A stretch of 64,000 nucleotides of DNA from Bacteroidota bacterium (GCA_049515655.1 JBEKTW010000015.1:23320-87319); one strand, 5' to 3'. Counted from the stretch's first letter, positions 1 to 64,000 are shown. Made by a program: numbers and translations. Notes: generated by a model not told the origin, from the letters alone.

Positions 1-393
1 ATCATCATTGCCGCGTCGGGTATGTGCGAAGCCGGCCGCATCCTGCATCACCTTGCGAACAACATAGGAGATCCGCGCAATACGATCCTGATTGTCGGTT
101 ACCAGGCGGAAAACACGCTCGGCAAACGACTTGTCGACGGGTGGGAAGAGGTAAGAATTTTCGGGGACATCTACAAACGAAGAGCCGAGGTGGTCGCCCT
201 TAATTCATTCAGCGCCCATGCCGACGGCGATGAGCTATTGAAGTACATCGGGCTGTTCAATCCGTCGCAGCTTAATAAGATATTTCTTGTTCATGGTGAG
301 ATCGAACGCCAACAGGCGTTGCTGGCAGGGCTCAGCGGGCGGGGCTATGGCCACGTGGAAATACCCGTGCGAGGCCAGAAATTTGAGATGTAG
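1..393 (+). CDS. MBL-fold metallo-hydrolase, beta-CASP family (C-terminal part, truncated by window)
   Basis: IIIAASGMCEAGRILHHL, GYQAENTLG, FSAHAD and LVHGE motifs of beta-CASP ribonucleases. Confidence 0.9.
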   Translation: MIIAASGMCEAGRILHHLANNIGDPRNTILIVGYQAENTLGKRLVDGWEEVRIFGDIYKRRAEVVALNSFSAHADGDELLKYIGLFNPSQLNKIFLVHGEIERQQALLAGLSGRGYGHVEIPVRGQKFEM

Positions 394-423
394 ATAGAGG
401 AACTTGACCGTACTGAAAACAAG

Positions 424-457
424 AAACCCCATCCCGATGAGATCGGGACGGGGTTTT
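424..457. terminator. Probable bidirectional intrinsic terminator
   Basis: aaaccccatcccgat-gag-atcgggacggggtttt hairpin between convergent genes. Confidence 0.75.
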
Positions 458-476
458 CAGTTCATTCGAAAATCAG

Positions 477-677
477 CTAGATCTTCGTAACGTTTGCAGC
501 CTGAAGTCCTTTGGGACCGCGCTCGACTTCAAACTCGACCTGATCGCCTTCGGCCAGGTTCTTATACCCGTCGCCGGCAATGGCTTTGAAATGTACGAAG
601 ACATCTTCTCCGCCTTGTCGTGTAATGAATCCGTAGCCCTTCGCTCCGTTGAACCACTTAACCGTTCCTTTTTCCAT
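477..677 (-). CDS. cspA: Cold-shock protein (CspA family), 66 aa
   Basis: [24 protein letters not shown] (RNP1/RNP2); start set at the ATG at 677 rather than the longer ORF-track start. Confidence 0.95.
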
Positions 678-912
678 GGAACACATCCTTTCTTCCCGCC
701 ATAGGCGGGTGTTGTTGTTGCACCCCGAGATACCTTCGGGTAAGGTGTACGCCGACGAGCTGCCTTTAAAACACAAAATCGCTTTGAATGGCTTCCTATT
801 GCACCATTCGTAGCGATTCTTGATTGCTGGTTGACGCTTACCTTGAAGGGTCTAACGATACCACAGCACGATCTTAAAAGCGCAAAAACGGTGTACTGTT
901 GTTTGCTCTAAT

Positions 913-941
913 AATGTAAGCATATTCTCGCTTACTTGCAA
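913..941 (-). promoter_or_regulatory. Sigma70-type promoter for csp, implying a ~230-nt 5' UTR
   Basis: TTGCAA-17 nt-TACATT on the minus strand. Confidence 0.55.
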
Positions 942-1015
942 CAACTATTCATCAAATTTCAGGAAGATGTTGAATATTGACTAGAATTAATGTATTTTCT
1001 TGGGGGATATTCTGT

Positions 1016-1798
1016 ATGAAAGTCGCTGTCGTTCAAACGGAGCCGATTTTTGGTGAAGTAGCATCAAACGTGAAAGAAGCACTCTTGCTCATGGGGAGCG
1101 CTGATGCCAACATCTTTGTCCTGCCCGAACTCTTCAATACGGGTTACAATTTTACGGACCTCCGGGAAGTACAGCTCCTCTCCGAGCGATCAAATGGAAA
1201 CACCTTCCAGTCAATTGCCGGGTTTGCAAAGAAGAAGTCGTGCTTCGTCGTTTATGGTTTCGTAGAGCAGGTGGGAAAATTCTATAACTCTGCCGCGCTC
1301 GTCGGACCGGACGGTATCGTGGGATTATACCGAAAGGTTCATCTGTATAATAGAGAGAACCTCTTCTTCGCTTCCGGAGACTTTGGCTTTCCCGTTTTTG
1401 AATTGCCGTTCGGCAAAGTCGGCATCATGATTTGTTTCGATTGGATTTACCCTGAAAGCGCGCGGTCGCTTGCTCTTGGCGGGGCACAGTTGATTGCCCA
1501 CCCCTCGAATCTCGTCATGCCGTACTGCCCCGAAGCGATGGTGACGCGCTGTTTGGAAAACCGTGTTTTCGCGGCAACGGCCGACCGGATAGGCGAAGAA
1601 GAACGCGGCGGAGTCAAGTTTTGTTATATTGGACAAAGTGAAGTGGTTTCCCCGAAGGGGGAGATTCTCACGAGACTCGGTGAAAACAAGGCCGGAATTT
1701 CTGTCGTCGACGTGGACCTCTCTCTGGCAAACAACAAGCGCGTGAATGAGTTCAATGACCTTCTCAGGGACAGAAAGGTTGAACAATACAAGCAATGA
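1016..1798 (+). CDS. Carbon-nitrogen hydrolase (nitrilase superfamily)
   Basis: Glu-Lys-Cys triad motifs VLPELF, YRKVHL, ICFDWIYPE. Confidence 0.9.
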   Translation: MKVAVVQTEPIFGEVASNVKEALLLMGSADANIFVLPELFNTGYNFTDLREVQLLSERSNGNTFQSIAGFAKKKSCFVVYGFVEQVGKFYNSAALVGPDGIVGLYRKVHLYNRENLFFASGDFGFPVFELPFGKVGIMICFDWIYPESARSLALGGAQLIAHPSNLVMPYCPEAMVTRCLENRVFAATADRIGEEERGGVKFCYIGQSEVVSPKGEILTRLGENKAGISVVDVDLSLANNKRVNEFNDLLRDRKVEQYKQ

Positions 1799-1901
1799 GG
1801 TTGGTATCCGACGCGTGCCGTCATGAAGCCGGATGGACAAACAAGCGGTAAAGCGGCAGCACCTTAATTCACATTCATCTATAACTTCTTCAGGAGTAGG
1901 T

Positions 1902-2336
1902 ATGAACAAAAAACTATGGATAGGATTCATCGCAGTGTTCATAGGGATATCGGTCCTCGACTTCGTTATCCATGGGGTGATTCTCTCGTCGGCGTATAGA
2001 TCCGACGCGATGATGAGGCTCATGAGACCGGAAAATGAGATGAACAGCCTGATGTGGGTGTACTATGTGGTGAATCTCATTGTTGCGTTCTTCTTCACCT
2101 TCGTGTTTTCGAAGGGATATGAAGGCAAGGGAATTGTGGAAGGTGTGCGTTATGGATTCTACATGGGAATGATCATGGCGACACCGATGGCATATTCGTC
2201 GTATGCAATGTACCCTATGCCCTATTCGCTTTGCTTGCAGTGGTTCCTCTATGGAATTGTCACGTACATCATTCTGGGCATCCTTGTTGCCCTTGTGTAC
2301 GGTCGTAAGCCAAAAGAACCCGCGGCAGCAGCCTGA
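1902..2336 (+). CDS. Small 4-TM membrane protein (DUF1761-like)
   Basis: Four hydrophobic segments, EGVRYG motif, SD caggag upstream. Confidence 0.7.
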   Translation: MNKKLWIGFIAVFIGISVLDFVIHGVILSSAYRSDAMMRLMRPENEMNSLMWVYYVVNLIVAFFFTFVFSKGYEGKGIVEGVRYGFYMGMIMATPMAYSSYAMYPMPYSLCLQWFLYGIVTYIILGILVALVYGRKPKEPAAAA

Positions 2337-2357
2337 TTCTTTCTGTTGAAGGTGTTG

Positions 2358-2391
2358 GCGTCCTCCCGACGATGCAGGAGGACGCTTTTTT
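2358..2391 (+). terminator. Intrinsic terminator
   Basis: gcgtcctcc-loop-ggaggacgc followed by a T-tract. Confidence 0.75.
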
Positions 2392-2394
2392 ATT

Positions 2395-2423
2395 TTGGCT
2401 TTCGCCGGCCCTTTGCTTACATT
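2395..2423 (+). promoter_or_regulatory. Sigma70-type promoter
   Basis: TTGGCT-17 nt-TACATT immediately upstream of the GT4 gene. Confidence 0.45.
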
Positions 2424-2431
2424 CTTTTCGT

Positions 2432-3559
2432 ATGCCAGAATCACTTCGCATTCTCTTAACCGATTCCACGGATATCTATGGTGGCGGACAGTTTTATGTG
2501 CTCGAGCTTGCGAAAGCCCTGCGCGCCCGAGATCACGCCGTCTGGGTTTCCTGCAGACCCATGAACCTTCTACGCGAGAAATGCGAACAGGCAGGCGTGC
2601 CGTTGTTCCCGCTCGATTTCCCCCCGAAGGGACAATTGTTGAAATTCGTTTCCAGATTGCGGCGATTTATCGGAGAAGAGGATATTCATATCGTCCACAC
2701 GAACAGCAACTATGACCGCACGGCGGGCGCCTTCGCGGCATGGCGTGGAAACGTTGCGCATGTCACCAACGTACATAGCCTTCATTCTATTCAGCATAAC
2801 CTCACACATCGGCTTCGCAACAGGATGATGACCGACCATTTTCTCGCCGACGGCGTGCAGGCCAGGGACATGCTGGTGAACCAGGACCGCATCCCGGCAT
2901 CGAGGGTTTCGGTTTTCTACCATGGGGTCAACGCTTCGGAAATGCAGCGGGATGAGCGGCAGCGCAGCATCGTCAGAGCTCAGCTTGGTTTTACTGATGA
3001 ACACGTTGTGGTCGGCAATGTCGGCCGCCTGGTTCCCATGAAGGGGCAGAAGTATTTACTCAACGCGTTTGCCGAAGTTGTGATGAACAATCCAACCGCA
3101 CGCCTTGTCCTGGTCGGCGATGGGGATTTGCGGGAGGAGCTGTCGTCGCTGGCGCAGACACTGGGAATTCACGGGCAGGTGACGTTCACCGGTTTTCGCG
3201 ATGACCTCGGGGCATTGTACTCGTCATTTGATATTTATGTCCACTCTTCGGTCGAAGGGGGAGGCGAAACCATCTCGTTCGCGGTGCAGCAAGCGCTCGC
3301 GCAGGAACTGCCCGTCATTGTGACGAATGTGGCCGATGTCGTCGAAAATGTCCGGGAAGGCGTGAACGGATTTGTTGTTCCCGACCGGGACGCGAACGCG
3401 CTTGCCCAAAAGTTGATGATGCTTGCCGGGAATCGTTCACTGTGCATCACAATGGGGAAGGAGAGCCGGAAGTATCTCCTGGAACGGTTCACGACGGAGC
3501 ACATGGTTTCAGCCGTGGAGAAGGTCTACCGGAATGTGTTAGAAGATCGGAATAAATAA
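2432..3559 (+). CDS. Glycosyltransferase family 4
   Basis: GGGQ N-terminal loop, GNVGRLVPMKGQ, LVGDG, FTGFRDD, ETISFAVQQALA. Confidence 0.9.
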   Translation: MPESLRILLTDSTDIYGGGQFYVLELAKALRARDHAVWVSCRPMNLLREKCEQAGVPLFPLDFPPKGQLLKFVSRLRRFIGEEDIHIVHTNSNYDRTAGAFAAWRGNVAHVTNVHSLHSIQHNLTHRLRNRMMTDHFLADGVQARDMLVNQDRIPASRVSVFYHGVNASEMQRDERQRSIVRAQLGFTDEHVVVGNVGRLVPMKGQKYLLNAFAEVVMNNPTARLVLVGDGDLREELSSLAQTLGIHGQVTFTGFRDDLGALYSSFDIYVHSSVEGGGETISFAVQQALAQELPVIVTNVADVVENVREGVNGFVVPDRDANALAQKLMMLAGNRSLCITMGKESRKYLLERFTTEHMVSAVEKVYRNVLEDRNK

Positions 3560-3588
3560 TATCAGGGTACGGACGTCAAACCAATCCT

Positions 3589-4671
3589 ATGATCAATGTA
3601 ACGAGAACATACTTGCCGCCTCTCAAACAGTACGTGGGATATCTGGAAACAATCTGGGCGGCCCATCGCGTGACCAACAATGGTCCACTGGTCGTGGAAC
3701 TCGAAGAAAAGTTGAAGAAGTATCTCGGCGTAAAGCACCTTTTCTTCGTTTCCAACGGAACGATTGCGCTGCAGCTTGCCATCAGGGCGCTCGGCCTGAG
3801 AAAGGAGATCATCACAACTCCATTCTCATATGTCGCTTCGACGTCATCGATTGTCTGGGAGGGATGCCGTCCGAAATTTGTCGACATCAATCCCCGCACT
3901 CTCTGTATCGACGAGAAGAGAATTGAGCGGACGATCACAAGGGAAACGCGGGCGATCCTAGCAGTTCACGTGTACGGCAATCCCTGTGAGGTGACCGCGA
4001 TTGAATCGATCGCGAGGAAACACGGCCTGAAAGTAATCTACGATGCGGCGCATGCCTTCGGTGTGAAGTACAAAGGAAGATCGGTTCTCAACCACGGTGA
4101 TATTTCGACGATAAGCTTTCATGCGACAAAGGTGTTTCATACCGTTGAAGGTGGCGCCGTCATCACAAGTGATGATGATCTCGCACATCGATTGTCCTAT
4201 ATGAGAGATTTTGGACACGACGGCACAGAGCGATTCTTCGGATTGGGCGTGAACGGTAAGAACACGGAATTACATGCCGCGATGGGCCTATGTGTTCTCC
4301 CGAAGGTCGGAACATTTTTGAAAATGCGGGAGAACATCTCGGACACGTATTCGAGAATGCTCAAAAAGAGTTCTCTCAGAATGCCCGAGCGTAATCCGAA
4401 AGGAACGTCGAACTACGCATATTATCCTGTAATCTTTCCCTCAGAGGAAGTGATGTTACGGGTAAGGGAGTGTCTGGGGAAACACGAAATCTTTCCGCGC
4501 CGGTATTTTTATCCGTCATTGAATAAACTCAATTACGTGCAGCGGGAACATCTCCCCATCTCGGAGGATATTTCGAAACGAATTCTCTGCCTTCCATTGT
4601 ATCCGGACCTGAAACTCAGTGAGGTCAGGAACATCGCACAGTTGATTCTCGAACAGATTGGCGAAGCTTGA
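3589..4671 (+). CDS. DegT/DnrJ/EryC1/StrS sugar aminotransferase (VioA-like)
   Basis: SNGTIAL, YDAAHAFG, SFHATK (PLP lysine), RRYFYP, LCLPLYP. Confidence 0.92.
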   Translation: MINVTRTYLPPLKQYVGYLETIWAAHRVTNNGPLVVELEEKLKKYLGVKHLFFVSNGTIALQLAIRALGLRKEIITTPFSYVASTSSIVWEGCRPKFVDINPRTLCIDEKRIERTITRETRAILAVHVYGNPCEVTAIESIARKHGLKVIYDAAHAFGVKYKGRSVLNHGDISTISFHATKVFHTVEGGAVITSDDDLAHRLSYMRDFGHDGTERFFGLGVNGKNTELHAAMGLCVLPKVGTFLKMRENISDTYSRMLKKSSLRMPERNPKGTSNYAYYPVIFPSEEVMLRVRECLGKHEIFPRRYFYPSLNKLNYVQREHLPISEDISKRILCLPLYPDLKLSEVRNIAQLILEQIGEA

Positions 4672-4842
4672 AGTGCTAAGAACTCTTTTCTCTCGAGAGC
4701 CTCTTTTATCCCTCAAACCGCAAAGTTGTTAATCTTGCCGGCCCGGTAAGGCAAAAATTGAATTGAAGAAATTGAACGAGTGAGTCATTAGCCCATTGAT
4801 TCATTTCTCCGTTGCTTCCAGCGCGTAAGTTTCGTGCGACAG

Positions 4843-5634
4843 TTATCGCACGGATTGTGCCTCAAACTGTCCCGATGACAGGTCAAACGGCAGGCGAACG
4901 ACTTTTCCGAATCCATTGACGACAAGATCCATTTCCTGCGCCCCCTGAAGGAAATGTGTCGTTCCCCTCTGGAGATCGAACATCGCAAGCATGGATTCCG
5001 ATTTCACCAGGAGGCCCCGTTTCCTCATCCAGACGTAACGTGGTTTAATGCGCTCGCCCTTGTCGTTTTGCAGGAATATTTTCTGTGCCAGGTCACCCAT
5101 GTCCGCGGGGGTGTCGGCCGTCCAGTTGAGCGGATTTCCAAGAACTCCCTCGTGACTGGTCGTGGGTCCTCCCGGGAAGACAACGTTGATGTAGGGATTC
5201 TCTCGCGCCTTGGTGTCGAAGGTCACAAGAAACATGAGCGAATCCATTTGCATGGCGCTCTTGTATAAACCGCCTTTGGCATCCAGGTAGGAATTCGTCT
5301 GCCAATCGACGTGCATTCCTAAACACTCTTTTGCCTCCTGTTGGATGCTCATCTGATAGTCATCGTCGGACAACTGTTTCTTATTGCGCTGCTCCTGGTT
5401 AAGAGCCGTGATGATCAATGGGGTAAACGGAAGTGCGAACACTCGTATGCTTGCATCGTTGTCTTTAGCATTGTTCGCCATCGCCCTCCCGATGACCATC
5501 CGGCACTCATCATTGCTCCACTTCGACGGAGGCCTGTTCATGATACCGTTGTAAATCCAATCTGTCGTGATGGCACAGCTTGTCAACAACACCACGGCTG
5601 TGGCCACTAAGGTTTGCATCAGAAAATGTCTCAT
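4843..5634 (-). CDS. Hypothetical lipoprotein
   Basis: Signal peptide with lipobox LTSC; no recognisable domain. Confidence 0.7.
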   Translation of the reverse strand: MRHFLMQTLVATAVVLLTSCAITTDWIYNGIMNRPPSKWSNDECRMVIGRAMANNAKDNDASIRVFALPFTPLIITALNQEQRNKKQLSDDDYQMSIQQEAKECLGMHVDWQTNSYLDAKGGLYKSAMQMDSLMFLVTFDTKARENPYINVVFPGGPTTSHEGVLGNPLNWTADTPADMGDLAQKIFLQNDKGERIKPRYVWMRKRGLLVKSESMLAMFDLQRGTTHFLQGAQEMDLVVNGFGKVVRLPFDLSSGQFEAQSVR

Positions 5635-5748
5635 ACAATCCTCGCACTAATCGATAAAGACAGAACAACCACAACTCTCAAAGAGTTTCTTGGAAATCCC
5701 CTGGCCGGGGATACCACAACACTCCTCCTGTGAAATGAATCGCTATCG

Positions 5749-6327
5749 CTATTTTGGCTTATCCTGGTTTCCGAATGGCCTCGACGTCATTTCGAGCACC
5801 TTCTGTTCCTCATACGCTTTGAGATCCCGAACGGTGCCGTGAATGCGGTGCAGAGCCGTCTCGATACGCTCGATGCCGCGGAGAAGTTCGGAATCGCCCC
5901 CCATCCTCTTTCGAATCTCCTGGGTCGTTAACGAAATAACCGCGAGTGGATTATTCACGTTGTCCTGCAGCAATGTCGTGATGTCGTTGATGATCTGCTG
6001 GGAAATTCGCTGCTGGTCGACGATGCGCTCCATCTCCCGCATTCGCTCTCTTTCGTCCTTGTATGATTTTTGAATCTTCTTGAATTGCGAAAAAGCAAAT
6101 GCCGCAAGCCACATGAAGAACAATGAATCGAACTGGAGAATGTAGTCGAAGAAACTTCTTCTCTCCCCGATGTGCTTGAAAAAGTTAAATGAGGTAAAGA
6201 AGTAATACAAATAGATCGCCAGACCGATGAAGAGGATCGGATACCTGTCGATGATTTTCTTGGTTGTGTTCCAGAGTGTATTCACGTTGGTTTCCGGATT
6301 ATTGATGGAAGAACGCACATGACCCAT
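5749..6327 (-). CDS. Membrane protein with a degenerate HisKA (DHp)-like C-terminal domain, no HATPase domain
   Basis: Two TM helices, a coiled coil, then LQDNVNNPLAVI; start uncertain (6327 or GTG 6285). Confidence 0.65.
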   Translation of the reverse strand: MGHVRSSINNPETNVNTLWNTTKKIIDRYPILFIGLAIYLYYFFTSFNFFKHIGERRSFFDYILQFDSLFFMWLAAFAFSQFKKIQKSYKDERERMREMERIVDQQRISQQIINDITTLLQDNVNNPLAVISLTTQEIRKRMGGDSELLRGIERIETALHRIHGTVRDLKAYEEQKVLEMTSRPFGNQDKPK

Positions 6328-6550
6328 AGTTGTGCTACCGTTGCAATGCTCGCTCAAAGAATGATGCAATGCGTGCCCACGCATTCTGCCGCGAATCGTG
6401 GCAAACACTCAATCAAGGATACAAAAAGGAAAGGAGATAATCAAGATTTGCTTCTCCCACCTTTTTTGACGAAATTTTCTTCAAAGGATAGAAGCTCATA
6501 CTCATGATCCATTAATCCATTACTCCATTAATTCAGTTCTCCAGTACTCA

Positions 6551-9142
6551 TTGTCTCCATTGTACATTGACCTCGCCATTCCATTAGCGGTCGATAAATT
6601 GTTTACGTATACAGTGCCGCCGGAGCTTCACCATGCCGTACAACGTGGAGTGCGCGCGGTCGTGCCGTTCGGCAAACGAACCATGGTCGGTGTCGTCGTT
6701 AAAGTATCAACACGCGTCCCGCAGCTCGCATCTCCCCTCACGCACCTTAGGTCCGTCCAGGACATTCTTGACCTCGAGCCGATCATCTCCGACGAATTGT
6801 TTCATCTTGCCGAGTGGATGGCAGATTACTATTTCGTCTCTCTCGGTGAAGTTCTGAAAAGCCTTCTCGTTCAGGGAGCGCTGCGCGCCGGGAAGCGAAG
6901 CGTCAGATTAAACATGCCCGGCATTGAACAGGTAGTCGCCCGGGAATCATGGACAAAGAGACAACAGGATATTTTGAGGGCATTATCGAAATCGCCGTCG
7001 ATGAGCGTTTCCAGTCTCCAGAAGAAGGTCGGGACGAAAAGCATCTATGCGACACTAAACGCGCTTGCGCGGGAGGGTTATCTTAGCATCACAGAAGAAC
7101 AGCCCCGGTTAACAACCGCAGCGAAAACCGAAAAAGTGATTGAGGTTGATGAAAAAGCGAGGTCGCGTTGGCGTGAATGGCTTGAGAGGATTGAATCGGA
7201 AAAGAACCGGGGGCGAGCTTCTCGCCAGATTGAGGCGATACGGAAACTGTCGTCAGTGGAATTAGCGAACATTCCCGTGACTCAATTCCTTAAGGACACA
7301 AGGGTATCTCTCTCCACATTGCGGACGCTCGAACGCAAACAGCTCGTTACGGTCGTCGGTCGGGAAATATCCCGGACAACGGAGTATGATCTTTACCCCT
7401 CTTCACTGGGTGCCCAGGACATTGTTCTGAATTCTCATCAGAAACAAGCGCTGGCAATAGTTCAATCGGAATTAGAGCAGAATCGATTCCACACGTTTTT
7501 GCTCCACGGCGTCACCGGCAGCGGTAAGACGCAAGTGTACATCGAAGCCATCCGTGAAGCGTTGAGGCTTGGGAAAACAGCTATTGTACTTGTGCCTGAA
7601 ATATCGCTTACGCCGCAGATTGTTCGGCGATTCAAATTTCATTTTGGCGACAGAGTCGTTGCGATTCACAGCAGGATGTCGCCCGGCGAGCGTTACGATG
7701 CATGGCGGCTGGCGCGGGAAGGCCGCCGTGAGATTGTCATAGGTCCGCGCTCGGCCGTCTTCGCGCCGCTGCGAAATCTCGGACTCATCGTCGTCGACGA
7801 AGAGCAGGAAGCTTCGTACAAACAGTTTGACCAAACACCGCGCTACCATGCGCGCGATGTGGCCATCATGCGGGCGAGCTACGCCAACGCCGTCGTCGTT
7901 CTCGGTTCGGCAACGCCGTCGTTCGAGTCGTATACGAATGCCGTGAACCGCAAGTACACGCTCATTGAGCTTCCGGAACGAGTTGACAATGCACGGCTTC
8001 CCCGGATTCAAATTGTGGATATGACCGCCGAGCGGCAGAAGAGGTTGTCTGTCTTTCGGGATGAGCGGAAGGCCGAATTCAAGGAAGATGCGGCGAAAGC
8101 CCGGGCATCGAAACGAAAATTTGAATTTGATTCCATCTCCGACCTGTTGAGTGAAAAAATCGGAGACAGGCTCCGGAAAAAAGAAGGAATCATCCTGCTG
8201 CAAAACCGTCGCGGGTTTGCTCCCTTCATTGAGTGTCCCGACTGCGGGTATGTCGAAATGTGCGACAATTGCAATATCACGCTTACGTACCATCTTGCCC
8301 AACATCACCTGCGCTGTCACTACTGTGGTTTTGTCAAGCCGGCCCCGGATGTGTGCCCGGAATGCCGGAGCATCGATATCCAGTACCGCGGGTTCGGTAC
8401 GCAACGGGTTGAGGATGATCTCAAGCGGCTTTTTCCCGGTGCTTCGATGATTCGCATGGACCTCGACACGACTTCACGGAAAGGATCGCACGACACCATG
8501 CTGAAAAAGTTCTCCGAGGGTGACGTTGACATTTTGCTCGGAACGCAAATGGTGGCCAAAGGACTTGATTTCTCACGCGTAACGCTCGTGGGAGTGATTT
8601 CTGCCGATACCCAGATGCTTCTCCCGGATTTTCGCTCGGCAGAGAGAACGTTCCAGTTGTTGACGCAAGTCGCCGGCCGTGCGGGTCGCAGCACCCTTGC
8701 GGGCGAAGTCGTGATCCAGACATTCCAGCCGCAGCATTACAGTTTGAAACATGTTCTCACGCACGGTTTCAATTCCTTCTATGAGGAAGAACAAACATAT
8801 CGCAAGGAACTCGATTATCCGCCGTACTCCCGTCTCGTGCTGATCGAATTCAAAGGCAAACAGGAGAATGAAGTGTTGCGTCATGCATCCCAATTCGCCG
8901 GGCTTTTAAAGCAGCAAGGCCCTCATTTCATCACGCTTGGTCCTGCGGAGGCCGTGATCGCCAGGCTGAGAGGATCCTTCCGCTGCCATATTGTCATCAA
9001 AGATTTAAAACGCGCGGACCCGTCCGGTACGCACCTTCACCAGGCTCTCAGGAGAGCGCTCGATTCTTATCGAGGCTCCGCCGCGGGCAAGAGCAAGTCC
9101 GTCCAACTCATCCTTGATGTTGACCCCGTCGGAATGATGTAA
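6551..9142 (+). CDS. priA: Primosomal protein N' (replication restart helicase)
   Basis: GVTGSGKT, LVPEISLTPQ, DEEQE, eight-Cys zinc region, QVAGRAGR. Confidence 0.97.
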   Translation: MSPLYIDLAIPLAVDKLFTYTVPPELHHAVQRGVRAVVPFGKRTMVGVVVKVSTRVPQLASPLTHLRSVQDILDLEPIISDELFHLAEWMADYYFVSLGEVLKSLLVQGALRAGKRSVRLNMPGIEQVVARESWTKRQQDILRALSKSPSMSVSSLQKKVGTKSIYATLNALAREGYLSITEEQPRLTTAAKTEKVIEVDEKARSRWREWLERIESEKNRGRASRQIEAIRKLSSVELANIPVTQFLKDTRVSLSTLRTLERKQLVTVVGREISRTTEYDLYPSSLGAQDIVLNSHQKQALAIVQSELEQNRFHTFLLHGVTGSGKTQVYIEAIREALRLGKTAIVLVPEISLTPQIVRRFKFHFGDRVVAIHSRMSPGERYDAWRLAREGRREIVIGPRSAVFAPLRNLGLIVVDEEQEASYKQFDQTPRYHARDVAIMRASYANAVVVLGSATPSFESYTNAVNRKYTLIELPERVDNARLPRIQIVDMTAERQKRLSVFRDERKAEFKEDAAKARASKRKFEFDSISDLLSEKIGDRLRKKEGIILLQNRRGFAPFIECPDCGYVEMCDNCNITLTYHLAQHHLRCHYCGFVKPAPDVCPECRSIDIQYRGFGTQRVEDDLKRLFPGASMIRMDLDTTSRKGSHDTMLKKFSEGDVDILLGTQMVAKGLDFSRVTLVGVISADTQMLLPDFRSAERTFQLLTQVAGRAGRSTLAGEVVIQTFQPQHYSLKHVLTHGFNSFYEEEQTYRKELDYPPYSRLVLIEFKGKQENEVLRHASQFAGLLKQQGPHFITLGPAEAVIARLRGSFRCHIVIKDLKRADPSGTHLHQALRRALDSYRGSAAGKSKSVQLILDVDPVGMM

Positions 9143-9201
9143 GCATCCAGGTGACTGGCTCGCCGGCTGCGGAACTTACCTTCAGCGCAGGCTGTTGGGA
9201 A

Positions 9202-9230
9202 TTGGGATTCTGGCGACAAAGAAGTATATT
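9202..9230 (+). promoter_or_regulatory. Sigma70-type promoter upstream of the ABC exporter
   Basis: TTGGGA-17 nt-TATATT. Confidence 0.5.
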
Positions 9231-9313
9231 TTCCTAAAGATGAAGCACTAAATCCAAATACCGAAATCCTAAACAAATCCTAAATCGAGACATCTGAAAA
9301 ATAATAATCAGAG

Positions 9314-9399
9314 TGTCATTCTGAACGGAGCGAAGAATCTGACTATTCAATATGAGGGGAAAAGCGAGATTCTTCGTCGCTTCGCTCCTCAGAATGACA
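9314..9399. repeat. REP-like imperfect palindrome
   Basis: tgtcattctgaacggagcgaagaatct ... agattcttcgtcgcttcgctcctcagaatgaca. Confidence 0.8.
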
Positions 9400-9486
9400 A
9401 GCCTCTTTGATTTTTCAGAAGTCTCAAATCGTAATTGCCGCTTTGCCCTTTTTAATTTTGAATTTTGATTTTTTAATTTCAAACCG

Positions 9487-11247
9487 ATGCGCTCCCTGCT
9501 TCGTCTAAAGCCATACCTCTGGAAATACCGGACTACGCTCTTCTGGGGATTCCTTACCGTCGTTGCCAGTAACTTGCTGAATGTGGTTCAGCCGATGATT
9601 GTCGGCCGGGCCATCGATAAGCTGAAGGTCGGGCTTGCGTCCAAAGTACTTGACACAAACGCACTGTTGACGTACGCGGGTTTGGTCGTCGGCTTGTCGC
9701 TCTTCGCGGGATTCTTTACATTTCTGACCCGCCAGACGATCATCGTCGTCTCCCGGCACATAGAATTTGATTTGCGGAATGATTTTCTCAAGCACATCCA
9801 GAAACTTTCCCTTTCCTACTTCCAGAATACTCCGACCGGCGACCTCATGGCGCATGCAACGAACGACATCGGGGCCGTGCGCAATGCTGTCGGTCCGGGC
9901 ATTATGTATCCCTCCGATACGCTGATGACTTTCACCATGACGCTCATCATGATGCTGTGGGCCGATTGGAAACTTACGCTCCTTGCGCTGATTCCGCTTC
10001 CCCTCGTTTCGTACGCCGTTTATCGATTGGGGAAGGTCATCCATGAAAAATTCGAGGAGCGGCAAGAGAAATTCTCAGAGCTGACGACGCGCGCACAGGA
10101 AAATCTTTCGGGCATCAGAATTGTGCAGGCGTATGTCCGTGAAGCGAACGAGATCGGGCTCTTTCATTCTTTAAGCTGGGATTATCTCAAGAAGAATCTG
10201 GTGCTTGCACGGGTTCAGTCGATCATGTGGCCGCTGATGTTTTTGCTCGTCGGAAGCTCGCTCGTTGTCACCGTGTACTTCGGCGGCCTGCAGGTCATCC
10301 ACGGCGAGATAAGCATCGGTGTTCTCACGGCGTTCTTCGGATACTTGATTTTGTTGATCTGGCCGATGATCGCGTTCGGGTGGGTCACGAATATACTCCA
10401 GCAGGGCGCGGCATCCATGGCCCGACTAGGAAAGATCTTCGATACGGAACCCGAGATTCATGATACTCCTACGACGGATTATTCAAAGAGAGAAATCAAG
10501 GGAGAGATTGAATTCCGCGATGTATCCTTCAAGCACAAAGGTGCGGGGGCGATGACGCTGAGACATATCCGACTTCACATTCCCGCCGGGATGACGCTGG
10601 CGGTCGTCGGCTATACCGGGTCGGGGAAATCGACACTGGTAAATTTGATTTCACGAATGTATGACATCACCGAGGGTGAATTGTTTATAGACGGCGTGAA
10701 CATCAAGAAGATCCCCCTGGAGATCCTGCGTTCGAATATCGGATATGTCCCGCAGGAAACCTTCTTGTTCTCGGACACTCTGGCCGAAAATATATCGTAC
10801 GGTATAGATAACGGAACTATGGAACATATTCGAGATGCCGCGGAGATTTCGCAGATCGCGAAGGATGTGCAGGAATTTCCAAAACTCTACGATACGGAAA
10901 TCGGCGAGCGCGGGATTACGCTGTCCGGCGGACAAAAGCAGCGCACGAGCATTGCCCGCGCCGTGATGCGCAACCCGAAGATTCTGATCCTTGATGACGC
11001 GCTTTCTGCGGTCGACACGTACACGGAAAACGAAATCTTGCAGCGTATGCGAAAGGTGACGGCGAACCGGACGAGCATCATCATCAGTCACCGCATATCG
11101 ACTGTCAAGGACGCCGATATGATCGTTGTTCTTGACGACGGTGAAATTCGCGAGCGCGGCACGCATGAAGAGCTGGTCGCAGAAGGGGGAATCTATGCTG
11201 AGTTGTATGAGAAGCAGCTGTTGGAAGAAGAACTGGAACAACTGTAG
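9487..11247 (+). CDS. ABC exporter permease/ATPase, subunit 1 (MdlA/YheI-like)
   Basis: 6-TM domain, GYTGSGKS, LSGGQKQR, degenerate Walker B LDDA. Confidence 0.93.
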   Translation: MRSLLRLKPYLWKYRTTLFWGFLTVVASNLLNVVQPMIVGRAIDKLKVGLASKVLDTNALLTYAGLVVGLSLFAGFFTFLTRQTIIVVSRHIEFDLRNDFLKHIQKLSLSYFQNTPTGDLMAHATNDIGAVRNAVGPGIMYPSDTLMTFTMTLIMMLWADWKLTLLALIPLPLVSYAVYRLGKVIHEKFEERQEKFSELTTRAQENLSGIRIVQAYVREANEIGLFHSLSWDYLKKNLVLARVQSIMWPLMFLLVGSSLVVTVYFGGLQVIHGEISIGVLTAFFGYLILLIWPMIAFGWVTNILQQGAASMARLGKIFDTEPEIHDTPTTDYSKREIKGEIEFRDVSFKHKGAGAMTLRHIRLHIPAGMTLAVVGYTGSGKSTLVNLISRMYDITEGELFIDGVNIKKIPLEILRSNIGYVPQETFLFSDTLAENISYGIDNGTMEHIRDAAEISQIAKDVQEFPKLYDTEIGERGITLSGGQKQRTSIARAVMRNPKILILDDALSAVDTYTENEILQRMRKVTANRTSIIISHRISTVKDADMIVVLDDGEIRERGTHEELVAEGGIYAELYEKQLLEEELEQL

Positions 11248-11726
11248 TCAATTCAAAAGTCAAAATGGGGGAAAAGCAAGAATTAAAATTATAAATTAAA
11301 AAACGGGAGGTGGAAATGGATAGAGATATAAAGGAAAGGACGTTTAACTTCGGTTTGCGGATCATCTATATGAGTCAGCATCTACCCAATACGAGGGCGG
11401 GGGATGTTATTGGAAAGCAAGTGCTTCGTTCCGGGACGTCGGTTGGAGCAAATGTCGAAGAGGCAACAGCTGCCTGCAGTGCCAATGACTTTGCCTACAA
11501 AATGAACCTTGCTCTCAAAGAGGCAAGGGAAACACATTATTGGTTGCGGCTATTGGCGGGGTCAAGAGTTGTCAGGCAGGAACGATTGGCCGATGTCATC
11601 GAAGAGGCCGACCAGATCAAGAAAGTCCTCGGCTCCATCGTAACCAAGAAGCGAGCCAAATCAAAGGCATAGCTGGCGATTTTTTTTAATTTTCACATTT
11701 TTAATTTTTAATTGTTTCTTTAATTG
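11247..11726. mobile_element. Four-helix-bundle gene cassette flanked by inverted AT-rich heptad arrays
   Basis: Left arm caattcaaaagtcaaaat..aattaaaattataaattaaaaa; right arm ttttaattttcacatttttaatttttaattg; lies between the two ABC half-transporter genes. Confidence 0.55.
11316..11672 (+). CDS. Four helix bundle protein (23S rRNA IVS protein/Avd-like family)
   Basis: KQVLRSGTSVGANVEEA, ALKEARETHYWLRLL; SD ggaggt. Confidence 0.93.
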   Translation: MDRDIKERTFNFGLRIIYMSQHLPNTRAGDVIGKQVLRSGTSVGANVEEATAACSANDFAYKMNLALKEARETHYWLRLLAGSRVVRQERLADVIEEADQIKKVLGSIVTKKRAKSKA

Positions 11727-11730
11727 ATCC

Positions 11731-13521
11731 ATGCAGGAAGAAGAAATACTCGGTAAAGCGTATGACAGTCGATTGATGAGTCGCCTGCTGACGTACCTCA
11801 AGCCGTATCGATGGTACGTCGTGCTCGGCATTCTATCGAGCATCGCCGTTTCATTCCTGGAAGCGATCCGTCCGTGGTTCACGCAACACGCCGTCGACGT
11901 CAACATCGCCCAGCACGATGAACACGGGCTGCTTTTGACCGCGGTCCTGTTCTTCGTCGTACTGATTGTTCGTGGAGTTATCCAGTATGGCAACGCATAC
12001 CTCACGCAATGGATCGGCCAGCGCACCATTTTCGACCTGAGGATGCAATTGTACACACACTTACAGCGGCTCGGCCTGAAGTTCTTCGACCGCCATCCCA
12101 TCGGAAGATTGATTACCCGCGTTACCAACGACATCGAAGTGCTCAACGAAATGTTTTCGTCGGGTATTGTCATGGTGTTCAGTGATGTGTTCACGATCAT
12201 CGGGATTCTCTACTTCATGTTCTCGATGAACTGGCAACTGGCGGTTGTTTCGCTGAGTGTGTTACCGTTGTTATTCTACGGAACGTTCCTCTTCCGGAAG
12301 AAGGCACGAGAGGCCTATCGCGAAGTCCGCCTCCAGATCGCCCGCATCAATGCATTCATGCAAGAACACATCACGGGCGTGGCGGTCGATCAGATTTTCA
12401 ACCGTGAAGAGAAGTCGTTTCAAAAGTTTTCCGCGATCAATGCCGCGCACCGCGATGCCAACATCAAATCGATTCTCTATTACGCGCTGTTCTATCCCGG
12501 CGTGGACCTCATCGGCGCACTCGCCGTCGGGTTGATTGTGTGGTATGCGGGAATCGAGGCGCTGAAAGGCACGATCACCGTCGGTACCGTGATGGCATTT
12601 TTCCAATTCAATGAGATGTTCTGGCGTCCGATCAGGGACCTCTCGGACAAATACAACATCATGCAGACGGCAATGGCGTCGTCCGAGCGAGTGTTTAAGA
12701 TGATCGACGACCAGACCCTCGTCAGCAACCCCCCATCTCCGGTTTCCGTTCCAAACATCCAGGGCGGGATTGAATTCCGCGACGTGTGGTTTGCCTACGG
12801 GGGAGAAGAATGGATCTTGAAGAACATATCGTTCAGGATCAACCCGGGTGAAACGGTCGCGATTGTGGGACACACTGGGGCCGGCAAAACGACGATCATC
12901 AATCTGCTGAGCCGGTTCTATGAATTTCAGCGCGGTCAGATTCTTATTGACGGGCACGACATCCGTTCGATGAGCAAAGAAAGCCTGCGGAGGCAAATGG
13001 CCATTGTCTTGCAGGATGTATTCCTGTTTTCCGGAGACATCAAGTCGAACATCAGTCTCGGGAATGAGCAGATCCCGCTGGATCGCATCAAAGCCGCGGC
13101 GAGGGTGGTGGGCGCGCATCGTTTCATCGAAGCGTTACCCAGGCAGTATGATGAAGAAGTAAAGGAACGCGGCGCAACGCTCTCGGTCGGGCAGAAGCAG
13201 CTCATCTCATTTGCCCGGGCGCTCGCCGTCCATCCCCGCATTCTTATTCTGGATGAAGCGACGTCGAGCGTTGACACCGAAACCGAACTTCTCATCCAAC
13301 AGGCTATCAGGAAACTCCTCCAGGGCCGCACATCGATCGTCATTGCTCACCGGCTTTCGACTATCCAGCGCGCCAATAATATCATCGTGATGCACAAAGG
13401 TGAAATTCGCGAGACGGGCACGCACCAGGAACTTCTCGCCCTGGGCGGAATCTACTTCAAGCTTTATCAACTCCAATACAAAGAACAGGAAAAAACCGCG
13501 CTTATCAACGGCAAGAAATAG
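11731..13521 (+). CDS. ABC exporter permease/ATPase, subunit 2 (MdlB/YheH-like)
   Basis: GHTGAGKT, LSVGQKQ, LDEATS, AHRLST. Confidence 0.93.
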   Translation: MQEEEILGKAYDSRLMSRLLTYLKPYRWYVVLGILSSIAVSFLEAIRPWFTQHAVDVNIAQHDEHGLLLTAVLFFVVLIVRGVIQYGNAYLTQWIGQRTIFDLRMQLYTHLQRLGLKFFDRHPIGRLITRVTNDIEVLNEMFSSGIVMVFSDVFTIIGILYFMFSMNWQLAVVSLSVLPLLFYGTFLFRKKAREAYREVRLQIARINAFMQEHITGVAVDQIFNREEKSFQKFSAINAAHRDANIKSILYYALFYPGVDLIGALAVGLIVWYAGIEALKGTITVGTVMAFFQFNEMFWRPIRDLSDKYNIMQTAMASSERVFKMIDDQTLVSNPPSPVSVPNIQGGIEFRDVWFAYGGEEWILKNISFRINPGETVAIVGHTGAGKTTIINLLSRFYEFQRGQILIDGHDIRSMSKESLRRQMAIVLQDVFLFSGDIKSNISLGNEQIPLDRIKAAARVVGAHRFIEALPRQYDEEVKERGATLSVGQKQLISFARALAVHPRILILDEATSSVDTETELLIQQAIRKLLQGRTSIVIAHRLSTIQRANNIIVMHKGEIRETGTHQELLALGGIYFKLYQLQYKEQEKTALINGKK

Positions 13522-13622
13522 CTAATTTGGGGGAGAAGAACGGACATTCAAGTTGGAACATTCCCTACCCGGGAGGAGTTAAACGGTAGTAATCATCTCA
13601 CAATAATGAGAAAGGAGATTGT

Positions 13623-15077
13623 ATGAAACCGAATCATCTTGCGACCTTCATGGTACTGCTGCTGGGAATGGTGCCCGCTGTTCAGGCCCAAACCCGGGAA
13701 AATATCAAGGCCGGGGAGCGCACTTCCGTCGACCTCACGATTTACAATCAGAATCTTTCCCTCGTTCGTGAAGAACGCCCCATGAATCTTCCCAAAGGAG
13801 AGAGTCATGTCATCATTCCCGACATTCCGGCTACCATTGACGGGACGTCACTTCATTTCTCTAGTTTGACTGATGCCGCTGCCGTCAGAGTTCTCGAGCA
13901 AAGTTACCAGTACGACCTTGTGAGCAGGGCGAAGCTGCTGGAAAAATACTTGGGGAGAGAGATTCAATTTGGTGGCACCGTGGGAAAGCTTCTGGCCACC
14001 GGCTCCAGTCAGGATAATACGCCTAATGTCGGCATTGTGGCTGAGATCAACGGCAAAATAGAGATCAATCCGGGGGGACAGCTTATTCTTCCGGATTTGC
14101 CTGAAGGTTTGATCGTGAAGCCACAACTTGAGTGGCTCGTGAGCAATACACATGAAGGCGAGCAAAAAACGGAGATTAGCTACATGGCGGGACGGCTTTC
14201 CTGGCTGTGCGATTATGTCGCGTTGTTGAATAAGGACGACTCAAAACTGGACCTCACCGGCTGGGTAACATTAACGAATAACTCCGGAACGTCGTTCAAA
14301 GATGCCGGTCTTAAGTTGGTCGCGGGCGACGTAAATCTTGTTCGGCAGCAGTTTGACAACATGCGGTTATCAAAAGGTGTCATGGCGGAGGCAGTCGGAC
14401 AACCGCAATTCAAGCAAACAGAGTTGTTCGAATACAAACTCTATACTCTTCAGCGCCACACGGACCTCAGCAATGATGAAACAAAGCAAATTGAGCTGAC
14501 ATCAGGGAAAAATGTCGCCGCCAGGAAAGTTTTCATTTATGACGGCATAGCCGACCAGTGGCGGGCGTGGTACCACGATTATTCTTACCGCTCGCAGGGA
14601 AGCTTCGGCCAGCAATCAAATCCGAAAGTCGGAGTGTTCGTGACGTTCAGGAATGAAGAAAAATCCGGTCTCGGCATCCCGCTCCCCAAGGGGAGAATCC
14701 GCATGTACAAGCGGGACGATGACGGAAAGGAACAATTCATCGGGGAAGACCAGATCGACCATACGCCGAAGGATGAAGAACTGAGGCTTTATCTGGGCAA
14801 CGCTTTTGACATAGTCGGTGAGCGCGCACAGAAAGATTTTAGATCATTCGCCTCGGGAAAAGTTGTCGAAGAGACGATCGAGATCAAAGTGCGGAACCAC
14901 AAATCGGAACCGGTCGAAGTGCAAATCTACGAGCATCCGTGGCGATGGAACGAATGGGAGATCACGAAGAGCACAGACGAGTGGACGAAAGTTGATCAAT
15001 CGACTCTCAGGTTCCCCGTGAAGATTGGCAAGGATGAAGAAAAGGTCGTGACGTACACGATCCGGTATTCGTGGTAG
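13623..15077 (+). CDS. DUF4139-domain exported protein
   Basis: Signal peptide, LTIYNQNLSLVREER, LPKGRIRMYKRD, IDHTPKDE. Confidence 0.8.
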   Translation: MKPNHLATFMVLLLGMVPAVQAQTRENIKAGERTSVDLTIYNQNLSLVREERPMNLPKGESHVIIPDIPATIDGTSLHFSSLTDAAAVRVLEQSYQYDLVSRAKLLEKYLGREIQFGGTVGKLLATGSSQDNTPNVGIVAEINGKIEINPGGQLILPDLPEGLIVKPQLEWLVSNTHEGEQKTEISYMAGRLSWLCDYVALLNKDDSKLDLTGWVTLTNNSGTSFKDAGLKLVAGDVNLVRQQFDNMRLSKGVMAEAVGQPQFKQTELFEYKLYTLQRHTDLSNDETKQIELTSGKNVAARKVFIYDGIADQWRAWYHDYSYRSQGSFGQQSNPKVGVFVTFRNEEKSGLGIPLPKGRIRMYKRDDDGKEQFIGEDQIDHTPKDEELRLYLGNAFDIVGERAQKDFRSFASGKVVEETIEIKVRNHKSEPVEVQIYEHPWRWNEWEITKSTDEWTKVDQSTLRFPVKIGKDEEKVVTYTIRYSW

Positions 15078-15207
15078 CAGAATTCACAGAATTATAGAAT
15101 TCTCAGAATACAGACAAAGACAATTCCGTTAATTCTGAAATCCTGGAAATTCTGATTCAAACATTTTTGCAATTCTGGCGATTCTGCAAATTCAGTTAAT
15201 TCTGATT
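15077..15207. repeat. Degenerate ~9-nt tandem array arranged as inverted arms
   Basis: cagaattcacagaattatagaattctcagaat ... aattctgaaatcctggaaattctgattc ... aattctggcgattctgcaaattcagttaattctgatt. Confidence 0.65.
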
Positions 15208-15347
15208 GGCAACGGGTAGGCCCCGCCTCGTGAATCTCATTTGAATTCAACACAGGGATTGTCTATCTTCTTGCCTGAAGGCCGCCGCGCAACGGCCGGA
15301 ATTGCATTACTTGCGCCATATCGAATGATTTCCCAAAGGAGTCTTCC

Positions 15348-18300
15348 ATGAAACAGCTCGTCGCACTGTTGTTCGCATTCGCTTCGGTTTCCTTCTCACA
15401 AACCTCCTACATCAAGGACTGGCTCATCCTTGGAAGTTTTTCCAACGCAGATGCCTCAACCCGGCTTTCACGGGATTACCTCGGTGGAGAATCCTCCATC
15501 GTTCCCCGGGGAGGCGAGGTTGTGAAAGGCCAGCAATGGATGTTGTTCCATTCTTCCGCCGACATTCTCGACTTCGTCGGTTCCGATAAATCCACATTCG
15601 GATTCAGCGATTACGAAGAATGCGTTGTCTACACGGCGTGTTTTGTTCAATCTCCAAAAGACCAGACAGCCCGTCTCCTTGTGGGAAGCGATGACGGCGT
15701 TGCCGTATGGTGCAACGGGGAACGAAAACACTTCAACGATGCGAACCGCGGGGTCGTCCCGGACAACGATACAATCCTTGTCTCGCTGAAGAACGGGTGG
15801 AATACGGTTCTATTCAAAGTCGCCAATGAACTCGGCGGGTTCGGACTCTGCGCCCGTTTCGCGGATAGCGATGGATTGATTGTCCAGGCGGATAATCCTT
15901 TTCCCCCGGCAACACAGCCCACACCCGCTTCCATCTCATTCCCGGCGTCAGTTCCGGATCTCCATTTTGCTCTGACGGAAAAGAACCAGGCGGTGCTTCA
16001 ATTTGCGGTCAATCTCTTAAATCACGGCAGTAGCACTGGGAAAGGAGCGACGGTCACGGCATACGCGGGCGATGCGAAATTCAGCCAGATGCACATTCCA
16101 GTGATTCGCGGCGGCGAAGTGCTGGGAATACTGGAGCAAATTCCTTTTCTGCAGGCAGTGGAGTCTGGTGAAAAAGGAGATTCTCTCACTGTCGGAGTGG
16201 ACGTTGAAAAGACAAACACGCTGCACAGATACGGTTTTTCCAACAACCTCCTCGTGAAATTGTTCGAACCATGGGAATTGCAGGGCTGGAAAGAGACGGT
16301 GAAGGATACGACGGCCATTCTCTCCCGCACCATCGTTGTGCCGAATGACTTGACCGGTTTCGGGCTTGAATTCATGGTCGACATCGGCGACACGTGGGGA
16401 AAAATACTTGTCAACGGACAGGAGAAGCTGCCGCGTTTCAGCGGCGATTCTGGAGATTTAACGTTGACGACGAATGCTGCCGCCAACGATACCTTCCGCG
16501 TCGATGTTTTTGTTGCTTCGAACAAGTCCATCCGGGGACCCGTCGTGAAGAATTCGTGTCTGCGGGTTCGCTGGGAGGCGGTCGAGCGGTACGTCTCCGA
16601 TGCGCGCTTCGCCAAAGACATCTACGCTGCCGACATTAGCGACGGACCGGCGATGAACAAAAAACTGCTTTCCCTCATTGAAGAACATCGTTTGGGAGAG
16701 GCAGAAGATGCCCTGAAAGATTTCCATCGACAGACCTTGAGTCTATCGCAAGAAGCGAAAAAATCATCGCTTCACTTCGTCGGTAATGCCCACATTGATA
16801 TGGTCTGGCTGTGGCGATACACGGAGTCGATTGATGTCGTGAAACAAACATTTCAAGCGGCGATCGATAATCTCAAGGCCTACCCCGATTTCAAATTTTC
16901 CCACGGACAGGCGCAAAGTTATTTCTGGATGGAAGAAAAATATCCCGAGCTGTTTCATGAGATTCAAAAATATGTGAAAGAGGGTCGCTGGGAAATTGTG
17001 GGCGGCACATGGGTCGAATCGGATGCAAACATGCCGTCGGGTGAATCACTCGTGCGCCAGTATCTGTACGGGAAGCGATACTTCAAGAAGAAGTTCGGTG
17101 TCGATGTGAAACATGGCTGGTATCCCGATACGTTCGGTCATCCGGCATCGCTTCCGCAAATTCTCAGCAAATGCGGAATTGAGACGTACACATTTTTCCG
17201 CCCGTGGGACGAAGAGCGGATGTTCGTGTGGGAAAGTCCGGACGGCAGCAGGGTATTCGCGCACCGCCCCCCCGACTGGTACGGCACATGGACGGCGATT
17301 TCCGATACCGTATGGAAAACGGTCAAGGAATCGCAGAAAAAATTCAAAGTAAATACGGGGGTACAATTCTACGGTGTCGGAGACCATGGCGGTGGGCCTA
17401 CTCGCCGGCAAATCAACATGGTCCAGCACCTGGGTTCCCTGAATGTCTATCCAGCGGTGAAGCTTTCCACCTTTGACGCATTTTATGCGGACCTTCTCTC
17501 GGCTAAAAAGGATGCTCCGGTTCAGCATGGCGAGCAGAATTCCGTTTTTGAAGGATGTTATACAAGCCAGGCAATGGTGAAGCTCTATAATAGAAAGGCC
17601 GAGGCGCTCTTGCCGACTGCAGAGTTGTTTTCTACGATCGCCATGCGGTTTGGATTCGTGTATCCCTCGGAACAATTTGAAGAGGCGTGGCGAAAAGTTC
17701 TCTTCAATCAATTTCATGATATGTTGTGCGGTTCAGGGGTCCACGATATTTACGTCGATGGACAGCAATTCTACGATGACGCATTTCAGCGGGCACGTGG
17801 AGCCATGAACGGAGCTTTCAGCGTCATCGCAAAGAACATTTCTACGAGCAGTAAGGTGAAAAAAGCGACCCCGCTGGTGCTCTTCAATCCCCTTAACTGG
17901 AAACGGACAGAACCGATGGAAATAGTCTGGAAAACCGAACAGGCCAATTTTTCCCCCAAGATCATCGATGAGAGCGGAAAAGAGCTGCCATCGCAGGTAA
18001 CCGAGAGGTGGAAAGATTCGGTCCGGGTAGTGTTCATTCCGAAGGACGTTCCATCCGTCGGCTACAAGACGTATTGGATAACATCGAAGAAGGAGTCGCC
18101 TTCGAAGTCCAGAAATGATTTGGGTCTGGAAAATCAGTTCTACATGGTTCAGGTCGACAGTGCGACGGGTTCGGTTTCCCGGATCTATGATAAAGTGCAC
18201 AAACGAGAGGTGATACAACCCGGGGCACTTGCAAATCAAGTTCAATTACAGGATGATGAGGCCGGAATGTCGGCGTGGGTCATCGGGTTGAAAGGATCTC

Positions 18301-19148
18301 CACAGTCCGTCGGTTCCCCGAAGAGCATTAGCGTTATCGAAAACGGACGTGTGAGAAAAATAATACGCGTGGAGTACCGGCTCGACCCTTCTTCGTTCAT
18401 AGAGGATGTCGTTCTGTATTCCAATATACCGCGGATAGATTTCAGGTTTTCCGCCGCATGGCATCATCGAAAGAAAATTTTGAAAATTGCTTTTCCGCTG
18501 AACATCGACAGTCCGAAAGCAACATTCGATATCCCCTACGGAACGATTCAACGGGATACGGTTAATGGGAAGGAAGTTGTCACACAAAAATGGGTGGATC
18601 TTGGCGGTGCCGATTATGGTGTGAGTTTGCTGAATGATTCTAAGTACGGTTGTGACGTCAACGGAAATATCGTCCGGCTGACCGGCCTACGCGCGTCGAC
18701 CGACCCCGATCCGACAGCCGATGAAGGAGACCATGAATTTTTCTATGCTCTCTACCCGCATGCCGGAAATTGGCAGGAAGCGATGACGGTACAGCGTGGA
18801 TATGAATTCAACACACCGATGGTTATGTTCTCGACCGATCAGCACTCGGGGAGCCTGCCCCCGGCTTTCTCCTTCATAACACTTGAAGCGCCGTCGATTG
18901 TCCTGACGGCGCTCAAGAAATGTGAAGATGATAATAGTTTTATCCTCCGCTGTTATGAAACGGCGGGGAAATCATCGCGAGTTGAATTTAGGTTTTGGAA
19001 CGCGGTTTCGAAAGCGTCGTCAACCAATCTGGTTGAATGGGATGAGAAAGAATTGAAGGATGGCCGGGTTGATGGAACATCGCTGAGACTTGGAATAAAT
19101 CCTTACGAAATCAAGACCCTGAAACTCGAACTCGCCGGAAGAAGGTGA
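15348..19148 (+). CDS. Secreted alpha-mannosidase, GH38, with N-terminal accessory beta-sandwich domains
   Basis: AHIDMVWLW, GWYPDTFGH, GDHGGGP, NQFHD; signal peptide. Confidence 0.92.
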   Translation: MKQLVALLFAFASVSFSQTSYIKDWLILGSFSNADASTRLSRDYLGGESSIVPRGGEVVKGQQWMLFHSSADILDFVGSDKSTFGFSDYEECVVYTACFVQSPKDQTARLLVGSDDGVAVWCNGERKHFNDANRGVVPDNDTILVSLKNGWNTVLFKVANELGGFGLCARFADSDGLIVQADNPFPPATQPTPASISFPASVPDLHFALTEKNQAVLQFAVNLLNHGSSTGKGATVTAYAGDAKFSQMHIPVIRGGEVLGILEQIPFLQAVESGEKGDSLTVGVDVEKTNTLHRYGFSNNLLVKLFEPWELQGWKETVKDTTAILSRTIVVPNDLTGFGLEFMVDIGDTWGKILVNGQEKLPRFSGDSGDLTLTTNAAANDTFRVDVFVASNKSIRGPVVKNSCLRVRWEAVERYVSDARFAKDIYAADISDGPAMNKKLLSLIEEHRLGEAEDALKDFHRQTLSLSQEAKKSSLHFVGNAHIDMVWLWRYTESIDVVKQTFQAAIDNLKAYPDFKFSHGQAQSYFWMEEKYPELFHEIQKYVKEGRWEIVGGTWVESDANMPSGESLVRQYLYGKRYFKKKFGVDVKHGWYPDTFGHPASLPQILSKCGIETYTFFRPWDEERMFVWESPDGSRVFAHRPPDWYGTWTAISDTVWKTVKESQKKFKVNTGVQFYGVGDHGGGPTRRQINMVQHLGSLNVYPAVKLSTFDAFYADLLSAKKDAPVQHGEQNSVFEGCYTSQAMVKLYNRKAEALLPTAELFSTIAMRFGFVYPSEQFEEAWRKVLFNQFHDMLCGSGVHDIYVDGQQFYDDAFQRARGAMNGAFSVIAKNISTSSKVKKATPLVLFNPLNWKRTEPMEIVWKTEQANFSPKIIDESGKELPSQVTERWKDSVRVVFIPKDVPSVGYKTYWITSKKESPSKSRNDLGLENQFYMVQVDSATGSVSRIYDKVHKREVIQPGALANQVQLQDDEAGMSAWVIGLKGSPQSVGSPKSISVIENGRVRKIIRVEYRLDPSSFIEDVVLYSNIPRIDFRFSAAWHHRKKILKIAFPLNIDSPKATFDIPYGTIQRDTVNGKEVVTQKWVDLGGADYGVSLLNDSKYGCDVNGNIVRLTGLRASTDPDPTADEGDHEFFYALYPHAGNWQEAMTVQRGYEFNTPMVMFSTDQHSGSLPPAFSFITLEAPSIVLTALKKCEDDNSFILRCYETAGKSSRVEFRFWNAVSKASSTNLVEWDEKELKDGRVDGTSLRLGINPYEIKTLKLELAGRR

Positions 19149-19183
19149 GTCCGTTCTTTGTCCGAATCTTGCATAGCTGAAAT

Positions 19184-19231
19184 TTCTCAACATTGAGAAT
19201 GCCAAAATTGATGTGTCGTCAAAATTGATAT
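19184..19231. promoter_or_regulatory. Paired palindromic candidate enhancer sites (TTCTCA-N4-TGAGAA type)
   Basis: TTCTCAacatTGAGAA at 19184 and TCGTCAaaatTGATAT at 19216. Confidence 0.5.
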
Positions 19232-19302
19232 TTTGTTGAAATTTTCCGTAAATTATCACAGACAACTTTCTCTTTTATTTGAGATAAGCGTTTCACGACG
19301 AA

Positions 19303-19318
19303 TGGCATGACAGTTGTG
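19303..19318 (+). promoter_or_regulatory. Sigma54 -24/-12-like promoter (imperfect)
   Basis: TGGCATGACAGTTGTG. Confidence 0.45.
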
Positions 19319-19346
19319 CTTTTACGATAGAGGAGATGTGTACTAA

Positions 19347-19511
19347 GAGGAATTGGGACTGTTCGCTAAGGACGGGCTCATTGAAGACAACGGGGAAACA
19401 CTCACTGTCACCGCCGACGGCAGGCTCTTTTTGCGGAATATTGCGTTGTGTTTCGATGCTTATGCGTCGGCAGTTCCCCGACAACAGCCCCTGTACTCTC
19501 GAACGGTTTGA
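19347..19511 (+). pseudogene. hemN: Orphan C-terminal fragment of HemN (oxygen-independent coproporphyrinogen III oxidase)
   Basis: Translates EELGLFAKDGLIEDNGETLTVTADGRLFLRNIALCFDAY..YSRTV*; in-frame TAA directly upstream; not in ORF track. Confidence 0.75.
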
Positions 19512-19617
19512 GATGTCGCTGGAATTGATGGCACTGATGGGTCGAATACTCCAGCAGCCTTCATCATAAGCGGTTTTCCCATCGTTGGCGCCGCAGATTG
19601 AAATTAACAAAAGAGGA

Positions 19618-21138
19618 ATGACCACCGGGAAACAACATACCGTCGGTTCGGCCAGTCGCGACCAGAGCGCAGCTCCGAGAACTGCGGGTTCATGGGACAT
19701 CCTGGAGGCGCTCCCCGACATGTGCTTTGTCGTAACGCAGCCCGGCCACATCGCGAGGGCGAACGAGCGCGCTCTCCGGTTGTTGGGAAAAAAGGAAGCA
19801 GACATTCTGGACTCAGAGTTTTCTGCGCTTCTCACCCCTGCCGACCACGGTCCATTTCTGACTTCGTTTAGTACGTGTTGTGCCGACGGGACTCCTCATG
19901 CGTTCGAAGCAAACCTCGTCACCGCAAAAGGAGAAATGATTGCCGTGGAACTTTTCCTTTCACGGTATACGCAAGGCCCGTTGTCGTCGGACTCTGGTTG
20001 CCTCATTGTCGCGCGGGATATTTCCGAAAGCAAGAAAAAAGAGCTCGACCTTCTCCGTTTTTCAAACGTAGCGCACTACACCGTCAACCCGCTTGAGATC
20101 ACCGATGTCAACGGGCGCATTATCTACGTCAACCCGGCATTCGAGAAGGCGAGTGGCTATTCGAAAGAAGAACTCGTTGGCAAGAATCCCAGTATTTTTG
20201 GCAGCGGGAAACATCCCAGGAGCTTCTGGGAGAAAATGTGGTCCACACTCAATGCAGGCAAAGTATGGGTCGGTGAAATTGAGAACCGCAGGCGGAACGG
20301 CGAGCCGTTCTTTACGCATCTTCTCGTTTCTCCCATCCTCGATGCCAGCGGAAAGGTCAACGGCTATTTTGGCGTCCACCGCGATATTACGAAACAGAAG
20401 CACCTTGAGCAACAGCTTGTCCACGCTCAAAAAATGGAAAGCATCGGGCTGCTTGCCGCCGGCATTGCACATGAAGTCGGCAATCCGCTGACGTCTATTT
20501 CTTCGCTTGTGCAGGTCATTCAGCGAACAACGCAAGATGAGTTCACTCATGAGAAATTGGAACTCATCAAGAGCCAGGTCAACCGGATCTCGAGGATTAT
20601 TCGCGACCTTGTCGATTTTTCGCGCCGGTCCAACTATGAAGTCCAGCTTACCGACATCAACAAGAGTATGCGAGAGGCGGTCGAGATTGTTCGGGTGGGC
20701 AGAAAAGCGAAGGAAATCACTTTCGATGTTCAACTGGACGGGACCATTCCCCCGCTTGCGTTGGTCCCCGATCAGGTTGAGCAGGTGTTCATCAATATTC
20801 TCATTAACGCCGTGGACGCGATCCATGCAAGAACGGATGGTCAGCCATACTCCCCCTCAATGCCCGTTCATGGACAGATCAAAGTGAAAACCATCGTTCG
20901 TGACGAGGAAGTAGTCATCGTTATTACAGATAATGGAAAAGGGATTTCTGAAGATGCTCTCCCCAAAATCTTCGAACCGTTTTATACGACAAAGAAAGTC
21001 GGAGAGGGCACCGGCCTGGGACTGTGGGTGAGCTACGGCATCATCAAGAGTTTTCAGGGAAATGTAAAAGTCGGTAGTGTGCCGGGAACAGGAACGACAT
21101 TTACTATTCTACTTCCGTTGCGTTCCGAATTATCATAA
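19618..21138 (+). CDS. Cytoplasmic PAS-PAS sensor histidine kinase
   Basis: Two PAS domains (second NifL/Aer-like), AHEVGNPL H-box, N/G1/F/G2 boxes. Confidence 0.92.
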   Translation: MTTGKQHTVGSASRDQSAAPRTAGSWDILEALPDMCFVVTQPGHIARANERALRLLGKKEADILDSEFSALLTPADHGPFLTSFSTCCADGTPHAFEANLVTAKGEMIAVELFLSRYTQGPLSSDSGCLIVARDISESKKKELDLLRFSNVAHYTVNPLEITDVNGRIIYVNPAFEKASGYSKEELVGKNPSIFGSGKHPRSFWEKMWSTLNAGKVWVGEIENRRRNGEPFFTHLLVSPILDASGKVNGYFGVHRDITKQKHLEQQLVHAQKMESIGLLAAGIAHEVGNPLTSISSLVQVIQRTTQDEFTHEKLELIKSQVNRISRIIRDLVDFSRRSNYEVQLTDINKSMREAVEIVRVGRKAKEITFDVQLDGTIPPLALVPDQVEQVFINILINAVDAIHARTDGQPYSPSMPVHGQIKVKTIVRDEEVVIVITDNGKGISEDALPKIFEPFYTTKKVGEGTGLGLWVSYGIIKSFQGNVKVGSVPGTGTTFTILLPLRSELS

Positions 21139-21155
21139 CTAACAGGAGCAGCTCT

Positions 21156-22505
21156 ATGTCAGATCGAATTTTGGTCGTGGATGACGAAGAAATTATCAGA
21201 GAATCGATGTCGTTTGTCCTAAGGAAAGAGGGATACACCGTCACCGAAGCAGCAAACGGTAAAGAAGCGTATGATAAACTTCTTGCGGACACGTACGACC
21301 TTGTCATTACCGACCTGGAGATGCCCGAAATGAAGGGGATTGAGTTACTCGACAAGACGATTCAGTTAAACCCGCAATCGCTGGTGATGATCATAACGGC
21401 ATACGGGTCACTCGACACGGCTATCAATGCGTTGCGCAAGGGGGCCTGCGATTACATCCTGAAACCACTCGAATTTGATGAGTTACTGGTGAAAATTCGA
21501 CGATTGCTTGACTACAAGAAACTCACGCTCGAAAACCAGATTCTCCGGAGAGAAGTAAACCGCGAGTACGATTTTTCCCATCTCGTGGGAAAAAGCCCCG
21601 AGATGCAAAAAGTGTTCGACATCATTCAGAAAGTCTCCGGGACGGAAAGCACGGTCCTCGTTTCAGGAAAAAGCGGAACGGGAAAAGAATTGGTCGCCCG
21701 CGCAATTCACTTCAACAGCATGCGCAGTATGAAGCCGTTCATAGCGGTGAACTGCGGGGCAATCCCGGAAACGCTCATCGAGAGTGAGCTGTTCGGCCAT
21801 AAAAAGGGATCGTTTACGGGCGCGGTAATGGATAAGGCAGGTTACTTCAAGGCGGCAGACGGTGGGACACTGTTTCTGGATGAGATCAGCGAAATGCCCC
21901 TTCAATTGCAGGTGAAGCTGCTCCGTGCCATCGAACAACGCGAAATAACACCCGTTGGCACCTCGACGCCCCAGCAAATCGACGTACGATTGATCGCGTC
22001 AACGAACCGCACGTTGCTCGCGGAAGTGGAAGCCGGACGGTTTCGCGAAGACTTATACTATCGGCTGAATGTCGTGGAGATTAAGCTTCCTTCCCTTACC
22101 GAGCGTAAAGCAGATATTCCCCTCCTTGTCGAACATTTCCTTGACAAGTACAGACGGGAACTGCGAAGGAACATCAAAGGCGTGGGCAACGACGTCATGC
22201 TGCTGCTCATGCAACACGAGTGGAAAGGGGAGATTCGGGAACTGGAGAATATCATTGAGCGTGCCATGATTTTTACGGAGGGAGAATTTATTACGCTGAA
22301 GGATCTGCCTGAATTTCTTCATACCGAGCCACGGGTGCAGGTTGACGGCGCTTCGCTTGAAGGCGCCATCAATGATTTCGAAAAGCAATACATCCTGGCT
22401 GTCCTGCGCAAACACGGTTTCGATAAGGAAAAGGCAGCCCGGGACCTTAAGATCAGTCTCCCGACTCTCTACCGACGCATCAAGGATCTGGGAATAACTC
22501 AGTAA
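21156..22505 (+). CDS. Sigma54-dependent NtrC/AtoC-family response regulator
   Basis: REC domain, [27 protein letters not shown]-terminal Fis HTH. Confidence 0.94.
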
Positions 22506-22590
22506 TTTCCCGACGCCGGCTCGTGTCACCGGACGTCGATGATGTCCCCCTCCGCCACCCGCGTGTGCGATCGGGGAAGGCCCTTCAAAT

Positions 22591-22638
22591 TTCTCATATG
22601 TGCAAATCCTGCCCGGAAATTCTTTTCATCCACGAGAA
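22591..22638. promoter_or_regulatory. Paired candidate enhancer sites
   Basis: TTCTCAtatgTGCAAA at 22591 and TTTTCAtccaCGAGAA at 22623. Confidence 0.5.
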
Positions 22639-22740
22639 ACCTCCCAAAAATGTCATCTGGAGAGGATGGGATCTCTTCATTCCTCCCTGATTTGAAGGAT
22701 CCACTCAGCCTGCTGAAACTCCGTGCGAGTGTATGGGGAG

Positions 22741-22756
22741 TGGCACGGAGATTGTA
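22741..22756 (+). promoter_or_regulatory. Sigma54 -24/-12-like promoter (imperfect)
   Basis: TGGCACGGAGATTGTA. Confidence 0.5.
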
Positions 22757-22816
22757 GTTAGAACGAAGAAGAATCTGACCAAAATGGTCAGGTTCGAATA
22801 ATCAGTTGATCCAAAC

Positions 22817-23278
22817 ATGTCTATCATTCGAACATCCCATGAACCAGTGACGCATCCAGGGCGGAAGAGCGTTTCGGATTCCAGGCATTCAACGAACGAG
22901 CACCGCGAAGGAAGGCGGGAGACCATCATCCTGTATAGTCCCGACATGGATCTTTGTCTGAGTCTTCGGTTGTATTTCCAGGAGAAATACAACGTCATCA
23001 CCCTCACAGACCCGGAGCTGCTGGTGACAACGGTGCAAACTTTTCATCCCTCATTGCTTATCGTCGATGCCTTGCCGACGGAACGCATGCGAGAGCGTTT
23101 TGGTAGTATCAAACGCGAAAATCCCGATGTCCGAATCATCGTCTTCTATGCGTCGCATGTTGGCAGGGACCACTTCCATGAACACGTGCAGAACTTTGTT
23201 GATGTAGCACTCTCGAAGCCGATTGAGATAGAAGAACTGGCGAGGTGCATTGAGACCTTAGTGCATGGAGACTCCTGA
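22817..23278 (+). CDS. Atypical stand-alone receiver-domain protein
   Basis: REC-like pattern with LLIVD and SKP, but the N-terminal acidic pair is replaced (ILYSPD). Confidence 0.7.
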   Translation: MSIIRTSHEPVTHPGRKSVSDSRHSTNEHREGRRETIILYSPDMDLCLSLRLYFQEKYNVITLTDPELLVTTVQTFHPSLLIVDALPTERMRERFGSIKRENPDVRIIVFYASHVGRDHFHEHVQNFVDVALSKPIEIEELARCIETLVHGDS

Positions 23279-23405
23279 AGGCTCAATATCACCGATTTGT
23301 GATTCTTGCACTGTAGAAAAGGACCTACCTCGCAGCTCAAAGTGTCTTCGTATGTTCAATTGATAGGACCATCGCTGGGCCATCATGAAGGGAATCGCGC
23401 AAATT

Positions 23406-23517
23406 TTCTCAGTTTTGAAAGGAAGTGATATTTCATTCTTGATTTTGAAAAAAAAGCCGGTTAAATTGGCAAATTGAGCCTTCTAATCGGAGAAAAATGT
23501 TCGGTATAATGTTTGAA
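23406..23517 (+). promoter_or_regulatory. Paired candidate enhancer sites plus weak sigma54-like promoter for the cytochrome operon
   Basis: TTCTCAgtttTGAAAG (23406), TTCTTGatttTGAAAA (23436), CGGTATAATGTTTGAA (23502). Confidence 0.4.
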
Positions 23518-23628
23518 CGTAGGATGCTCCGGTAAGCGCGGCGTAGGGCGTGATAATATGAAAATGAATCCATAGAATTGTCGTGTAAACAATCCATTTC
23601 ATCATCAAACAACAGAAAGGAGTAACCA

Positions 23629-24186
23629 ATGAAGCAACTTCTCACTTTCCTGATGCTCGTTGTGTGCACGTTGTTTCTGACGAGCGGGAGCAGGGCGGAT
23701 GATAAAGCGACCAACAAATATGTTGGCGTGAAGATCTGTTCCATGTGCCACAAGTCGGAGAGCACCGGCAATCAATTTGGCATCTGGCAGAAATCGAAAC
23801 ACGCGGTGGCCTATAAAACTCTCACGAGCGACACAGCCAATGCTATCGCGAAGGCAAAAGGTTTGACGAAGCCCGCGGCGGAATCGCCCGAGTGCCTCGG
23901 ATGTCATACGATCACCGCGGATGCGAAGTTGGCAGACAAATCGTTCGACGCAAAAGACGGCGTGCAGTGCGAGGCGTGCCATGGACCGGGATCATCGTAC
24001 AAGACGATGTCCACGATGAAAGACAAAGCCAAAGCGATTGCAGCGGGCCTGACCGAATACAAGGACGACGCGGCTATTGCAGCGCATTGCCAGACGTGTC
24101 ACAATGATAAGAGCCCCACGAAGAAGGAGTTCATCTTCAAAGATATGTGGGGGAAAATCAAGCATCCGTTACCGAAGAAGTCGTAA
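23629..24186 (+). CDS. Periplasmic tetraheme cytochrome c (c554-like)
   Basis: Signal peptide, YVG..CSMCH, CLGCH, GVQCEACHGPGS, CQTCH; SD aaaggag. Confidence 0.9.
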   Translation: MKQLLTFLMLVVCTLFLTSGSRADDKATNKYVGVKICSMCHKSESTGNQFGIWQKSKHAVAYKTLTSDTANAIAKAKGLTKPAAESPECLGCHTITADAKLADKSFDAKDGVQCEACHGPGSSYKTMSTMKDKAKAIAAGLTEYKDDAAIAAHCQTCHNDKSPTKKEFIFKDMWGKIKHPLPKKS

Positions 24187-24294
24187 CGGGTCGAGATGAT
24201 TCCCTGACTATGTTCTTTGCCAGCCCGCAGAGAGCGCCTCAGACGTGACGGGGGCGACCCTGCCGGCTGGCGTGAACATAATGGTATCCGATGT

Positions 24295-26496
24295 ATGAAA
24301 AGACAAATATTTGATGTACTTGTATGCTTCAGTTTTCTGCTTGTTCTTCGACCGGGAAATGTTCTTGGACAATCCAAAGCTGATTGCCTAACCTGTCACA
24401 GCGACCATTCGCTGACGATGGACAGGAATGGAAAACAACTTTCCATTTTTGTCGACGAATCTGTTCTCAACAAATCACCCCACCAGAAGCTCGTTTGCAT
24501 CGCTTGCCATACCGGATTCGATCTTAACAATGTTCCCCACAAGGAAAAAATCGAACCGGTAAACTGTTTGACCTGTCATAAAGACGCTCCGCCCAAGCAC
24601 ACGTTCCATCCGCAGCTGGCGCAGGCAATCGCTGCCCATCAGGAACCGGACGTCTCCTGCAAAGATTGCCATGGAACGCACGACATCGTGTCGCCAAGAC
24701 TGCCGGAATCGAAATTCTACGAATCCAATGTTGCCCAGACCTGCGGAGAATGTCACGGGGACGTCAAGGACCACTTTGTTGAATCTGCCCACGGGAAAGC
24801 GCTCGCCGCAGGGGTGAAAGGGGCCCCCAACTGCCTTACGTGTCATCGGCACAGCATTACGGGAATCGGTGCGGCGCATGACAGCGTGCAGTACAAAGTG
24901 GCGCAGATGCAACTATGCCTGTCGTGCCATCTCGACAACCCTGACGTTCGCTCGCGAACTTCACCGACCGCGGGATTCATCGCCGCCTATGAGCAGAGCA
25001 TTCACGGTTCATCGCTCCTCCATGGAAATGCGCGCGCTGCAAATTGCGTCGATTGCCATGGCAGTCATGAAATGAAGAAGGGGCTTGAACCTTCGGCCCG
25101 CATGAACAGGATGAACATCCAGGAGACTTGCGCGAAGTGCCACGAAGCGATTGCCAATGAATACGCGCAAAGCGTTCACGGTGTAGCGGTGGCGAAAGGT
25201 AACCAGGATGCACCGGTATGCACAAACTGTCATGGCGAGCATAATATTCTCGCACATACCGACCCTCGTTCAAGCGTATCGGCCAAGAACCTGTCACAGC
25301 AGGTGTGTTCGCCCTGCCATAGCTCGGTGGCGCTTTCAACGAAGTACGGACTCTCGAACGATCGCTTCAAAACATTCTCGGATAGCTATCACGGGCTGGC
25401 AATCCGAGGCGGTTCCATTGAGGTTGCCAACTGCGCGAGTTGTCACGGAGCGCATGGCATTAAGCCGTCGAATGACCCCACATCTAAGACCAACAAGGCG
25501 AACCTCGCAACGACCTGCGGCAGGTGCCATCCTGGAGCGAACGAACGGTTTGCCATAGGCTCAGTCCATGTGACGATGGCGGCAAAACAGGAACCTGTAT
25601 TGTACTGGATCGCCAGCAGCTACATTATTCTGATCGTTGTTGTGGTTGGCGGCATGTTCATCCACAATCTGCTTGATTTCATCCAGAAGTCAAAAAGGAA
25701 ATTGAGAATTCGCCGCGGACTGCTTATCCACGAACAACTCGGTCATAGTCTCTACCTGCGCATGACGCTGAACGAACGCCTTCAGCATCTTTTCTTGCTC
25801 ACGAGTTTCCTGACCCTTGTTATCACCGGCTTCATGCTCCGGTTCCCCGAAGCATGGTGGGTGCAAGCGATCCGCGAGCTCAGTGATCGCGTTTTTGACC
25901 TTCGCAGCCTCATTCATCGTGTTGCAGCCGTAGTTATGGTTACGGCGAGCGTTTACCATCTTCTGTACCTTATCCTGACCGCCCGGGGCAGAGAGCTCTT
26001 CAGGGATTTGATGCCAAAACTCCAGGATGCGAAAGACGCCCTCGGTATTGCGAGATACAACCTCGGCATGTCAAGCGTGAAGCCCCGGTTCGGGAGATTC
26101 AGTTACATCGAGAAAAGCGAATACTGGGCGCTTGTTTGGGGGACCATCGTCATGGCCGCAACCGGAGCGATCATGTGGTTCGATAATACCTTTATCGGCC
26201 TGTTCACCAAGCTCGGTTACGATATTTCCCGCACAATCCACTATTATGAAGCATGGCTCGCGACACTTGCCATTATTGTATGGCACTTTTACTTCGTCAT
26301 TTTCAATCCGGACGTCTACCCAGTTAATCTGGCATTCTGGAAGGGAACGCTGACCGAGGAAGAAATGGCCGATGAACATCCGCTCGAACTGGAAGAGCTT
26401 CACAGCAAGGTGTTGGCAAGAGATCTCAACGGTTCCGGCAATATGGAAGAAGAGTTGAGTCAGGAGTTGCGCAACGGGCAACGAACCGCCGGGTAA
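24295..26496 (+). CDS. 13-heme cytochrome c fused to an FdnI/HydC-type cytochrome b (CbcL-like)
   Basis: 13 CxxCH, then TM domain with ERLQH, IHRVAA, YIEKSEYWALVWG, IHYYEAWLA. Confidence 0.88.
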   Translation: MKRQIFDVLVCFSFLLVLRPGNVLGQSKADCLTCHSDHSLTMDRNGKQLSIFVDESVLNKSPHQKLVCIACHTGFDLNNVPHKEKIEPVNCLTCHKDAPPKHTFHPQLAQAIAAHQEPDVSCKDCHGTHDIVSPRLPESKFYESNVAQTCGECHGDVKDHFVESAHGKALAAGVKGAPNCLTCHRHSITGIGAAHDSVQYKVAQMQLCLSCHLDNPDVRSRTSPTAGFIAAYEQSIHGSSLLHGNARAANCVDCHGSHEMKKGLEPSARMNRMNIQETCAKCHEAIANEYAQSVHGVAVAKGNQDAPVCTNCHGEHNILAHTDPRSSVSAKNLSQQVCSPCHSSVALSTKYGLSNDRFKTFSDSYHGLAIRGGSIEVANCASCHGAHGIKPSNDPTSKTNKANLATTCGRCHPGANERFAIGSVHVTMAAKQEPVLYWIASSYIILIVVVVGGMFIHNLLDFIQKSKRKLRIRRGLLIHEQLGHSLYLRMTLNERLQHLFLLTSFLTLVITGFMLRFPEAWWVQAIRELSDRVFDLRSLIHRVAAVVMVTASVYHLLYLILTARGRELFRDLMPKLQDAKDALGIARYNLGMSSVKPRFGRFSYIEKSEYWALVWGTIVMAATGAIMWFDNTFIGLFTKLGYDISRTIHYYEAWLATLAIIVWHFYFVIFNPDVYPVNLAFWKGTLTEEEMADEHPLELEELHSKVLARDLNGSGNMEEELSQELRNGQRTAG

Positions 26497-26499
26497 GAA

Positions 26500-28539
26500 A
26501 TGGCCACAGGTTCTCGTACACTCGTCCGGTTCGTGCTTCTCGGCGCCATTCTGCCGGCATATCTGACCGCACGTAGCTATGCGCAGGAGAACAATGAATG
26601 CTACACTTGCCACGAAGACAAATCACTGACGGGAAAACGGAATGGTAAAACACTCTCCGTGTTCGTGGAAGCATCTAAATTCTCGGGTTCCGTTCATGGA
26701 TCTTTGAGTTGTATTTCCTGTCATGCAGACCTGGAGAAGAAGGAATTTCCCCACGATGAGGTTCTGAAACCCGTTGATTGTGGAACATGCCATTCGACGG
26801 AACAAGAGCAGCATGTGAAATCGCTTCACGGGAAGGCAATTGCGCGTGGAGATCCGCTCGCACCCCGGTGCAAGAATTGTCACGGGACGCACGACATTCT
26901 TTCGGTGAAAGACAAGAATTCACCTGTTTTTCCGCTGAAAATTCCTTTCACCTGTGGGAAATGTCATCAGGAAGGCGCCCCTGTCCAGCAGCAGCGGGTA
27001 ATCCACCAGGATCACATTCTGGAGAATTTTTCGGAGAGTATCCACGGCGAAGGACTCTTGAAAAAAGGGTTGATTGTCGCACCCAATTGTGCGTCATGCC
27101 ATACGGCCCATTCAATTCTCCCTCATACCGATCCAGCTTCATCGATCGCCCGGAAAAACATCGCAGCCACGTGCACGAAATGCCACGCGATGATCGAGAC
27201 TGTCCATCGCAAGATCATTAAAGGGGAGCTGTGGGAGAAAGAAGCCCACACCCTTCCCGCGTGTGTCGATTGCCACCAGCCCCATAAAATCCGGAAGGTT
27301 TTCTACGACCAGGGAATGGCGGACAAAGACTGCATGCACTGCCACGTGGATAAGACGCTGAAAGCATCCGATGACGGCCGGTCGTTGTTCGTTCGCGCTG
27401 ACGAGGTCGGACAATCCCGGCACGCTAAGATCGCATGCAGCCAGTGTCATTCAGGCGTCAATGCGTCGCATTTGCGACCGTGCGAGACAATCACCCAAAA
27501 GGTCGATTGTTCGTCCTGTCATGCAGAAATTGGCCAGCAGTATCAGAAAAGCACGCATGGAACATTGGTAGCAAAGAACGACCCCAACGCTCCGACATGC
27601 AAAGAGTGTCACGGTACACACAAGGTGCTGGGCAAATCGGACCCGCAATCCGTGACGTTCGCGACAAACGTTCCCGACCTCTGCGCACGGTGTCACCGTG
27701 AAGGACAGCAGGCGGCGATTCGCTACACGGGGAGCGAGCATGAAATCATCGAGCGGTACACTGAAAGCATCCATGGCAAGGGCCTGATGAAAAGCGGACT
27801 GACCGTGACAGCGATGTGCACGAATTGTCACACAGCGCACAGCGTTCTGCCGCGCATCGATTCCGCATCGAGCGTTAACCCGAGAAACTTGCCCACAACC
27901 TGCGGTCGATGTCACCATGGCATTGAAGAACAATTTGAAAAGAGCATTCACTCGGTTCTTGTCTCAACCTCCGGAAAAGAGCTGCCGGTGTGCAACGATT
28001 GCCATACGGCGCATACGATCCGGCGGACAGATGAGCAGGGTTTCAAGCTCGAAATCATGCAGCAGTGCGGGAGATGCCATCAGGAAATAACAAAAACGTA
28101 TTTTGATACGTACCATGGCAAAGTTTCTCAACTGGGATACACAAAGACGGCGAAATGCTACGATTGCCACGGCGCACATGATATTCTTCCAGTTGCGGAC
28201 CCCCGCTCTCACTTAAGCCGCGAGAATGTTGTGGCCACGTGCCAGCAATGCCATCAAGGGGCGACGCGCCGCTTCGCGGGATACCTGACGCACGCAACTC
28301 ACCATGATCCCAAGAAATATCCGTTTTTGTTCTGGACGTTCTGGGGAATGACTACATTGCTCATCGGGACATTTGTTTTTGGCGGGATTCATACGCTGTT
28401 ATGGCTTCCCCGGGCGCTTCAAATGCGACGGGCACAGCGAAAGACTCAGATTTCAATAAATTCAAACGATGGAAACGAAAGATCAAATCAAGACGACAAC
28501 ATCAATCGAAGCGGAGACGGCCCAGACACCCAGGAGTGA
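26500..28539 (+). CDS. 19-heme cytochrome c with C-terminal TM anchor
   Basis: Signal peptide, 19 CxxCH, C-terminal hydrophobic helix containing His (GGIHTLLW). Confidence 0.9.
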   Translation: MATGSRTLVRFVLLGAILPAYLTARSYAQENNECYTCHEDKSLTGKRNGKTLSVFVEASKFSGSVHGSLSCISCHADLEKKEFPHDEVLKPVDCGTCHSTEQEQHVKSLHGKAIARGDPLAPRCKNCHGTHDILSVKDKNSPVFPLKIPFTCGKCHQEGAPVQQQRVIHQDHILENFSESIHGEGLLKKGLIVAPNCASCHTAHSILPHTDPASSIARKNIAATCTKCHAMIETVHRKIIKGELWEKEAHTLPACVDCHQPHKIRKVFYDQGMADKDCMHCHVDKTLKASDDGRSLFVRADEVGQSRHAKIACSQCHSGVNASHLRPCETITQKVDCSSCHAEIGQQYQKSTHGTLVAKNDPNAPTCKECHGTHKVLGKSDPQSVTFATNVPDLCARCHREGQQAAIRYTGSEHEIIERYTESIHGKGLMKSGLTVTAMCTNCHTAHSVLPRIDSASSVNPRNLPTTCGRCHHGIEEQFEKSIHSVLVSTSGKELPVCNDCHTAHTIRRTDEQGFKLEIMQQCGRCHQEITKTYFDTYHGKVSQLGYTKTAKCYDCHGAHDILPVADPRSHLSRENVVATCQQCHQGATRRFAGYLTHATHHDPKKYPFLFWTFWGMTTLLIGTFVFGGIHTLLWLPRALQMRRAQRKTQISINSNDGNERSNQDDNINRSGDGPDTQE

Positions 28540-29371
28540 TCTGAGCGGGAAACAGTTTCAGCGTTTCACCCGGTTGAATAGAACCCTTCATGTCATCATG
28601 ATCATTAGTTTCATGAGTCTGGCTCTTACGGGTATGACGCTCAAGTTTTCCTATACGACATGGGCAGCAGTCCTTTCGCATCTTCTCGGCGGATTTGAGT
28701 CGGCGGGATATATCCACAGGGTTGCCGCAGTGTTCATGATAGGTATCTTTGTGACCCATCTTGTCGATATCATACGGATAAAGCGGGCGGAACACCGGTC
28801 GTGGCGCTCGATGATCTTCGGACCCGACTCGATGATGTTCAACAAGAAAGACCTTCGGGATTTTATCGCGTCGGTAAAATGGTTCCTCGGAAACGATACC
28901 CGCCCGAGGTTCGACCGCTGGACATATTGGGAGAAGTTCGATTACTTTGCGGTATTCTGGGGAATCGCCGTGATCGGCTCGACCGGATTAACACTGTGGT
29001 TTCCCGAATTCTTTACGCGCTTTATTCCCGGGTGGTTTATCAACGTGGCGACAATCATTCACAGCGATGAAGCCTTGCTCGCCGTGGGTTTCATTTTTAC
29101 GGTCCATTTTTTTAATACGCACCTGCGTCCCGAGAAATTTCCCATGGATATTGTTATCTTTACAGGAAGGATGGGCGTGGAAGAACTTGAACGGGATAAA
29201 CCGGGAGAGTACGAAGCGCTCGTCAGGAGTGATAAACTGAGCGAGAATCTCGTTGATCCCTATCCGCCAGTTGTCATCAAGTCGGTGCGGGTTTTCGGAT
29301 GGACGGCACTGACGATAGGTTTTTGTATGGTTGTTTGGATTATTTACGCAATGATTTTTGCATATCGGTGA
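28469..29371 (+). CDS. Cytochrome b subunit (FdnI/HydC-type), partner of the 19-heme cytochrome
   Basis: RTLH, IHRVAA, WTYWEKFDYFAVFWG, IIHSDEALLA, VHFFNTHLRP. Confidence 0.88.
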   Translation: METKDQIKTTTSIEAETAQTPRSDLSGKQFQRFTRLNRTLHVIMIISFMSLALTGMTLKFSYTTWAAVLSHLLGGFESAGYIHRVAAVFMIGIFVTHLVDIIRIKRAEHRSWRSMIFGPDSMMFNKKDLRDFIASVKWFLGNDTRPRFDRWTYWEKFDYFAVFWGIAVIGSTGLTLWFPEFFTRFIPGWFINVATIIHSDEALLAVGFIFTVHFFNTHLRPEKFPMDIVIFTGRMGVEELERDKPGEYEALVRSDKLSENLVDPYPPVVIKSVRVFGWTALTIGFCMVVWIIYAMIFAYR

Positions 29372-29374
29372 ACT

Positions 29375-30262
29375 ATGTATAATTCGATCGTATTAGTCAA
29401 ACAAGTGCCGGACACGGCGAACATCTCCGGAAACGTCATGCGCGAAGACGGCACGGTGAACCGGGCAAAATTGCCGGCAATCTTCAATCATGAGGATAAA
29501 GTCGCCCTGGAGCTGGCGCTCCAGGTCAAAGACAAATTTGGCGGAACAGTGACGGCCATCACGATGGGCCCGCCTAGGGCGTCGGATATTCTTCGTGAGT
29601 GCCTGTACATGGGAGCCGACCGGGTGCATCTCATCAGTGATAGGAAATTCGCGGGCGCCGACACGCTGGCGACGTCGTACGTCCTCAGTGAAACGATACG
29701 AAAGATCGGCAACTACGATTTCATTTTTGCCGGAAGGCAGGCGATCGATGGCGATACCGCACAGGTCGGTCCTCAAACGGCCGAAAAGCTGGGCATCCCT
29801 CAGATCACCTACGCCGAAAAACTCATCGACGTACATGATGGTAGAGTGAAAGTGAAAAGAAAAATCGACGGCGGATTCGAGATCCTGGAGAGCACTCTGC
29901 CCGTGCTGCTGACGGTCATGAAGGACGCCGCCGTGCCGAGGCCCTACAGCGCGAAAAGGATCATGGCCTTCAAAAGCGCCAAGTCGTTGATGGAGCTTGA
30001 AAAACTCGTTGAGGGGAATTCCCTCCTTTATATCGATAAGCTGGTCGATGAGTACAAGACGCGATCATTGTACATTCCAACCCTCACGATGGACGACCTC
30101 CGGCTGGATGCAGATCGCTGCGGCATCAACGGTTCCCCTACGAAAGTTTATAAGATTGAATCCGTCGTACTGACCGGGGGTGAGCATACCATGGTCGAGC
30201 CGACGAAAGCAGGGATGAGCGCGCTGATTGGCAAATTAATGGAAGATCACATTTTTGGATGA
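29375..30262 (+). CDS. etfB: Electron transfer flavoprotein beta subunit
   Basis: KQVPDT, MGPP, FAGADTLATSY, GRQAIDGDTAQVG. Confidence 0.94.
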   Translation: MYNSIVLVKQVPDTANISGNVMREDGTVNRAKLPAIFNHEDKVALELALQVKDKFGGTVTAITMGPPRASDILRECLYMGADRVHLISDRKFAGADTLATSYVLSETIRKIGNYDFIFAGRQAIDGDTAQVGPQTAEKLGIPQITYAEKLIDVHDGRVKVKRKIDGGFEILESTLPVLLTVMKDAAVPRPYSAKRIMAFKSAKSLMELEKLVEGNSLLYIDKLVDEYKTRSLYIPTLTMDDLRLDADRCGINGSPTKVYKIESVVLTGGEHTMVEPTKAGMSALIGKLMEDHIFG

Positions 30263-31290
30263 CCGATTCTATGAGCACATTCGCAAATGAAGTGTGGGTG
30301 TTTGTCGAGCAACGCGACGGCAAACCGGCCGACGTAAGCTTCGAATTACTGAGCAAGGGTCACAAACTCGCCGCCAGCATGAACGGTTTGCTCAAATCCG
30401 TTGTGGTGGGAGACCGCGTCAAGGATATCGCGATTGAAACATTTCGTTTCGGCGCGGATGAAAGTCTGTTGATCGACCATCCCGATTTGAAGAACTACAA
30501 AACACTTCCTTACAGCCGCATCCTCATTGAGCTTGTGAGGAAATCTACTCCGCGAATAGTTCTCTTCGGAGCTTCCGTGATCGGAAGAGACCTGGCACCC
30601 CGCGTAGCGTCGAATACCCGGAGCGGGATGACCGCCGATTGTACCGACCTCCAGATTTCGGATGTCGACTATCTGCGCAGGAAGTATCAGAATTTACTGC
30701 TGCAGATTCGCCCGGCATTCGGCGGAAATATCATCGCGACCATCATTACGCCCGATAATCCGACGCAAATGGCAACGGTGCGCGAAGGGGTGATGGAAAT
30801 GCATCCGGTAGAGCGTCAACGCGAAATGAAAATAACCGAGATTCCGTATGTTCCGGTGGACAGCGATAAGTTGGTAACCATCATCGAGCAATACAGGGAA
30901 GAAAGCAAAGTGAATCTGAAAGCCGCTCCCATCATCGTTTCCGGCGGGTACGGCCTTGGCACCAAGCAGAATTTTCAGTTGATTCACGACCTTGCGCATG
31001 CGATTGGCGGAGAAGTTGCCGGGAGCCGCGCCGCCGTCGATGCGGGATTCGTTCCTCCCGAACGGCAGGTCGGGCAAACGGGCGTCACCGTACGGCCGAA
31101 ATTGTATATTGCCGTCGGCATTTCCGGCGCGATTCAGCATCGCGCGGGTATGCAGGAGGCAAAGAAAATCATTGCAATCAATAGCGACCCCGATGCCCCG
31201 ATTTTCCAGGTCAGCCACTACGGCATCGTCGGCGACGCAATGGATATTCTTCCCAAGTTCATCGAAGCGTACAAGAACAAACTAAAATAG
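30259..31290 (+). CDS. etfA: Electron transfer flavoprotein alpha subunit
   Basis: [29 protein letters not shown]; ATGA overlap with etfB. Confidence 0.94.
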
Positions 31291-31299
31291 CTAAAAACA

Positions 31300-33021
31300 A
31301 TGCCGAACTTTTTCACGGATAATCCCGATTTACAGTTTCATTTCAATAATCTCGACCTCCGGGAGATTGTGAAGATCACCGAGGAAGAATACGCGCAGGC
31401 AAAAGAATTTAACTACGCCCCGGTGAATTACGAAGATGCAATCGAGAATTACAGAAAGGTGCTCGAGGTCGTCGGCGATATTGCGGGAAACCACATCGCC
31501 CCCCGCGCGGCGCTTGTCGACGTGGAGGGAGCTACGTTTGACCGTGGAAAGGTAGAATACGCAAAGGGAACGCAGGAGAATCTTCGCGAATTGTCCTGCG
31601 CCGATTTGATGGGGATGGTCCTTCCACGAAAATACGGCGGGCTGAATTTCCCCTTCACAATTTACATGGCCGCCGTGGAAATTGTCTCCCGGGCGGATGC
31701 CTCTCTAATGAATATTTTCGGGCTGCAGGATATCGGTGACACCATTAAAAAATTCGGCGACGAAAACCAACGAATGAAATTCTTGCCGAAGATTTGCACG
31801 GGAGAACACACGGGGGCGATGGCGCTTACCGAGCCGGATGCCGGTTCCGACCTTCAGGCCGTGAAGCTCCATGCGTACCAGGACAGCAGCGGGAAATGGT
31901 TCCTGCGGGGCGTCAAGAGGTTCATCACGAATGGGAGCGGGCAGGTTCTGCTGGTCCTCGCGCGCTCCGAAGCGGGGTCGAAGGACGGACGCGGTCTAAG
32001 CATGTTCGTTTGCTACGGAGACGAGACCGTGAAAGTTCGCCGCATCGAGAACAAGCTGGGTATTCATGGCTCACCGACATGTGAATTGCAGTTCAATGAC
32101 ACTCCGGCACAGCTCATCGGCAGCAGAAAGTTCGGACTTATAAAATATACTCTTGATCTGATGTTTCGCGCGCGCGTAGGAGTCGCAGCTCAGGCGCTGG
32201 GAATTTCGCAGGCCGCCTATGAAGAGGCTTTGCAATATGCCCGGGAGAGAGAACAGTTCGGGAAACCGATCTACAATATCCCGGTCGTTTCCAACATGCT
32301 GATCGACATGAGGGTGATGCTGGAAAGCAACCGGTCCCTTTTTTACAGCGTTGCCCAATGGGTCGACCGGAAGGAAAAATCCGAAGAACTGGTGGAACAA
32401 TTGAAAGCCGAAGGGAAATCCTTCGCGGAAGCAAATACCCGATTGAAGCAGGAAACGAAGATCGCAAATTTGCTGACGCCGATGACGAAGTATGTACTGG
32501 CGGAATGCTCCAACAAGATCACGTATGACGCGTTGCAGATTCACGGCGGAACCGGATACATGAAGGAATTCAGAGTGGAACGCCTTGCCCGGGACGCCCG
32601 CATCACGAACATCTACGAGGGAACATCCCAGCTGCAGATCGTGGCGGCGTCCGGTAACGTCATCAACGACGTTCTGGCAGAGTACTTCGGAAAGAAGGAG
32701 CAAAAAGAATACAAGGGTGGTTTGACCAGACTGGCGAATCAGCTGAAGGAAATACGTCTCATCTTCAAAGAGTGTTTGAAGTACGTGCTGGAGAAGAAGG
32801 ACACGGATTTTCAGGATGTCGCGGCCAAGGATCTGGTGGAGCTGTACAGCTATCTCTATCTGGGCTACCTGCTTCTCGACGAAGCGGAAATCGAACCCGG
32901 AAAGGCCTTCATCGCCAACCGCTATATCCTGAACGCAGCCGCAAATGCAAGAAGGAACGCGGAATCCATAAAGAGCGGGTTGTTTTCCGACCTCCTCCAT
33001 GCGGACAAAATTTTGAAGTGA
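31300..33021 (+). CDS. Acyl-CoA dehydrogenase (Bacteroidota-type, extended termini)
   Basis: ALTEPDAGSD, KRFITNG, KLGIHGSPT, QIHGGTGY, IYEGT. Confidence 0.93.
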   Translation: MPNFFTDNPDLQFHFNNLDLREIVKITEEEYAQAKEFNYAPVNYEDAIENYRKVLEVVGDIAGNHIAPRAALVDVEGATFDRGKVEYAKGTQENLRELSCADLMGMVLPRKYGGLNFPFTIYMAAVEIVSRADASLMNIFGLQDIGDTIKKFGDENQRMKFLPKICTGEHTGAMALTEPDAGSDLQAVKLHAYQDSSGKWFLRGVKRFITNGSGQVLLVLARSEAGSKDGRGLSMFVCYGDETVKVRRIENKLGIHGSPTCELQFNDTPAQLIGSRKFGLIKYTLDLMFRARVGVAAQALGISQAAYEEALQYAREREQFGKPIYNIPVVSNMLIDMRVMLESNRSLFYSVAQWVDRKEKSEELVEQLKAEGKSFAEANTRLKQETKIANLLTPMTKYVLAECSNKITYDALQIHGGTGYMKEFRVERLARDARITNIYEGTSQLQIVAASGNVINDVLAEYFGKKEQKEYKGGLTRLANQLKEIRLIFKECLKYVLEKKDTDFQDVAAKDLVELYSYLYLGYLLLDEAEIEPGKAFIANRYILNAAANARRNAESIKSGLFSDLLHADKILK

Positions 33022-33045
33022 ACTCGCTATTTAACAACTTTAAGG

Positions 33046-33252
33046 ATGAAGAATATGTACTACTACCGCATTTATGACGACAAAGAGCAACTGAATTTCA
33101 TCAAGAGCTCGCTCGAACAGCAACGCGTCAGAAAACTGCTGAAAGAATATGAGGTCGTTCATCAGGAATACTTTAACACCGACTTTGTGAAATTCCTGAA
33201 AGAACATGACCCCGATGCGGAATTGATCGAGGTGATCAATATCTCTTATTGA
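33046..33252 (+). CDS. Small hypothetical protein (68 aa)
   Basis: Clean ORF directly after the ACAD gene with protein-like composition. Confidence 0.6.
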   Translation: MKNMYYYRIYDDKEQLNFIKSSLEQQRVRKLLKEYEVVHQEYFNTDFVKFLKEHDPDAELIEVINISY

Positions 33253-33481
33253 TGACATTCAGGTACTGCAGAAAATGAGATTGGTAGCGCAAGATTCTGG
33301 GTGAGCCATGATGCATGGCTCAAGTCGAACAATAAATCCGTTGTGTATGCACGAATAATTGATTTCATGCACTAACAGGATCCGAAAATCGTGTCGGGTT
33401 AGTTTCAATTGCAAATCGATAACACAGATTTTGTTGACTCTGATGTATTTAGGCGTAGAGGACGATGAATCGAAGAATGAT

Positions 33482-34333
33482 ATGAGAATACTCAACGGTT
33501 TATCAATGTGTCTGGTTTGTATTGTGTTTCTTTCGGATTGTTCTGTATGCCGAGATGATTCCGCGATGGTGGCAAAACTGAGGTCGAAGTTGAAACATAA
33601 ATTCATATTGGACTTTCTGATAGAAAGGAAGCCTGAAGTAAAATACCGCTTTGAAGATCGTCTGATGGAAATGGCAATGGACTCCAGCAGCTTTGAAATT
33701 ATTGATAACCCGATAAATCTTAATGTGGCTCATCCCTTAGAAGCTTTTTCGTATTATGAGGATTACGTGATCTACCGGGTCCCGTCATTCAATGGTCGGG
33801 AACAGTATTATCTGTTAGTTCTTGGTATGCTACATCCTAATGAACTCTACCTTCTTGCTGACGATACAACTCGCGCCATTCTATTGGACACGCTCGATGT
33901 ACACACAGCGGGAGGATCATACATGGATTTCTTGACACTGAATGGCAAGAATGTTCTGAAGCTCTCCCGAATTGCTCCTGGCGTAGGCTTTTATTTTGAG
34001 CAAGAGGCAATCGCCGGACTTATTGATAGAAGATTCAAAATTCTGTTTTCCATCAAGACTCTCGAAGCCACCAATTGGACGATGGATGATAAAGACAGCA
34101 CCGAACGTGATAAATTCTTTCGCACAATGAGCAGCTACAAATTTGTCGATCTGAACGGCGACGGCTTTCTCGATATCGTGGAAGAGACAACGGAGGATAT
34201 CATTCTTCCCGATGAGAGTGAAAATTCTATGGGCGATGATTATCGAAAAGGGAAGGTCGTTTCTAACGTCTCGAAGAGCGAGAACCAATTTCTCTGGAAC
34301 GACATAACCTATACTTTTGACAAGGTCAAATGA
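33482..34333 (+). CDS. Hypothetical exported protein with DxNxDG Ca-binding-like motif; low GC
   Basis: N-terminal hydrophobic Cys-rich signal, DLNGDGFLDIV; visibly more AT-rich than flanks. Confidence 0.6.
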   Translation: MRILNGLSMCLVCIVFLSDCSVCRDDSAMVAKLRSKLKHKFILDFLIERKPEVKYRFEDRLMEMAMDSSSFEIIDNPINLNVAHPLEAFSYYEDYVIYRVPSFNGREQYYLLVLGMLHPNELYLLADDTTRAILLDTLDVHTAGGSYMDFLTLNGKNVLKLSRIAPGVGFYFEQEAIAGLIDRRFKILFSIKTLEATNWTMDDKDSTERDKFFRTMSSYKFVDLNGDGFLDIVEETTEDIILPDESENSMGDDYRKGKVVSNVSKSENQFLWNDITYTFDKVK

Positions 34334-34482
34334 GCCCGGATGTAGCAAATTTGCACTTATGGACCAACGGCACCGATTGCCTGCTTGGATTGCTCGGTGC
34401 GGCATTATGTGTTTAAGGATCATGATCCTGCTCGCAGGGAGGATGGTCGTTTACGTAAGCAGTACCACATTGTAGAAAATCA

Positions 34483-35979
34483 ATGAAACGTATTTTTCCG
34501 AGTTCTTTTTATAATCTAGTTACGCTGATCGGATCCGTCGTCGCGGCGGTCAGTTTCGGGCTCATCGTCTTCCTGATGCTGCTTGAGGCGGTGGCGACAC
34601 AGCCCAAGCCGTACATGGGGATCATCGCGTTTGTTATTCTCCCGGTGTTCGTCGTGATCGGAATCATCCTCGTCATCATCGGAATCTTGCGCGAACATCG
34701 GAGAGAACGGCTGGGGAAGCCGCACGGGTTCCACATGCCGCAGATCGACTTCGACAACCCCCGGCATCGAACCGCATTCTTGTTTTTTTCCATCGGGGCG
34801 CTCATTCTTCTGGCATTCTCCGCCTTCAGCAGTTTCCAGGCATATGAACACACCGATTCCGACCAGTTCTGCGGGGAGACGTGTCACAAGGTGATGGAGC
34901 CCGAATATACGGCATACCAGTTTTCTCCGCACGCCCGGGTGGGCTGCGTGAAGTGCCACATCGGTCCCGGAGCAGGATGGTTCATTCGATCCAAACTTTC
35001 CGGGACATACCAGGTCTACGCGGTAACTTTCAACAAGTACCCGAAGCCAATTCCGACCCCGATCGAGAATCTGCGCCCGGCGCAGGAGACTTGCGAACAA
35101 TGCCACTGGCCCAAGCAGTTTTTCAGCGAGAAGCAGCATGTCAACACGTACTTTCTCTCGGACGAGCGTAATACGAAATGGACGCTGAATCTCCTGATGA
35201 AAATCGGAGGCGGAAACGTGGAAGCGGGCCCGACGTCAGGCATCCACTGGCACATGAATATCAACAATGAGGTCACGTACATTCCGCTGGATGCGCAGCG
35301 GCAGATCATCCCGTGGGTGCGATCAAAACGCCCCGATGGATCTGTATCTATCTACCGCAGCACAGAGATGACGGTTTCCGACGACTCGCTGGCTAAAGCC
35401 CCCCATCGCCGGATGGACTGTATCGACTGCCATAACAGGCCCACGCACATTTATCATCCGCCCGCGCGATCTGTTGACCACGTCATGGCATTGGGCTGGA
35501 TCGATCCCGCTATCCCCTCGGTCAAGAGTGTTTCCGTGAAAGCGCTGGAGTATCCGTACAGCACAAAGCAGACCGGACTGGACAGCATCAGGATGTCGAT
35601 CGAAGAGTACTACAGAAACAACTATCCCAATGTCGCATCTTCAAAAAAGAACGAGATCGATCGGACAATTACCGAAGTTCAAAGAATTTACACCAGGAAC
35701 TATTTCCCGGAGATGATGGTGAGCTGGCGAAAATTTCCGGACAATCTTGGCCATCTCTACTACCAGGGTTGTTTCCGCTGCCACGACGGCAAGCATGTGA
35801 GTGAAGACGGAAAAGTCTTGTCGCGGGATTGCAACACGTGTCATACGATTCTGGCCCAGCAATTTGAGAATGATACGCTCCGTTTGTCCCTGGGGGGAAT
35901 CGAGTACAAGCATCCCGTCGATATCGGGAATGCATGGAAGGAAATGAACTGCAGTGATTGCCACTTTAATAACCAATGA
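34483..35979 (+). CDS. NapC/NirT-family heptaheme quinol dehydrogenase (ImcH-like)
   Basis: 3 TM helices; CGETCH, CVKCH, CEQCH, CIDCH, CFRCH, CNTCH, CSDCH; GIHWH. Confidence 0.88.
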   Translation: MKRIFPSSFYNLVTLIGSVVAAVSFGLIVFLMLLEAVATQPKPYMGIIAFVILPVFVVIGIILVIIGILREHRRERLGKPHGFHMPQIDFDNPRHRTAFLFFSIGALILLAFSAFSSFQAYEHTDSDQFCGETCHKVMEPEYTAYQFSPHARVGCVKCHIGPGAGWFIRSKLSGTYQVYAVTFNKYPKPIPTPIENLRPAQETCEQCHWPKQFFSEKQHVNTYFLSDERNTKWTLNLLMKIGGGNVEAGPTSGIHWHMNINNEVTYIPLDAQRQIIPWVRSKRPDGSVSIYRSTEMTVSDDSLAKAPHRRMDCIDCHNRPTHIYHPPARSVDHVMALGWIDPAIPSVKSVSVKALEYPYSTKQTGLDSIRMSIEEYYRNNYPNVASSKKNEIDRTITEVQRIYTRNYFPEMMVSWRKFPDNLGHLYYQGCFRCHDGKHVSEDGKVLSRDCNTCHTILAQQFENDTLRLSLGGIEYKHPVDIGNAWKEMNCSDCHFNNQ

Positions 35980-35991
35980 TAGAACAAAGGA

Positions 35992-36447
35992 ATGAATGAG
36001 CAGCCTCTAAACCCGACTCAACAAAGCAAGCGGGATTTCCTCAAGTACGTTCTCACCGGAGGATTGCTCGCCTGGGCGGCATCCATCCTGTATCCGATAT
36101 TCGCGTATCTCAAGCCGCCGAAGCAAAGCGAGGTTGAGGTAAGCAGCGTGAAGGCGGGGAAGTTGAGCGAGATTGAGAAGGATAGCGGAAAAATCGTCAA
36201 ATTTGGCACGAAACCGGTGATTCTCATCCGTTCGGCAGACGGGAACCTGAGAGCATTCTCGGCGACCTGCACGCACCTCGATTGCACGGTACAGTACCGG
36301 AAGGATTACGGACTGATCTGGTGTGCGTGCCACAACGGTAAGTACGACCTCAACGGCCGCAACGTGTCCGGTCCGCCGCCGCGTCCTCTGGACGAATATA
36401 GAGTCATTGTTCAAGGAGAGGAGGTCTCAATCTCGAAGAAATCATGA
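35992..36447 (+). CDS. Rieske [2Fe-2S] subunit of a Rieske/cytochrome b complex
   Basis: CTHLDC and CACHNG boxes, GPPPRPL, Tat-like SKRDFLK. Confidence 0.92.
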
Positions 36448-37523
36448 TACTGCGATTGAAAAAAATATACTCGTGGATCGACGAACGGGTGCAGCTCGAA
36501 GACGTGGTCAATTTTATGGGCAAGAAATATGTGCCCCTCCACAGCCATTCGATCTGGTACTACTTCGGCGGTGTGTCGCTCTTTCTGTTCATCATCCAGG
36601 TTGTCACCGGCATTCTTCTTCTGCTCTACTACAAGAGTGGTGAGGAGTTCGCGTTTGAGAGCATTCAGTTCATCATGTCGAAAGTCGAATTCGGCTGGCT
36701 CATACGTTCCATTCACAGTTGGACCGCGAACCTGTTCATCCTGGCGGCGATGGTTCATATGTTCAGCGTGTATTTCGGGAAAGCCTACCGCAAACCCCGA
36801 GAGGTGACATGGCTAACGGGCATGCTGATGTTCTTTCTCGCGCTGGGCTTCGGTTTCAGCGGGTACCTTCTGCCCTGGAACGAACTCGCATTCTTCGCGA
36901 CGAAAGTCGGCACGGACATCGCCGGTGTGGTTCCCCTCGTCGGCAAACCGATGATGATATTTCTCAGAGGCGGGGAAGAAGTCACGGGCGCGACCCTCTC
37001 CCGCTTCTTTGGTTTTCATGTGGCGGTCTTGCCCGGGTTATTTACCGTGCTCCTTGGAATCCATCTTCTTCTTGTGCAGCGCCAGGGTATGAGCGAGCCA
37101 ATTGAAACCGAGCCTGGAGCGGGTGTCGAACGAAGGACAATGCCGTTCTTTCCGAATTTTCTGCTGAGAGACCTGTTGCTCTGGCTTATCGTCCTGAATC
37201 TGCTCGCGATACTTGCGGTCTTTTTCCCTTGGGAATTGGGAAGGAAAGCCGACCCGTTTGCACCGGCGCCGGCAGGTATCCGGCCCGAGTGGTATTTCCT
37301 GTTCATGTTCCAAACGCTGAAGTTCATTCCGGCAAAAATGCTGTTCCTCGACGGAGAGGTGCTTGGCATAGGCCTCTTCGGTCTGGGGGGACTCTTGTGG
37401 CTACTGGTTCCCTTCTGGGATAGAAAAAGCTCTCGGGGTGAACAGAATCGCTTCATCAATTACATCGGACTGTTCATCGTTCTGTACATTATGATCTTCA
37501 CAGTACTGGGGTGGATCTTATGA
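36444..37523 (+). CDS. Cytochrome b of a Rieske/cytochrome b complex (b6-like, fused to subunit IV)
   Basis: Four His ligands, SGYLLPW, PEWY Qo motif. Confidence 0.93.
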
Positions 37524-38998
37524 GCCGGAAAATTTCATGCGCGATAGCAGTCATCACCTCCGTACTCCTCGGGAGTAATCCCGCAGTTGCAGGAGACCAG
37601 TGTGTCACATGTCACGAGACCCTGGGTGACAAACCGTCGGAGCTGTTCAAACACGATGTGCATGCTGCGAAAGGAATCTCCTGTGCTGGATGTCACGGGG
37701 GAAATGCGAAGGCGGAAGAGATGGAGCAAGCGATGGATAAAAGCGCCGGGTTTATCGGCGTGCCGAAGGGGGATGATATCTCCAGGGCCTGCGCGAGCTG
37801 CCATTCGAATGCCGAAAAGATGAAAGCATTGGGGTCATCGCTTCCGACCAACCAGTGGGAAATGCTGCAGGCAAGCGTTCACGGGAAGCTTGCCGTCTCC
37901 GGCAAAGAGCATATTGCACAATGTATCACATGCCATAACGCCCACGGCATCGTTTCGGTGAAGAACCCTGAATCCCCGGTGTATCCGCTAAACGTCGTAA
38001 TAACCTGCACGAAATGTCATGCGGATGCGGCGTTCATGCGATCGTACAATCCATCGCTGCCGATCGACCAACTGGAAAAATACCGGACGAGCGTGCATGG
38101 CGTTCGAAACGCCGGAGGTGATGCCAAACCCGCGGAGTGTGCAAGTTGCCACGGCAGCCACGACATTCGGTCGGCGAAAGACGCGAAGTCACGCGTCTAT
38201 GCGGTCAACCTTCCATCAACCTGTGCCTCCTGCCACAGCAATGCAGAGTACATGAAGGAATACAAAATACCGACAGATCAATTTGAGAAATTCTCAAGAA
38301 GCGTACACGGCATCGCATTGCTTCAGAAGCATGACCTCGGCGCTCCAGCGTGCAATTCGTGCCACGGCAACCATGGGGCCACGCCGCCGGGCGTGGAGTC
38401 GGTGTCGAAAGTCTGCGGGACATGTCATGCGCTCAATGCGGACCTCTTCTCATCGAGCCCGCACAAGAAAGCGTTCGATGAGAAGCATCTTCCCGAATGT
38501 GAAACGTGTCACAGCAGTCATGAGATCGTTGCAGCGACGAGTAAGCTCCTCGGTGTCACGCCCGATGCGGTGTGCAGCCGGTGCCACCATGAGAATGAGA
38601 CTGGAAAGGGATTTGTTGTCGCACGAACGATGCGATTGTTGACCGACAGCCTTGAATCATCGGAGATTCGCGCTGCGTCGCTTCTTGACGAGGCCGAACA
38701 AAAGGGAATGGAAGTTTCCGAAGCCAAGTTCAAGCTCCGCGATGCGCACCAGGCGCGGCTGCAGTCACGAACAATGGTGCATTCATTTGATGAGGGTAAG
38801 TTCCGTGACGTCATTTCAAAGGGGTTGACGGTGGCATCGTCGGTCGGGAGTGAAGGACAGCATGCGGTCGACGAGTATTATTTCCGGAGATGGGGCCTCG
38901 GCATTGCGACGCTGATCATTACAATCGTCGGCGTATCATTATACCTCACCATTAAGAGAATTGAAGCTAGACAACGCGCGAAGAAATCACTGTCATGA
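37520..38998 (+). CDS. 11-heme cytochrome c with C-terminal TM anchor
   Basis: Signal peptide, 11 CxxCH, C-terminal TM; ATGA overlap with cytochrome b. Confidence 0.9.
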
Positions 38999-39010
38999 AA
39001 GAGTGAGTGT

Positions 39011-41269
39011 ATGAATGTGGGACAAGTAAGCGTATGGGTTGCGTTCCTGGCCGCTGGGGCGAACGCGTATTTCTTTTACAGGGATGGGAGGAATAGTTCT
39101 CGATCGAGGCAGGCGATCTCCACCGGTATCGCCAAAACCGCGTCGCATCGTCTTTACTGGATTATGCTTCTAGCCGGTGCTGCGGCGTCGGGAATCCTCA
39201 TCGAGTTGCTGCTCACCCATCAATTTCAGTATTCCTACGTTGCTCACTATAGCTCGCGGTCGCTTCCCCTTTTCTACCTCATCTCTGCATTTTGGGCAGG
39301 CCAGGAAGGGACATTCCTTCTCTGGGCGTTGATGGTCTCGGTGATGGGATGGGTGTTTATAAAGACTTCGGAGAACGAAGACGGCTTTGCAATGTCGGTG
39401 GTGAGCGGGTATTGTGCCTTTCTCTACCTGTTGTTGATTGTAAAAAGTCCGTTTGAGATGACATCAACAATTCCGGAAGACGGCGCGGGTCTTAATCCAC
39501 TGCTGCAAAATCCTTGGATGGTCGTTCATCCTCCAATATTGTTCATGGGATATGCCGCAACGGTGTTCCCGTTTGCGCTCGTTGTCTCTGCTCTTGCCCG
39601 ACGTAACACCGGACACTGGTTTGAATCGGGCTTCGTATGGTCGATCTTTGCGACGCTCACACTGGGCGCCGGAATCATCATCGGCGGGTTTTGGGCGTAC
39701 GAAGTGTTGGGCTGGGGCGGATACTGGGGATGGGACCCGGTGGAAAACTCCTCGCTGGTTCCGTGGTTGGTACTGCTGGCATTGATTCATGGCTTCCTCG
39801 TGCAGAGGGCCAGAGGCTCGCTGGTGCGGACGAATATGTTCCTTGCCATTTTTGCGTTTCTGCTTGTGCTTTACGCGACATTCCTGACACGCAGCGGTAT
39901 ACTGGCTGATTTCTCCGTCCATTCGTTCGTCGACCTCGGCATCAGCAACTACCTCATCGGTGTGATGGTCGTCGGCGCCGCCCTGGGCTTGGGATGGTTC
40001 GCAGTTCGGTTCAGAGACTTCACGTCCCCCAGGATTCCACTCTCAGGACTCAATAGGGAGATTACGTTGTTACTCGGTTTGTGGGTGCTAGTTCTGGGCG
40101 CTCTCTTCACGTTCGTCGGAATGTCTTCGCCGATTCTCACCGGGCTTTTCGGGAAAGCATCGCAGGTGGACACCTCCTTTTATAACAAGGTCAATCTCCC
40201 GGTCGCGATCGGCATCGCGTTGTTGCTTGGCGTCACCCCGTTTCTTGGGTGGACGGAAGAGAACAAGTGGGGGTTCGCCAAACGGCTTTCCATGCCGCTC
40301 TCGTTGACTGTTCTCACGTGTGTCATCGCATATGTCGCGGGAGTGACGACGGCCGCACTGCTCGCGTTCGTCGGGTCGGCATCCTTCGGGCTCATAAGCA
40401 ATGTTGTGATTGCCTTCCGGAAATATCGGTCGGGTTGGTTGACGCTGGGTGGCCCGATCACCCATATCGGTACAGGTCTGCTCCTCATCGGAATCATCGG
40501 CTCCGGGAGCTTTGACGAGACCAGACAAACGGTTTTGCGGCTCAATGAACCCCAGACTATTTTCGGCTACCAGTGCACGTTCAAAGGATCGGCACTATCT
40601 TCCGACCAGAGAACACAAATACAGATTGAAGTGTCGGATGGAAGGAATACGTACGCTGCAAATCCGAAGTTGTTTTTCAGTACCTATAATCAGTCGATGC
40701 TTCGCGAGCCCGATATCAAGATATTTCCGATGAAGGATTTATATATCTCTCCGATTGAATTACGATCGTCGCAGGTCGAAAGTCCCCACATAACCCTGGA
40801 GATCACAAAGGGCGAGAAGAAGACCGTTGGGGGATACCAGATAGAATTCGTTCGATTTGAAACAGGCCAACACAGTCAACCGGGAAATATGTCCGTCGGG
40901 GCTGTTCTGAACGTGAGCCTTCAGGGCGAAACCCATGAAGTCACTCCGACCATGACGATCAATGAACAAGGAGAGCGCAATCTCATTCCGGCAGATTTGC
41001 CTGCCGTCCCCAACATGGGGCAGGGCTCGGCCAAACCGCAGGTTGCGCTGACGGGCATGAGCGTGGAACAGAAAAAAGTAATGCTTGAACTTCTCGGCTT
41101 TGATGAGCACGCCGGCGCCCTTGCAGTTCAAGAGCTCGTGGTTGAAATCAGCACCAAACCGCTGATGATGGTTGTTTGGACTGGCGTAATGCTCATCATT
41201 GCCGGAACCGCCATTGCACTGAAACGCAGGCTGACGAAGAATACGTTGTCGCAGGACCCTACCCGATGA
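39011..41269 (+). CDS. ccmF: Cytochrome c maturation heme lyase CcmF
   Basis: WAGQEG, GLNPLLQ..HPP, WGGYWGWDPVEN, TRSG..SVHSF. Confidence 0.93.
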   Translation: MNVGQVSVWVAFLAAGANAYFFYRDGRNSSRSRQAISTGIAKTASHRLYWIMLLAGAAASGILIELLLTHQFQYSYVAHYSSRSLPLFYLISAFWAGQEGTFLLWALMVSVMGWVFIKTSENEDGFAMSVVSGYCAFLYLLLIVKSPFEMTSTIPEDGAGLNPLLQNPWMVVHPPILFMGYAATVFPFALVVSALARRNTGHWFESGFVWSIFATLTLGAGIIIGGFWAYEVLGWGGYWGWDPVENSSLVPWLVLLALIHGFLVQRARGSLVRTNMFLAIFAFLLVLYATFLTRSGILADFSVHSFVDLGISNYLIGVMVVGAALGLGWFAVRFRDFTSPRIPLSGLNREITLLLGLWVLVLGALFTFVGMSSPILTGLFGKASQVDTSFYNKVNLPVAIGIALLLGVTPFLGWTEENKWGFAKRLSMPLSLTVLTCVIAYVAGVTTAALLAFVGSASFGLISNVVIAFRKYRSGWLTLGGPITHIGTGLLLIGIIGSGSFDETRQTVLRLNEPQTIFGYQCTFKGSALSSDQRTQIQIEVSDGRNTYAANPKLFFSTYNQSMLREPDIKIFPMKDLYISPIELRSSQVESPHITLEITKGEKKTVGGYQIEFVRFETGQHSQPGNMSVGAVLNVSLQGETHEVTPTMTINEQGERNLIPADLPAVPNMGQGSAKPQVALTGMSVEQKKVMLELLGFDEHAGALAVQELVVEISTKPLMMVVWTGVMLIIAGTAIALKRRLTKNTLSQDPTR

Positions 41270-41390
41270 GGTGGGCGACTCTCGCTGTATATCGACCACG
41301 GAAGTTTACTGATATTTATCGTGTGGAAGAGAGCGGCCATGCGCAATGTGATTCATAGGATATTCGTTGTGTCGGTTCTGTATGCGGTCG

Positions 41391-42893
41391 ATGTTTAGCA
41401 AGCTCTTTTCATCCCTCGCGAAGAAAATCTTCTTCGCCGTTGGAGCAGCACTCTCCATTTCGGGGGGTATCTTTGTGTACGTTGCCCATCAAACCGGCTA
41501 CATGATGCTCGAATCGCAGGTGCGTGAAAAAGCCCACGATATTGCCACCGTCAGCGAAGCCGTTCTCGCCACTGCGATGACCGAAGAGAAGCACAATCAC
41601 CTACGCGAATTCCTCCAGGCATTGAATTCCTCCCATCAGTTCGCCGACGTGTTCATCCTGCGGCGGGACGGCACGGTGTACTGCGGCACGGATACTCTCC
41701 ATCAGGAGAAAGACTTTTCGCTGGCGCAATTTGGCGATACCGCTCAATGGTCCTCGGAAAGATTTATTTCAAGAACCGAGCAGGGCTCAACCTACGAGTA
41801 CATAGTCACGCCGATCGTCAAATCTCCATCGTGTTACCGGTGCCACACGCTGCCGGAGCCCAACAGAGGTTATCTGACGGTAAAACTTTCGATGGACGAA
41901 GTGCGGGCAACCGCGCTCAAACACCGCGCAACGAACATTCTCATGATCATCGGTACTTTCTTTGGAGTGGGCGGTGTTATCATCATAACTCTTCTTTTTG
42001 TCATTGTCCGGCCGATGAGAAGTATCCATCGGCAGATCAAACATCTCGAGGGTGAGCTGGAAAGCGTGGAACGCGGTGAGCAGGGTCAGTTTTCACAGCT
42101 CCAGGTCCCGTCTTCAAAAGATGAGATTTCGGACCTGATCGTCGCGTTCAACAGACTTACGCGGAGGTTGAACGAGGCTCACGGGAAATTACACGACTTA
42201 CACCAGAAAGAGCTGGAGCATGCCGACAGGCTCGCGAGCACCGGTGTTATGGCCGCGAGTGTTGCGCACGAAATACGAAATCCCGTCGCCGGTGTGCTCG
42301 GGGCACTGCAGGTTTTTGAACACGAGGTTCCCGAAGGAGACGAACGAAAAGAGGTTCTCAAAGAGATGAAACTACAATTGGACCGGGTCAATCAGGCAGT
42401 CAACGATCTCCTGAGTTACGCCCGGCCTACTCCCCCTGTGTACGAGGAATTTTCCATCAACGAGGTGATCCAGAAAACCGTTTCGCTTCTTTCCCGGCAG
42501 CTCAAGGGAAGGCAAATTGACATTCAACTGAGATTGTCGGATAAGAAGGCCGTCATTTCAGCCGACAAGAAACAGGTTCAGCAAGTGTTGTGGAATGTAA
42601 TCCTGAACGCCCTCCAGGCGATGGATACCACCGGCACGCTTATCATCGAATCGTTGCCGGAAGACTCGTTTGTCAAGATCCGTGTCAGCGACACCGGCAA
42701 GGGAATCCCGCTGGAGCTTGCCGACCGTGTGTTTGAACCGTTTTTCACAACGAAGCACAAAGGGACCGGGCTCGGTATGACTATCTCCAAACGCATAATC
42801 GAGCAGCATAAGGGAGCCATTTCAATCGTTAGCCAGGTCAACCAGGGGACAACGGTGACGCTTGTCATGCCGTTGCACGAAGAACATGGGTAA
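41391..42893 (+). CDS. Membrane sensor histidine kinase with periplasmic heme-c motif and HAMP domain
   Basis: 2 TM, CYRCH between them, AHEIRNP H-box; start uncertain (41367/41382/41391). Confidence 0.9.
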   Translation: MFSKLFSSLAKKIFFAVGAALSISGGIFVYVAHQTGYMMLESQVREKAHDIATVSEAVLATAMTEEKHNHLREFLQALNSSHQFADVFILRRDGTVYCGTDTLHQEKDFSLAQFGDTAQWSSERFISRTEQGSTYEYIVTPIVKSPSCYRCHTLPEPNRGYLTVKLSMDEVRATALKHRATNILMIIGTFFGVGGVIIITLLFVIVRPMRSIHRQIKHLEGELESVERGEQGQFSQLQVPSSKDEISDLIVAFNRLTRRLNEAHGKLHDLHQKELEHADRLASTGVMAASVAHEIRNPVAGVLGALQVFEHEVPEGDERKEVLKEMKLQLDRVNQAVNDLLSYARPTPPVYEEFSINEVIQKTVSLLSRQLKGRQIDIQLRLSDKKAVISADKKQVQQVLWNVILNALQAMDTTGTLIIESLPEDSFVKIRVSDTGKGIPLELADRVFEPFFTTKHKGTGLGMTISKRIIEQHKGAISIVSQVNQGTTVTLVMPLHEEHG

Positions 42894-42899
42894 GGAACG

Positions 42900-44270
42900 A
42901 TGCGCGGCGAAACTATCCTCATCGTTGACGACGAAAAACTGATCCGCTGGTCCCTTCAGCAGGAACTCACAAAGGCGGGCTTTAGCGTCTTGAGCGCAGA
43001 AACGACCAAGCAGGGGCTATCGTTGCTCAAAGAGCGTGAACCCGACCTCATGATTCTCGACCAACTTCTCCCCGATGGCACGGGGATTGACGTCCTGCGG
43101 GAAATCAAGAGCTCGGGGGTTGTTCTGCCCGTCATAATGCTTACAGCGATCGACCGGTCCGACATTGCCGTGCAGGCTATGAAGTTGGGCGCAGTCGATT
43201 ACGTGACCAAACCGGTCAACATCGACGAATTGAAAATCGTTATTGAAAGAGAACTCGAAGCGACCAGACTTAAACGGCAGATGGCGCATTTTCTCAGGCA
43301 GCAGGAAAAGAGCTATGGCTTCTGCGGCATGATCGGTTCTTCTCCGCAAATGCAAAAGGTATTCGATACGATCACGAGGATTGCCCAAAGCAGCGGGACA
43401 ACGGTTTTGATCACGGGAGAAAGTGGAACGGGGAAAGAACTAGCCGCCAAAGCCATTCATTTTCTGGGCGCCCGCCGGGACAATCCGTTGATCACGGTGA
43501 ATTTCTCCGCAATGGCCGAAACAATCATTGAGAGTGAGCTGTTCGGACATGAGAAAGGGGCATTCACCGATGCAAGAAATCAGAAAAAAGGGGTTTTTGA
43601 GCTTGCGCACAAGGGAACCATTTTTCTGGATGAAATAGGAGACGTTTCACTGAAAGTTCAGGTGAAACTGCTTCGTGTGCTCGAACAGAAATCGTTCCAG
43701 CGCGTCGGCGGAACTTCGGACATTACCGTGGATGTTCGCATCATCGCTGCGACCAACAGATCTCTTGAATCGCGGCTGGCAGAAGAAAAGTTCCGGGCCG
43801 ATCTCTACTACCGGCTCAACGTGGCGAGTGTTCATCTGCCTCCGCTCCGGGAACGCGGTGAAGATATCGTCCTGTTGGCAGAATATTTCCTTCAGGAATT
43901 TAACACGAAATTCCATAAGGAGTTCAAACGACTTGCCGAGGAAACAAAGGAATTGTTCTCCGGCTATCATTGGCCGGGCAATGTGAGAGAGATGAGGAAT
44001 GTGCTGGAGCGGGCAATTCTGTTGTGGGACGACGACGTCATCCAACCGCACCATATCGAATTTCCACGGCTTCATCAACCCCCCCCGCCGTCGTTTGACC
44101 CGGGACTCGGAGCAGCAGCAGGGAATGTCTCCCTTTATGAGTTGGAGAAACAAGCGCTCATCCAGGCTTTGACAAAAACCAACCAAAACCAGTCTCGAGC
44201 GGCAAAGTTGTTGAAAATCAGCCGTGATACGCTTCGCTACAAGATGAAGAAATATGGCCTACTCACGTAG
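42900..44270 (+). CDS. Sigma54-dependent NtrC-family response regulator
   Basis: REC, GESGTGKE, GAFTDA, WPGNVRE, Fis HTH. Confidence 0.94.
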   Translation: MRGETILIVDDEKLIRWSLQQELTKAGFSVLSAETTKQGLSLLKEREPDLMILDQLLPDGTGIDVLREIKSSGVVLPVIMLTAIDRSDIAVQAMKLGAVDYVTKPVNIDELKIVIERELEATRLKRQMAHFLRQQEKSYGFCGMIGSSPQMQKVFDTITRIAQSSGTTVLITGESGTGKELAAKAIHFLGARRDNPLITVNFSAMAETIIESELFGHEKGAFTDARNQKKGVFELAHKGTIFLDEIGDVSLKVQVKLLRVLEQKSFQRVGGTSDITVDVRIIAATNRSLESRLAEEKFRADLYYRLNVASVHLPPLRERGEDIVLLAEYFLQEFNTKFHKEFKRLAEETKELFSGYHWPGNVREMRNVLERAILLWDDDVIQPHHIEFPRLHQPPPPSFDPGLGAAAGNVSLYELEKQALIQALTKTNQNQSRAAKLLKISRDTLRYKMKKYGLLT

Positions 44271-44410
44271 GCGTTGTCGCGGGCGATACAAGTTCGGACT
44301 GAGTGCGTCAATTCACTCACGATGAACCATCAGCTTCCCTCCCACGTCTCTCCAGTCGAGCTAATTACCTCTTTCTGTTTGTGTGTGCAGACCTTGCTAG
44401 ATTCTCCAAC

Positions 44411-44426
44411 TGGCACAAATCTTGCA
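44411..44426 (+). promoter_or_regulatory. Sigma54 promoter
   Basis: TGGCACAAATCTTGCA, matches TGGCAC-N5-TTGCW. Confidence 0.8.
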
Positions 44427-44457
44427 CTCCATGCAGTTCTGTTTGAATGGACACTGG

Positions 44458-44865
44458 ATGAATCCCCTGACGAAAACCGACAAAAAGGAAAGTTTCCGAA
44501 AAGCAGAACGCGCGATTCTCATCGTTGACGACGAACCGTTGGTGTGCTGGTCATTGAAAAATGCCCTGGAAAGGGCCGGGTTCGAGGTCACGACCACTGA
44601 ATCTGGAGAAGCGGCAATCCAACTGTTGAAAGATTCTTTCTTTGATCTTATCATCACCGACATGAACCTTCCGAGCAGGGATGGTTTTGAGGTTGCCCGG
44701 GCTGGGCTGGGTGGGCCCAAGCAGGTCCCTGTCATCATGGTTACCGCCTATGGGGATGAGTCAGCACGAGAGAGAGCTGAAAGGATGGGCGTAAGTTACG
44801 TTGTTGACAAACCTTTCGATCTGAGTGAGATGGTTAATCTGGCGAGGCAGCTCATCTGTAGTTGA
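44458..44865 (+). CDS. Stand-alone response regulator receiver protein
   Basis: ILIVDDE, ITDMNLP, VTAYG, KPFD; start placed downstream of the sigma54 promoter. Confidence 0.85.
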   Translation: MNPLTKTDKKESFRKAERAILIVDDEPLVCWSLKNALERAGFEVTTTESGEAAIQLLKDSFFDLIITDMNLPSRDGFEVARAGLGGPKQVPVIMVTAYGDESARERAERMGVSYVVDKPFDLSEMVNLARQLICS

Positions 44866-45043
44866 GACGCATCTGCTGGGAGTTGTGCGCAAGGGATTTG
44901 TGAGACAACACCCACACTGCGCCATTTCACCCACTCCAAGTGCATAACTGATAATGCATTTCATCGATGCCGTTTCAGGTGACGCTTTTCTCTGAAAAAC
45001 GGCAAAAAACCTCAATTAAAGCCCCAAGAACTGATCGCCTTTG

Positions 45044-45059
45044 TGGCACAAGGCTTGCA
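45044..45059 (+). promoter_or_regulatory. Sigma54 promoter
   Basis: TGGCACAAGGCTTGCA, 57 nt upstream of ATG with SD aaaggag. Confidence 0.8.
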
Positions 45060-45115
45060 CATGATTCGCATAGTTGAATTTCCCATACAACAATTACAAA
45101 CAAAGGAGACATAGT

Positions 45116-47878
45116 ATGAAGCAATCAACTACAGTTTTTCTTGTAGGATTGCTGATTTTTGCTGTTACTGGCACTGCGATGGCGACAGTTCCGACGGCAA
45201 GAATAGTGATCAGGGCTGCCTCAACGGGGCTGATCGCAAGCCATCCGAGCGAATTCAATGCAATATCGGACGGCTTGCCGAATGTCGGCCGTGGCAGCAG
45301 GGTGTGGCTTGAAGCGGCTGCCTTGGAAGGCACTGTCCCGAGCACACTCCATTACGACACGCTGACTGGCGCAACGTGGCGAGTCATCTCTGCCCCCGCC
45401 CACTCGGTTGCAACTATTCGGGCGACGGATACGGCTAATGGCTTAAAAGGCTTTACGGCGATGTTCGTTCCCGATTCATTAGGTCAATATCAAATCGGCT
45501 TGACCGTTACCACGTTGAATGGCACAAGCGCTGAAGTGACGGAGTACATTAACTCCGCAAATTATGTAGGCGTTGGGACAATCATCGGCAATTCGCCAAC
45601 CGCTCCGGAGTGCGGCGCTTGTCATAATGGAAACGTGGTGGCAGACAAAGTGACACCGTGGCAAGGAACAGCGCATGCGACGATGTTTTCGAACAGCATT
45701 GATGGGAAGAATGGGGCCTACATGAGTTTCTGCATTTCGTGTCACACGACGGGGTACAACGCCACTCCAACGGCCGTGAATAATGGCTTCGATGATCGCG
45801 CCACAGCCTATGGTTGGCATTTCCCCGACACGATAAAGGCCGGCAACTGGGATTATATGAAGGCCAACTATCCGGAAGTTGCAAAGTTGGCGAATATCCA
45901 GTGCGAAGACTGCCATGGACCTGGAAGTTTACACCTCGGTGCAATGAACAAGAATCAAATCGCAGTGAGTTGGTCGTCTGAGATGTGCGGACACTGCCAT
46001 GATGCCCCGCCGCATCACACGAAGAACGAGCAATGGAATATGACGGCCCATGCTATCTCCACGGAGGAGGGCGTGGACATTGAGGCCATGAATCGTGCCC
46101 CTTGTGCCCAATGCCACACTTCACAGGGTTTCGTCGATGTGACAATCGACGGCAACACTGATGCAGCACCGTATACGAATGTTCAGCCGGTCGGCTGCAT
46201 TGGCTGTCATGATCCCCATGACGCATCCCATCCAGCGCAACTCCGTCGCGCATCTCTGGCAGACGCGTGCACCGGATGCCACCTGACGCGCATCAGCTCT
46301 CGCGGTTTACATAGTAATACTCAGGGACCTATGCTTGCAGGAGCGAGTGCTATACCGTACAACGGGCAGGGTGGCATCGCCGGCGGAATCGATAACTGGA
46401 GTGGATGGCAGCTTGCCGGATACATGTATCCCAATTCCGCGCACTCGAGCATCACCGACAAATGCGTCACATGTCACATGGCAACGGTTCCGGCAGATTC
46501 TCTGGTAGGTAAGCTCGGCGACCATTCATTCAAAGTTGCCTACGACCAGGACAGCACGCACACGATCTTTAACACAAACGGTTGTGTGTGCCATGGTACC
46601 GGTGGAGTTGCCCCGGTCACCCAGACCTACGTCGAGCAGAGTCAGGCCAAAATAAATGCCCTTCTTGATACGCTTGCGACGTTGTTGCCTCAAAAGAGCG
46701 GTGTCGTTCGCAGTCACAATGATACATCGTATCACGCATGGACACCGTTAAAGATTGCAGGAGCGTATAATTACTATTTCGTTAACAACGATGGTAGCTT
46801 TGGCGTTCACAACCATAATTACGCAACAGCATTGCTAACCTCGTCTATCGAGCAGTTGAGACTTGTCGCCGGTGCAGCGACTATTGCCTCCATCAAAGAT
46901 GTTCCGAACGATCAGGGAAAACAGGTTCAGATTGTTTGGAATATATTCCCGACGGAACAGAGCAGCATTGATCCCGTGACACAGTATGGTGTTTGGAGAC
47001 AAGACGCTCTCTCTAGCTCAAACGTGTCAACAGTGAAATTCCATTCTTTCAGAGAGATGCTGTCCAAAGGAACGGTCGGTTCACGGTATGCCGTCAACGG
47101 ATATGTGTGGACGTATGTCGGTTATGTGCCTGCTGCCAAGCAGAGCATGTATTCCTTTGTTGCACCGACACTGTTTGATTCAACGATCAGCGCGGGCATG
47201 AAGTGGACATACTTCTATGTGACTGGATTAACCAACAACGGTGTTGTGTATAGTACGATGCCGGACAGCGGTTATTCGGTCGACAACTTGGCTCCAGCGC
47301 CACCCAGCGGAATCGGTGCACGGATCATTGCAAATACCGTCCACCTTGGGTGGAGGATATCGTTAGATCAGGACTTCAAGTACTTTGCGGTCTACCGGGG
47401 AACATCTCCCGATTTCAACCCGCATGGAACAAGTCCGCTGGCGACGACATCCGACACATCCTACGTTGATCAGAATGTTTCAGCCGGTGCGACGTATTAC
47501 TATAAACTATCTGCATTTGACTTCTCGGGTAATGAGAGCCAATATTCACCCGCTCTGACGGTAGTCGTGCTTGGTGTTGGCGAGAATAACGGCGCTCCAA
47601 GGGAGTACGCCCTTGCTCAAAACTATCCGAATCCGTTTAACCCATGGACTGAGATCAGATATCAACTTCCTGAAGTCGCTCACGTGAAAATCACAGTGTA
47701 CAACACACTCGGTGTGCAAGTTGCTACGCTGGTCGACAGGAACGAAGAAGTCGGCTATTATACCGTCACATGGGACGGGAATGACAATCGGGGTAATGTT
47801 GTTGCAAGCGGCATTTACCTCTATAAGATGGAAGCCGGTTCGTACTCGGTAGCGAAGAAGATGATCTTCATGAAGTAA
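45116..47878 (+). CDS. Multiheme cytochrome c (8 CxxCH + 1 CxCH) with Ig/FN3-like domains and T9SS type-A C-terminal sorting domain
   Basis: Signal peptide, heme region ending DGSFGVHN, DNLAPAPP..YYYKLSAFD, QNYPNPFNP..VASGIYLYKM..KKMIFMK. Confidence 0.9.
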   Translation: MKQSTTVFLVGLLIFAVTGTAMATVPTARIVIRAASTGLIASHPSEFNAISDGLPNVGRGSRVWLEAAALEGTVPSTLHYDTLTGATWRVISAPAHSVATIRATDTANGLKGFTAMFVPDSLGQYQIGLTVTTLNGTSAEVTEYINSANYVGVGTIIGNSPTAPECGACHNGNVVADKVTPWQGTAHATMFSNSIDGKNGAYMSFCISCHTTGYNATPTAVNNGFDDRATAYGWHFPDTIKAGNWDYMKANYPEVAKLANIQCEDCHGPGSLHLGAMNKNQIAVSWSSEMCGHCHDAPPHHTKNEQWNMTAHAISTEEGVDIEAMNRAPCAQCHTSQGFVDVTIDGNTDAAPYTNVQPVGCIGCHDPHDASHPAQLRRASLADACTGCHLTRISSRGLHSNTQGPMLAGASAIPYNGQGGIAGGIDNWSGWQLAGYMYPNSAHSSITDKCVTCHMATVPADSLVGKLGDHSFKVAYDQDSTHTIFNTNGCVCHGTGGVAPVTQTYVEQSQAKINALLDTLATLLPQKSGVVRSHNDTSYHAWTPLKIAGAYNYYFVNNDGSFGVHNHNYATALLTSSIEQLRLVAGAATIASIKDVPNDQGKQVQIVWNIFPTEQSSIDPVTQYGVWRQDALSSSNVSTVKFHSFREMLSKGTVGSRYAVNGYVWTYVGYVPAAKQSMYSFVAPTLFDSTISAGMKWTYFYVTGLTNNGVVYSTMPDSGYSVDNLAPAPPSGIGARIIANTVHLGWRISLDQDFKYFAVYRGTSPDFNPHGTSPLATTSDTSYVDQNVSAGATYYYKLSAFDFSGNESQYSPALTVVVLGVGENNGAPREYALAQNYPNPFNPWTEIRYQLPEVAHVKITVYNTLGVQVATLVDRNEEVGYYTVTWDGNDNRGNVVASGIYLYKMEAGSYSVAKKMIFMK

Positions 47879-47906
47879 TTCTTCAACAGAACCGGTAGAT
47901 TAACCG

Positions 47907-47942
47907 CAAGGCGTGGGTCAGTTCACGACTGCCCACGCCTTG
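47907..47942 (+). terminator. Hairpin, probable terminator or mRNA-stabilising stem
   Basis: caaggcgtggg ... cccacgccttg followed by attattt. Confidence 0.6.
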
Positions 47943-48100
47943 ATTATTTCGATAAGGGCGGAGATGTACTCATTATTCAAATTTTACGAAATGGAACCGA
48001 ATGACCGAGAAGAAAATAGTCCTTTCCTGCCGGGACTGGAAGCTTGCTCCTTGTGGAGGAATTTGCTAGATTCTCAGGCTAACGCATATTGTTGGAAGAT

Positions 48101-50119
48101 ATGAGATTCCTGGTCATTTCATTTTTCTGCTGCTCTCTTTTTGTCGCTTCTGCGGAAGCTCAGCAACGATCCGGCGGATATCTCCAGCAGGAGAAGAGTC
48201 TGATGGACGCCGAAGCTCGGCGCCACCAAGTGCTTACTCCACAAAACACAGTTGCAAGCCTCGCCGGCGATTCTTACGATGTCACCTACTACCGCCTCAA
48301 TCTGCGAATGGCGGCAGGTCATTCGATTTCCGCTGGTCTTTGGGGTGAGGTAACCGTATCCGCTTTTGTGAGTCACGCCAGCCTTGATACATTCGTCCTG
48401 GATCTGATGAAACCGATGACAGTGGATTCAGTGAGAGTTGAGGGGGTTCCCTCATCGTTTGAGCAGGATCCTGTTTCTGTTCGAATCGCACTTGGCCGCG
48501 GTTACGGTCCCGGCGAGCGGGTCACGGTCGATGTCTTTTATGAAGGCATTCCTCATCCGACGGAATTTGGGAGCTTTGAGATCGACACGGGTCGGACACC
48601 CGCTTGGATCTGGTCGCTCAGCGAACCCTACGGCGCGAGAGATTGGTGGCCGTGCAAGAATTCTCCCGGCGATAAAGCGGACTCCGCAGACATTATCGTA
48701 ACCTGCGATTCGACATTCAAGGTCGGTTCCAACGGTAAGCTCATTTCCGTTCTGAACAACGAAGACGGGACATCAACCTGGCACTGGGCAGAACGATACC
48801 CGATCTCTTCCTATCTTATTTCGGTAGCGCTCACGAATTTTGCTTCCTTTTCAAACTGGTTTAAATATTCGCCGACCGATTCGATGGAAATACTGAATTT
48901 CGTTCTGCCTGAAGATCTGTCGCAGGCCCGGGCAAATCTTCCTAGAACGGTTGACATGCTTACGATCTATTCGAGACTGTTCGGCTTGTATCCATTCATC
49001 AAAGAGAAGTACGGACACTCGGAGTTTGGATGGGGCGGGGGGATGGAACACCAGACAATGACTTCCGTCTCCGCCAGCGGTTTCGGAGAATACGTTATAT
49101 CCCATGAGCTGGCACATCAATGGTTCGGAGATATGATTACCTGCCGGACCTGGTCCGACATCTGGCTGCATGAAGGCTTCGCAGTGTATTGCACCGCGCT
49201 TTATTATGAAAAGGAATACGGCGTCGATTCATACCGGGGATTTATGGAAGACGAGATGTCCGGGGCAAAAAGCGGGGTGGGAACGATTTTCGTACAAGAC
49301 ACAACCTCGGTGGGCAATATCTTCAACGGCAACCTCGAGTACCAGAAAGGTGCAGCGGTTCTGCACATGTTGAGGCATATCCTTGGAGACAGCACGTTTT
49401 TTCATGCGATGTATAACTATGCGAATACTCCGGCATTGAGGTATTCCACTGCGATGACGGAGGATTTCAAGGCGGCGTGTGAAAATGTCTCCGGCAAGAA
49501 CCTCGATTATTTTTTCAACGAATGGATCTACGGTGAGAACTATCCACAGTACACGTACTCCTGGTCTTCACACCCCTCTTCGGATAGTTACACCGTGACA
49601 GTGCGCGTCCGTCAAGGCACCGGAACGGCAAATCCCCCTTTTTTCACAATGCCGGTTGATTTGAAGTTCACGTCTTCCGGCTGGGATACCGTCGTAACGG
49701 TGTTCAATGATTCTCAACAGCAATCGTTCACGGTGGGGATTTCGCATGATCCGACGTCGGTTCTTCTTGACAACGACGGCTGGATCCTGAAGGATGCGGC
49801 CCTCGTGCCGGACGGTGTGTTGAGACCCGCTCCGGTAGTTTCGAACTTTTCACTGGAACAGAATTATCCGAATCCGTTTAATCCTTCAACGGTCATTTGC
49901 TACCAAATTCCAAAGGCAACGCGGGTTACTATCATCATTTATGACCTGCTCGGTGCGGAAGTGGCGATGCTCGTCGACGGCCATCAGGAATCCGGAGACC
50001 ATTCGGTTATCTGGAACGGCGTGGATCGGTTCGGTCATCAGGTTGCCAGCGGAATTTACTTGTATAAGATTGAAGCGGGCACAATTCAGTCAGCGAAGAA
50101 AATGGTATATCTCAGGTAG
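48101..50119 (+). CDS. M1-family zinc aminopeptidase with T9SS C-terminal sorting domain
   Basis: GGMEH, HELAHQW..WLHEG, QNYPNPFNP CTD; TTGCTC-17-TAGATT promoter at 48044-48072. Confidence 0.92.
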   Translation: MRFLVISFFCCSLFVASAEAQQRSGGYLQQEKSLMDAEARRHQVLTPQNTVASLAGDSYDVTYYRLNLRMAAGHSISAGLWGEVTVSAFVSHASLDTFVLDLMKPMTVDSVRVEGVPSSFEQDPVSVRIALGRGYGPGERVTVDVFYEGIPHPTEFGSFEIDTGRTPAWIWSLSEPYGARDWWPCKNSPGDKADSADIIVTCDSTFKVGSNGKLISVLNNEDGTSTWHWAERYPISSYLISVALTNFASFSNWFKYSPTDSMEILNFVLPEDLSQARANLPRTVDMLTIYSRLFGLYPFIKEKYGHSEFGWGGGMEHQTMTSVSASGFGEYVISHELAHQWFGDMITCRTWSDIWLHEGFAVYCTALYYEKEYGVDSYRGFMEDEMSGAKSGVGTIFVQDTTSVGNIFNGNLEYQKGAAVLHMLRHILGDSTFFHAMYNYANTPALRYSTAMTEDFKAACENVSGKNLDYFFNEWIYGENYPQYTYSWSSHPSSDSYTVTVRVRQGTGTANPPFFTMPVDLKFTSSGWDTVVTVFNDSQQQSFTVGISHDPTSVLLDNDGWILKDAALVPDGVLRPAPVVSNFSLEQNYPNPFNPSTVICYQIPKATRVTIIIYDLLGAEVAMLVDGHQESGDHSVIWNGVDRFGHQVASGIYLYKIEAGTIQSAKKMVYLR

Positions 50120-50212
50120 CCGGATGTGCGCCGTGACCGATGTTTGATTTTATGGCGGAAGTTTACGATATTCATCAGAACCATCGTTGAAGAATAACAA
50201 AAAGGAGATTCA

Positions 50213-50347
50213 ATGTACGAATTCATGACGCAGAACCCGTTGTACATCGTCCTGCTCATTGTTCTCATTTGCTGGTTGGGAATTTTCACGTACCTTGTAC
50301 GTATCGACAAGAAGATTACACGACTTGAACAACGCATGAAAGAATAA
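50213..50347 (+). CDS. ccmD: CcmD-family heme exporter small subunit (44 aa)
   Basis: MYEFMTQNPLYIVLLIVLICWLGIFTYLVRIDKKITRLEQRMKE; single TM plus charged tail; SD aaaggag; directly upstream of ccmE; below the ORF-track cutoff. Confidence 0.8.
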   Translation: MYEFMTQNPLYIVLLIVLICWLGIFTYLVRIDKKITRLEQRMKE

Positions 50348-50356
50348 GGTGAACCG

Positions 50357-50746
50357 ATGAAAAGCAAAATCATTACCGCGAGTGTGGTTATCGTTGCGGC
50401 TCTGGTGTTCGGCGCACTCTCATTCGTGGAAAGCAATGTTGAGTACACGGACATGCAGACGGCAATGTCTTCGCACAAAAGGGTGCAGGTAAAAGGTGCA
50501 TGGGTGAGGGAAAAGGAATCGACGTTTGACGCCGACAAAGGCCAATTTGTGTTCTTCATGAAAGACGATAACGGCCAGGAAACGAAGGTCGTCTTTGATG
50601 GAGCAAAGCCGAACAATTTTGAGATCGCCAATGCGATTGTCGTGAAGGGACGCTATCAGGATGGGTATTTTCACGCGAGCGACATTCTGACGAAGTGTCC
50701 ATCGAAGTACGAGGCCAATTCAGATACAGTAAAGAAAACTCTCTAA
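50357..50746 (+). CDS. ccmE: Heme chaperone CcmE, CxxxY variant
   Basis: N-terminal TM, FHASDILTKCPSKY. Confidence 0.9.
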   Translation: MKSKIITASVVIVAALVFGALSFVESNVEYTDMQTAMSSHKRVQVKGAWVREKESTFDADKGQFVFFMKDDNGQETKVVFDGAKPNNFEIANAIVVKGRYQDGYFHASDILTKCPSKYEANSDTVKKTL

Positions 50747-50756
50747 GACCATCACG

Positions 50757-52073
50757 GTGAAATTCTTTCAACGGTTTTTGCTTCTTGTCTCCCTTCTTGC
50801 TGTTTCCTCGTTGACAAACGCTCAGCTCGTCAACGGCCGGTTCAGCACCTCCGTTTATGCGTGGCAGCAATTTGACACGGTCGGCGTTTCTCAGACCTTG
50901 GCTCGGGGATTCCAGACCCTGCAACTCGAAGTATCGCAAGGGGATGTTTCACTGCGCACATCGATGTATGGCGCTACGAATTTTTCACAGTCGTTTGGTA
51001 ATGATGGACTTATTCGCATCAACAACCTGTATCTGAGATGGAAAAACATCGAAGATGCAATGGATCTCAGCCTGGGGAGAATTCCTGTCTTTGCCGGTGT
51101 CGGCAACGGGACTTTGGACGGTGCCCTGATCAAGGCGCGGGGCATGGATGAACGCGTCTGGTTTACAGCCTACGGGGGGGCGAACGTTCTACCCGATCTA
51201 AAATCAATGAGTTTCAGCGACCTCGATCAAAAGTTTTTGATTGGAAGCCAGCTCATCACAACGTTGATTCCTCAGGCACGGATTGGTGTCAGTTATGTGA
51301 ACCGTCATATTCCACGGGAGAGCTATTGGGCAACACGCCCGGATTCACTTTTCAATCCAACGACCGTGCTTATTGTTCCGGATTCCCGGGCTCAGCAGGC
51401 AGTGGGAGTTGATGCCCGCTACGACCAGGATGGCGCGTATTCTGTTTACAGTCGGTATGATTATGATTTGAATTCCAAGTACACGCTTCGCGGACAGTTC
51501 GGCGCTCGCGTGCAGACTTCCGATCAACTTGCGCTCACGGGAGATTTCATCTATCGCGAGCCGTATGTTCCCTTTAATTCTTTCTTCACAGTCTTTCCGG
51601 TCTCTCCGATTCGTGAATTAGAGGGCGGTATCGAGTATTCTGTTTCGCCTTCCTATCATGCGTTTGGAAGATTCGCGTACGTCGGATATGTCGACGCGCT
51701 CAGCCGGCGTATTACTGTGGGAATGAACGCAGACTACGGCAGCATCAGCTATGCGGGTAGCAGCGGATATGCCGGCATCCTGAATTCATTTTATGTGCAG
51801 GGGATGTACCCGTTGTTGGATCGTACGCTTGTTCCCACGGTCGGATTTTCTTATTCCAAATACCGTTTGAGTGAAGAAGCGACCCAGGATGACAACGTGT
51901 TTGCCGGATCGTTTGGCGCGGTCGTTCGACCGTCGTCGCTCATTTCGGTCGACGCACAGGTGCAATGGCTGCACAACGACATTGCCAGTCATGATGTCCG
52001 GCTGCTTGTGAACGTGAACTATTGGTTTAATCACAATTTTAAGTTCCTCCAGCACAAGGAGGCGAGCGAATGA
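50757..52073 (+). CDS. Putative outer-membrane beta-barrel (porin of a porin-cytochrome conduit)
   Basis: Signal peptide, alternating aromatic beta-strand pattern throughout, no hemes, ATGA overlap with a multiheme gene. Confidence 0.7.
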   Translation: MKFFQRFLLLVSLLAVSSLTNAQLVNGRFSTSVYAWQQFDTVGVSQTLARGFQTLQLEVSQGDVSLRTSMYGATNFSQSFGNDGLIRINNLYLRWKNIEDAMDLSLGRIPVFAGVGNGTLDGALIKARGMDERVWFTAYGGANVLPDLKSMSFSDLDQKFLIGSQLITTLIPQARIGVSYVNRHIPRESYWATRPDSLFNPTTVLIVPDSRAQQAVGVDARYDQDGAYSVYSRYDYDLNSKYTLRGQFGARVQTSDQLALTGDFIYREPYVPFNSFFTVFPVSPIRELEGGIEYSVSPSYHAFGRFAYVGYVDALSRRITVGMNADYGSISYAGSSGYAGILNSFYVQGMYPLLDRTLVPTVGFSYSKYRLSEEATQDDNVFAGSFGAVVRPSSLISVDAQVQWLHNDIASHDVRLLVNVNYWFNHNFKFLQHKEASE

Positions 52074-53122
52074 TGCAAAGGTATATCGCTGCCGCTTTGT
52101 TCCTGGCCCTGTTCGTCGCTGTTTCCGTTGCGATGAAAGAGCCTATGCGGAAATACTGGCAGGAGGAAGACCACTCCAAGTTTATTAAGTTTTCGCATAC
52201 GTTCCACGTAAGGGAGCAGAGTATCGCCTGCGTAGATTGTCACACGGATGCCAAAGCGAGCAAGCTTTCGTCGGATAATCTTCTGCCGAATCACGAAAGC
52301 TGCAAGACGTGTCATGATGAGCAAGTTGCGGGCAATTGTACATATTGCCATACGACGAAGGATAATATTCTTCCGATAAAACGACCGGAACGCGAACTGA
52401 TATTTTCTCATGAGCTCCACGCAGGGAAACAAAATATCAATTGTGAAACGTGCCACGCCGGAACGGACACTGTCACCTTTGCAACGAGCAGGAACATGCC
52501 AGCGATGACGGCGTGTGTGAGCTGTCACGAGCAGAAAAAGATTTCAACGAATTGTGAAACCTGCCATCGCGACTTTGTTACGCTCGTTCCCGAGGATCAC
52601 CTTACAACGGATTTCCGCAAAGAGCACAAGAAGCTCACCCGACTGGGCATGAAAGATGTAACCTGTAAAACGTGTCACTCGGAGAATTTCTGTCAGGATT
52701 GCCACACGGGGACGGAGTTGCACGGCTTCTCGGGCACGAAAGACTTAATGGCCGAGCCGGCACCCAGCCCATTCGCAAAGGATTCACCGAAGCAATTGAG
52801 ACTGCAAAAAGCTCATGGGCTGAATTACCGGTTCACCCATGGCGTGGAGGCAAAATCGAAGGCGCTCGACTGCGCATCATGCCACGAACAACAAACGTTT
52901 TGCGTGACGTGTCACGAAGCCGGCGGCAACATTAACCAGCTGAAATTCAAGCCGGCATCGCACATTGCGGCCGGGTTCACGACCATCGGTAAAGGGTCCG
53001 GCGGCGGACGGCATGCTGAGCTCGCCCGGCGCGACCTCGAAAGCTGTATGTCGTGCCACGACGTGCAGGGAAATGACCCGACATGCATGTTATGTCACAC
53101 AGGAAATGGCGGAGTACGATAA
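52070..53122 (+). CDS. Periplasmic 12-heme cytochrome c (c3/c7-like repeats)
   Basis: 12 CxxCH, FSHxxH motifs, signal peptide. Confidence 0.9.
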   Translation: MMQRYIAAALFLALFVAVSVAMKEPMRKYWQEEDHSKFIKFSHTFHVREQSIACVDCHTDAKASKLSSDNLLPNHESCKTCHDEQVAGNCTYCHTTKDNILPIKRPERELIFSHELHAGKQNINCETCHAGTDTVTFATSRNMPAMTACVSCHEQKKISTNCETCHRDFVTLVPEDHLTTDFRKEHKKLTRLGMKDVTCKTCHSENFCQDCHTGTELHGFSGTKDLMAEPAPSPFAKDSPKQLRLQKAHGLNYRFTHGVEAKSKALDCASCHEQQTFCVTCHEAGGNINQLKFKPASHIAAGFTTIGKGSGGGRHAELARRDLESCMSCHDVQGNDPTCMLCHTGNGGVR

Positions 53123-53126
53123 CTGC

Positions 53127-54179
53127 ATGAGAAAGCTTGAATCCATCTGTGTATCGTTTGCTCTTGCCGGTCTTATGCTCCATCCCGGATGCACGAAACT
53201 GGACGAAGGATTGCCGGCGCCGACAAGCGGTCAAGTGCAGGTTCATCCGGCCGGGTGGGGCGACACCAACTCGACGAGTTTTCACGGCAAATTCTTGAGC
53301 GCAAAAGCATGGCAATTGAGCAACTGCACGCCATGCCATGGGGACGCGCTTGGGGGCGGGACGGCCGGAGTGTCCTGCTTCACATGCCATAAATCCTATC
53401 CCCACAGCGCCGGATGGACAGATTCAACAACGGCAGGACTCCACGGAAATTTCATCCAGGCATCGGGATGGGATATGCGTCAATGCCAGACGTGCCACGG
53501 AGTCACCTACGCAGGAGGACGAGTGAACGTTTCGTGCCTGACGTGCCACACAAAACCAAACGGTCCCGAGAACTGCACAACTTGTCACGGTGGAATCAAC
53601 GCGGCTCCGCCAAGAGATCTCAGCGGGAATACGTCGACAACTGCACGTGGCGTCGGTGCGCATCAGGCTCATCTGCTCGGAAGCTCTCTCGCCTCACCGT
53701 TGCTCTGCTCCGAGTGCCATAATGTTCCCTCGTCGGTGTATCAAGCCGGGCACATTGGTTCTACCGGTCATGCTGAGATACACTTCAACGGTCCGCTCGG
53801 CACGTTGAAAACAGCCGGCGGGACGTTTGTTCCAGCGCCGTCGTATGACGTAACAACGGGCAAGTGCAGCAATACATTCTGTCACGGCAACTGGCGTCAC
53901 GAGGAATCGACTTCTGCGTACCAATGGGCGTTCAAGGATACGGTCATGGCAGGCGCAAACTATTCTCCTTCATGGACAGGAGGTTCTTCCGAATCTGCGT
54001 GCGATAGTAGTTGTCACGGTTTGCCGCCGGCTGGGCACCTCCAGACGGCAGACAAGTGCGCTCAGTGTCACACCGGGGTTGTGGACTTCAGCGGCAACAT
54101 CATCGACTCGACGAAACACATTAACGGAAAAGTAGACGTCTTCGGGCAAGATACAACGATTTTCCATTCTCAACTGTGA
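53127..54179 (+). CDS. Probable lipoprotein multiheme cytochrome c (7 CxxCH + CX4CH + CX3CH)
   Basis: Signal ending LHPGC, CSNTFCHG, CDSSCHG, HINGKVD. Confidence 0.85.
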   Translation: MRKLESICVSFALAGLMLHPGCTKLDEGLPAPTSGQVQVHPAGWGDTNSTSFHGKFLSAKAWQLSNCTPCHGDALGGGTAGVSCFTCHKSYPHSAGWTDSTTAGLHGNFIQASGWDMRQCQTCHGVTYAGGRVNVSCLTCHTKPNGPENCTTCHGGINAAPPRDLSGNTSTTARGVGAHQAHLLGSSLASPLLCSECHNVPSSVYQAGHIGSTGHAEIHFNGPLGTLKTAGGTFVPAPSYDVTTGKCSNTFCHGNWRHEESTSAYQWAFKDTVMAGANYSPSWTGGSSESACDSSCHGLPPAGHLQTADKCAQCHTGVVDFSGNIIDSTKHINGKVDVFGQDTTIFHSQL

Positions 54180-54239
54180 AAGGAAGCACGAAGTAGTTTG
54201 TCATAATTGAAAAGCTGAACGCGCATTCTGCCGGTCTTG

Positions 54240-54268
54240 AGCCATTCCCCCCACGGAATGGCTTTTTT
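54240..54268 (+). terminator. Intrinsic terminator closing the ccmDE-porin-cytochrome operon
   Basis: agccattcc-loop-ggaatggct then T-tract. Confidence 0.75.
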
Positions 54269-54455
54269 CTTTCCTGTCTGGAGAGGAACAGTGGCATAGT
54301 CATTGATTAATGTATCAGAGAGGTGCCGGAAAGCCCGCGTGTGAGAATGAAAACGGTGACGGTGGAAGAGAGCTACAGCGACAGGCGTGCTCCGAACAAC
54401 CTCATAAAGAAACCGAGTTCACTATTTCAGATTTTCTTAAACGAGCACACATCTT

Positions 54456-55574
54456 ATGGCACAATATAGAATAGCATGGCTCCCCGGTGATGGTATCGGG
54501 GTCGAAGTACTGGAAGCCGCGAGAATAGTTCTCGACAAAATGGCCCTGGATGCGGAGTACATGCACGGCGATATCGGCTGGGATTTCTGGTGCAAGGAAG
54601 GGGATGCGTTGCCGCAGCGCACCATTGATTTGATGAATAGGGTTGACGCTGCGATGTTCGGGGCTATAACATCAAAACCCGTGAAAGCCGCGGAAGCCGA
54701 ACTCGCGCCTTCGTTGAAGGGAAAGGGATTAGTTTATCGTTCTCCCATCGTCCGGATGCGGCAGCTTTTCGACCTCTACATTTGTCTTCGCCCATGTAAA
54801 GCGTATCCCGGGAATCCATTGAACTACAAGGAGAACATCGACCTGGTTGTGTTCCGGGAGAATACGGAAGACCTCTATGCCGGGGTGGAGTTCAATCAGG
54901 TTCCTCCCGAATTGTCTGAACTCCTTTCGAAAATTTCGAAGCCATTTTCTGCGTTCAAAAATCTCCCCGGGGACCAGTACGCAATTTCCTGCAAGATCAA
55001 TACGCGGAAAGGCTCCGAGCGCATTGTGCGTGCGGCATTTGAATTCGCGAAGAAGTCAGGTCGGAAAAAAGTAACGATTGTCCATAAGGCGAATGTCGTG
55101 CGGGCAACGGACGGTCTGTTCCTCGAGATCGCAAAGGAGATTGCGAAGGGCTTTCCCGAGATTCAAATGGACGATGCGAATATCGATGCGATGACGATGT
55201 GGCTGCTCAAGAATCCATTCAACTATGACGTGCTCGTCGCACCGAATCTCTATGGCGATATCATTTCCGATCTGTGTGCTCAGATGGTCGGAGGATTGGG
55301 CTTCGGCTGCTCGGGCAACATCGGGACCGAATTAGCCGTATTCGAGCCGACACACGGTTCTGCACCGAAGTACGCCGGACAGTACAAAGTCAACCCGATT
55401 GCCACAATCCTGGCCGCAAAGATGATGCTGGACTGGCTGGGGGAAATCGAGAAAGGCAAGAAGCTGGAAAAGGCGGTTGCCCAGGTGATCAAGGAAAGTG
55501 TCGTCCGGACGTACGATATGGGCGGGCGCAACACAACCATCGAAATGGCAAAAGCGATTGCTGCTAAACTCTGA
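54456..55574 (+). CDS. Isocitrate/isopropylmalate (beta-decarboxylating) dehydrogenase family
   Basis: PGDGIG, RENTEDLY, HKANV, NLYGDIISD, FEPTHGSAP. Confidence 0.92.
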   Translation: MAQYRIAWLPGDGIGVEVLEAARIVLDKMALDAEYMHGDIGWDFWCKEGDALPQRTIDLMNRVDAAMFGAITSKPVKAAEAELAPSLKGKGLVYRSPIVRMRQLFDLYICLRPCKAYPGNPLNYKENIDLVVFRENTEDLYAGVEFNQVPPELSELLSKISKPFSAFKNLPGDQYAISCKINTRKGSERIVRAAFEFAKKSGRKKVTIVHKANVVRATDGLFLEIAKEIAKGFPEIQMDDANIDAMTMWLLKNPFNYDVLVAPNLYGDIISDLCAQMVGGLGFGCSGNIGTELAVFEPTHGSAPKYAGQYKVNPIATILAAKMMLDWLGEIEKGKKLEKAVAQVIKESVVRTYDMGGRNTTIEMAKAIAAKL

Positions 55575-55643
55575 CTCCTCTCACGGCGGCATATTCTCAG
55601 TCCGCCGCTGGGATTTCTGGAAAATGATGATTCTGAAAAAGAC

Positions 55644-56555
55644 ATGAAGACGGAAAAGATTATTCTCCATGAAGTTGGACTGCGGGATGGACTCCAGATG
55701 GAGAAGACGATGGTCCCCATGGATCGTAAGATCGACTGGCTTGAAGGTCTCATAGACGCCGGAGTCGACATCGTCCAGGTGGGCTCGTTCGTGCATCCCG
55801 AAAAGGTTCCCCAGATGGCCGATACCGATAAGCTGTTTTCCTATTTCAAAGAACACCCGGCAAAAAGGAAGAATGTCGTGTTTTCGGGATTGGTGCTGAA
55901 CGAGAAAGGTCTCGACCGCGGGTTTGATTGCGGGGTGGAAATGTTTTGCATGGGTGTTTCGGCGAGCGAAACACATAGCAGGAAGAACACCGGGATGAGC
56001 GTCGCCGAGGCGACCGAACGTATCATCGCTATGGCAAAAAGAGCAGCCGCTGCGGGCACGAAAGTGCAGGTTTCCGTGCAATCTGCTTTTGGCTGCGGGT
56101 ACGAAGGGCATGTGCCGCCGGAGCGCGTGCTCGGCATCGTGCGGAACTATCTCGATGCCGGATTGAAGAGCATCAGCCTTGCCGATACCGCAGGCCACGC
56201 GACGCCGGACCAGGTTGAGAAATTGTACGAAGCGATATTCAAACTCGACGGTTCGGTTGAATGTGCGTGCCATTTCCATAACACGTATGGCCTCGGGCTT
56301 GCGAATTGTTACGCCGCAATGAACGTGGGGGTTCAGAACTTCGAGTCGTCCGTTGCCGGTCTCGGAGGTTGCCCGTTCACAAAAATTGCCGGCGGCAATG
56401 TGTGCACGGAGGATTTCGTCCATATGATTCACCGCATGCACCTTCGACCCGATATTGACCTGCAAAAACTCATAGCTCTCGCAAACGATGTGGCGACGTT
56501 CTTTGCCCGGGAGATGTCCGGAGTTGTGTATAAGACCGGACCGATCGCATCGTGA
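55644..56555 (+). CDS. HMG-CoA lyase family protein
   Basis: EVGLRDGLQ, LADTAG, HFHNTYG, GLGGCPF. Confidence 0.92.
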   Translation: MKTEKIILHEVGLRDGLQMEKTMVPMDRKIDWLEGLIDAGVDIVQVGSFVHPEKVPQMADTDKLFSYFKEHPAKRKNVVFSGLVLNEKGLDRGFDCGVEMFCMGVSASETHSRKNTGMSVAEATERIIAMAKRAAAAGTKVQVSVQSAFGCGYEGHVPPERVLGIVRNYLDAGLKSISLADTAGHATPDQVEKLYEAIFKLDGSVECACHFHNTYGLGLANCYAAMNVGVQNFESSVAGLGGCPFTKIAGGNVCTEDFVHMIHRMHLRPDIDLQKLIALANDVATFFAREMSGVVYKTGPIAS

Positions 56556-56598
56556 GAGAATGCCGGCGATGAAATCATATCCACGATAGAGGTCATAC

Positions 56599-57792
56599 AT
56601 GAAAATACTCCAGGGTGTCCGTGTCCTTGACTTGACCAACGTGCTTTCGGGTCCGTTTGCAACCTTGCATCTTGCCCTGCTTGGAGCCGATGTCATAAAA
56701 ATCGAAAATCCAACGGATGGCGACCTCGCACGTAAGCTTGGTTGTGTACCGAAGTACAATCAAATGCTGTTAGGGACGAGCTTTCTTGCGCAAAATGCCA
56801 ACAAGAAGTCGGTGACTCTGAATCTGAAAACCCCCGAAGGGAAGGAAATTTTCAAGAGACTTGCAAAAACCGCCGATGTCATCGTGGAAAATTTCCGCCC
56901 TGACGTCATGTCCCGCCTTGGGTTGTCGTATACAGTGTTATCTGAAATTAATCCGCGACTTATCTATTGCGCGATTTCCGGATTTGGTCAGACGGGACCC
57001 GATGCCATGAAACCCGCGTACGATCAGATCATTCAGGGGCTGAGCGGCGAGATGGCGATCAACGGCGACGAACGCTTGAATCCACTCCGCGCCGGCTTTC
57101 CCGTGTGCGATACGGTCGGCGGACTCAATGCGGCTTTCGCGATCATGGCGGCACTCTATCATCGTGAGAGAACCGGTGAAGGGCAGTTCATCGATGTCGC
57201 CCTGCTCGATTCCATCATGCCGCTGATGGGTTGGGTCGCGGCAAACCTCCTTATTGGCGGTCAACGACCCGTCCTGATGGGGAATGACAACTTTACGGCG
57301 GCGCCATCGGGAACGTTCAAGACGAAGGACGGCCACATCAACATTGCGGCGAACAAACAGGAACAGTGGGAAGCGGTGGCCGAGGTTCTCGGTGTGCCCG
57401 AACTCAAAACGGATCCGCGATTCCAGGAACGAGACACGCGAAAGAAAAACCGGCGGCTCCTTACACCACTTCTGGAAAAAGAATTGATGCGCAACACGAC
57501 GAGTTATTGGGTGGGGGCGCTCAACGCGAAAGACGTTCCCTCGGGTGAGATTCTGGGGTTGGAAGAAGCTCTCACCGCATTGCAGATTCAACACCGCAGG
57601 ACGATCCAATCGATCAACGTCGAGGGAATCGGAGAGGTGAAATTGTTCAATCTCACCGCACGGTTGGAAAAAACTCCCGGCGTTCTCGATTCCCCCCCGC
57701 CACGTCTGTCCGCGAACACGGATGAGGTGCTCCAGGGCGTGGGGTACACGAAGGAAGAGATCCAAAAGTTCAGAGAGAAAAAAATCATCTAG
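56599..57792 (+). CDS. CoA-transferase family III (CaiB/BaiF)
   Basis: LGADVIKIE, NKKS, ENFRP, ISGFGQTGP, AYD. Confidence 0.93.
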   Translation: MKILQGVRVLDLTNVLSGPFATLHLALLGADVIKIENPTDGDLARKLGCVPKYNQMLLGTSFLAQNANKKSVTLNLKTPEGKEIFKRLAKTADVIVENFRPDVMSRLGLSYTVLSEINPRLIYCAISGFGQTGPDAMKPAYDQIIQGLSGEMAINGDERLNPLRAGFPVCDTVGGLNAAFAIMAALYHRERTGEGQFIDVALLDSIMPLMGWVAANLLIGGQRPVLMGNDNFTAAPSGTFKTKDGHINIAANKQEQWEAVAEVLGVPELKTDPRFQERDTRKKNRRLLTPLLEKELMRNTTSYWVGALNAKDVPSGEILGLEEALTALQIQHRRTIQSINVEGIGEVKLFNLTARLEKTPGVLDSPPPRLSANTDEVLQGVGYTKEEIQKFREKKII

Positions 57793-57835
57793 CGTACTGT
57801 CTCGGAAATAGATTGATTAAGTTTTGCGGCCTTTA

Positions 57836-57893
57836 ACCCTCACCCCTTTCCCCTCTCCCGAGTTCGGGAGAGGGGAATTAAAGGGGAGAGGGT
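57836..57893. repeat. Purine/pyrimidine-biased REP-like palindrome
   Basis: accctcacccctttcccctctcccg-agtt-cgggagaggggaa..agggg.gagggt. Confidence 0.75.
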
Positions 57894-57988
57894 AGTGAAC
57901 GGCACACGGTTCCAAGAATTTATTCAACTTATTTGAGGTACAGGAGACTGGCCGTACTTCTATTAATTTTATTCTAAGGAAAGAAGCT

Positions 57989-59278
57989 ATGGGAATGACA
58001 GTCGTTGAAAAGATCCTGGCGAAGGCGTCCGGACAGACATCGGTCAAGGTTGGTGACGTGCTCGAGCCGAAAGTTGACCTTGCCATGTCGCATGAGAATG
58101 GCGCGCTGGTCATGAATCAATTCATGGAGATCTACAAGGGAACGGGACTCCGGCCAAAGATCTGGGATCCATCGAGAATTGCGATCATCTTTGACCACCG
58201 TATTCCCGCGGAATCTTCAAAGACAGCGTCGAACCAGAAAAAGATCCGGGAGTTTGTCTCTGCCAACGACATCCTGAAATTCCATGATATCCGCGGCGAC
58301 GTCGGCGGCATTTGCCATCAAATTCTGCCGGAAAATGGATATGTACGGCCCGGCTCCGTGGTTGTGGGAACAGATTCGCATACCACGAGCCATGGCGCGC
58401 TCGGTGCCTTCGCCTTCGGTATCGGTGCGACGGAGATGGCGAGTGTATGGGCGTTGGGAACGGTGCTGAACGTCGAGGTTCCCGCCACAATTCGGGTGAA
58501 CGTCGTCGGGAAGTTTCCGGATTTTGTCGGCCCCAAGGATCTCATCCTCCATCTCATCGGCAAGATGACCGCCGAGGGTGCGAACTTCAAAGTAATCGAG
58601 TTCCAGGGCGAGACCATTCGCAACATGCCGACATCGGGTCGCCTTGTCATTTGCAACATGGCCGTCGAAGCGGGTGCGACATCCGGCATTGTGCCGGCAG
58701 ATGCTGAAACCGCACGCTATCTGAAAGAAGAGGCAGGAGTGAAGGAAAAGCTGGAGTTGGTTCAGCCCGACCCCGATGCACACTATGACCAAACGATCAC
58801 CATCGATGTGTCGAAGCTCACGCCGCAAATTGCATGCCCGCATACAGTCGATAACGTGAAATCGATTGAAGAGGTTGCCGGCAAGAAAGTTCATCAGGTC
58901 GTCATCGGTTCGTGCACGAATGGCCGCCTCGATGATCTGGCCGTTGCCGCAAGCATCATCAAGGGGAAACGGATTGCAAAGAACGCACGCATGTTGATCT
59001 TTCCCGCCTCGGGGAAGATCTATCGGCAGGCACTTGAGCGCGGATATATCAATGATTTCATATCGGCAGGCGCTGTTGTGATGAATCCTGGTTGCGGTCC
59101 GTGTCTCGGTGTCCACGAAGGCGCTCTGGGGGATGGTGAAGTGGCTCTTTCAACGACCAATCGAAACTTCAAGGGCCGGATGGGCAATCCCAACTCTGAG
59201 GTCTATCTCTGCTCGCCCGCAGTCGCCGCGGCCTCGGCGCTGACAGGAGTAATAACTGATCCCCGGAAAGGAGATTAA
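57989..59278 (+). CDS. 3-isopropylmalate dehydratase/homoaconitase large subunit (LeuC/HacA family)
   Basis: DSHTT, GSCTNGR, CGPCLG, STTNRNFKGRMG. Confidence 0.93.
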   Translation: MGMTVVEKILAKASGQTSVKVGDVLEPKVDLAMSHENGALVMNQFMEIYKGTGLRPKIWDPSRIAIIFDHRIPAESSKTASNQKKIREFVSANDILKFHDIRGDVGGICHQILPENGYVRPGSVVVGTDSHTTSHGALGAFAFGIGATEMASVWALGTVLNVEVPATIRVNVVGKFPDFVGPKDLILHLIGKMTAEGANFKVIEFQGETIRNMPTSGRLVICNMAVEAGATSGIVPADAETARYLKEEAGVKEKLELVQPDPDAHYDQTITIDVSKLTPQIACPHTVDNVKSIEEVAGKKVHQVVIGSCTNGRLDDLAVAASIIKGKRIAKNARMLIFPASGKIYRQALERGYINDFISAGAVVMNPGCGPCLGVHEGALGDGEVALSTTNRNFKGRMGNPNSEVYLCSPAVAAASALTGVITDPRKGD

Positions 59279-59280
59279 AA

Positions 59281-59778
59281 ATGGCAACTGTAGTTTTGAA
59301 ATTGGGTGATGATGTTTCAACCGACGTAATATATCCCGGACGGTACATGGCGACCGTCCTGCCGACGGAAACTCCGCAGTATGCGTTTGCAGATCTTGTT
59401 GAGTTCAACGCAAAGCTGAAAGCAAAACAAATTCCACCGGGCAGCGTCATTGTCGCGGGGAAGAATTTCGGCTGCGGGTCATCGCGTGAGCAGGCCGTGT
59501 CGGCACTGAAAGGGCATGATCTCATTGTTGTCGCGGAAGGTTTTGCAAGAATCTTTCTGCAAAACTCCATCAATCTCGGTTTGAAGCTCGTAGAAGCCCG
59601 CGGCGTCAAAGCATCCGAAGGTGATGAGCTAAAGGTCGAACGGGATAAACTGACGAATGTGTCAACGGGAAAAACCGCTTCGGTCGTCCAATTGCCGCCG
59701 GCGCGACAAGCCATCGTTGACGCGGGTGGATTGATACCTTTCACGAGAAAGAAACTGATGGAGAAAATGAGCATTTAG
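59281..59778 (+). CDS. 3-isopropylmalate dehydratase/homoaconitase small subunit (LeuD/HacB family)
   Basis: STDVIYPGRY, NFGCGSSRE, FARIF. Confidence 0.92.
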   Translation: MATVVLKLGDDVSTDVIYPGRYMATVLPTETPQYAFADLVEFNAKLKAKQIPPGSVIVAGKNFGCGSSREQAVSALKGHDLIVVAEGFARIFLQNSINLGLKLVEARGVKASEGDELKVERDKLTNVSTGKTASVVQLPPARQAIVDAGGLIPFTRKKLMEKMSI

Positions 59779-59832
59779 TCTGTTTTCTCCGGGCGGAGAT
59801 ACCGTTTGAAAATTTCCTCCAGATTCTTTCAT

Positions 59833-59879
59833 TTCTCAAACCTGCAAGGAGGGAATTAGCCCTTTTTCACCATTGAGAA
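59833..59879. promoter_or_regulatory. Paired candidate enhancer sites
   Basis: TTCTCAaaccTGCAAG at 59833 and TTTTCAccatTGAGAA at 59864. Confidence 0.55.
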
Positions 59880-59981
59880 ATGAGATCCCAACGAGAGGCT
59901 CTAAGCTATTCTGAATGAATGATTTTCAGCCATTCTCGAATTTCCCTTGGATTTGATGCATCCTGGCAAGCGGAAGTAGGG

Positions 59982-59997
59982 TGGCATATCAGTTGCT
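59982..59997 (+). promoter_or_regulatory. Sigma54 promoter
   Basis: TGGCATATCAGTTGCT. Confidence 0.75.
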
Positions 59998-60019
59998 ATA
60001 AATATAGAACAGGAAGTTG

Positions 60020-60535
60020 ATGAAAATGACCCCGTACAGTATAAAAAATATCCTTGTGACTACGGATTTGTCAGAGCTTTCTGCCGTTGCCTTCGAGCAC
60101 GCATTGACCCTCGCATTGCTGACAGGGGCGAAAGTTCATCTGATTCACGTCGTCGAGGATGCATCAAAACGTCCGTCGAAAACCTCTAAGAAGCGGACGG
60201 GAGCTTCGTATCGAATCCGCGAAGCAACCCTCAAGAGGAAAATGCAAGAGTTCCTGACGGAGCAAGGGATTGACCACAAGTCTCTCCGGCTGATCGTCCG
60301 GCGCGGTCACCCGCACCGCGAGGTCCTGCGCTACACGCGGGATGCAAAGATTGACCTTGTCATCATTGCAACCCACGGGCGCACCGGAGTCGCGCACATG
60401 TTGATGGGCAGCATCGCGGAGAAGATAGTTCGGCTTTCGCCCGTTCCGGTCCTTACGGTCAAACCCAAAGCGTTCGTCGACGAGCTCATCACGCAGGATG
60501 ATGTCGAGTGGGACTTGCACATTCACAACCCGTGA
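60020..60535 (+). CDS. Universal stress protein
   Basis: ILVTTDLS, DLVIIATHGRTG, GSIAEKIVR..PVLTV. Confidence 0.92.
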   Translation: MKMTPYSIKNILVTTDLSELSAVAFEHALTLALLTGAKVHLIHVVEDASKRPSKTSKKRTGASYRIREATLKRKMQEFLTEQGIDHKSLRLIVRRGHPHREVLRYTRDAKIDLVIIATHGRTGVAHMLMGSIAEKIVRLSPVPVLTVKPKAFVDELITQDDVEWDLHIHNP

Positions 60536-60560
60536 AGCATGAGAGTAAGGTCCAAAAAGA

Positions 60561-61097
60561 TTGAAACATAGCGAACAACATACAATCCGGCATACCACCG
60601 GAGACGTGCTCGACCCGATCGAAATCCTGACGAAGGAACACAATGAGTGCCTTCGACATCTGGCAAGGATGGAAAACGCGGCGGAGTATATCCAAACCAA
60701 CGGGTTTTCGCATGAGGCATATACTCAAATTGCCGCAACCATCAGATTCATCGATACCGTCATGCGGCAGCACGATGAGAAGGAAGAAAAATATGTCTTC
60801 TCGATGATGGACCGTCATGTCACCGGAGCACCACAGGTGATGCGGAATGAGCACCGGGAATTGTGGATTGCGTTCAAACAATTGATCCGGACAGTCGAAG
60901 ATATTGAGGAAGGGCGGCTGCACGGGACTTCGATCGTCGAGCTGGTCCAGTCTGCGGAGGCCGTTGTAGAGCATTTGACCAGTCACATTACAAAAGAAAA
61001 TGAGGTGGTCTTCCCCATGGCAAAACAAATGCTCACGAAAGAGGAGTATGATGAACTGCGTGCAAGCATGGCGAAGTTGCCCCCGCTGGTCTCGTAG
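60561..61097 (+). CDS. Hemerythrin/HHE-domain protein
   Basis: LTKEH, HDEKEE, MRNEH, HITKENEVVFP. Confidence 0.85.
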   Translation: MKHSEQHTIRHTTGDVLDPIEILTKEHNECLRHLARMENAAEYIQTNGFSHEAYTQIAATIRFIDTVMRQHDEKEEKYVFSMMDRHVTGAPQVMRNEHRELWIAFKQLIRTVEDIEEGRLHGTSIVELVQSAEAVVEHLTSHITKENEVVFPMAKQMLTKEEYDELRASMAKLPPLVS

Positions 61098-61187
61098 AGA
61101 AAAATGATTGCGTTTACCATGAAGAAGGAACATCGGCCGTGGATGGACAACGTCGCAAAGAACACGTATAACCATTGAGGAGAACAG

Positions 61188-62051
61188 GTGTACACAATTC
61201 TGGAAAAACAGGATCTGGCGCCGACACTCGGTAAGTTTGTGATTGAAGCTCCCTTCATCGCGCGGAAACGCAAAGCGGGGAACTTTGTCATCATTCGAGT
61301 GCTAGAAACAGGTGAGCGAATTCCCCTGACGATTGTTGACGGCGACCCGGAGAAGGGCACGATCACGCTCATCGTCCAGGGAATCGGAAAGACTACAAAG
61401 TTACTCTTGACCAAGAAAGCCGGAGACTCGCTGGTCGACGTGGTCGGCCCGCTTGGCAATCCCACCCCTATTGAGTATCACGGCGCTGTCGCATGCGTCG
61501 GCGGCGGAGTTGGGACGGCCGAGCTCTATCCAATTGCAAAAGCACTTAAGAAAGCTGGAAATAAACTCTATTCTATTGTTGGTGCCCGCTCCAAAGACCT
61601 AATTATCCTCGAAAATGAGATGTCTGCGATCTCCGACAATACTTTTGTTACCACCGATGACGGCTCGTACGGCCGGAAGGGGTTCGTAACCGACCAACTG
61701 AAGGACCTCCTTGAGTCGCCCGCGGGCATTTCGACGGTGTATGCCATCGGACCGCTTCCAATGATGAAAGCTGTTTCAAATCTCACGCGCAGCTATGGGA
61801 CGAAAACATATGTGAGTCTCAACGCCATTATGGTTGATGGAACCGGTATGTGCGGCGGGTGCAGGGTGACCGTTGACGGACAGATGAAGTTCGCCTGTGT
61901 AGATGGACCTGAGTTTGATGGTCATAAGGTTGATTTTGATGAACTCATCATGCGCAACAGAACGTACGTCGACCTCGAGCGCATTTCGGACACCGCATCT
62001 CACAACGAATCTATTGACTTGCATACGGGGATAATGTATGAATTACGTTAA
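61188..62051 (+). CDS. nfnA: NADH-dependent ferredoxin:NADP+ oxidoreductase small subunit (NfnA/SudB)
   Basis: GERIPLTI, GPLG, GGGVG, MVDGTGMCGGCR..CVDGPEF. Confidence 0.88.
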   Translation: MYTILEKQDLAPTLGKFVIEAPFIARKRKAGNFVIIRVLETGERIPLTIVDGDPEKGTITLIVQGIGKTTKLLLTKKAGDSLVDVVGPLGNPTPIEYHGAVACVGGGVGTAELYPIAKALKKAGNKLYSIVGARSKDLIILENEMSAISDNTFVTTDDGSYGRKGFVTDQLKDLLESPAGISTVYAIGPLPMMKAVSNLTRSYGTKTYVSLNAIMVDGTGMCGGCRVTVDGQMKFACVDGPEFDGHKVDFDELIMRNRTYVDLERISDTASHNESIDLHTGIMYELR

Positions 62052-63510
62052 TCCCCTTAAACCATCGGAGCGGATGAAAATTCCGCGTCAACTGTCTATC
62101 GAACAAGACGCGGCGGAACGGTCCAGGAATTTTCTCGAGGTCTCCATGGGATTGAACCAGGAGCGTGCAAGCGTCGAGGCCACCCGATGCCTGGAATGCA
62201 AAAACCCCGTCTGCGTCGAAGGATGTCCCGTCGGCATTGATATTCGAGGGTTCATTCAACTTGCCTTGAAGGGTGATTTTGTCGGGGCAGTGAACAAGAT
62301 CCGTGAGGCCAACTACCTCCCGGCAATCTGCGGACGTGTCTGCCCCCAGGAATCGCAGTGCGAGGAGATATGCACCTTGGGGAAGAAGCATTCTCCCGTT
62401 GCAATTGGAAAGCTCGAACGTTTTGTCGCCGACTACGAAATGCAGCATAACCTTTTTCGATCCCCAACGATAGCGAGACAGCGGGACCAGAAGGTCGCGA
62501 TTGTCGGTTCGGGACCCGGCGGACTCACCTGCGCGGCGGAGCTTGCCAAGCTCGGCTATAAAGTGACAGTCTTTGAAGCGCTGCACGCGGTTGGCGGTGT
62601 GCTCCGATACGGCATTCCGGAGTTCCGGTTGCCGCGGGCAATCCTCGACCTCGAGACCGACCGCATCAAAAACCTGGGTGTGGAAATATACACGAACTTT
62701 GTCGTAGGCCGGACAGCCACGATAGATGAATTGTTCAACGAGTGGGGTTTCAGCGCGATCTACCTCGGAACGGGCGCGGGAACACCGACATTCATGGGCA
62801 TCCCCGGAGAGAGTTTAAGCGGAGTCTACTCGGCAAATGAATACCTCACGAGGGTGAACCTTATGCGAGCGTACGATTTTCCTCATTACGATACGCCCAT
62901 CAAAATCGGCAAGCAGGTGGCCGTCATCGGCGGTGGCAACACCGCAATGGATGCCGTGCGAACATCGCGCCGGCTCGGGGCGGAACACGCCTATCTCATC
63001 TACCGGCGGTCACGCCAGGAAATGCCCGCGCGAGAGGAAGAAATCCATCACGCGGAAGAAGAAGGCGTCGAGTTTATGCTGCTGACGAACCCCGTGAGAA
63101 TTCTGAGCGATAATAATAACTGGGTTCGCGGAATTGAATGCCAGAGAATGGAATTGGGTGAGCCCGATGAATCGGGACGCCGCAAACCGATCGCGATCAA
63201 AGGATCGGAGTTTGTCATTCCCTTGCAAACGGTTGTCGAGGCGGTGGGACAGAAAGCCAACCCCATCATCCAGGCGACCACGCCGGGATTGGAGACGAGC
63301 AAGCGCGGAACGGTTGTCGTCAACGAGGAACAGCGCACGAGTCGCGAAGGAATATTTGCGGGAGGAGATCTCTCGCGCGGCGGTGCAACGGTGATACTTG
63401 CCATGCGGGACGGCAAACAGGCCGCGGCTGCAATGCATAAGTACCTTCTCACCAGGTCCGGACAGGCTTCTCTCGTCAAGGACGTGGAAGAAGTATCCGT
63501 TCCGTCTTGA
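62038..63510 (+). CDS. nfnB: NADH-dependent ferredoxin:NADP+ oxidoreductase large subunit (NfnB/SudA, GltD-like)
   Basis: RCLEC..CVEGCP, CGRVCPQE.QCE, GSGPGG, YGIPEFRLP, GGGNTAMD; overlaps nfnA; no gltB nearby. Confidence 0.88.
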   Translation: MNYVNPLKPSERMKIPRQLSIEQDAAERSRNFLEVSMGLNQERASVEATRCLECKNPVCVEGCPVGIDIRGFIQLALKGDFVGAVNKIREANYLPAICGRVCPQESQCEEICTLGKKHSPVAIGKLERFVADYEMQHNLFRSPTIARQRDQKVAIVGSGPGGLTCAAELAKLGYKVTVFEALHAVGGVLRYGIPEFRLPRAILDLETDRIKNLGVEIYTNFVVGRTATIDELFNEWGFSAIYLGTGAGTPTFMGIPGESLSGVYSANEYLTRVNLMRAYDFPHYDTPIKIGKQVAVIGGGNTAMDAVRTSRRLGAEHAYLIYRRSRQEMPAREEEIHHAEEEGVEFMLLTNPVRILSDNNNWVRGIECQRMELGEPDESGRRKPIAIKGSEFVIPLQTVVEAVGQKANPIIQATTPGLETSKRGTVVVNEEQRTSREGIFAGGDLSRGGATVILAMRDGKQAAAAMHKYLLTRSGQASLVKDVEEVSVPS

Positions 63511-64000
63511 ATGAGCGCTCCGTTCAGCATTGTCGTTCTGAATCCGGGGTCAACTTCAACAAAGGTTGCCCTATTCCACGACGACCATGCTGTGCGCGCG
63601 GACACGATCGCCCACGGAGTCGGTGACCTTCGGCGGTTCTCGACGGTGTGGGAACAGTATGCCTACCGGCTGCAACTCTGCAAACAATGGACGAAAGAAA
63701 ATGTCAAAGAGTGTTCCGCCGTCGTGGGCATGGGGGGGTTGCTGCGATCGGTGGAAGGCGGAGTCTATCGCGTTAATCAAACAATGCTGAGAGACGCCCG
63801 CGCGAATCTCCAGGGTGAACATGCTTCCAATCTGGGATGCGCCCTCGCCCACGATCTTGCGTCCCGGTATCGGGTTCCCGCCTATGTCGTTGACCCGGTG
63901 TCGGTTGACGAATTTGAATCCCTCGCCCGCTATTCCGGGCATCCTCTCATCGAGCGTCGAAGCCTATCCCACGTGTTGAATATTCACGCCGCAGCGCGGA
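63511..64000 (+). CDS. buk: Butyrate kinase (partial, runs off window)
   Basis: VLNPGSTSTK, GGLL, HASNLG, VVDPVSVDE, SHVLN; not in ORF track because unterminated. Confidence 0.9.
   Translation, partial: MSAPFSIVVLNPGSTSTKVALFHDDHAVRADTIAHGVGDLRRFSTVWEQYAYRLQLCKQWTKENVKECSAVVGMGGLLRSVEGGVYRVNQTMLRDARANLQGEHASNLGCALAHDLASRYRVPAYVVDPVSVDEFESLARYSGHPLIERRSLSHVLNIHAAAR

Follow-up and report, generated by a model that had tools for sequence, protein, structure and literature searches.

The question raised by this locus was whether three tightly packed genes in a 64,000-nucleotide stretch of Bacteroidota DNA (the window, here meaning the whole stretch analysed) encode an outer-membrane electron conduit and, if so, whether that conduit is of a new kind. 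An earlier note had read the genes as a porin, a 12-heme cytochrome and a lipoprotein cytochrome, co-transcribed with ccmDE. The positions of these genes and of their possible partners are collected in Table 1.

Table 1. Features of the window that bear on the proposed conduit
Feature	Position	Strand	Details
Tetraheme cytochrome, periplasmic	23629..24186	+	185 aa; 63% identity to the copy in related locus L036, E 8e-74
Block of NapC/NirT-like 6-heme, Rieske, cytochrome b and 11-heme cytochrome genes	34483..38998	+	Pfam
Multiheme cytochrome with T9SS C-terminal sorting domain	45074..47878	+	934 aa; 8 CxxCH; TIGR04183, 32.8 bits (cut-off 23)
CcmD-family gene (cytochrome c maturation)	50213..50347	+	PF20077 CcmD_alt, E 4.1e-7; upstream of the trio
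CcmE heme chaperone gene	50357..50746	+	PF03100, E 3.6e-15; CPSKY (CxxxY) motif
Barrel gene	50757..52073	+	ORF of 438 aa; GTG start; N-terminal signal peptide; 0 CxxCH
12-heme cytochrome gene	52070..53122	+	ORF of 350 aa; 12 CxxCH
Lipoprotein multiheme cytochrome gene	53127..54179	+	350 aa, counted from the ATG 4 nt past the preceding stop
Terminator-like hairpin and T run, closing the operon	54239..54264	+	10 pairs, 5 of them G-C, then TTTTCTTTCC

Examination of the ORFs and motifs confirmed the coupled arrangement in all its parts, namely a heme-free barrel protein, a 12-heme cytochrome, a protein with CX4CH and CxxCH motifs, and a terminator. The first two genes share a 4-nt ATGA overlap (52070-52073), a 4-nt gap (53123-53126) separates the second from the third, and the terminator-like hairpin lies 60 nt 3' of the last stop codon. 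The longest ORF in the frame of the lipoprotein cytochrome starts at 52965 and runs over the 12-heme gene. With 12 invariant CxxCH motifs within 350 residues and more than 170 homologues of the barrel protein, the trio is far beyond chance. Upstream, a distance of 10 nt separates the end of ccmE from the barrel gene, and a search for a terminator-like site in the interval between them gave none, so that co-transcription of ccmDE with the trio is plausible in the window, judging from the spacing of the genes. The proposal does not extend to the relatives, as ccmE was found near 0 of 20 and 2 of 80 related loci, and the ccmDE neighbourhood of the trio is lineage-specific.

The trio itself was kept together. 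The order barrel, 12- or 14-heme cytochrome, lipoprotein cytochrome was found in 20/20 fetched loci. In a set of 80 loci retrieved by way of the cytochrome, the barrel gene was upstream in all 74 with room for it, the lipoprotein cytochrome gene was downstream in 70/70, and both were present in 64/64; the two sets of loci have genomes in common. The concern that the three genes might not travel together was thus answered by 20/20 and 64/64 related loci.

The mature barrel protein begins at Q23, and its 416 residues were all assigned to the barrel in an AF2 model (pLDDT 87.2, pTM 0.75, all-beta). DSSP analysis of this model gave 22 long strands and one short hairpin, or about 22 strands overall. 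This is a confident barrel, and the possibility that the protein might lack such a fold can be set aside. In fold it came closest to TonB-dependent transporter barrels of 22 strands (Z 19.4) and to usher pores of 24 strands (Z 19.1); MtrB (6r2q_B) was matched at Z 15.9 over 349 residues, and the usher pores FimD and PapC headed the Foldseek matches (E 2.2e-12). At the sequence level, no Pfam or NCBIfam family was matched at E <= 0.01, and the best match of a barrel profile to PDB sequences was a chance one (E 0.55) to glyoxalase II, an unrelated enzyme. The barrel protein has 176 homologues and occurs as a single copy in its own genome.

The second protein contains 25 His besides its 12 CxxCH motifs and matched Pfam Cytochrome_C7 (E 2.9e-15). 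In an alignment of 48 sequences, all 12 CxxCH motifs and 10 further His were invariant, and at least 585 stretches encoding relatives were found in a species-representative genome collection. The best solved relative was 3ov0 (E 3e-28, in two stretches), a Geobacter dodecaheme cytochrome (GSU1996). Like the window protein it has its 12 hemes in c7-like modules, and the match spans mainly residues 34-170 of the window protein; 3ov0 is not known as a barrel-sheathed cytochrome. Similarity to the MtrA chain was far lower (E 0.002), and the DmsE/MtrA decaheme model TIGR03508 gave 28.6 bits against a cut-off of 192.2. End-to-end alignments at 35-42% identity were obtained with 14-CxxCH proteins, 400-424 aa in length, of related genomes, from which the 12-heme form differs in having no C-terminal module of ∼50 aa with two CxxCH motifs.

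Modelling of the barrel protein together with the 12-heme cytochrome gave a median score of 0.69 (runs of 0.78, 0.69, and 0.67), while the best of three controls scored 0.00; the mark applied to this score is reached by 116/157 solved complexes and by 2/215 mismatched pairs. The runs agreed in at least 77% of contacts, with a partner pLDDT of at least 70. Confident contacts involved 137 of the 416 barrel residues and alternated along 21 of the 22 strands, as expected of lumen-facing side chains. On the cytochrome side they were limited to residues 157-348, the C-terminal half, where 99 residues were distributed around the whole lumen. Residues 255-262 and 319-327 of the cytochrome contacted barrel loops 268-284, 311-314, 337-342, and 371-375, and residues 188-192 contacted the strand ends on the other side; provided that the termini of the barrel are periplasmic, the C terminus of the cytochrome would point outward. 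The threading that the earlier note had proposed to test was reproduced in the complex model, in which the C-terminal half is predicted to lie within the barrel. A lumen too small for a heme wire had been foreseen as an objection, and the model instead places this half inside it; lumen size was argued solely from strand count, fold matches and modelled contacts. The model consists of apo-proteins with no hemes and may owe its high score to memory of the solved MtrAB complex (6r2q), so it speaks for likeness and not for binding. Conserved barrel columns were enriched in the contact set (31/61 compared with 137/416 overall; hypergeometric P = 0.0013), which is weak support, as lumen-facing barrel residues are commonly conserved regardless.

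The third protein has 7 CxxCH motifs together with CSNTFCH (CX4CH) and CDSSCH (CX3CH). Its lipobox, LHPGC with the cysteine at C22, deviates from the usual L-x-G/A-C pattern, but the cysteine was aligned in 21/21 homologues, in support of the proposed lipoprotein, and the CX4CH motif was likewise present in 21/21. The TIGR01904 CxxxxCH/CxxCH domain scored 25.2 bits, slightly below its cut-off of 27, and a Pfam search gave no MtrC-type domain. An AF2 model built on an alignment of 19 sequences was too poor to use (mean pLDDT 42.6, pTM 0.21). By analogy with known conduits, the protein is presumed to be the outer-face partner. Alignment with its homologues revealed an extra N-terminal two-heme module; the idea that this module offsets the C-terminal one missing from the 12-heme cytochrome was dropped, both combinations being found among relatives.

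Comparison with described systems decided the question of novelty. According to the available passages of Shi et al. 2014 (PMC4245776), Ignavibacterium album IALB_1837-1839 encode a porin, a 14-heme periplasmic cytochrome of 400 aa and an outer cytochrome with an atypical motif; the first two of these proteins have only a distant relationship to other porin-cytochrome (Pcc) proteins, Pcc porins are far smaller than MtrB, with 18-22 predicted strands, and the wider Pcc group spans 5-14 hemes. Later metagenome papers placed this cluster type in Ignavibacteria, and, in the parts available, PMC4245776 and PMC7399161 describe retrieval of the Ignavibacteria clusters by BLAST at E < 0.01 and by an OmbB HMM, respectively, in the searches by which the family was defined; by these accounts the porins of I. 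album and of Ignavibacteria MAGs pass as similar in sequence to the Geobacter proteins. The genes that stand side by side in an Ignavibacteria-type Pcc cluster, for a porin-like barrel, a multiheme cytochrome of the periplasm and a cytochrome of the outer membrane, were all found in the window. Since the cluster type, including its small porins and the I. album example, already appears in passages of PMC4245776, the labels "uncharacterised" and "separate conduit family" could not be kept: the trio is one more copy of a system that had already been predicted in print, and not a new conduit family. Within the portions of the literature that were searched, no experiment was found in which any member of this family had been purified, deleted or imaged; the available text of the Melioribacter roseus multi-omics paper (PMC5492636) contained no passage on porins or multiheme cytochromes and no expression evidence, and nothing relevant was found in the literature for a Kryptonia paper on this cluster.

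Set beside the published description, as far as available, the window trio shares with IALB_1837-1839 and IALB_1840 the gene order and an accompanying small periplasmic cytochrome. The cytochromes of ∼400 aa with 14 CxxCH in the relatives of the window match the description of IALB_1838, and CSNTFCH corresponds to the atypical CX3-15CH motif reported for the outer cytochrome. The window differs from I. album in that its periplasmic cytochrome is a 12-heme protein of 350 aa, without the C-terminal two-CxxCH module, its tetraheme gene is 27 kb upstream and not adjacent, ccmD and ccmE precede the barrel gene, and the outer cytochrome carries the additional N-terminal module. The combination of porin-like protein, periplasmic multiheme cytochrome and lipoprotein multiheme cytochrome also recalls Geobacter sulfurreducens OmbB-OmaB-OmcB and OmbC-OmaC-OmcC, and the 22 strands of the barrel fall within the 18-22 predicted for Geobacter Pcc porins in the available part of Shi et al. 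2014 (PMC4245776). In place of the Geobacter octaheme/dodecaheme pair, however, the window has 12 periplasmic hemes rather than 8 and up to 9 outer hemes rather than 12, and no curated Pfam or NCBIfam model covers its barrel. With Shewanella MtrCAB (6r2q) it shares, according to the model, a barrel-sheathed multiheme chain whose C-terminal end would face outward, with a lipoprotein cytochrome outside. The window barrel has ∼22 strands and 438 aa, whereas MtrB has 26 strands and ∼650 residues in the chain. Unlike the proteins of MtrCAB, MtoAB and PioAB, it matches no MtrB/PioB NCBIfam model, the likeness being one of fold only (Z 15.9), and its cytochrome is outside the DmsE/MtrA family, with 12 hemes and not 10.

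Several nearby genes are candidates for the two ends of the conduit. The T9SS-sorted cytochrome is encoded 3 kb upstream of the trio, and the genome encodes a T9SS (PorU, 973.9 bits with a cut-off of 420) with about 50 further C-terminal-domain matches; with a sorting domain above its cut-off and the secretion system in the same genome, the 934-aa protein qualifies as a T9SS type A cargo. Residues 305-596 were homologous to 5-heme lipoproteins encoded within the cluster of 6 relatives, and in the closest relative (L052) a homologue of the T9SS cytochrome lies directly upstream of the barrel gene. Adjacency to the trio was seen in 9/69 relatives, a minority. The suggestion that the conduit feeds this protein therefore stands as a possibility, drawn from those 9 loci and from the homology of its core to the in-cluster 5-heme lipoprotein, and the T9SS cytochrome may be the extracellular acceptor; literature searches gave no paper that connects T9SS to multiheme cytochromes or to extracellular electron transfer. 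Homologues of the tetraheme cytochrome (∼180 aa) were directly upstream of the barrel gene in 12/21 loci, and the window protein is possibly a periplasmic shuttle. In L034, L039, L040, L041, and L043 the four-gene Rieske/cytochrome b block directly precedes either the trio or its tetraheme gene, and in L037 the Rieske ORF was not called in the corresponding block. This block could be a quinol oxidase feeding the conduit. No literature was found tying Ignavibacteria Rieske/cytochrome b complexes to extracellular electron transfer, and I. album, according to its genome paper, has ACIII without a Rieske/cytochrome b complex.

What was shown by computation comprises the layout of the genes, their heme motifs, the fold of the barrel, the conserved trio and the modelled lumen-threaded complex, and we consider it probable, at roughly three chances in four, that the trio is an Ignavibacteria-type Pcc complex carrying electrons across the outer membrane. 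The three proteins would be exported, and hemes, whose occupancy is presumed from the motifs, would be attached by the products of nearby System I genes (CcmD, CcmE, and CcmF). The 438-aa protein would fold into a barrel of ∼22 strands with short outer loops. Of the c7-module array, the N-terminal half (hemes 1-5) would stay in the periplasm and the C-terminal half (hemes 6-12) would pass through the lumen, bringing the last hemes to the outer rim. There the lipid-anchored cytochrome, with up to 9 hemes and a presumed surface exposure, would receive the electrons and deliver them to acceptors that are insoluble or large, for instance Fe(III) minerals, humic matter or a partner cell, with a possible hand-over through the T9SS-anchored 8-heme cytochrome. 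The source is probably the menaquinol pool, and the likely entry would be through the Rieske/cytochrome b/multiheme block, or through a fused multiheme-cytochrome b protein of the window, to the small periplasmic tetraheme cytochrome. The outward direction of flow and the partners upstream and downstream are what we infer here.

Direction cannot be read from sequence, and the Rieske/cytochrome b genes beside the cluster in relatives also fit uptake. Homologous conduits run either way, as MtrAB compared with MtoAB and PioAB, and Rieske/cytochrome b complexes serve reverse electron flow in iron oxidizers. The same architecture might work inward, as in MtoAB and PioAB, supplying the respiratory chain with electrons taken from a cathode, a syntrophic partner or Fe(II), and the Rieske/cytochrome b block that the window and 5-6 relatives have beside the trio would suit that use. 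Against it, the genome region of the window contains heterotroph genes (ETF and acyl-CoA dehydrogenase), and passages of PMC7399161 and PMC6137239 report cultured Ignavibacteria with this cluster type as Fe(III) reducers that become enriched on anodes; inward flow is accordingly judged unlikely.

Far less probable are two readings in which the barrel or the lipoprotein cytochrome has another task. The usher matches at the top of the Foldseek results (E 2.2e-12), with no sequence-family link to MtrB, could mean that the barrel is an usher- or Slam-like pore for export or assembly of the neighbouring cytochromes, or a general diffusion porin that shares the operon. Such fold matches track barrel size rather than function, however, with TonB-dependent transporters and MtrB scoring similarly, and the barrel is devoid of the usher plug and of the N-terminal and C-terminal domains. 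In the model, 99 cytochrome residues are predicted to contact the whole lumen, with controls at 0.00, and the strict linkage of three genes across the class is typical of a stable complex. A conduit reducing a soluble or periplasm-accessible acceptor (polysulfide, arsenate, selenate or a humic analogue), with the lipoprotein cytochrome on the periplasmic side of the outer membrane as the terminal reductase, is similarly remote. It draws on the surface exposure of that cytochrome being a presumption and on the pcc clusters that passages of PMC4245776 record for an anammox bacterium and for bacteria respiring sulfur, selenate or nitrate. But a 12-heme chain filling the lumen, as modelled, would be needless for a periplasmic reaction, and additional T9SS-sorted or lipid-anchored cytochromes turn up repeatedly next to the trio.

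Ignavibacteria and their relatives are frequent in peat, sediments, aquifers and anode biofilms, and the cluster is the main genomic argument for their respiring minerals, humic matter or electrodes. For the outward-directed Pcc complex preferred here, the model provides an architecture that can be tested: the half of the cytochrome inside the barrel, the loops that it touches, and the site from which the 14-heme form would extend its two additional hemes. The analysis also points to T9SS-anchored cytochromes as possible recipients of the electrons. More speculatively, and with doubts that outweigh our confidence, the conduit of Ignavibacteria may solve the porin-cytochrome problem in a structurally distinct way, with a compact 22-strand barrel without detectable sequence kinship to MtrB that is threaded by the C-terminal half of a c7-array dodecaheme cytochrome, and in part of the lineage its outer end may connect to the T9SS of Bacteroidota type, where T9SS-anchored multiheme cytochromes may act as terminal reductases, replacing the lipoprotein cytochromes or working beside them.

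Three genes, encoding a beta-barrel porin (gene 1), a 12-heme cytochrome (gene 2), and a lipoprotein multiheme cytochrome (gene 3), form a compact unit in which an ATGA overlap joins genes 1 and 2 and a 4-nt gap separates genes 2 and 3. The product of gene 1 carries a signal peptide (MKFFQRFLLLVSLLAVSSLTNA, cleaved before Q) and has no heme motifs. The gene 2 product contains 12 CxxCH motifs and 25 His residues, and that of gene 3, with the N-terminus MRKLESICVSFALAGLMLHPGC, has seven CxxCH motifs plus CSNTFCH and CDSSCH. The longest ORF form of gene 3 begins at 52965, and the ATG at 53127 was taken as the sensible start. The earlier note was right in all details readable from the DNA, namely, the ORFs, the overlap and gap, the heme motifs, and the closing hairpin.

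Coordinates of the trio, its neighbors, and related features in the window and in related loci (L032 to L043)
Feature	Position	Strand	Basis or remark
Gene 1, barrel	50757-52073	+	ORF, 438 aa, GTG start
Gene 2, 12-heme cytochrome	52070-53122	+	ORF, 350 aa
Gene 3, lipoprotein cytochrome	53127-54179	+	ORF, 350 aa from ATG at 53127
Terminator-like hairpin	54239-54264	+	Hairpin search; 10 pairs and T run
CcmD_alt gene	50213-50347	+	Pfam; upstream of trio, same orientation
CcmE	50357-50746	+	Pfam; same orientation, end 10 nt before gene 1
CcmF	39011-41269		9 kb upstream of CcmE
NapC/NirT-like, Rieske, cytochrome b, 11-heme block	34483-38998		12 kb upstream of trio
Tetraheme cytochrome homologue	23629-24186		63% identity to L036 copy
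PAS histidine kinase and sigma-54 regulator pair	19585-22505		Translations
759-aa multiheme protein	24217-26496		Translation
679-aa multiheme cytochrome	26500-28539		Translation
300-aa membrane protein	28469-29371		Translation
934-aa cytochrome	45074-47878		8 CxxCH; T9SS sorting domain over its cut-off
M1-family metallopeptidase	48089-50119		T9SS sorting domain
5-heme lipoprotein, L032	2738-3949
5-heme lipoprotein, L033	8536-9651
5-heme lipoprotein, L034	8609-9817
5-heme lipoprotein, L036	3667-4884
5-heme lipoprotein, L041	2491-3693
5-heme lipoprotein, L043	2601-3767

Homologues of the barrel numbered 176 in 90% clusters (E ≤ 0.001) and 265 among 50% representatives; those with names were labelled Ignavibacteria or Bacteroidota, and remote relatives take in candidate division KSB1. 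A barrel match was found in 67 of 401 genomes sampled across the phylum. Sixty-six of these, the window's own counted, belonged to the window's class, and the one outside it gave a weak partial match (E 4.7e-16). The barrel was saturated in some families (17/17, 19/22, 9/10, and 7/8 genomes) and absent from other families sampled (0/87, 0/61, 0/28, 0/21, and 0/12). The window's genome has a single copy. In all 20 related loci fetched with 6-kb flanks, the barrel gene is followed by that of the 12- or 14-heme cytochrome and then by that of the lipoprotein cytochrome. With the cytochrome alignment as the query, species-representative genomes yielded 599 pattern matches, at least 585 of them cytochrome relatives. 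Among the best 80 of these, the barrel lay directly upstream in 74/74 loci with room, the lipoprotein cytochrome downstream in 70/70, and both were present in 64/64. The two sets of loci overlap, as several contigs of equal length show, and are not independent samples; in both the three genes are conserved together.

Folding of the barrel with AlphaFold2 on an alignment of 47 homologues gave the barrel fold expected by the earlier note, all-beta over residues 23 to 428 (mean pLDDT 87.2, pTM 0.75). DSSP assigned 22 long strands to the model and two 4-residue strands (190-193 and 203-206), which were read as prolonging strands 9 and 10 into a putative long outer hairpin; the strand count may instead be 24. 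The top Foldseek matches were FimD and PapC, both usher pores of 24 strands (E 2.2e-12). An independent fold search was headed by the 22-strand barrels of TonB-dependent transporters (FyuA, Z 19.4 over 361 residues), followed by FimD (Z 19.1), with MtrB of 6r2q at rank 23 (Z 15.9 over 349 residues). Since the matches were to 22- and 24-strand barrels, the protein appears to be short through short loops and not through a narrow barrel, and the model falls in the size class which in transporters houses a folded plug domain. No match to the barrel was obtained in Pfam and NCBIfam at E ≤ 0.01, and its profile found no relative among PDB sequences.

The complex of mature barrel (residues 23 to 438) and mature cytochrome (23 to 350) was modelled from the two family alignments with hemes absent. 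The three runs scored 0.78, 0.69, and 0.67 (median 0.69), against 0.00 for the best of three controls. In benchmarking, 116 of 157 solved complexes attained the mark on this score, as did 2 of 215 mismatched pairs, a comparison that is only rough, own alignments having been used here. The runs agreed in at least 77% of contacts, with partner pLDDT of at least 70. Confident contacts involved 137 of 416 barrel residues, alternating along 21 of the 22 strands as lumen-facing side chains of the model would, and 99 cytochrome residues, all within 157 to 348. Cytochrome residues 255-262 and 319-327 contacted barrel residues 268-284, 311-314, 337-342, and 371-375, assigned to outer loops because the usual topology has periplasmic termini; cytochrome residues 188-192 contacted barrel residues 175, 219, and 231, which lie at the other ends of the strands. 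Given this pattern and periplasmic barrel termini, the model places hemes 1 to 5 in the periplasm and hemes 6 to 12 in the lumen, with the cytochrome C-terminus outward, the same polarity as MtrA in MtrB. Conserved barrel columns were enriched in the contact set (31/61 versus 137/416 overall; p 0.0013), weak support for a lumen interface since residues lining a lumen are often conserved in any case. The modelling, in which the predictor possibly remembered the solved MtrAB complex, supports binding with the C-terminal part of the cytochrome in the lumen.

The gene 2 protein matched Pfam Cytochrome_C7 (E 2.9e-15) and fell far under the NCBIfam cut-offs for QrcA, the DmsE/MtrA decaheme family (28.6 bits versus 192.2), and the GSU2203 family. 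The nearest PDB sequence to the 12-heme profile was 3ov0 (E 3e-28), in which c7-type domains make up a dodecaheme protein; ACIII subunit A was also matched, and the MtrA chain of 6r2q reached only E 0.002. Across 48 aligned cytochromes, all 12 CxxCH motifs and 10 further His were invariant. Forms of ~400 aa carry an extra C-terminal module of ~50 residues with two more CxxCH motifs, which would stick out of the outer mouth of the modelled barrel; the window has the short form. Both cytochromes vary at their ends by gain or loss of heme modules: the periplasmic one has 12 or 14 hemes, and the outer one has 5 to 11 CxxCH motifs, with two-heme repeats, N-terminal and internal, that follow the pattern H..GW...S..FHG...C..CHG..Y.GG...C..CH.

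The gene 3 protein matched Cytochrome_C7 and c3_2, with TIGR01904 (CxxxxCH/CxxCH domain) at 25.2 bits, slightly under its cut-off of 27. The lipobox Cys and the CX4CH motif aligned in 21/21 family sequences, so the Cys of the proposed lipobox LHPGC is in register, although LHPGC is unusual as a lipobox. In Bacteroidota lipoproteins, acidic residues after the Cys are a surface-export signal. By manual count over the window and the 20 loci, 14 of 21 lipoprotein cytochromes have an acidic residue two positions past the Cys (C-S/A/T-E/D); the window's reads CTKLDEG.

Porin-cytochrome (Pcc) clusters were defined by Shi, Fredrickson and Zachara (2014) by similarity to Geobacter OmbB/OmaB/OmcB, with I. 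album a carrier. In that report (PMC4245776), IALB_1838, with 400 residues and 14 heme motifs, exceeds all other periplasmic cytochromes of Pcc clusters in size. IALB_1837 is described there as an outer cytochrome whose motif is atypical and IALB_1840 as an associated periplasmic cytochrome, while IALB_1839 and IALB_1838 show only a distant relationship to their Pcc counterparts. This description fits the traits of the window's relatives point by point, which strongly indicates that the trio is an I. album-type Pcc cluster. Other reports describe OmbB-like clusters in two Ignavibacteria genomes of an anode community (PMC7399161, which cites previous accounts of Melioribacter roseus and I. album) and, in seven MAGs of Ignavibacteriales, a pcc porin resembling that of Geobacter (PMC6137239). 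The separate, uncharacterised conduit family suggested by the earlier note is therefore not new, the Ignavibacteria type having been published (PMC4245776). The trio probably adds another member, a variant with 12 hemes, to this kind, which was defined by bioinformatics. A porin-cytochrome conduit is the best reading, with a probability of about three in four; the literature, as available in part, yielded no experiments on any member of this cluster type.

Clustering of ORFs over the window and the 20 loci, with Pfam names added, outlined the neighborhood. In 12 of the 21, the gene next to the barrel on its upstream side encoded a tetraheme periplasmic cytochrome of ~180 aa. A block comprising a NapC/NirT-like 6-heme protein, Rieske protein, cytochrome b, and 11-heme cytochrome immediately preceded the trio or its tetraheme gene in L034, L039, L040, L041, and L043, and in L037 with the Rieske ORF not called. 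This block may be a dedicated quinol oxidase of the conduit. I. album has been reported to lack Rieske/cytochrome b, and a literature search linking Ignavibacteria, Rieske, multiheme, and extracellular electron transfer found no paper. Judged from translations, the window's tetraheme gene and a PAS histidine kinase/sigma-54 regulator pair lie upstream of three more respiratory genes. The first encodes a 759-aa multiheme protein, seemingly fused to a C-terminal membrane domain; the second, a 679-aa multiheme cytochrome that seems to end in a membrane helix; and the third, a 300-aa membrane protein.

CcmF followed just after the trio in five loci. The linkage of the trio to ccmDE, proposed as cotranscription, holds in the window, where the genes adjoin and the hairpin search found no terminator-like site between CcmE and gene 1, but ccmE was near the trio in 0/20 loci and in 2/80 of the best 80 of at least 585 relatives, so the linkage is local to the window's lineage. 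CcmE, paired with the CcmD_alt-family gene, has CPSKY in place of the canonical heme-binding HxxxY; we take it to be the cysteine variant known from archaea and from certain sulfate reducers.

DNA near-identical to 50100-54300 of the window occurred in several peat and wetland metagenome runs of different studies (shares of sampled words 0.80, 0.60, and 0.49), and one run may itself be the source. The habitat is compatible with humic or iron respiration, though no proof of it.

Type IX secretion (T9SS) sorting domains recur near the trio in a minority of relatives. The window's genome encodes a full PorU (973.9 bits) and gave ~50 more matches to the sorting-domain part of the PorU model. Among the best 80 of at least 585 relatives, a T9SS sorting-domain ORF ended no more than 700 nt before the barrel in 9/69 loci with room. 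Seven of these nine partial ORFs contained CxxCH, and an eighth, in the closest relative (L052), was the homologue of the window's 934-aa cytochrome, abutting the barrel. In the window, the M1-family metallopeptidase lies between that cytochrome and ccmD; it is missing from that place in L052 and has no evident electron-transfer link. A ~400-aa 5-heme lipoprotein adjoined the outer cytochrome, inside the cluster, in 6/20 relatives. It has a Gly-Pro-rich, collagen-like linker after the Cys that forms the mature N-terminus (e.g., CEGPQGPAGKDGKDG) and is homologous to residues 305 to 596 of the 934-aa T9SS cytochrome (E 1e-18 to 8e-32), so by sequence one heme module seems to have two modes of surface tethering, as a lipoprotein and through the T9SS. 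Literature searches combining type IX secretion or T9SS with multiheme, cytochrome, or extracellular electron transfer found no paper. What is new here is a testable conduit architecture and its recurrent, minority association with T9SS-sorted cytochromes.
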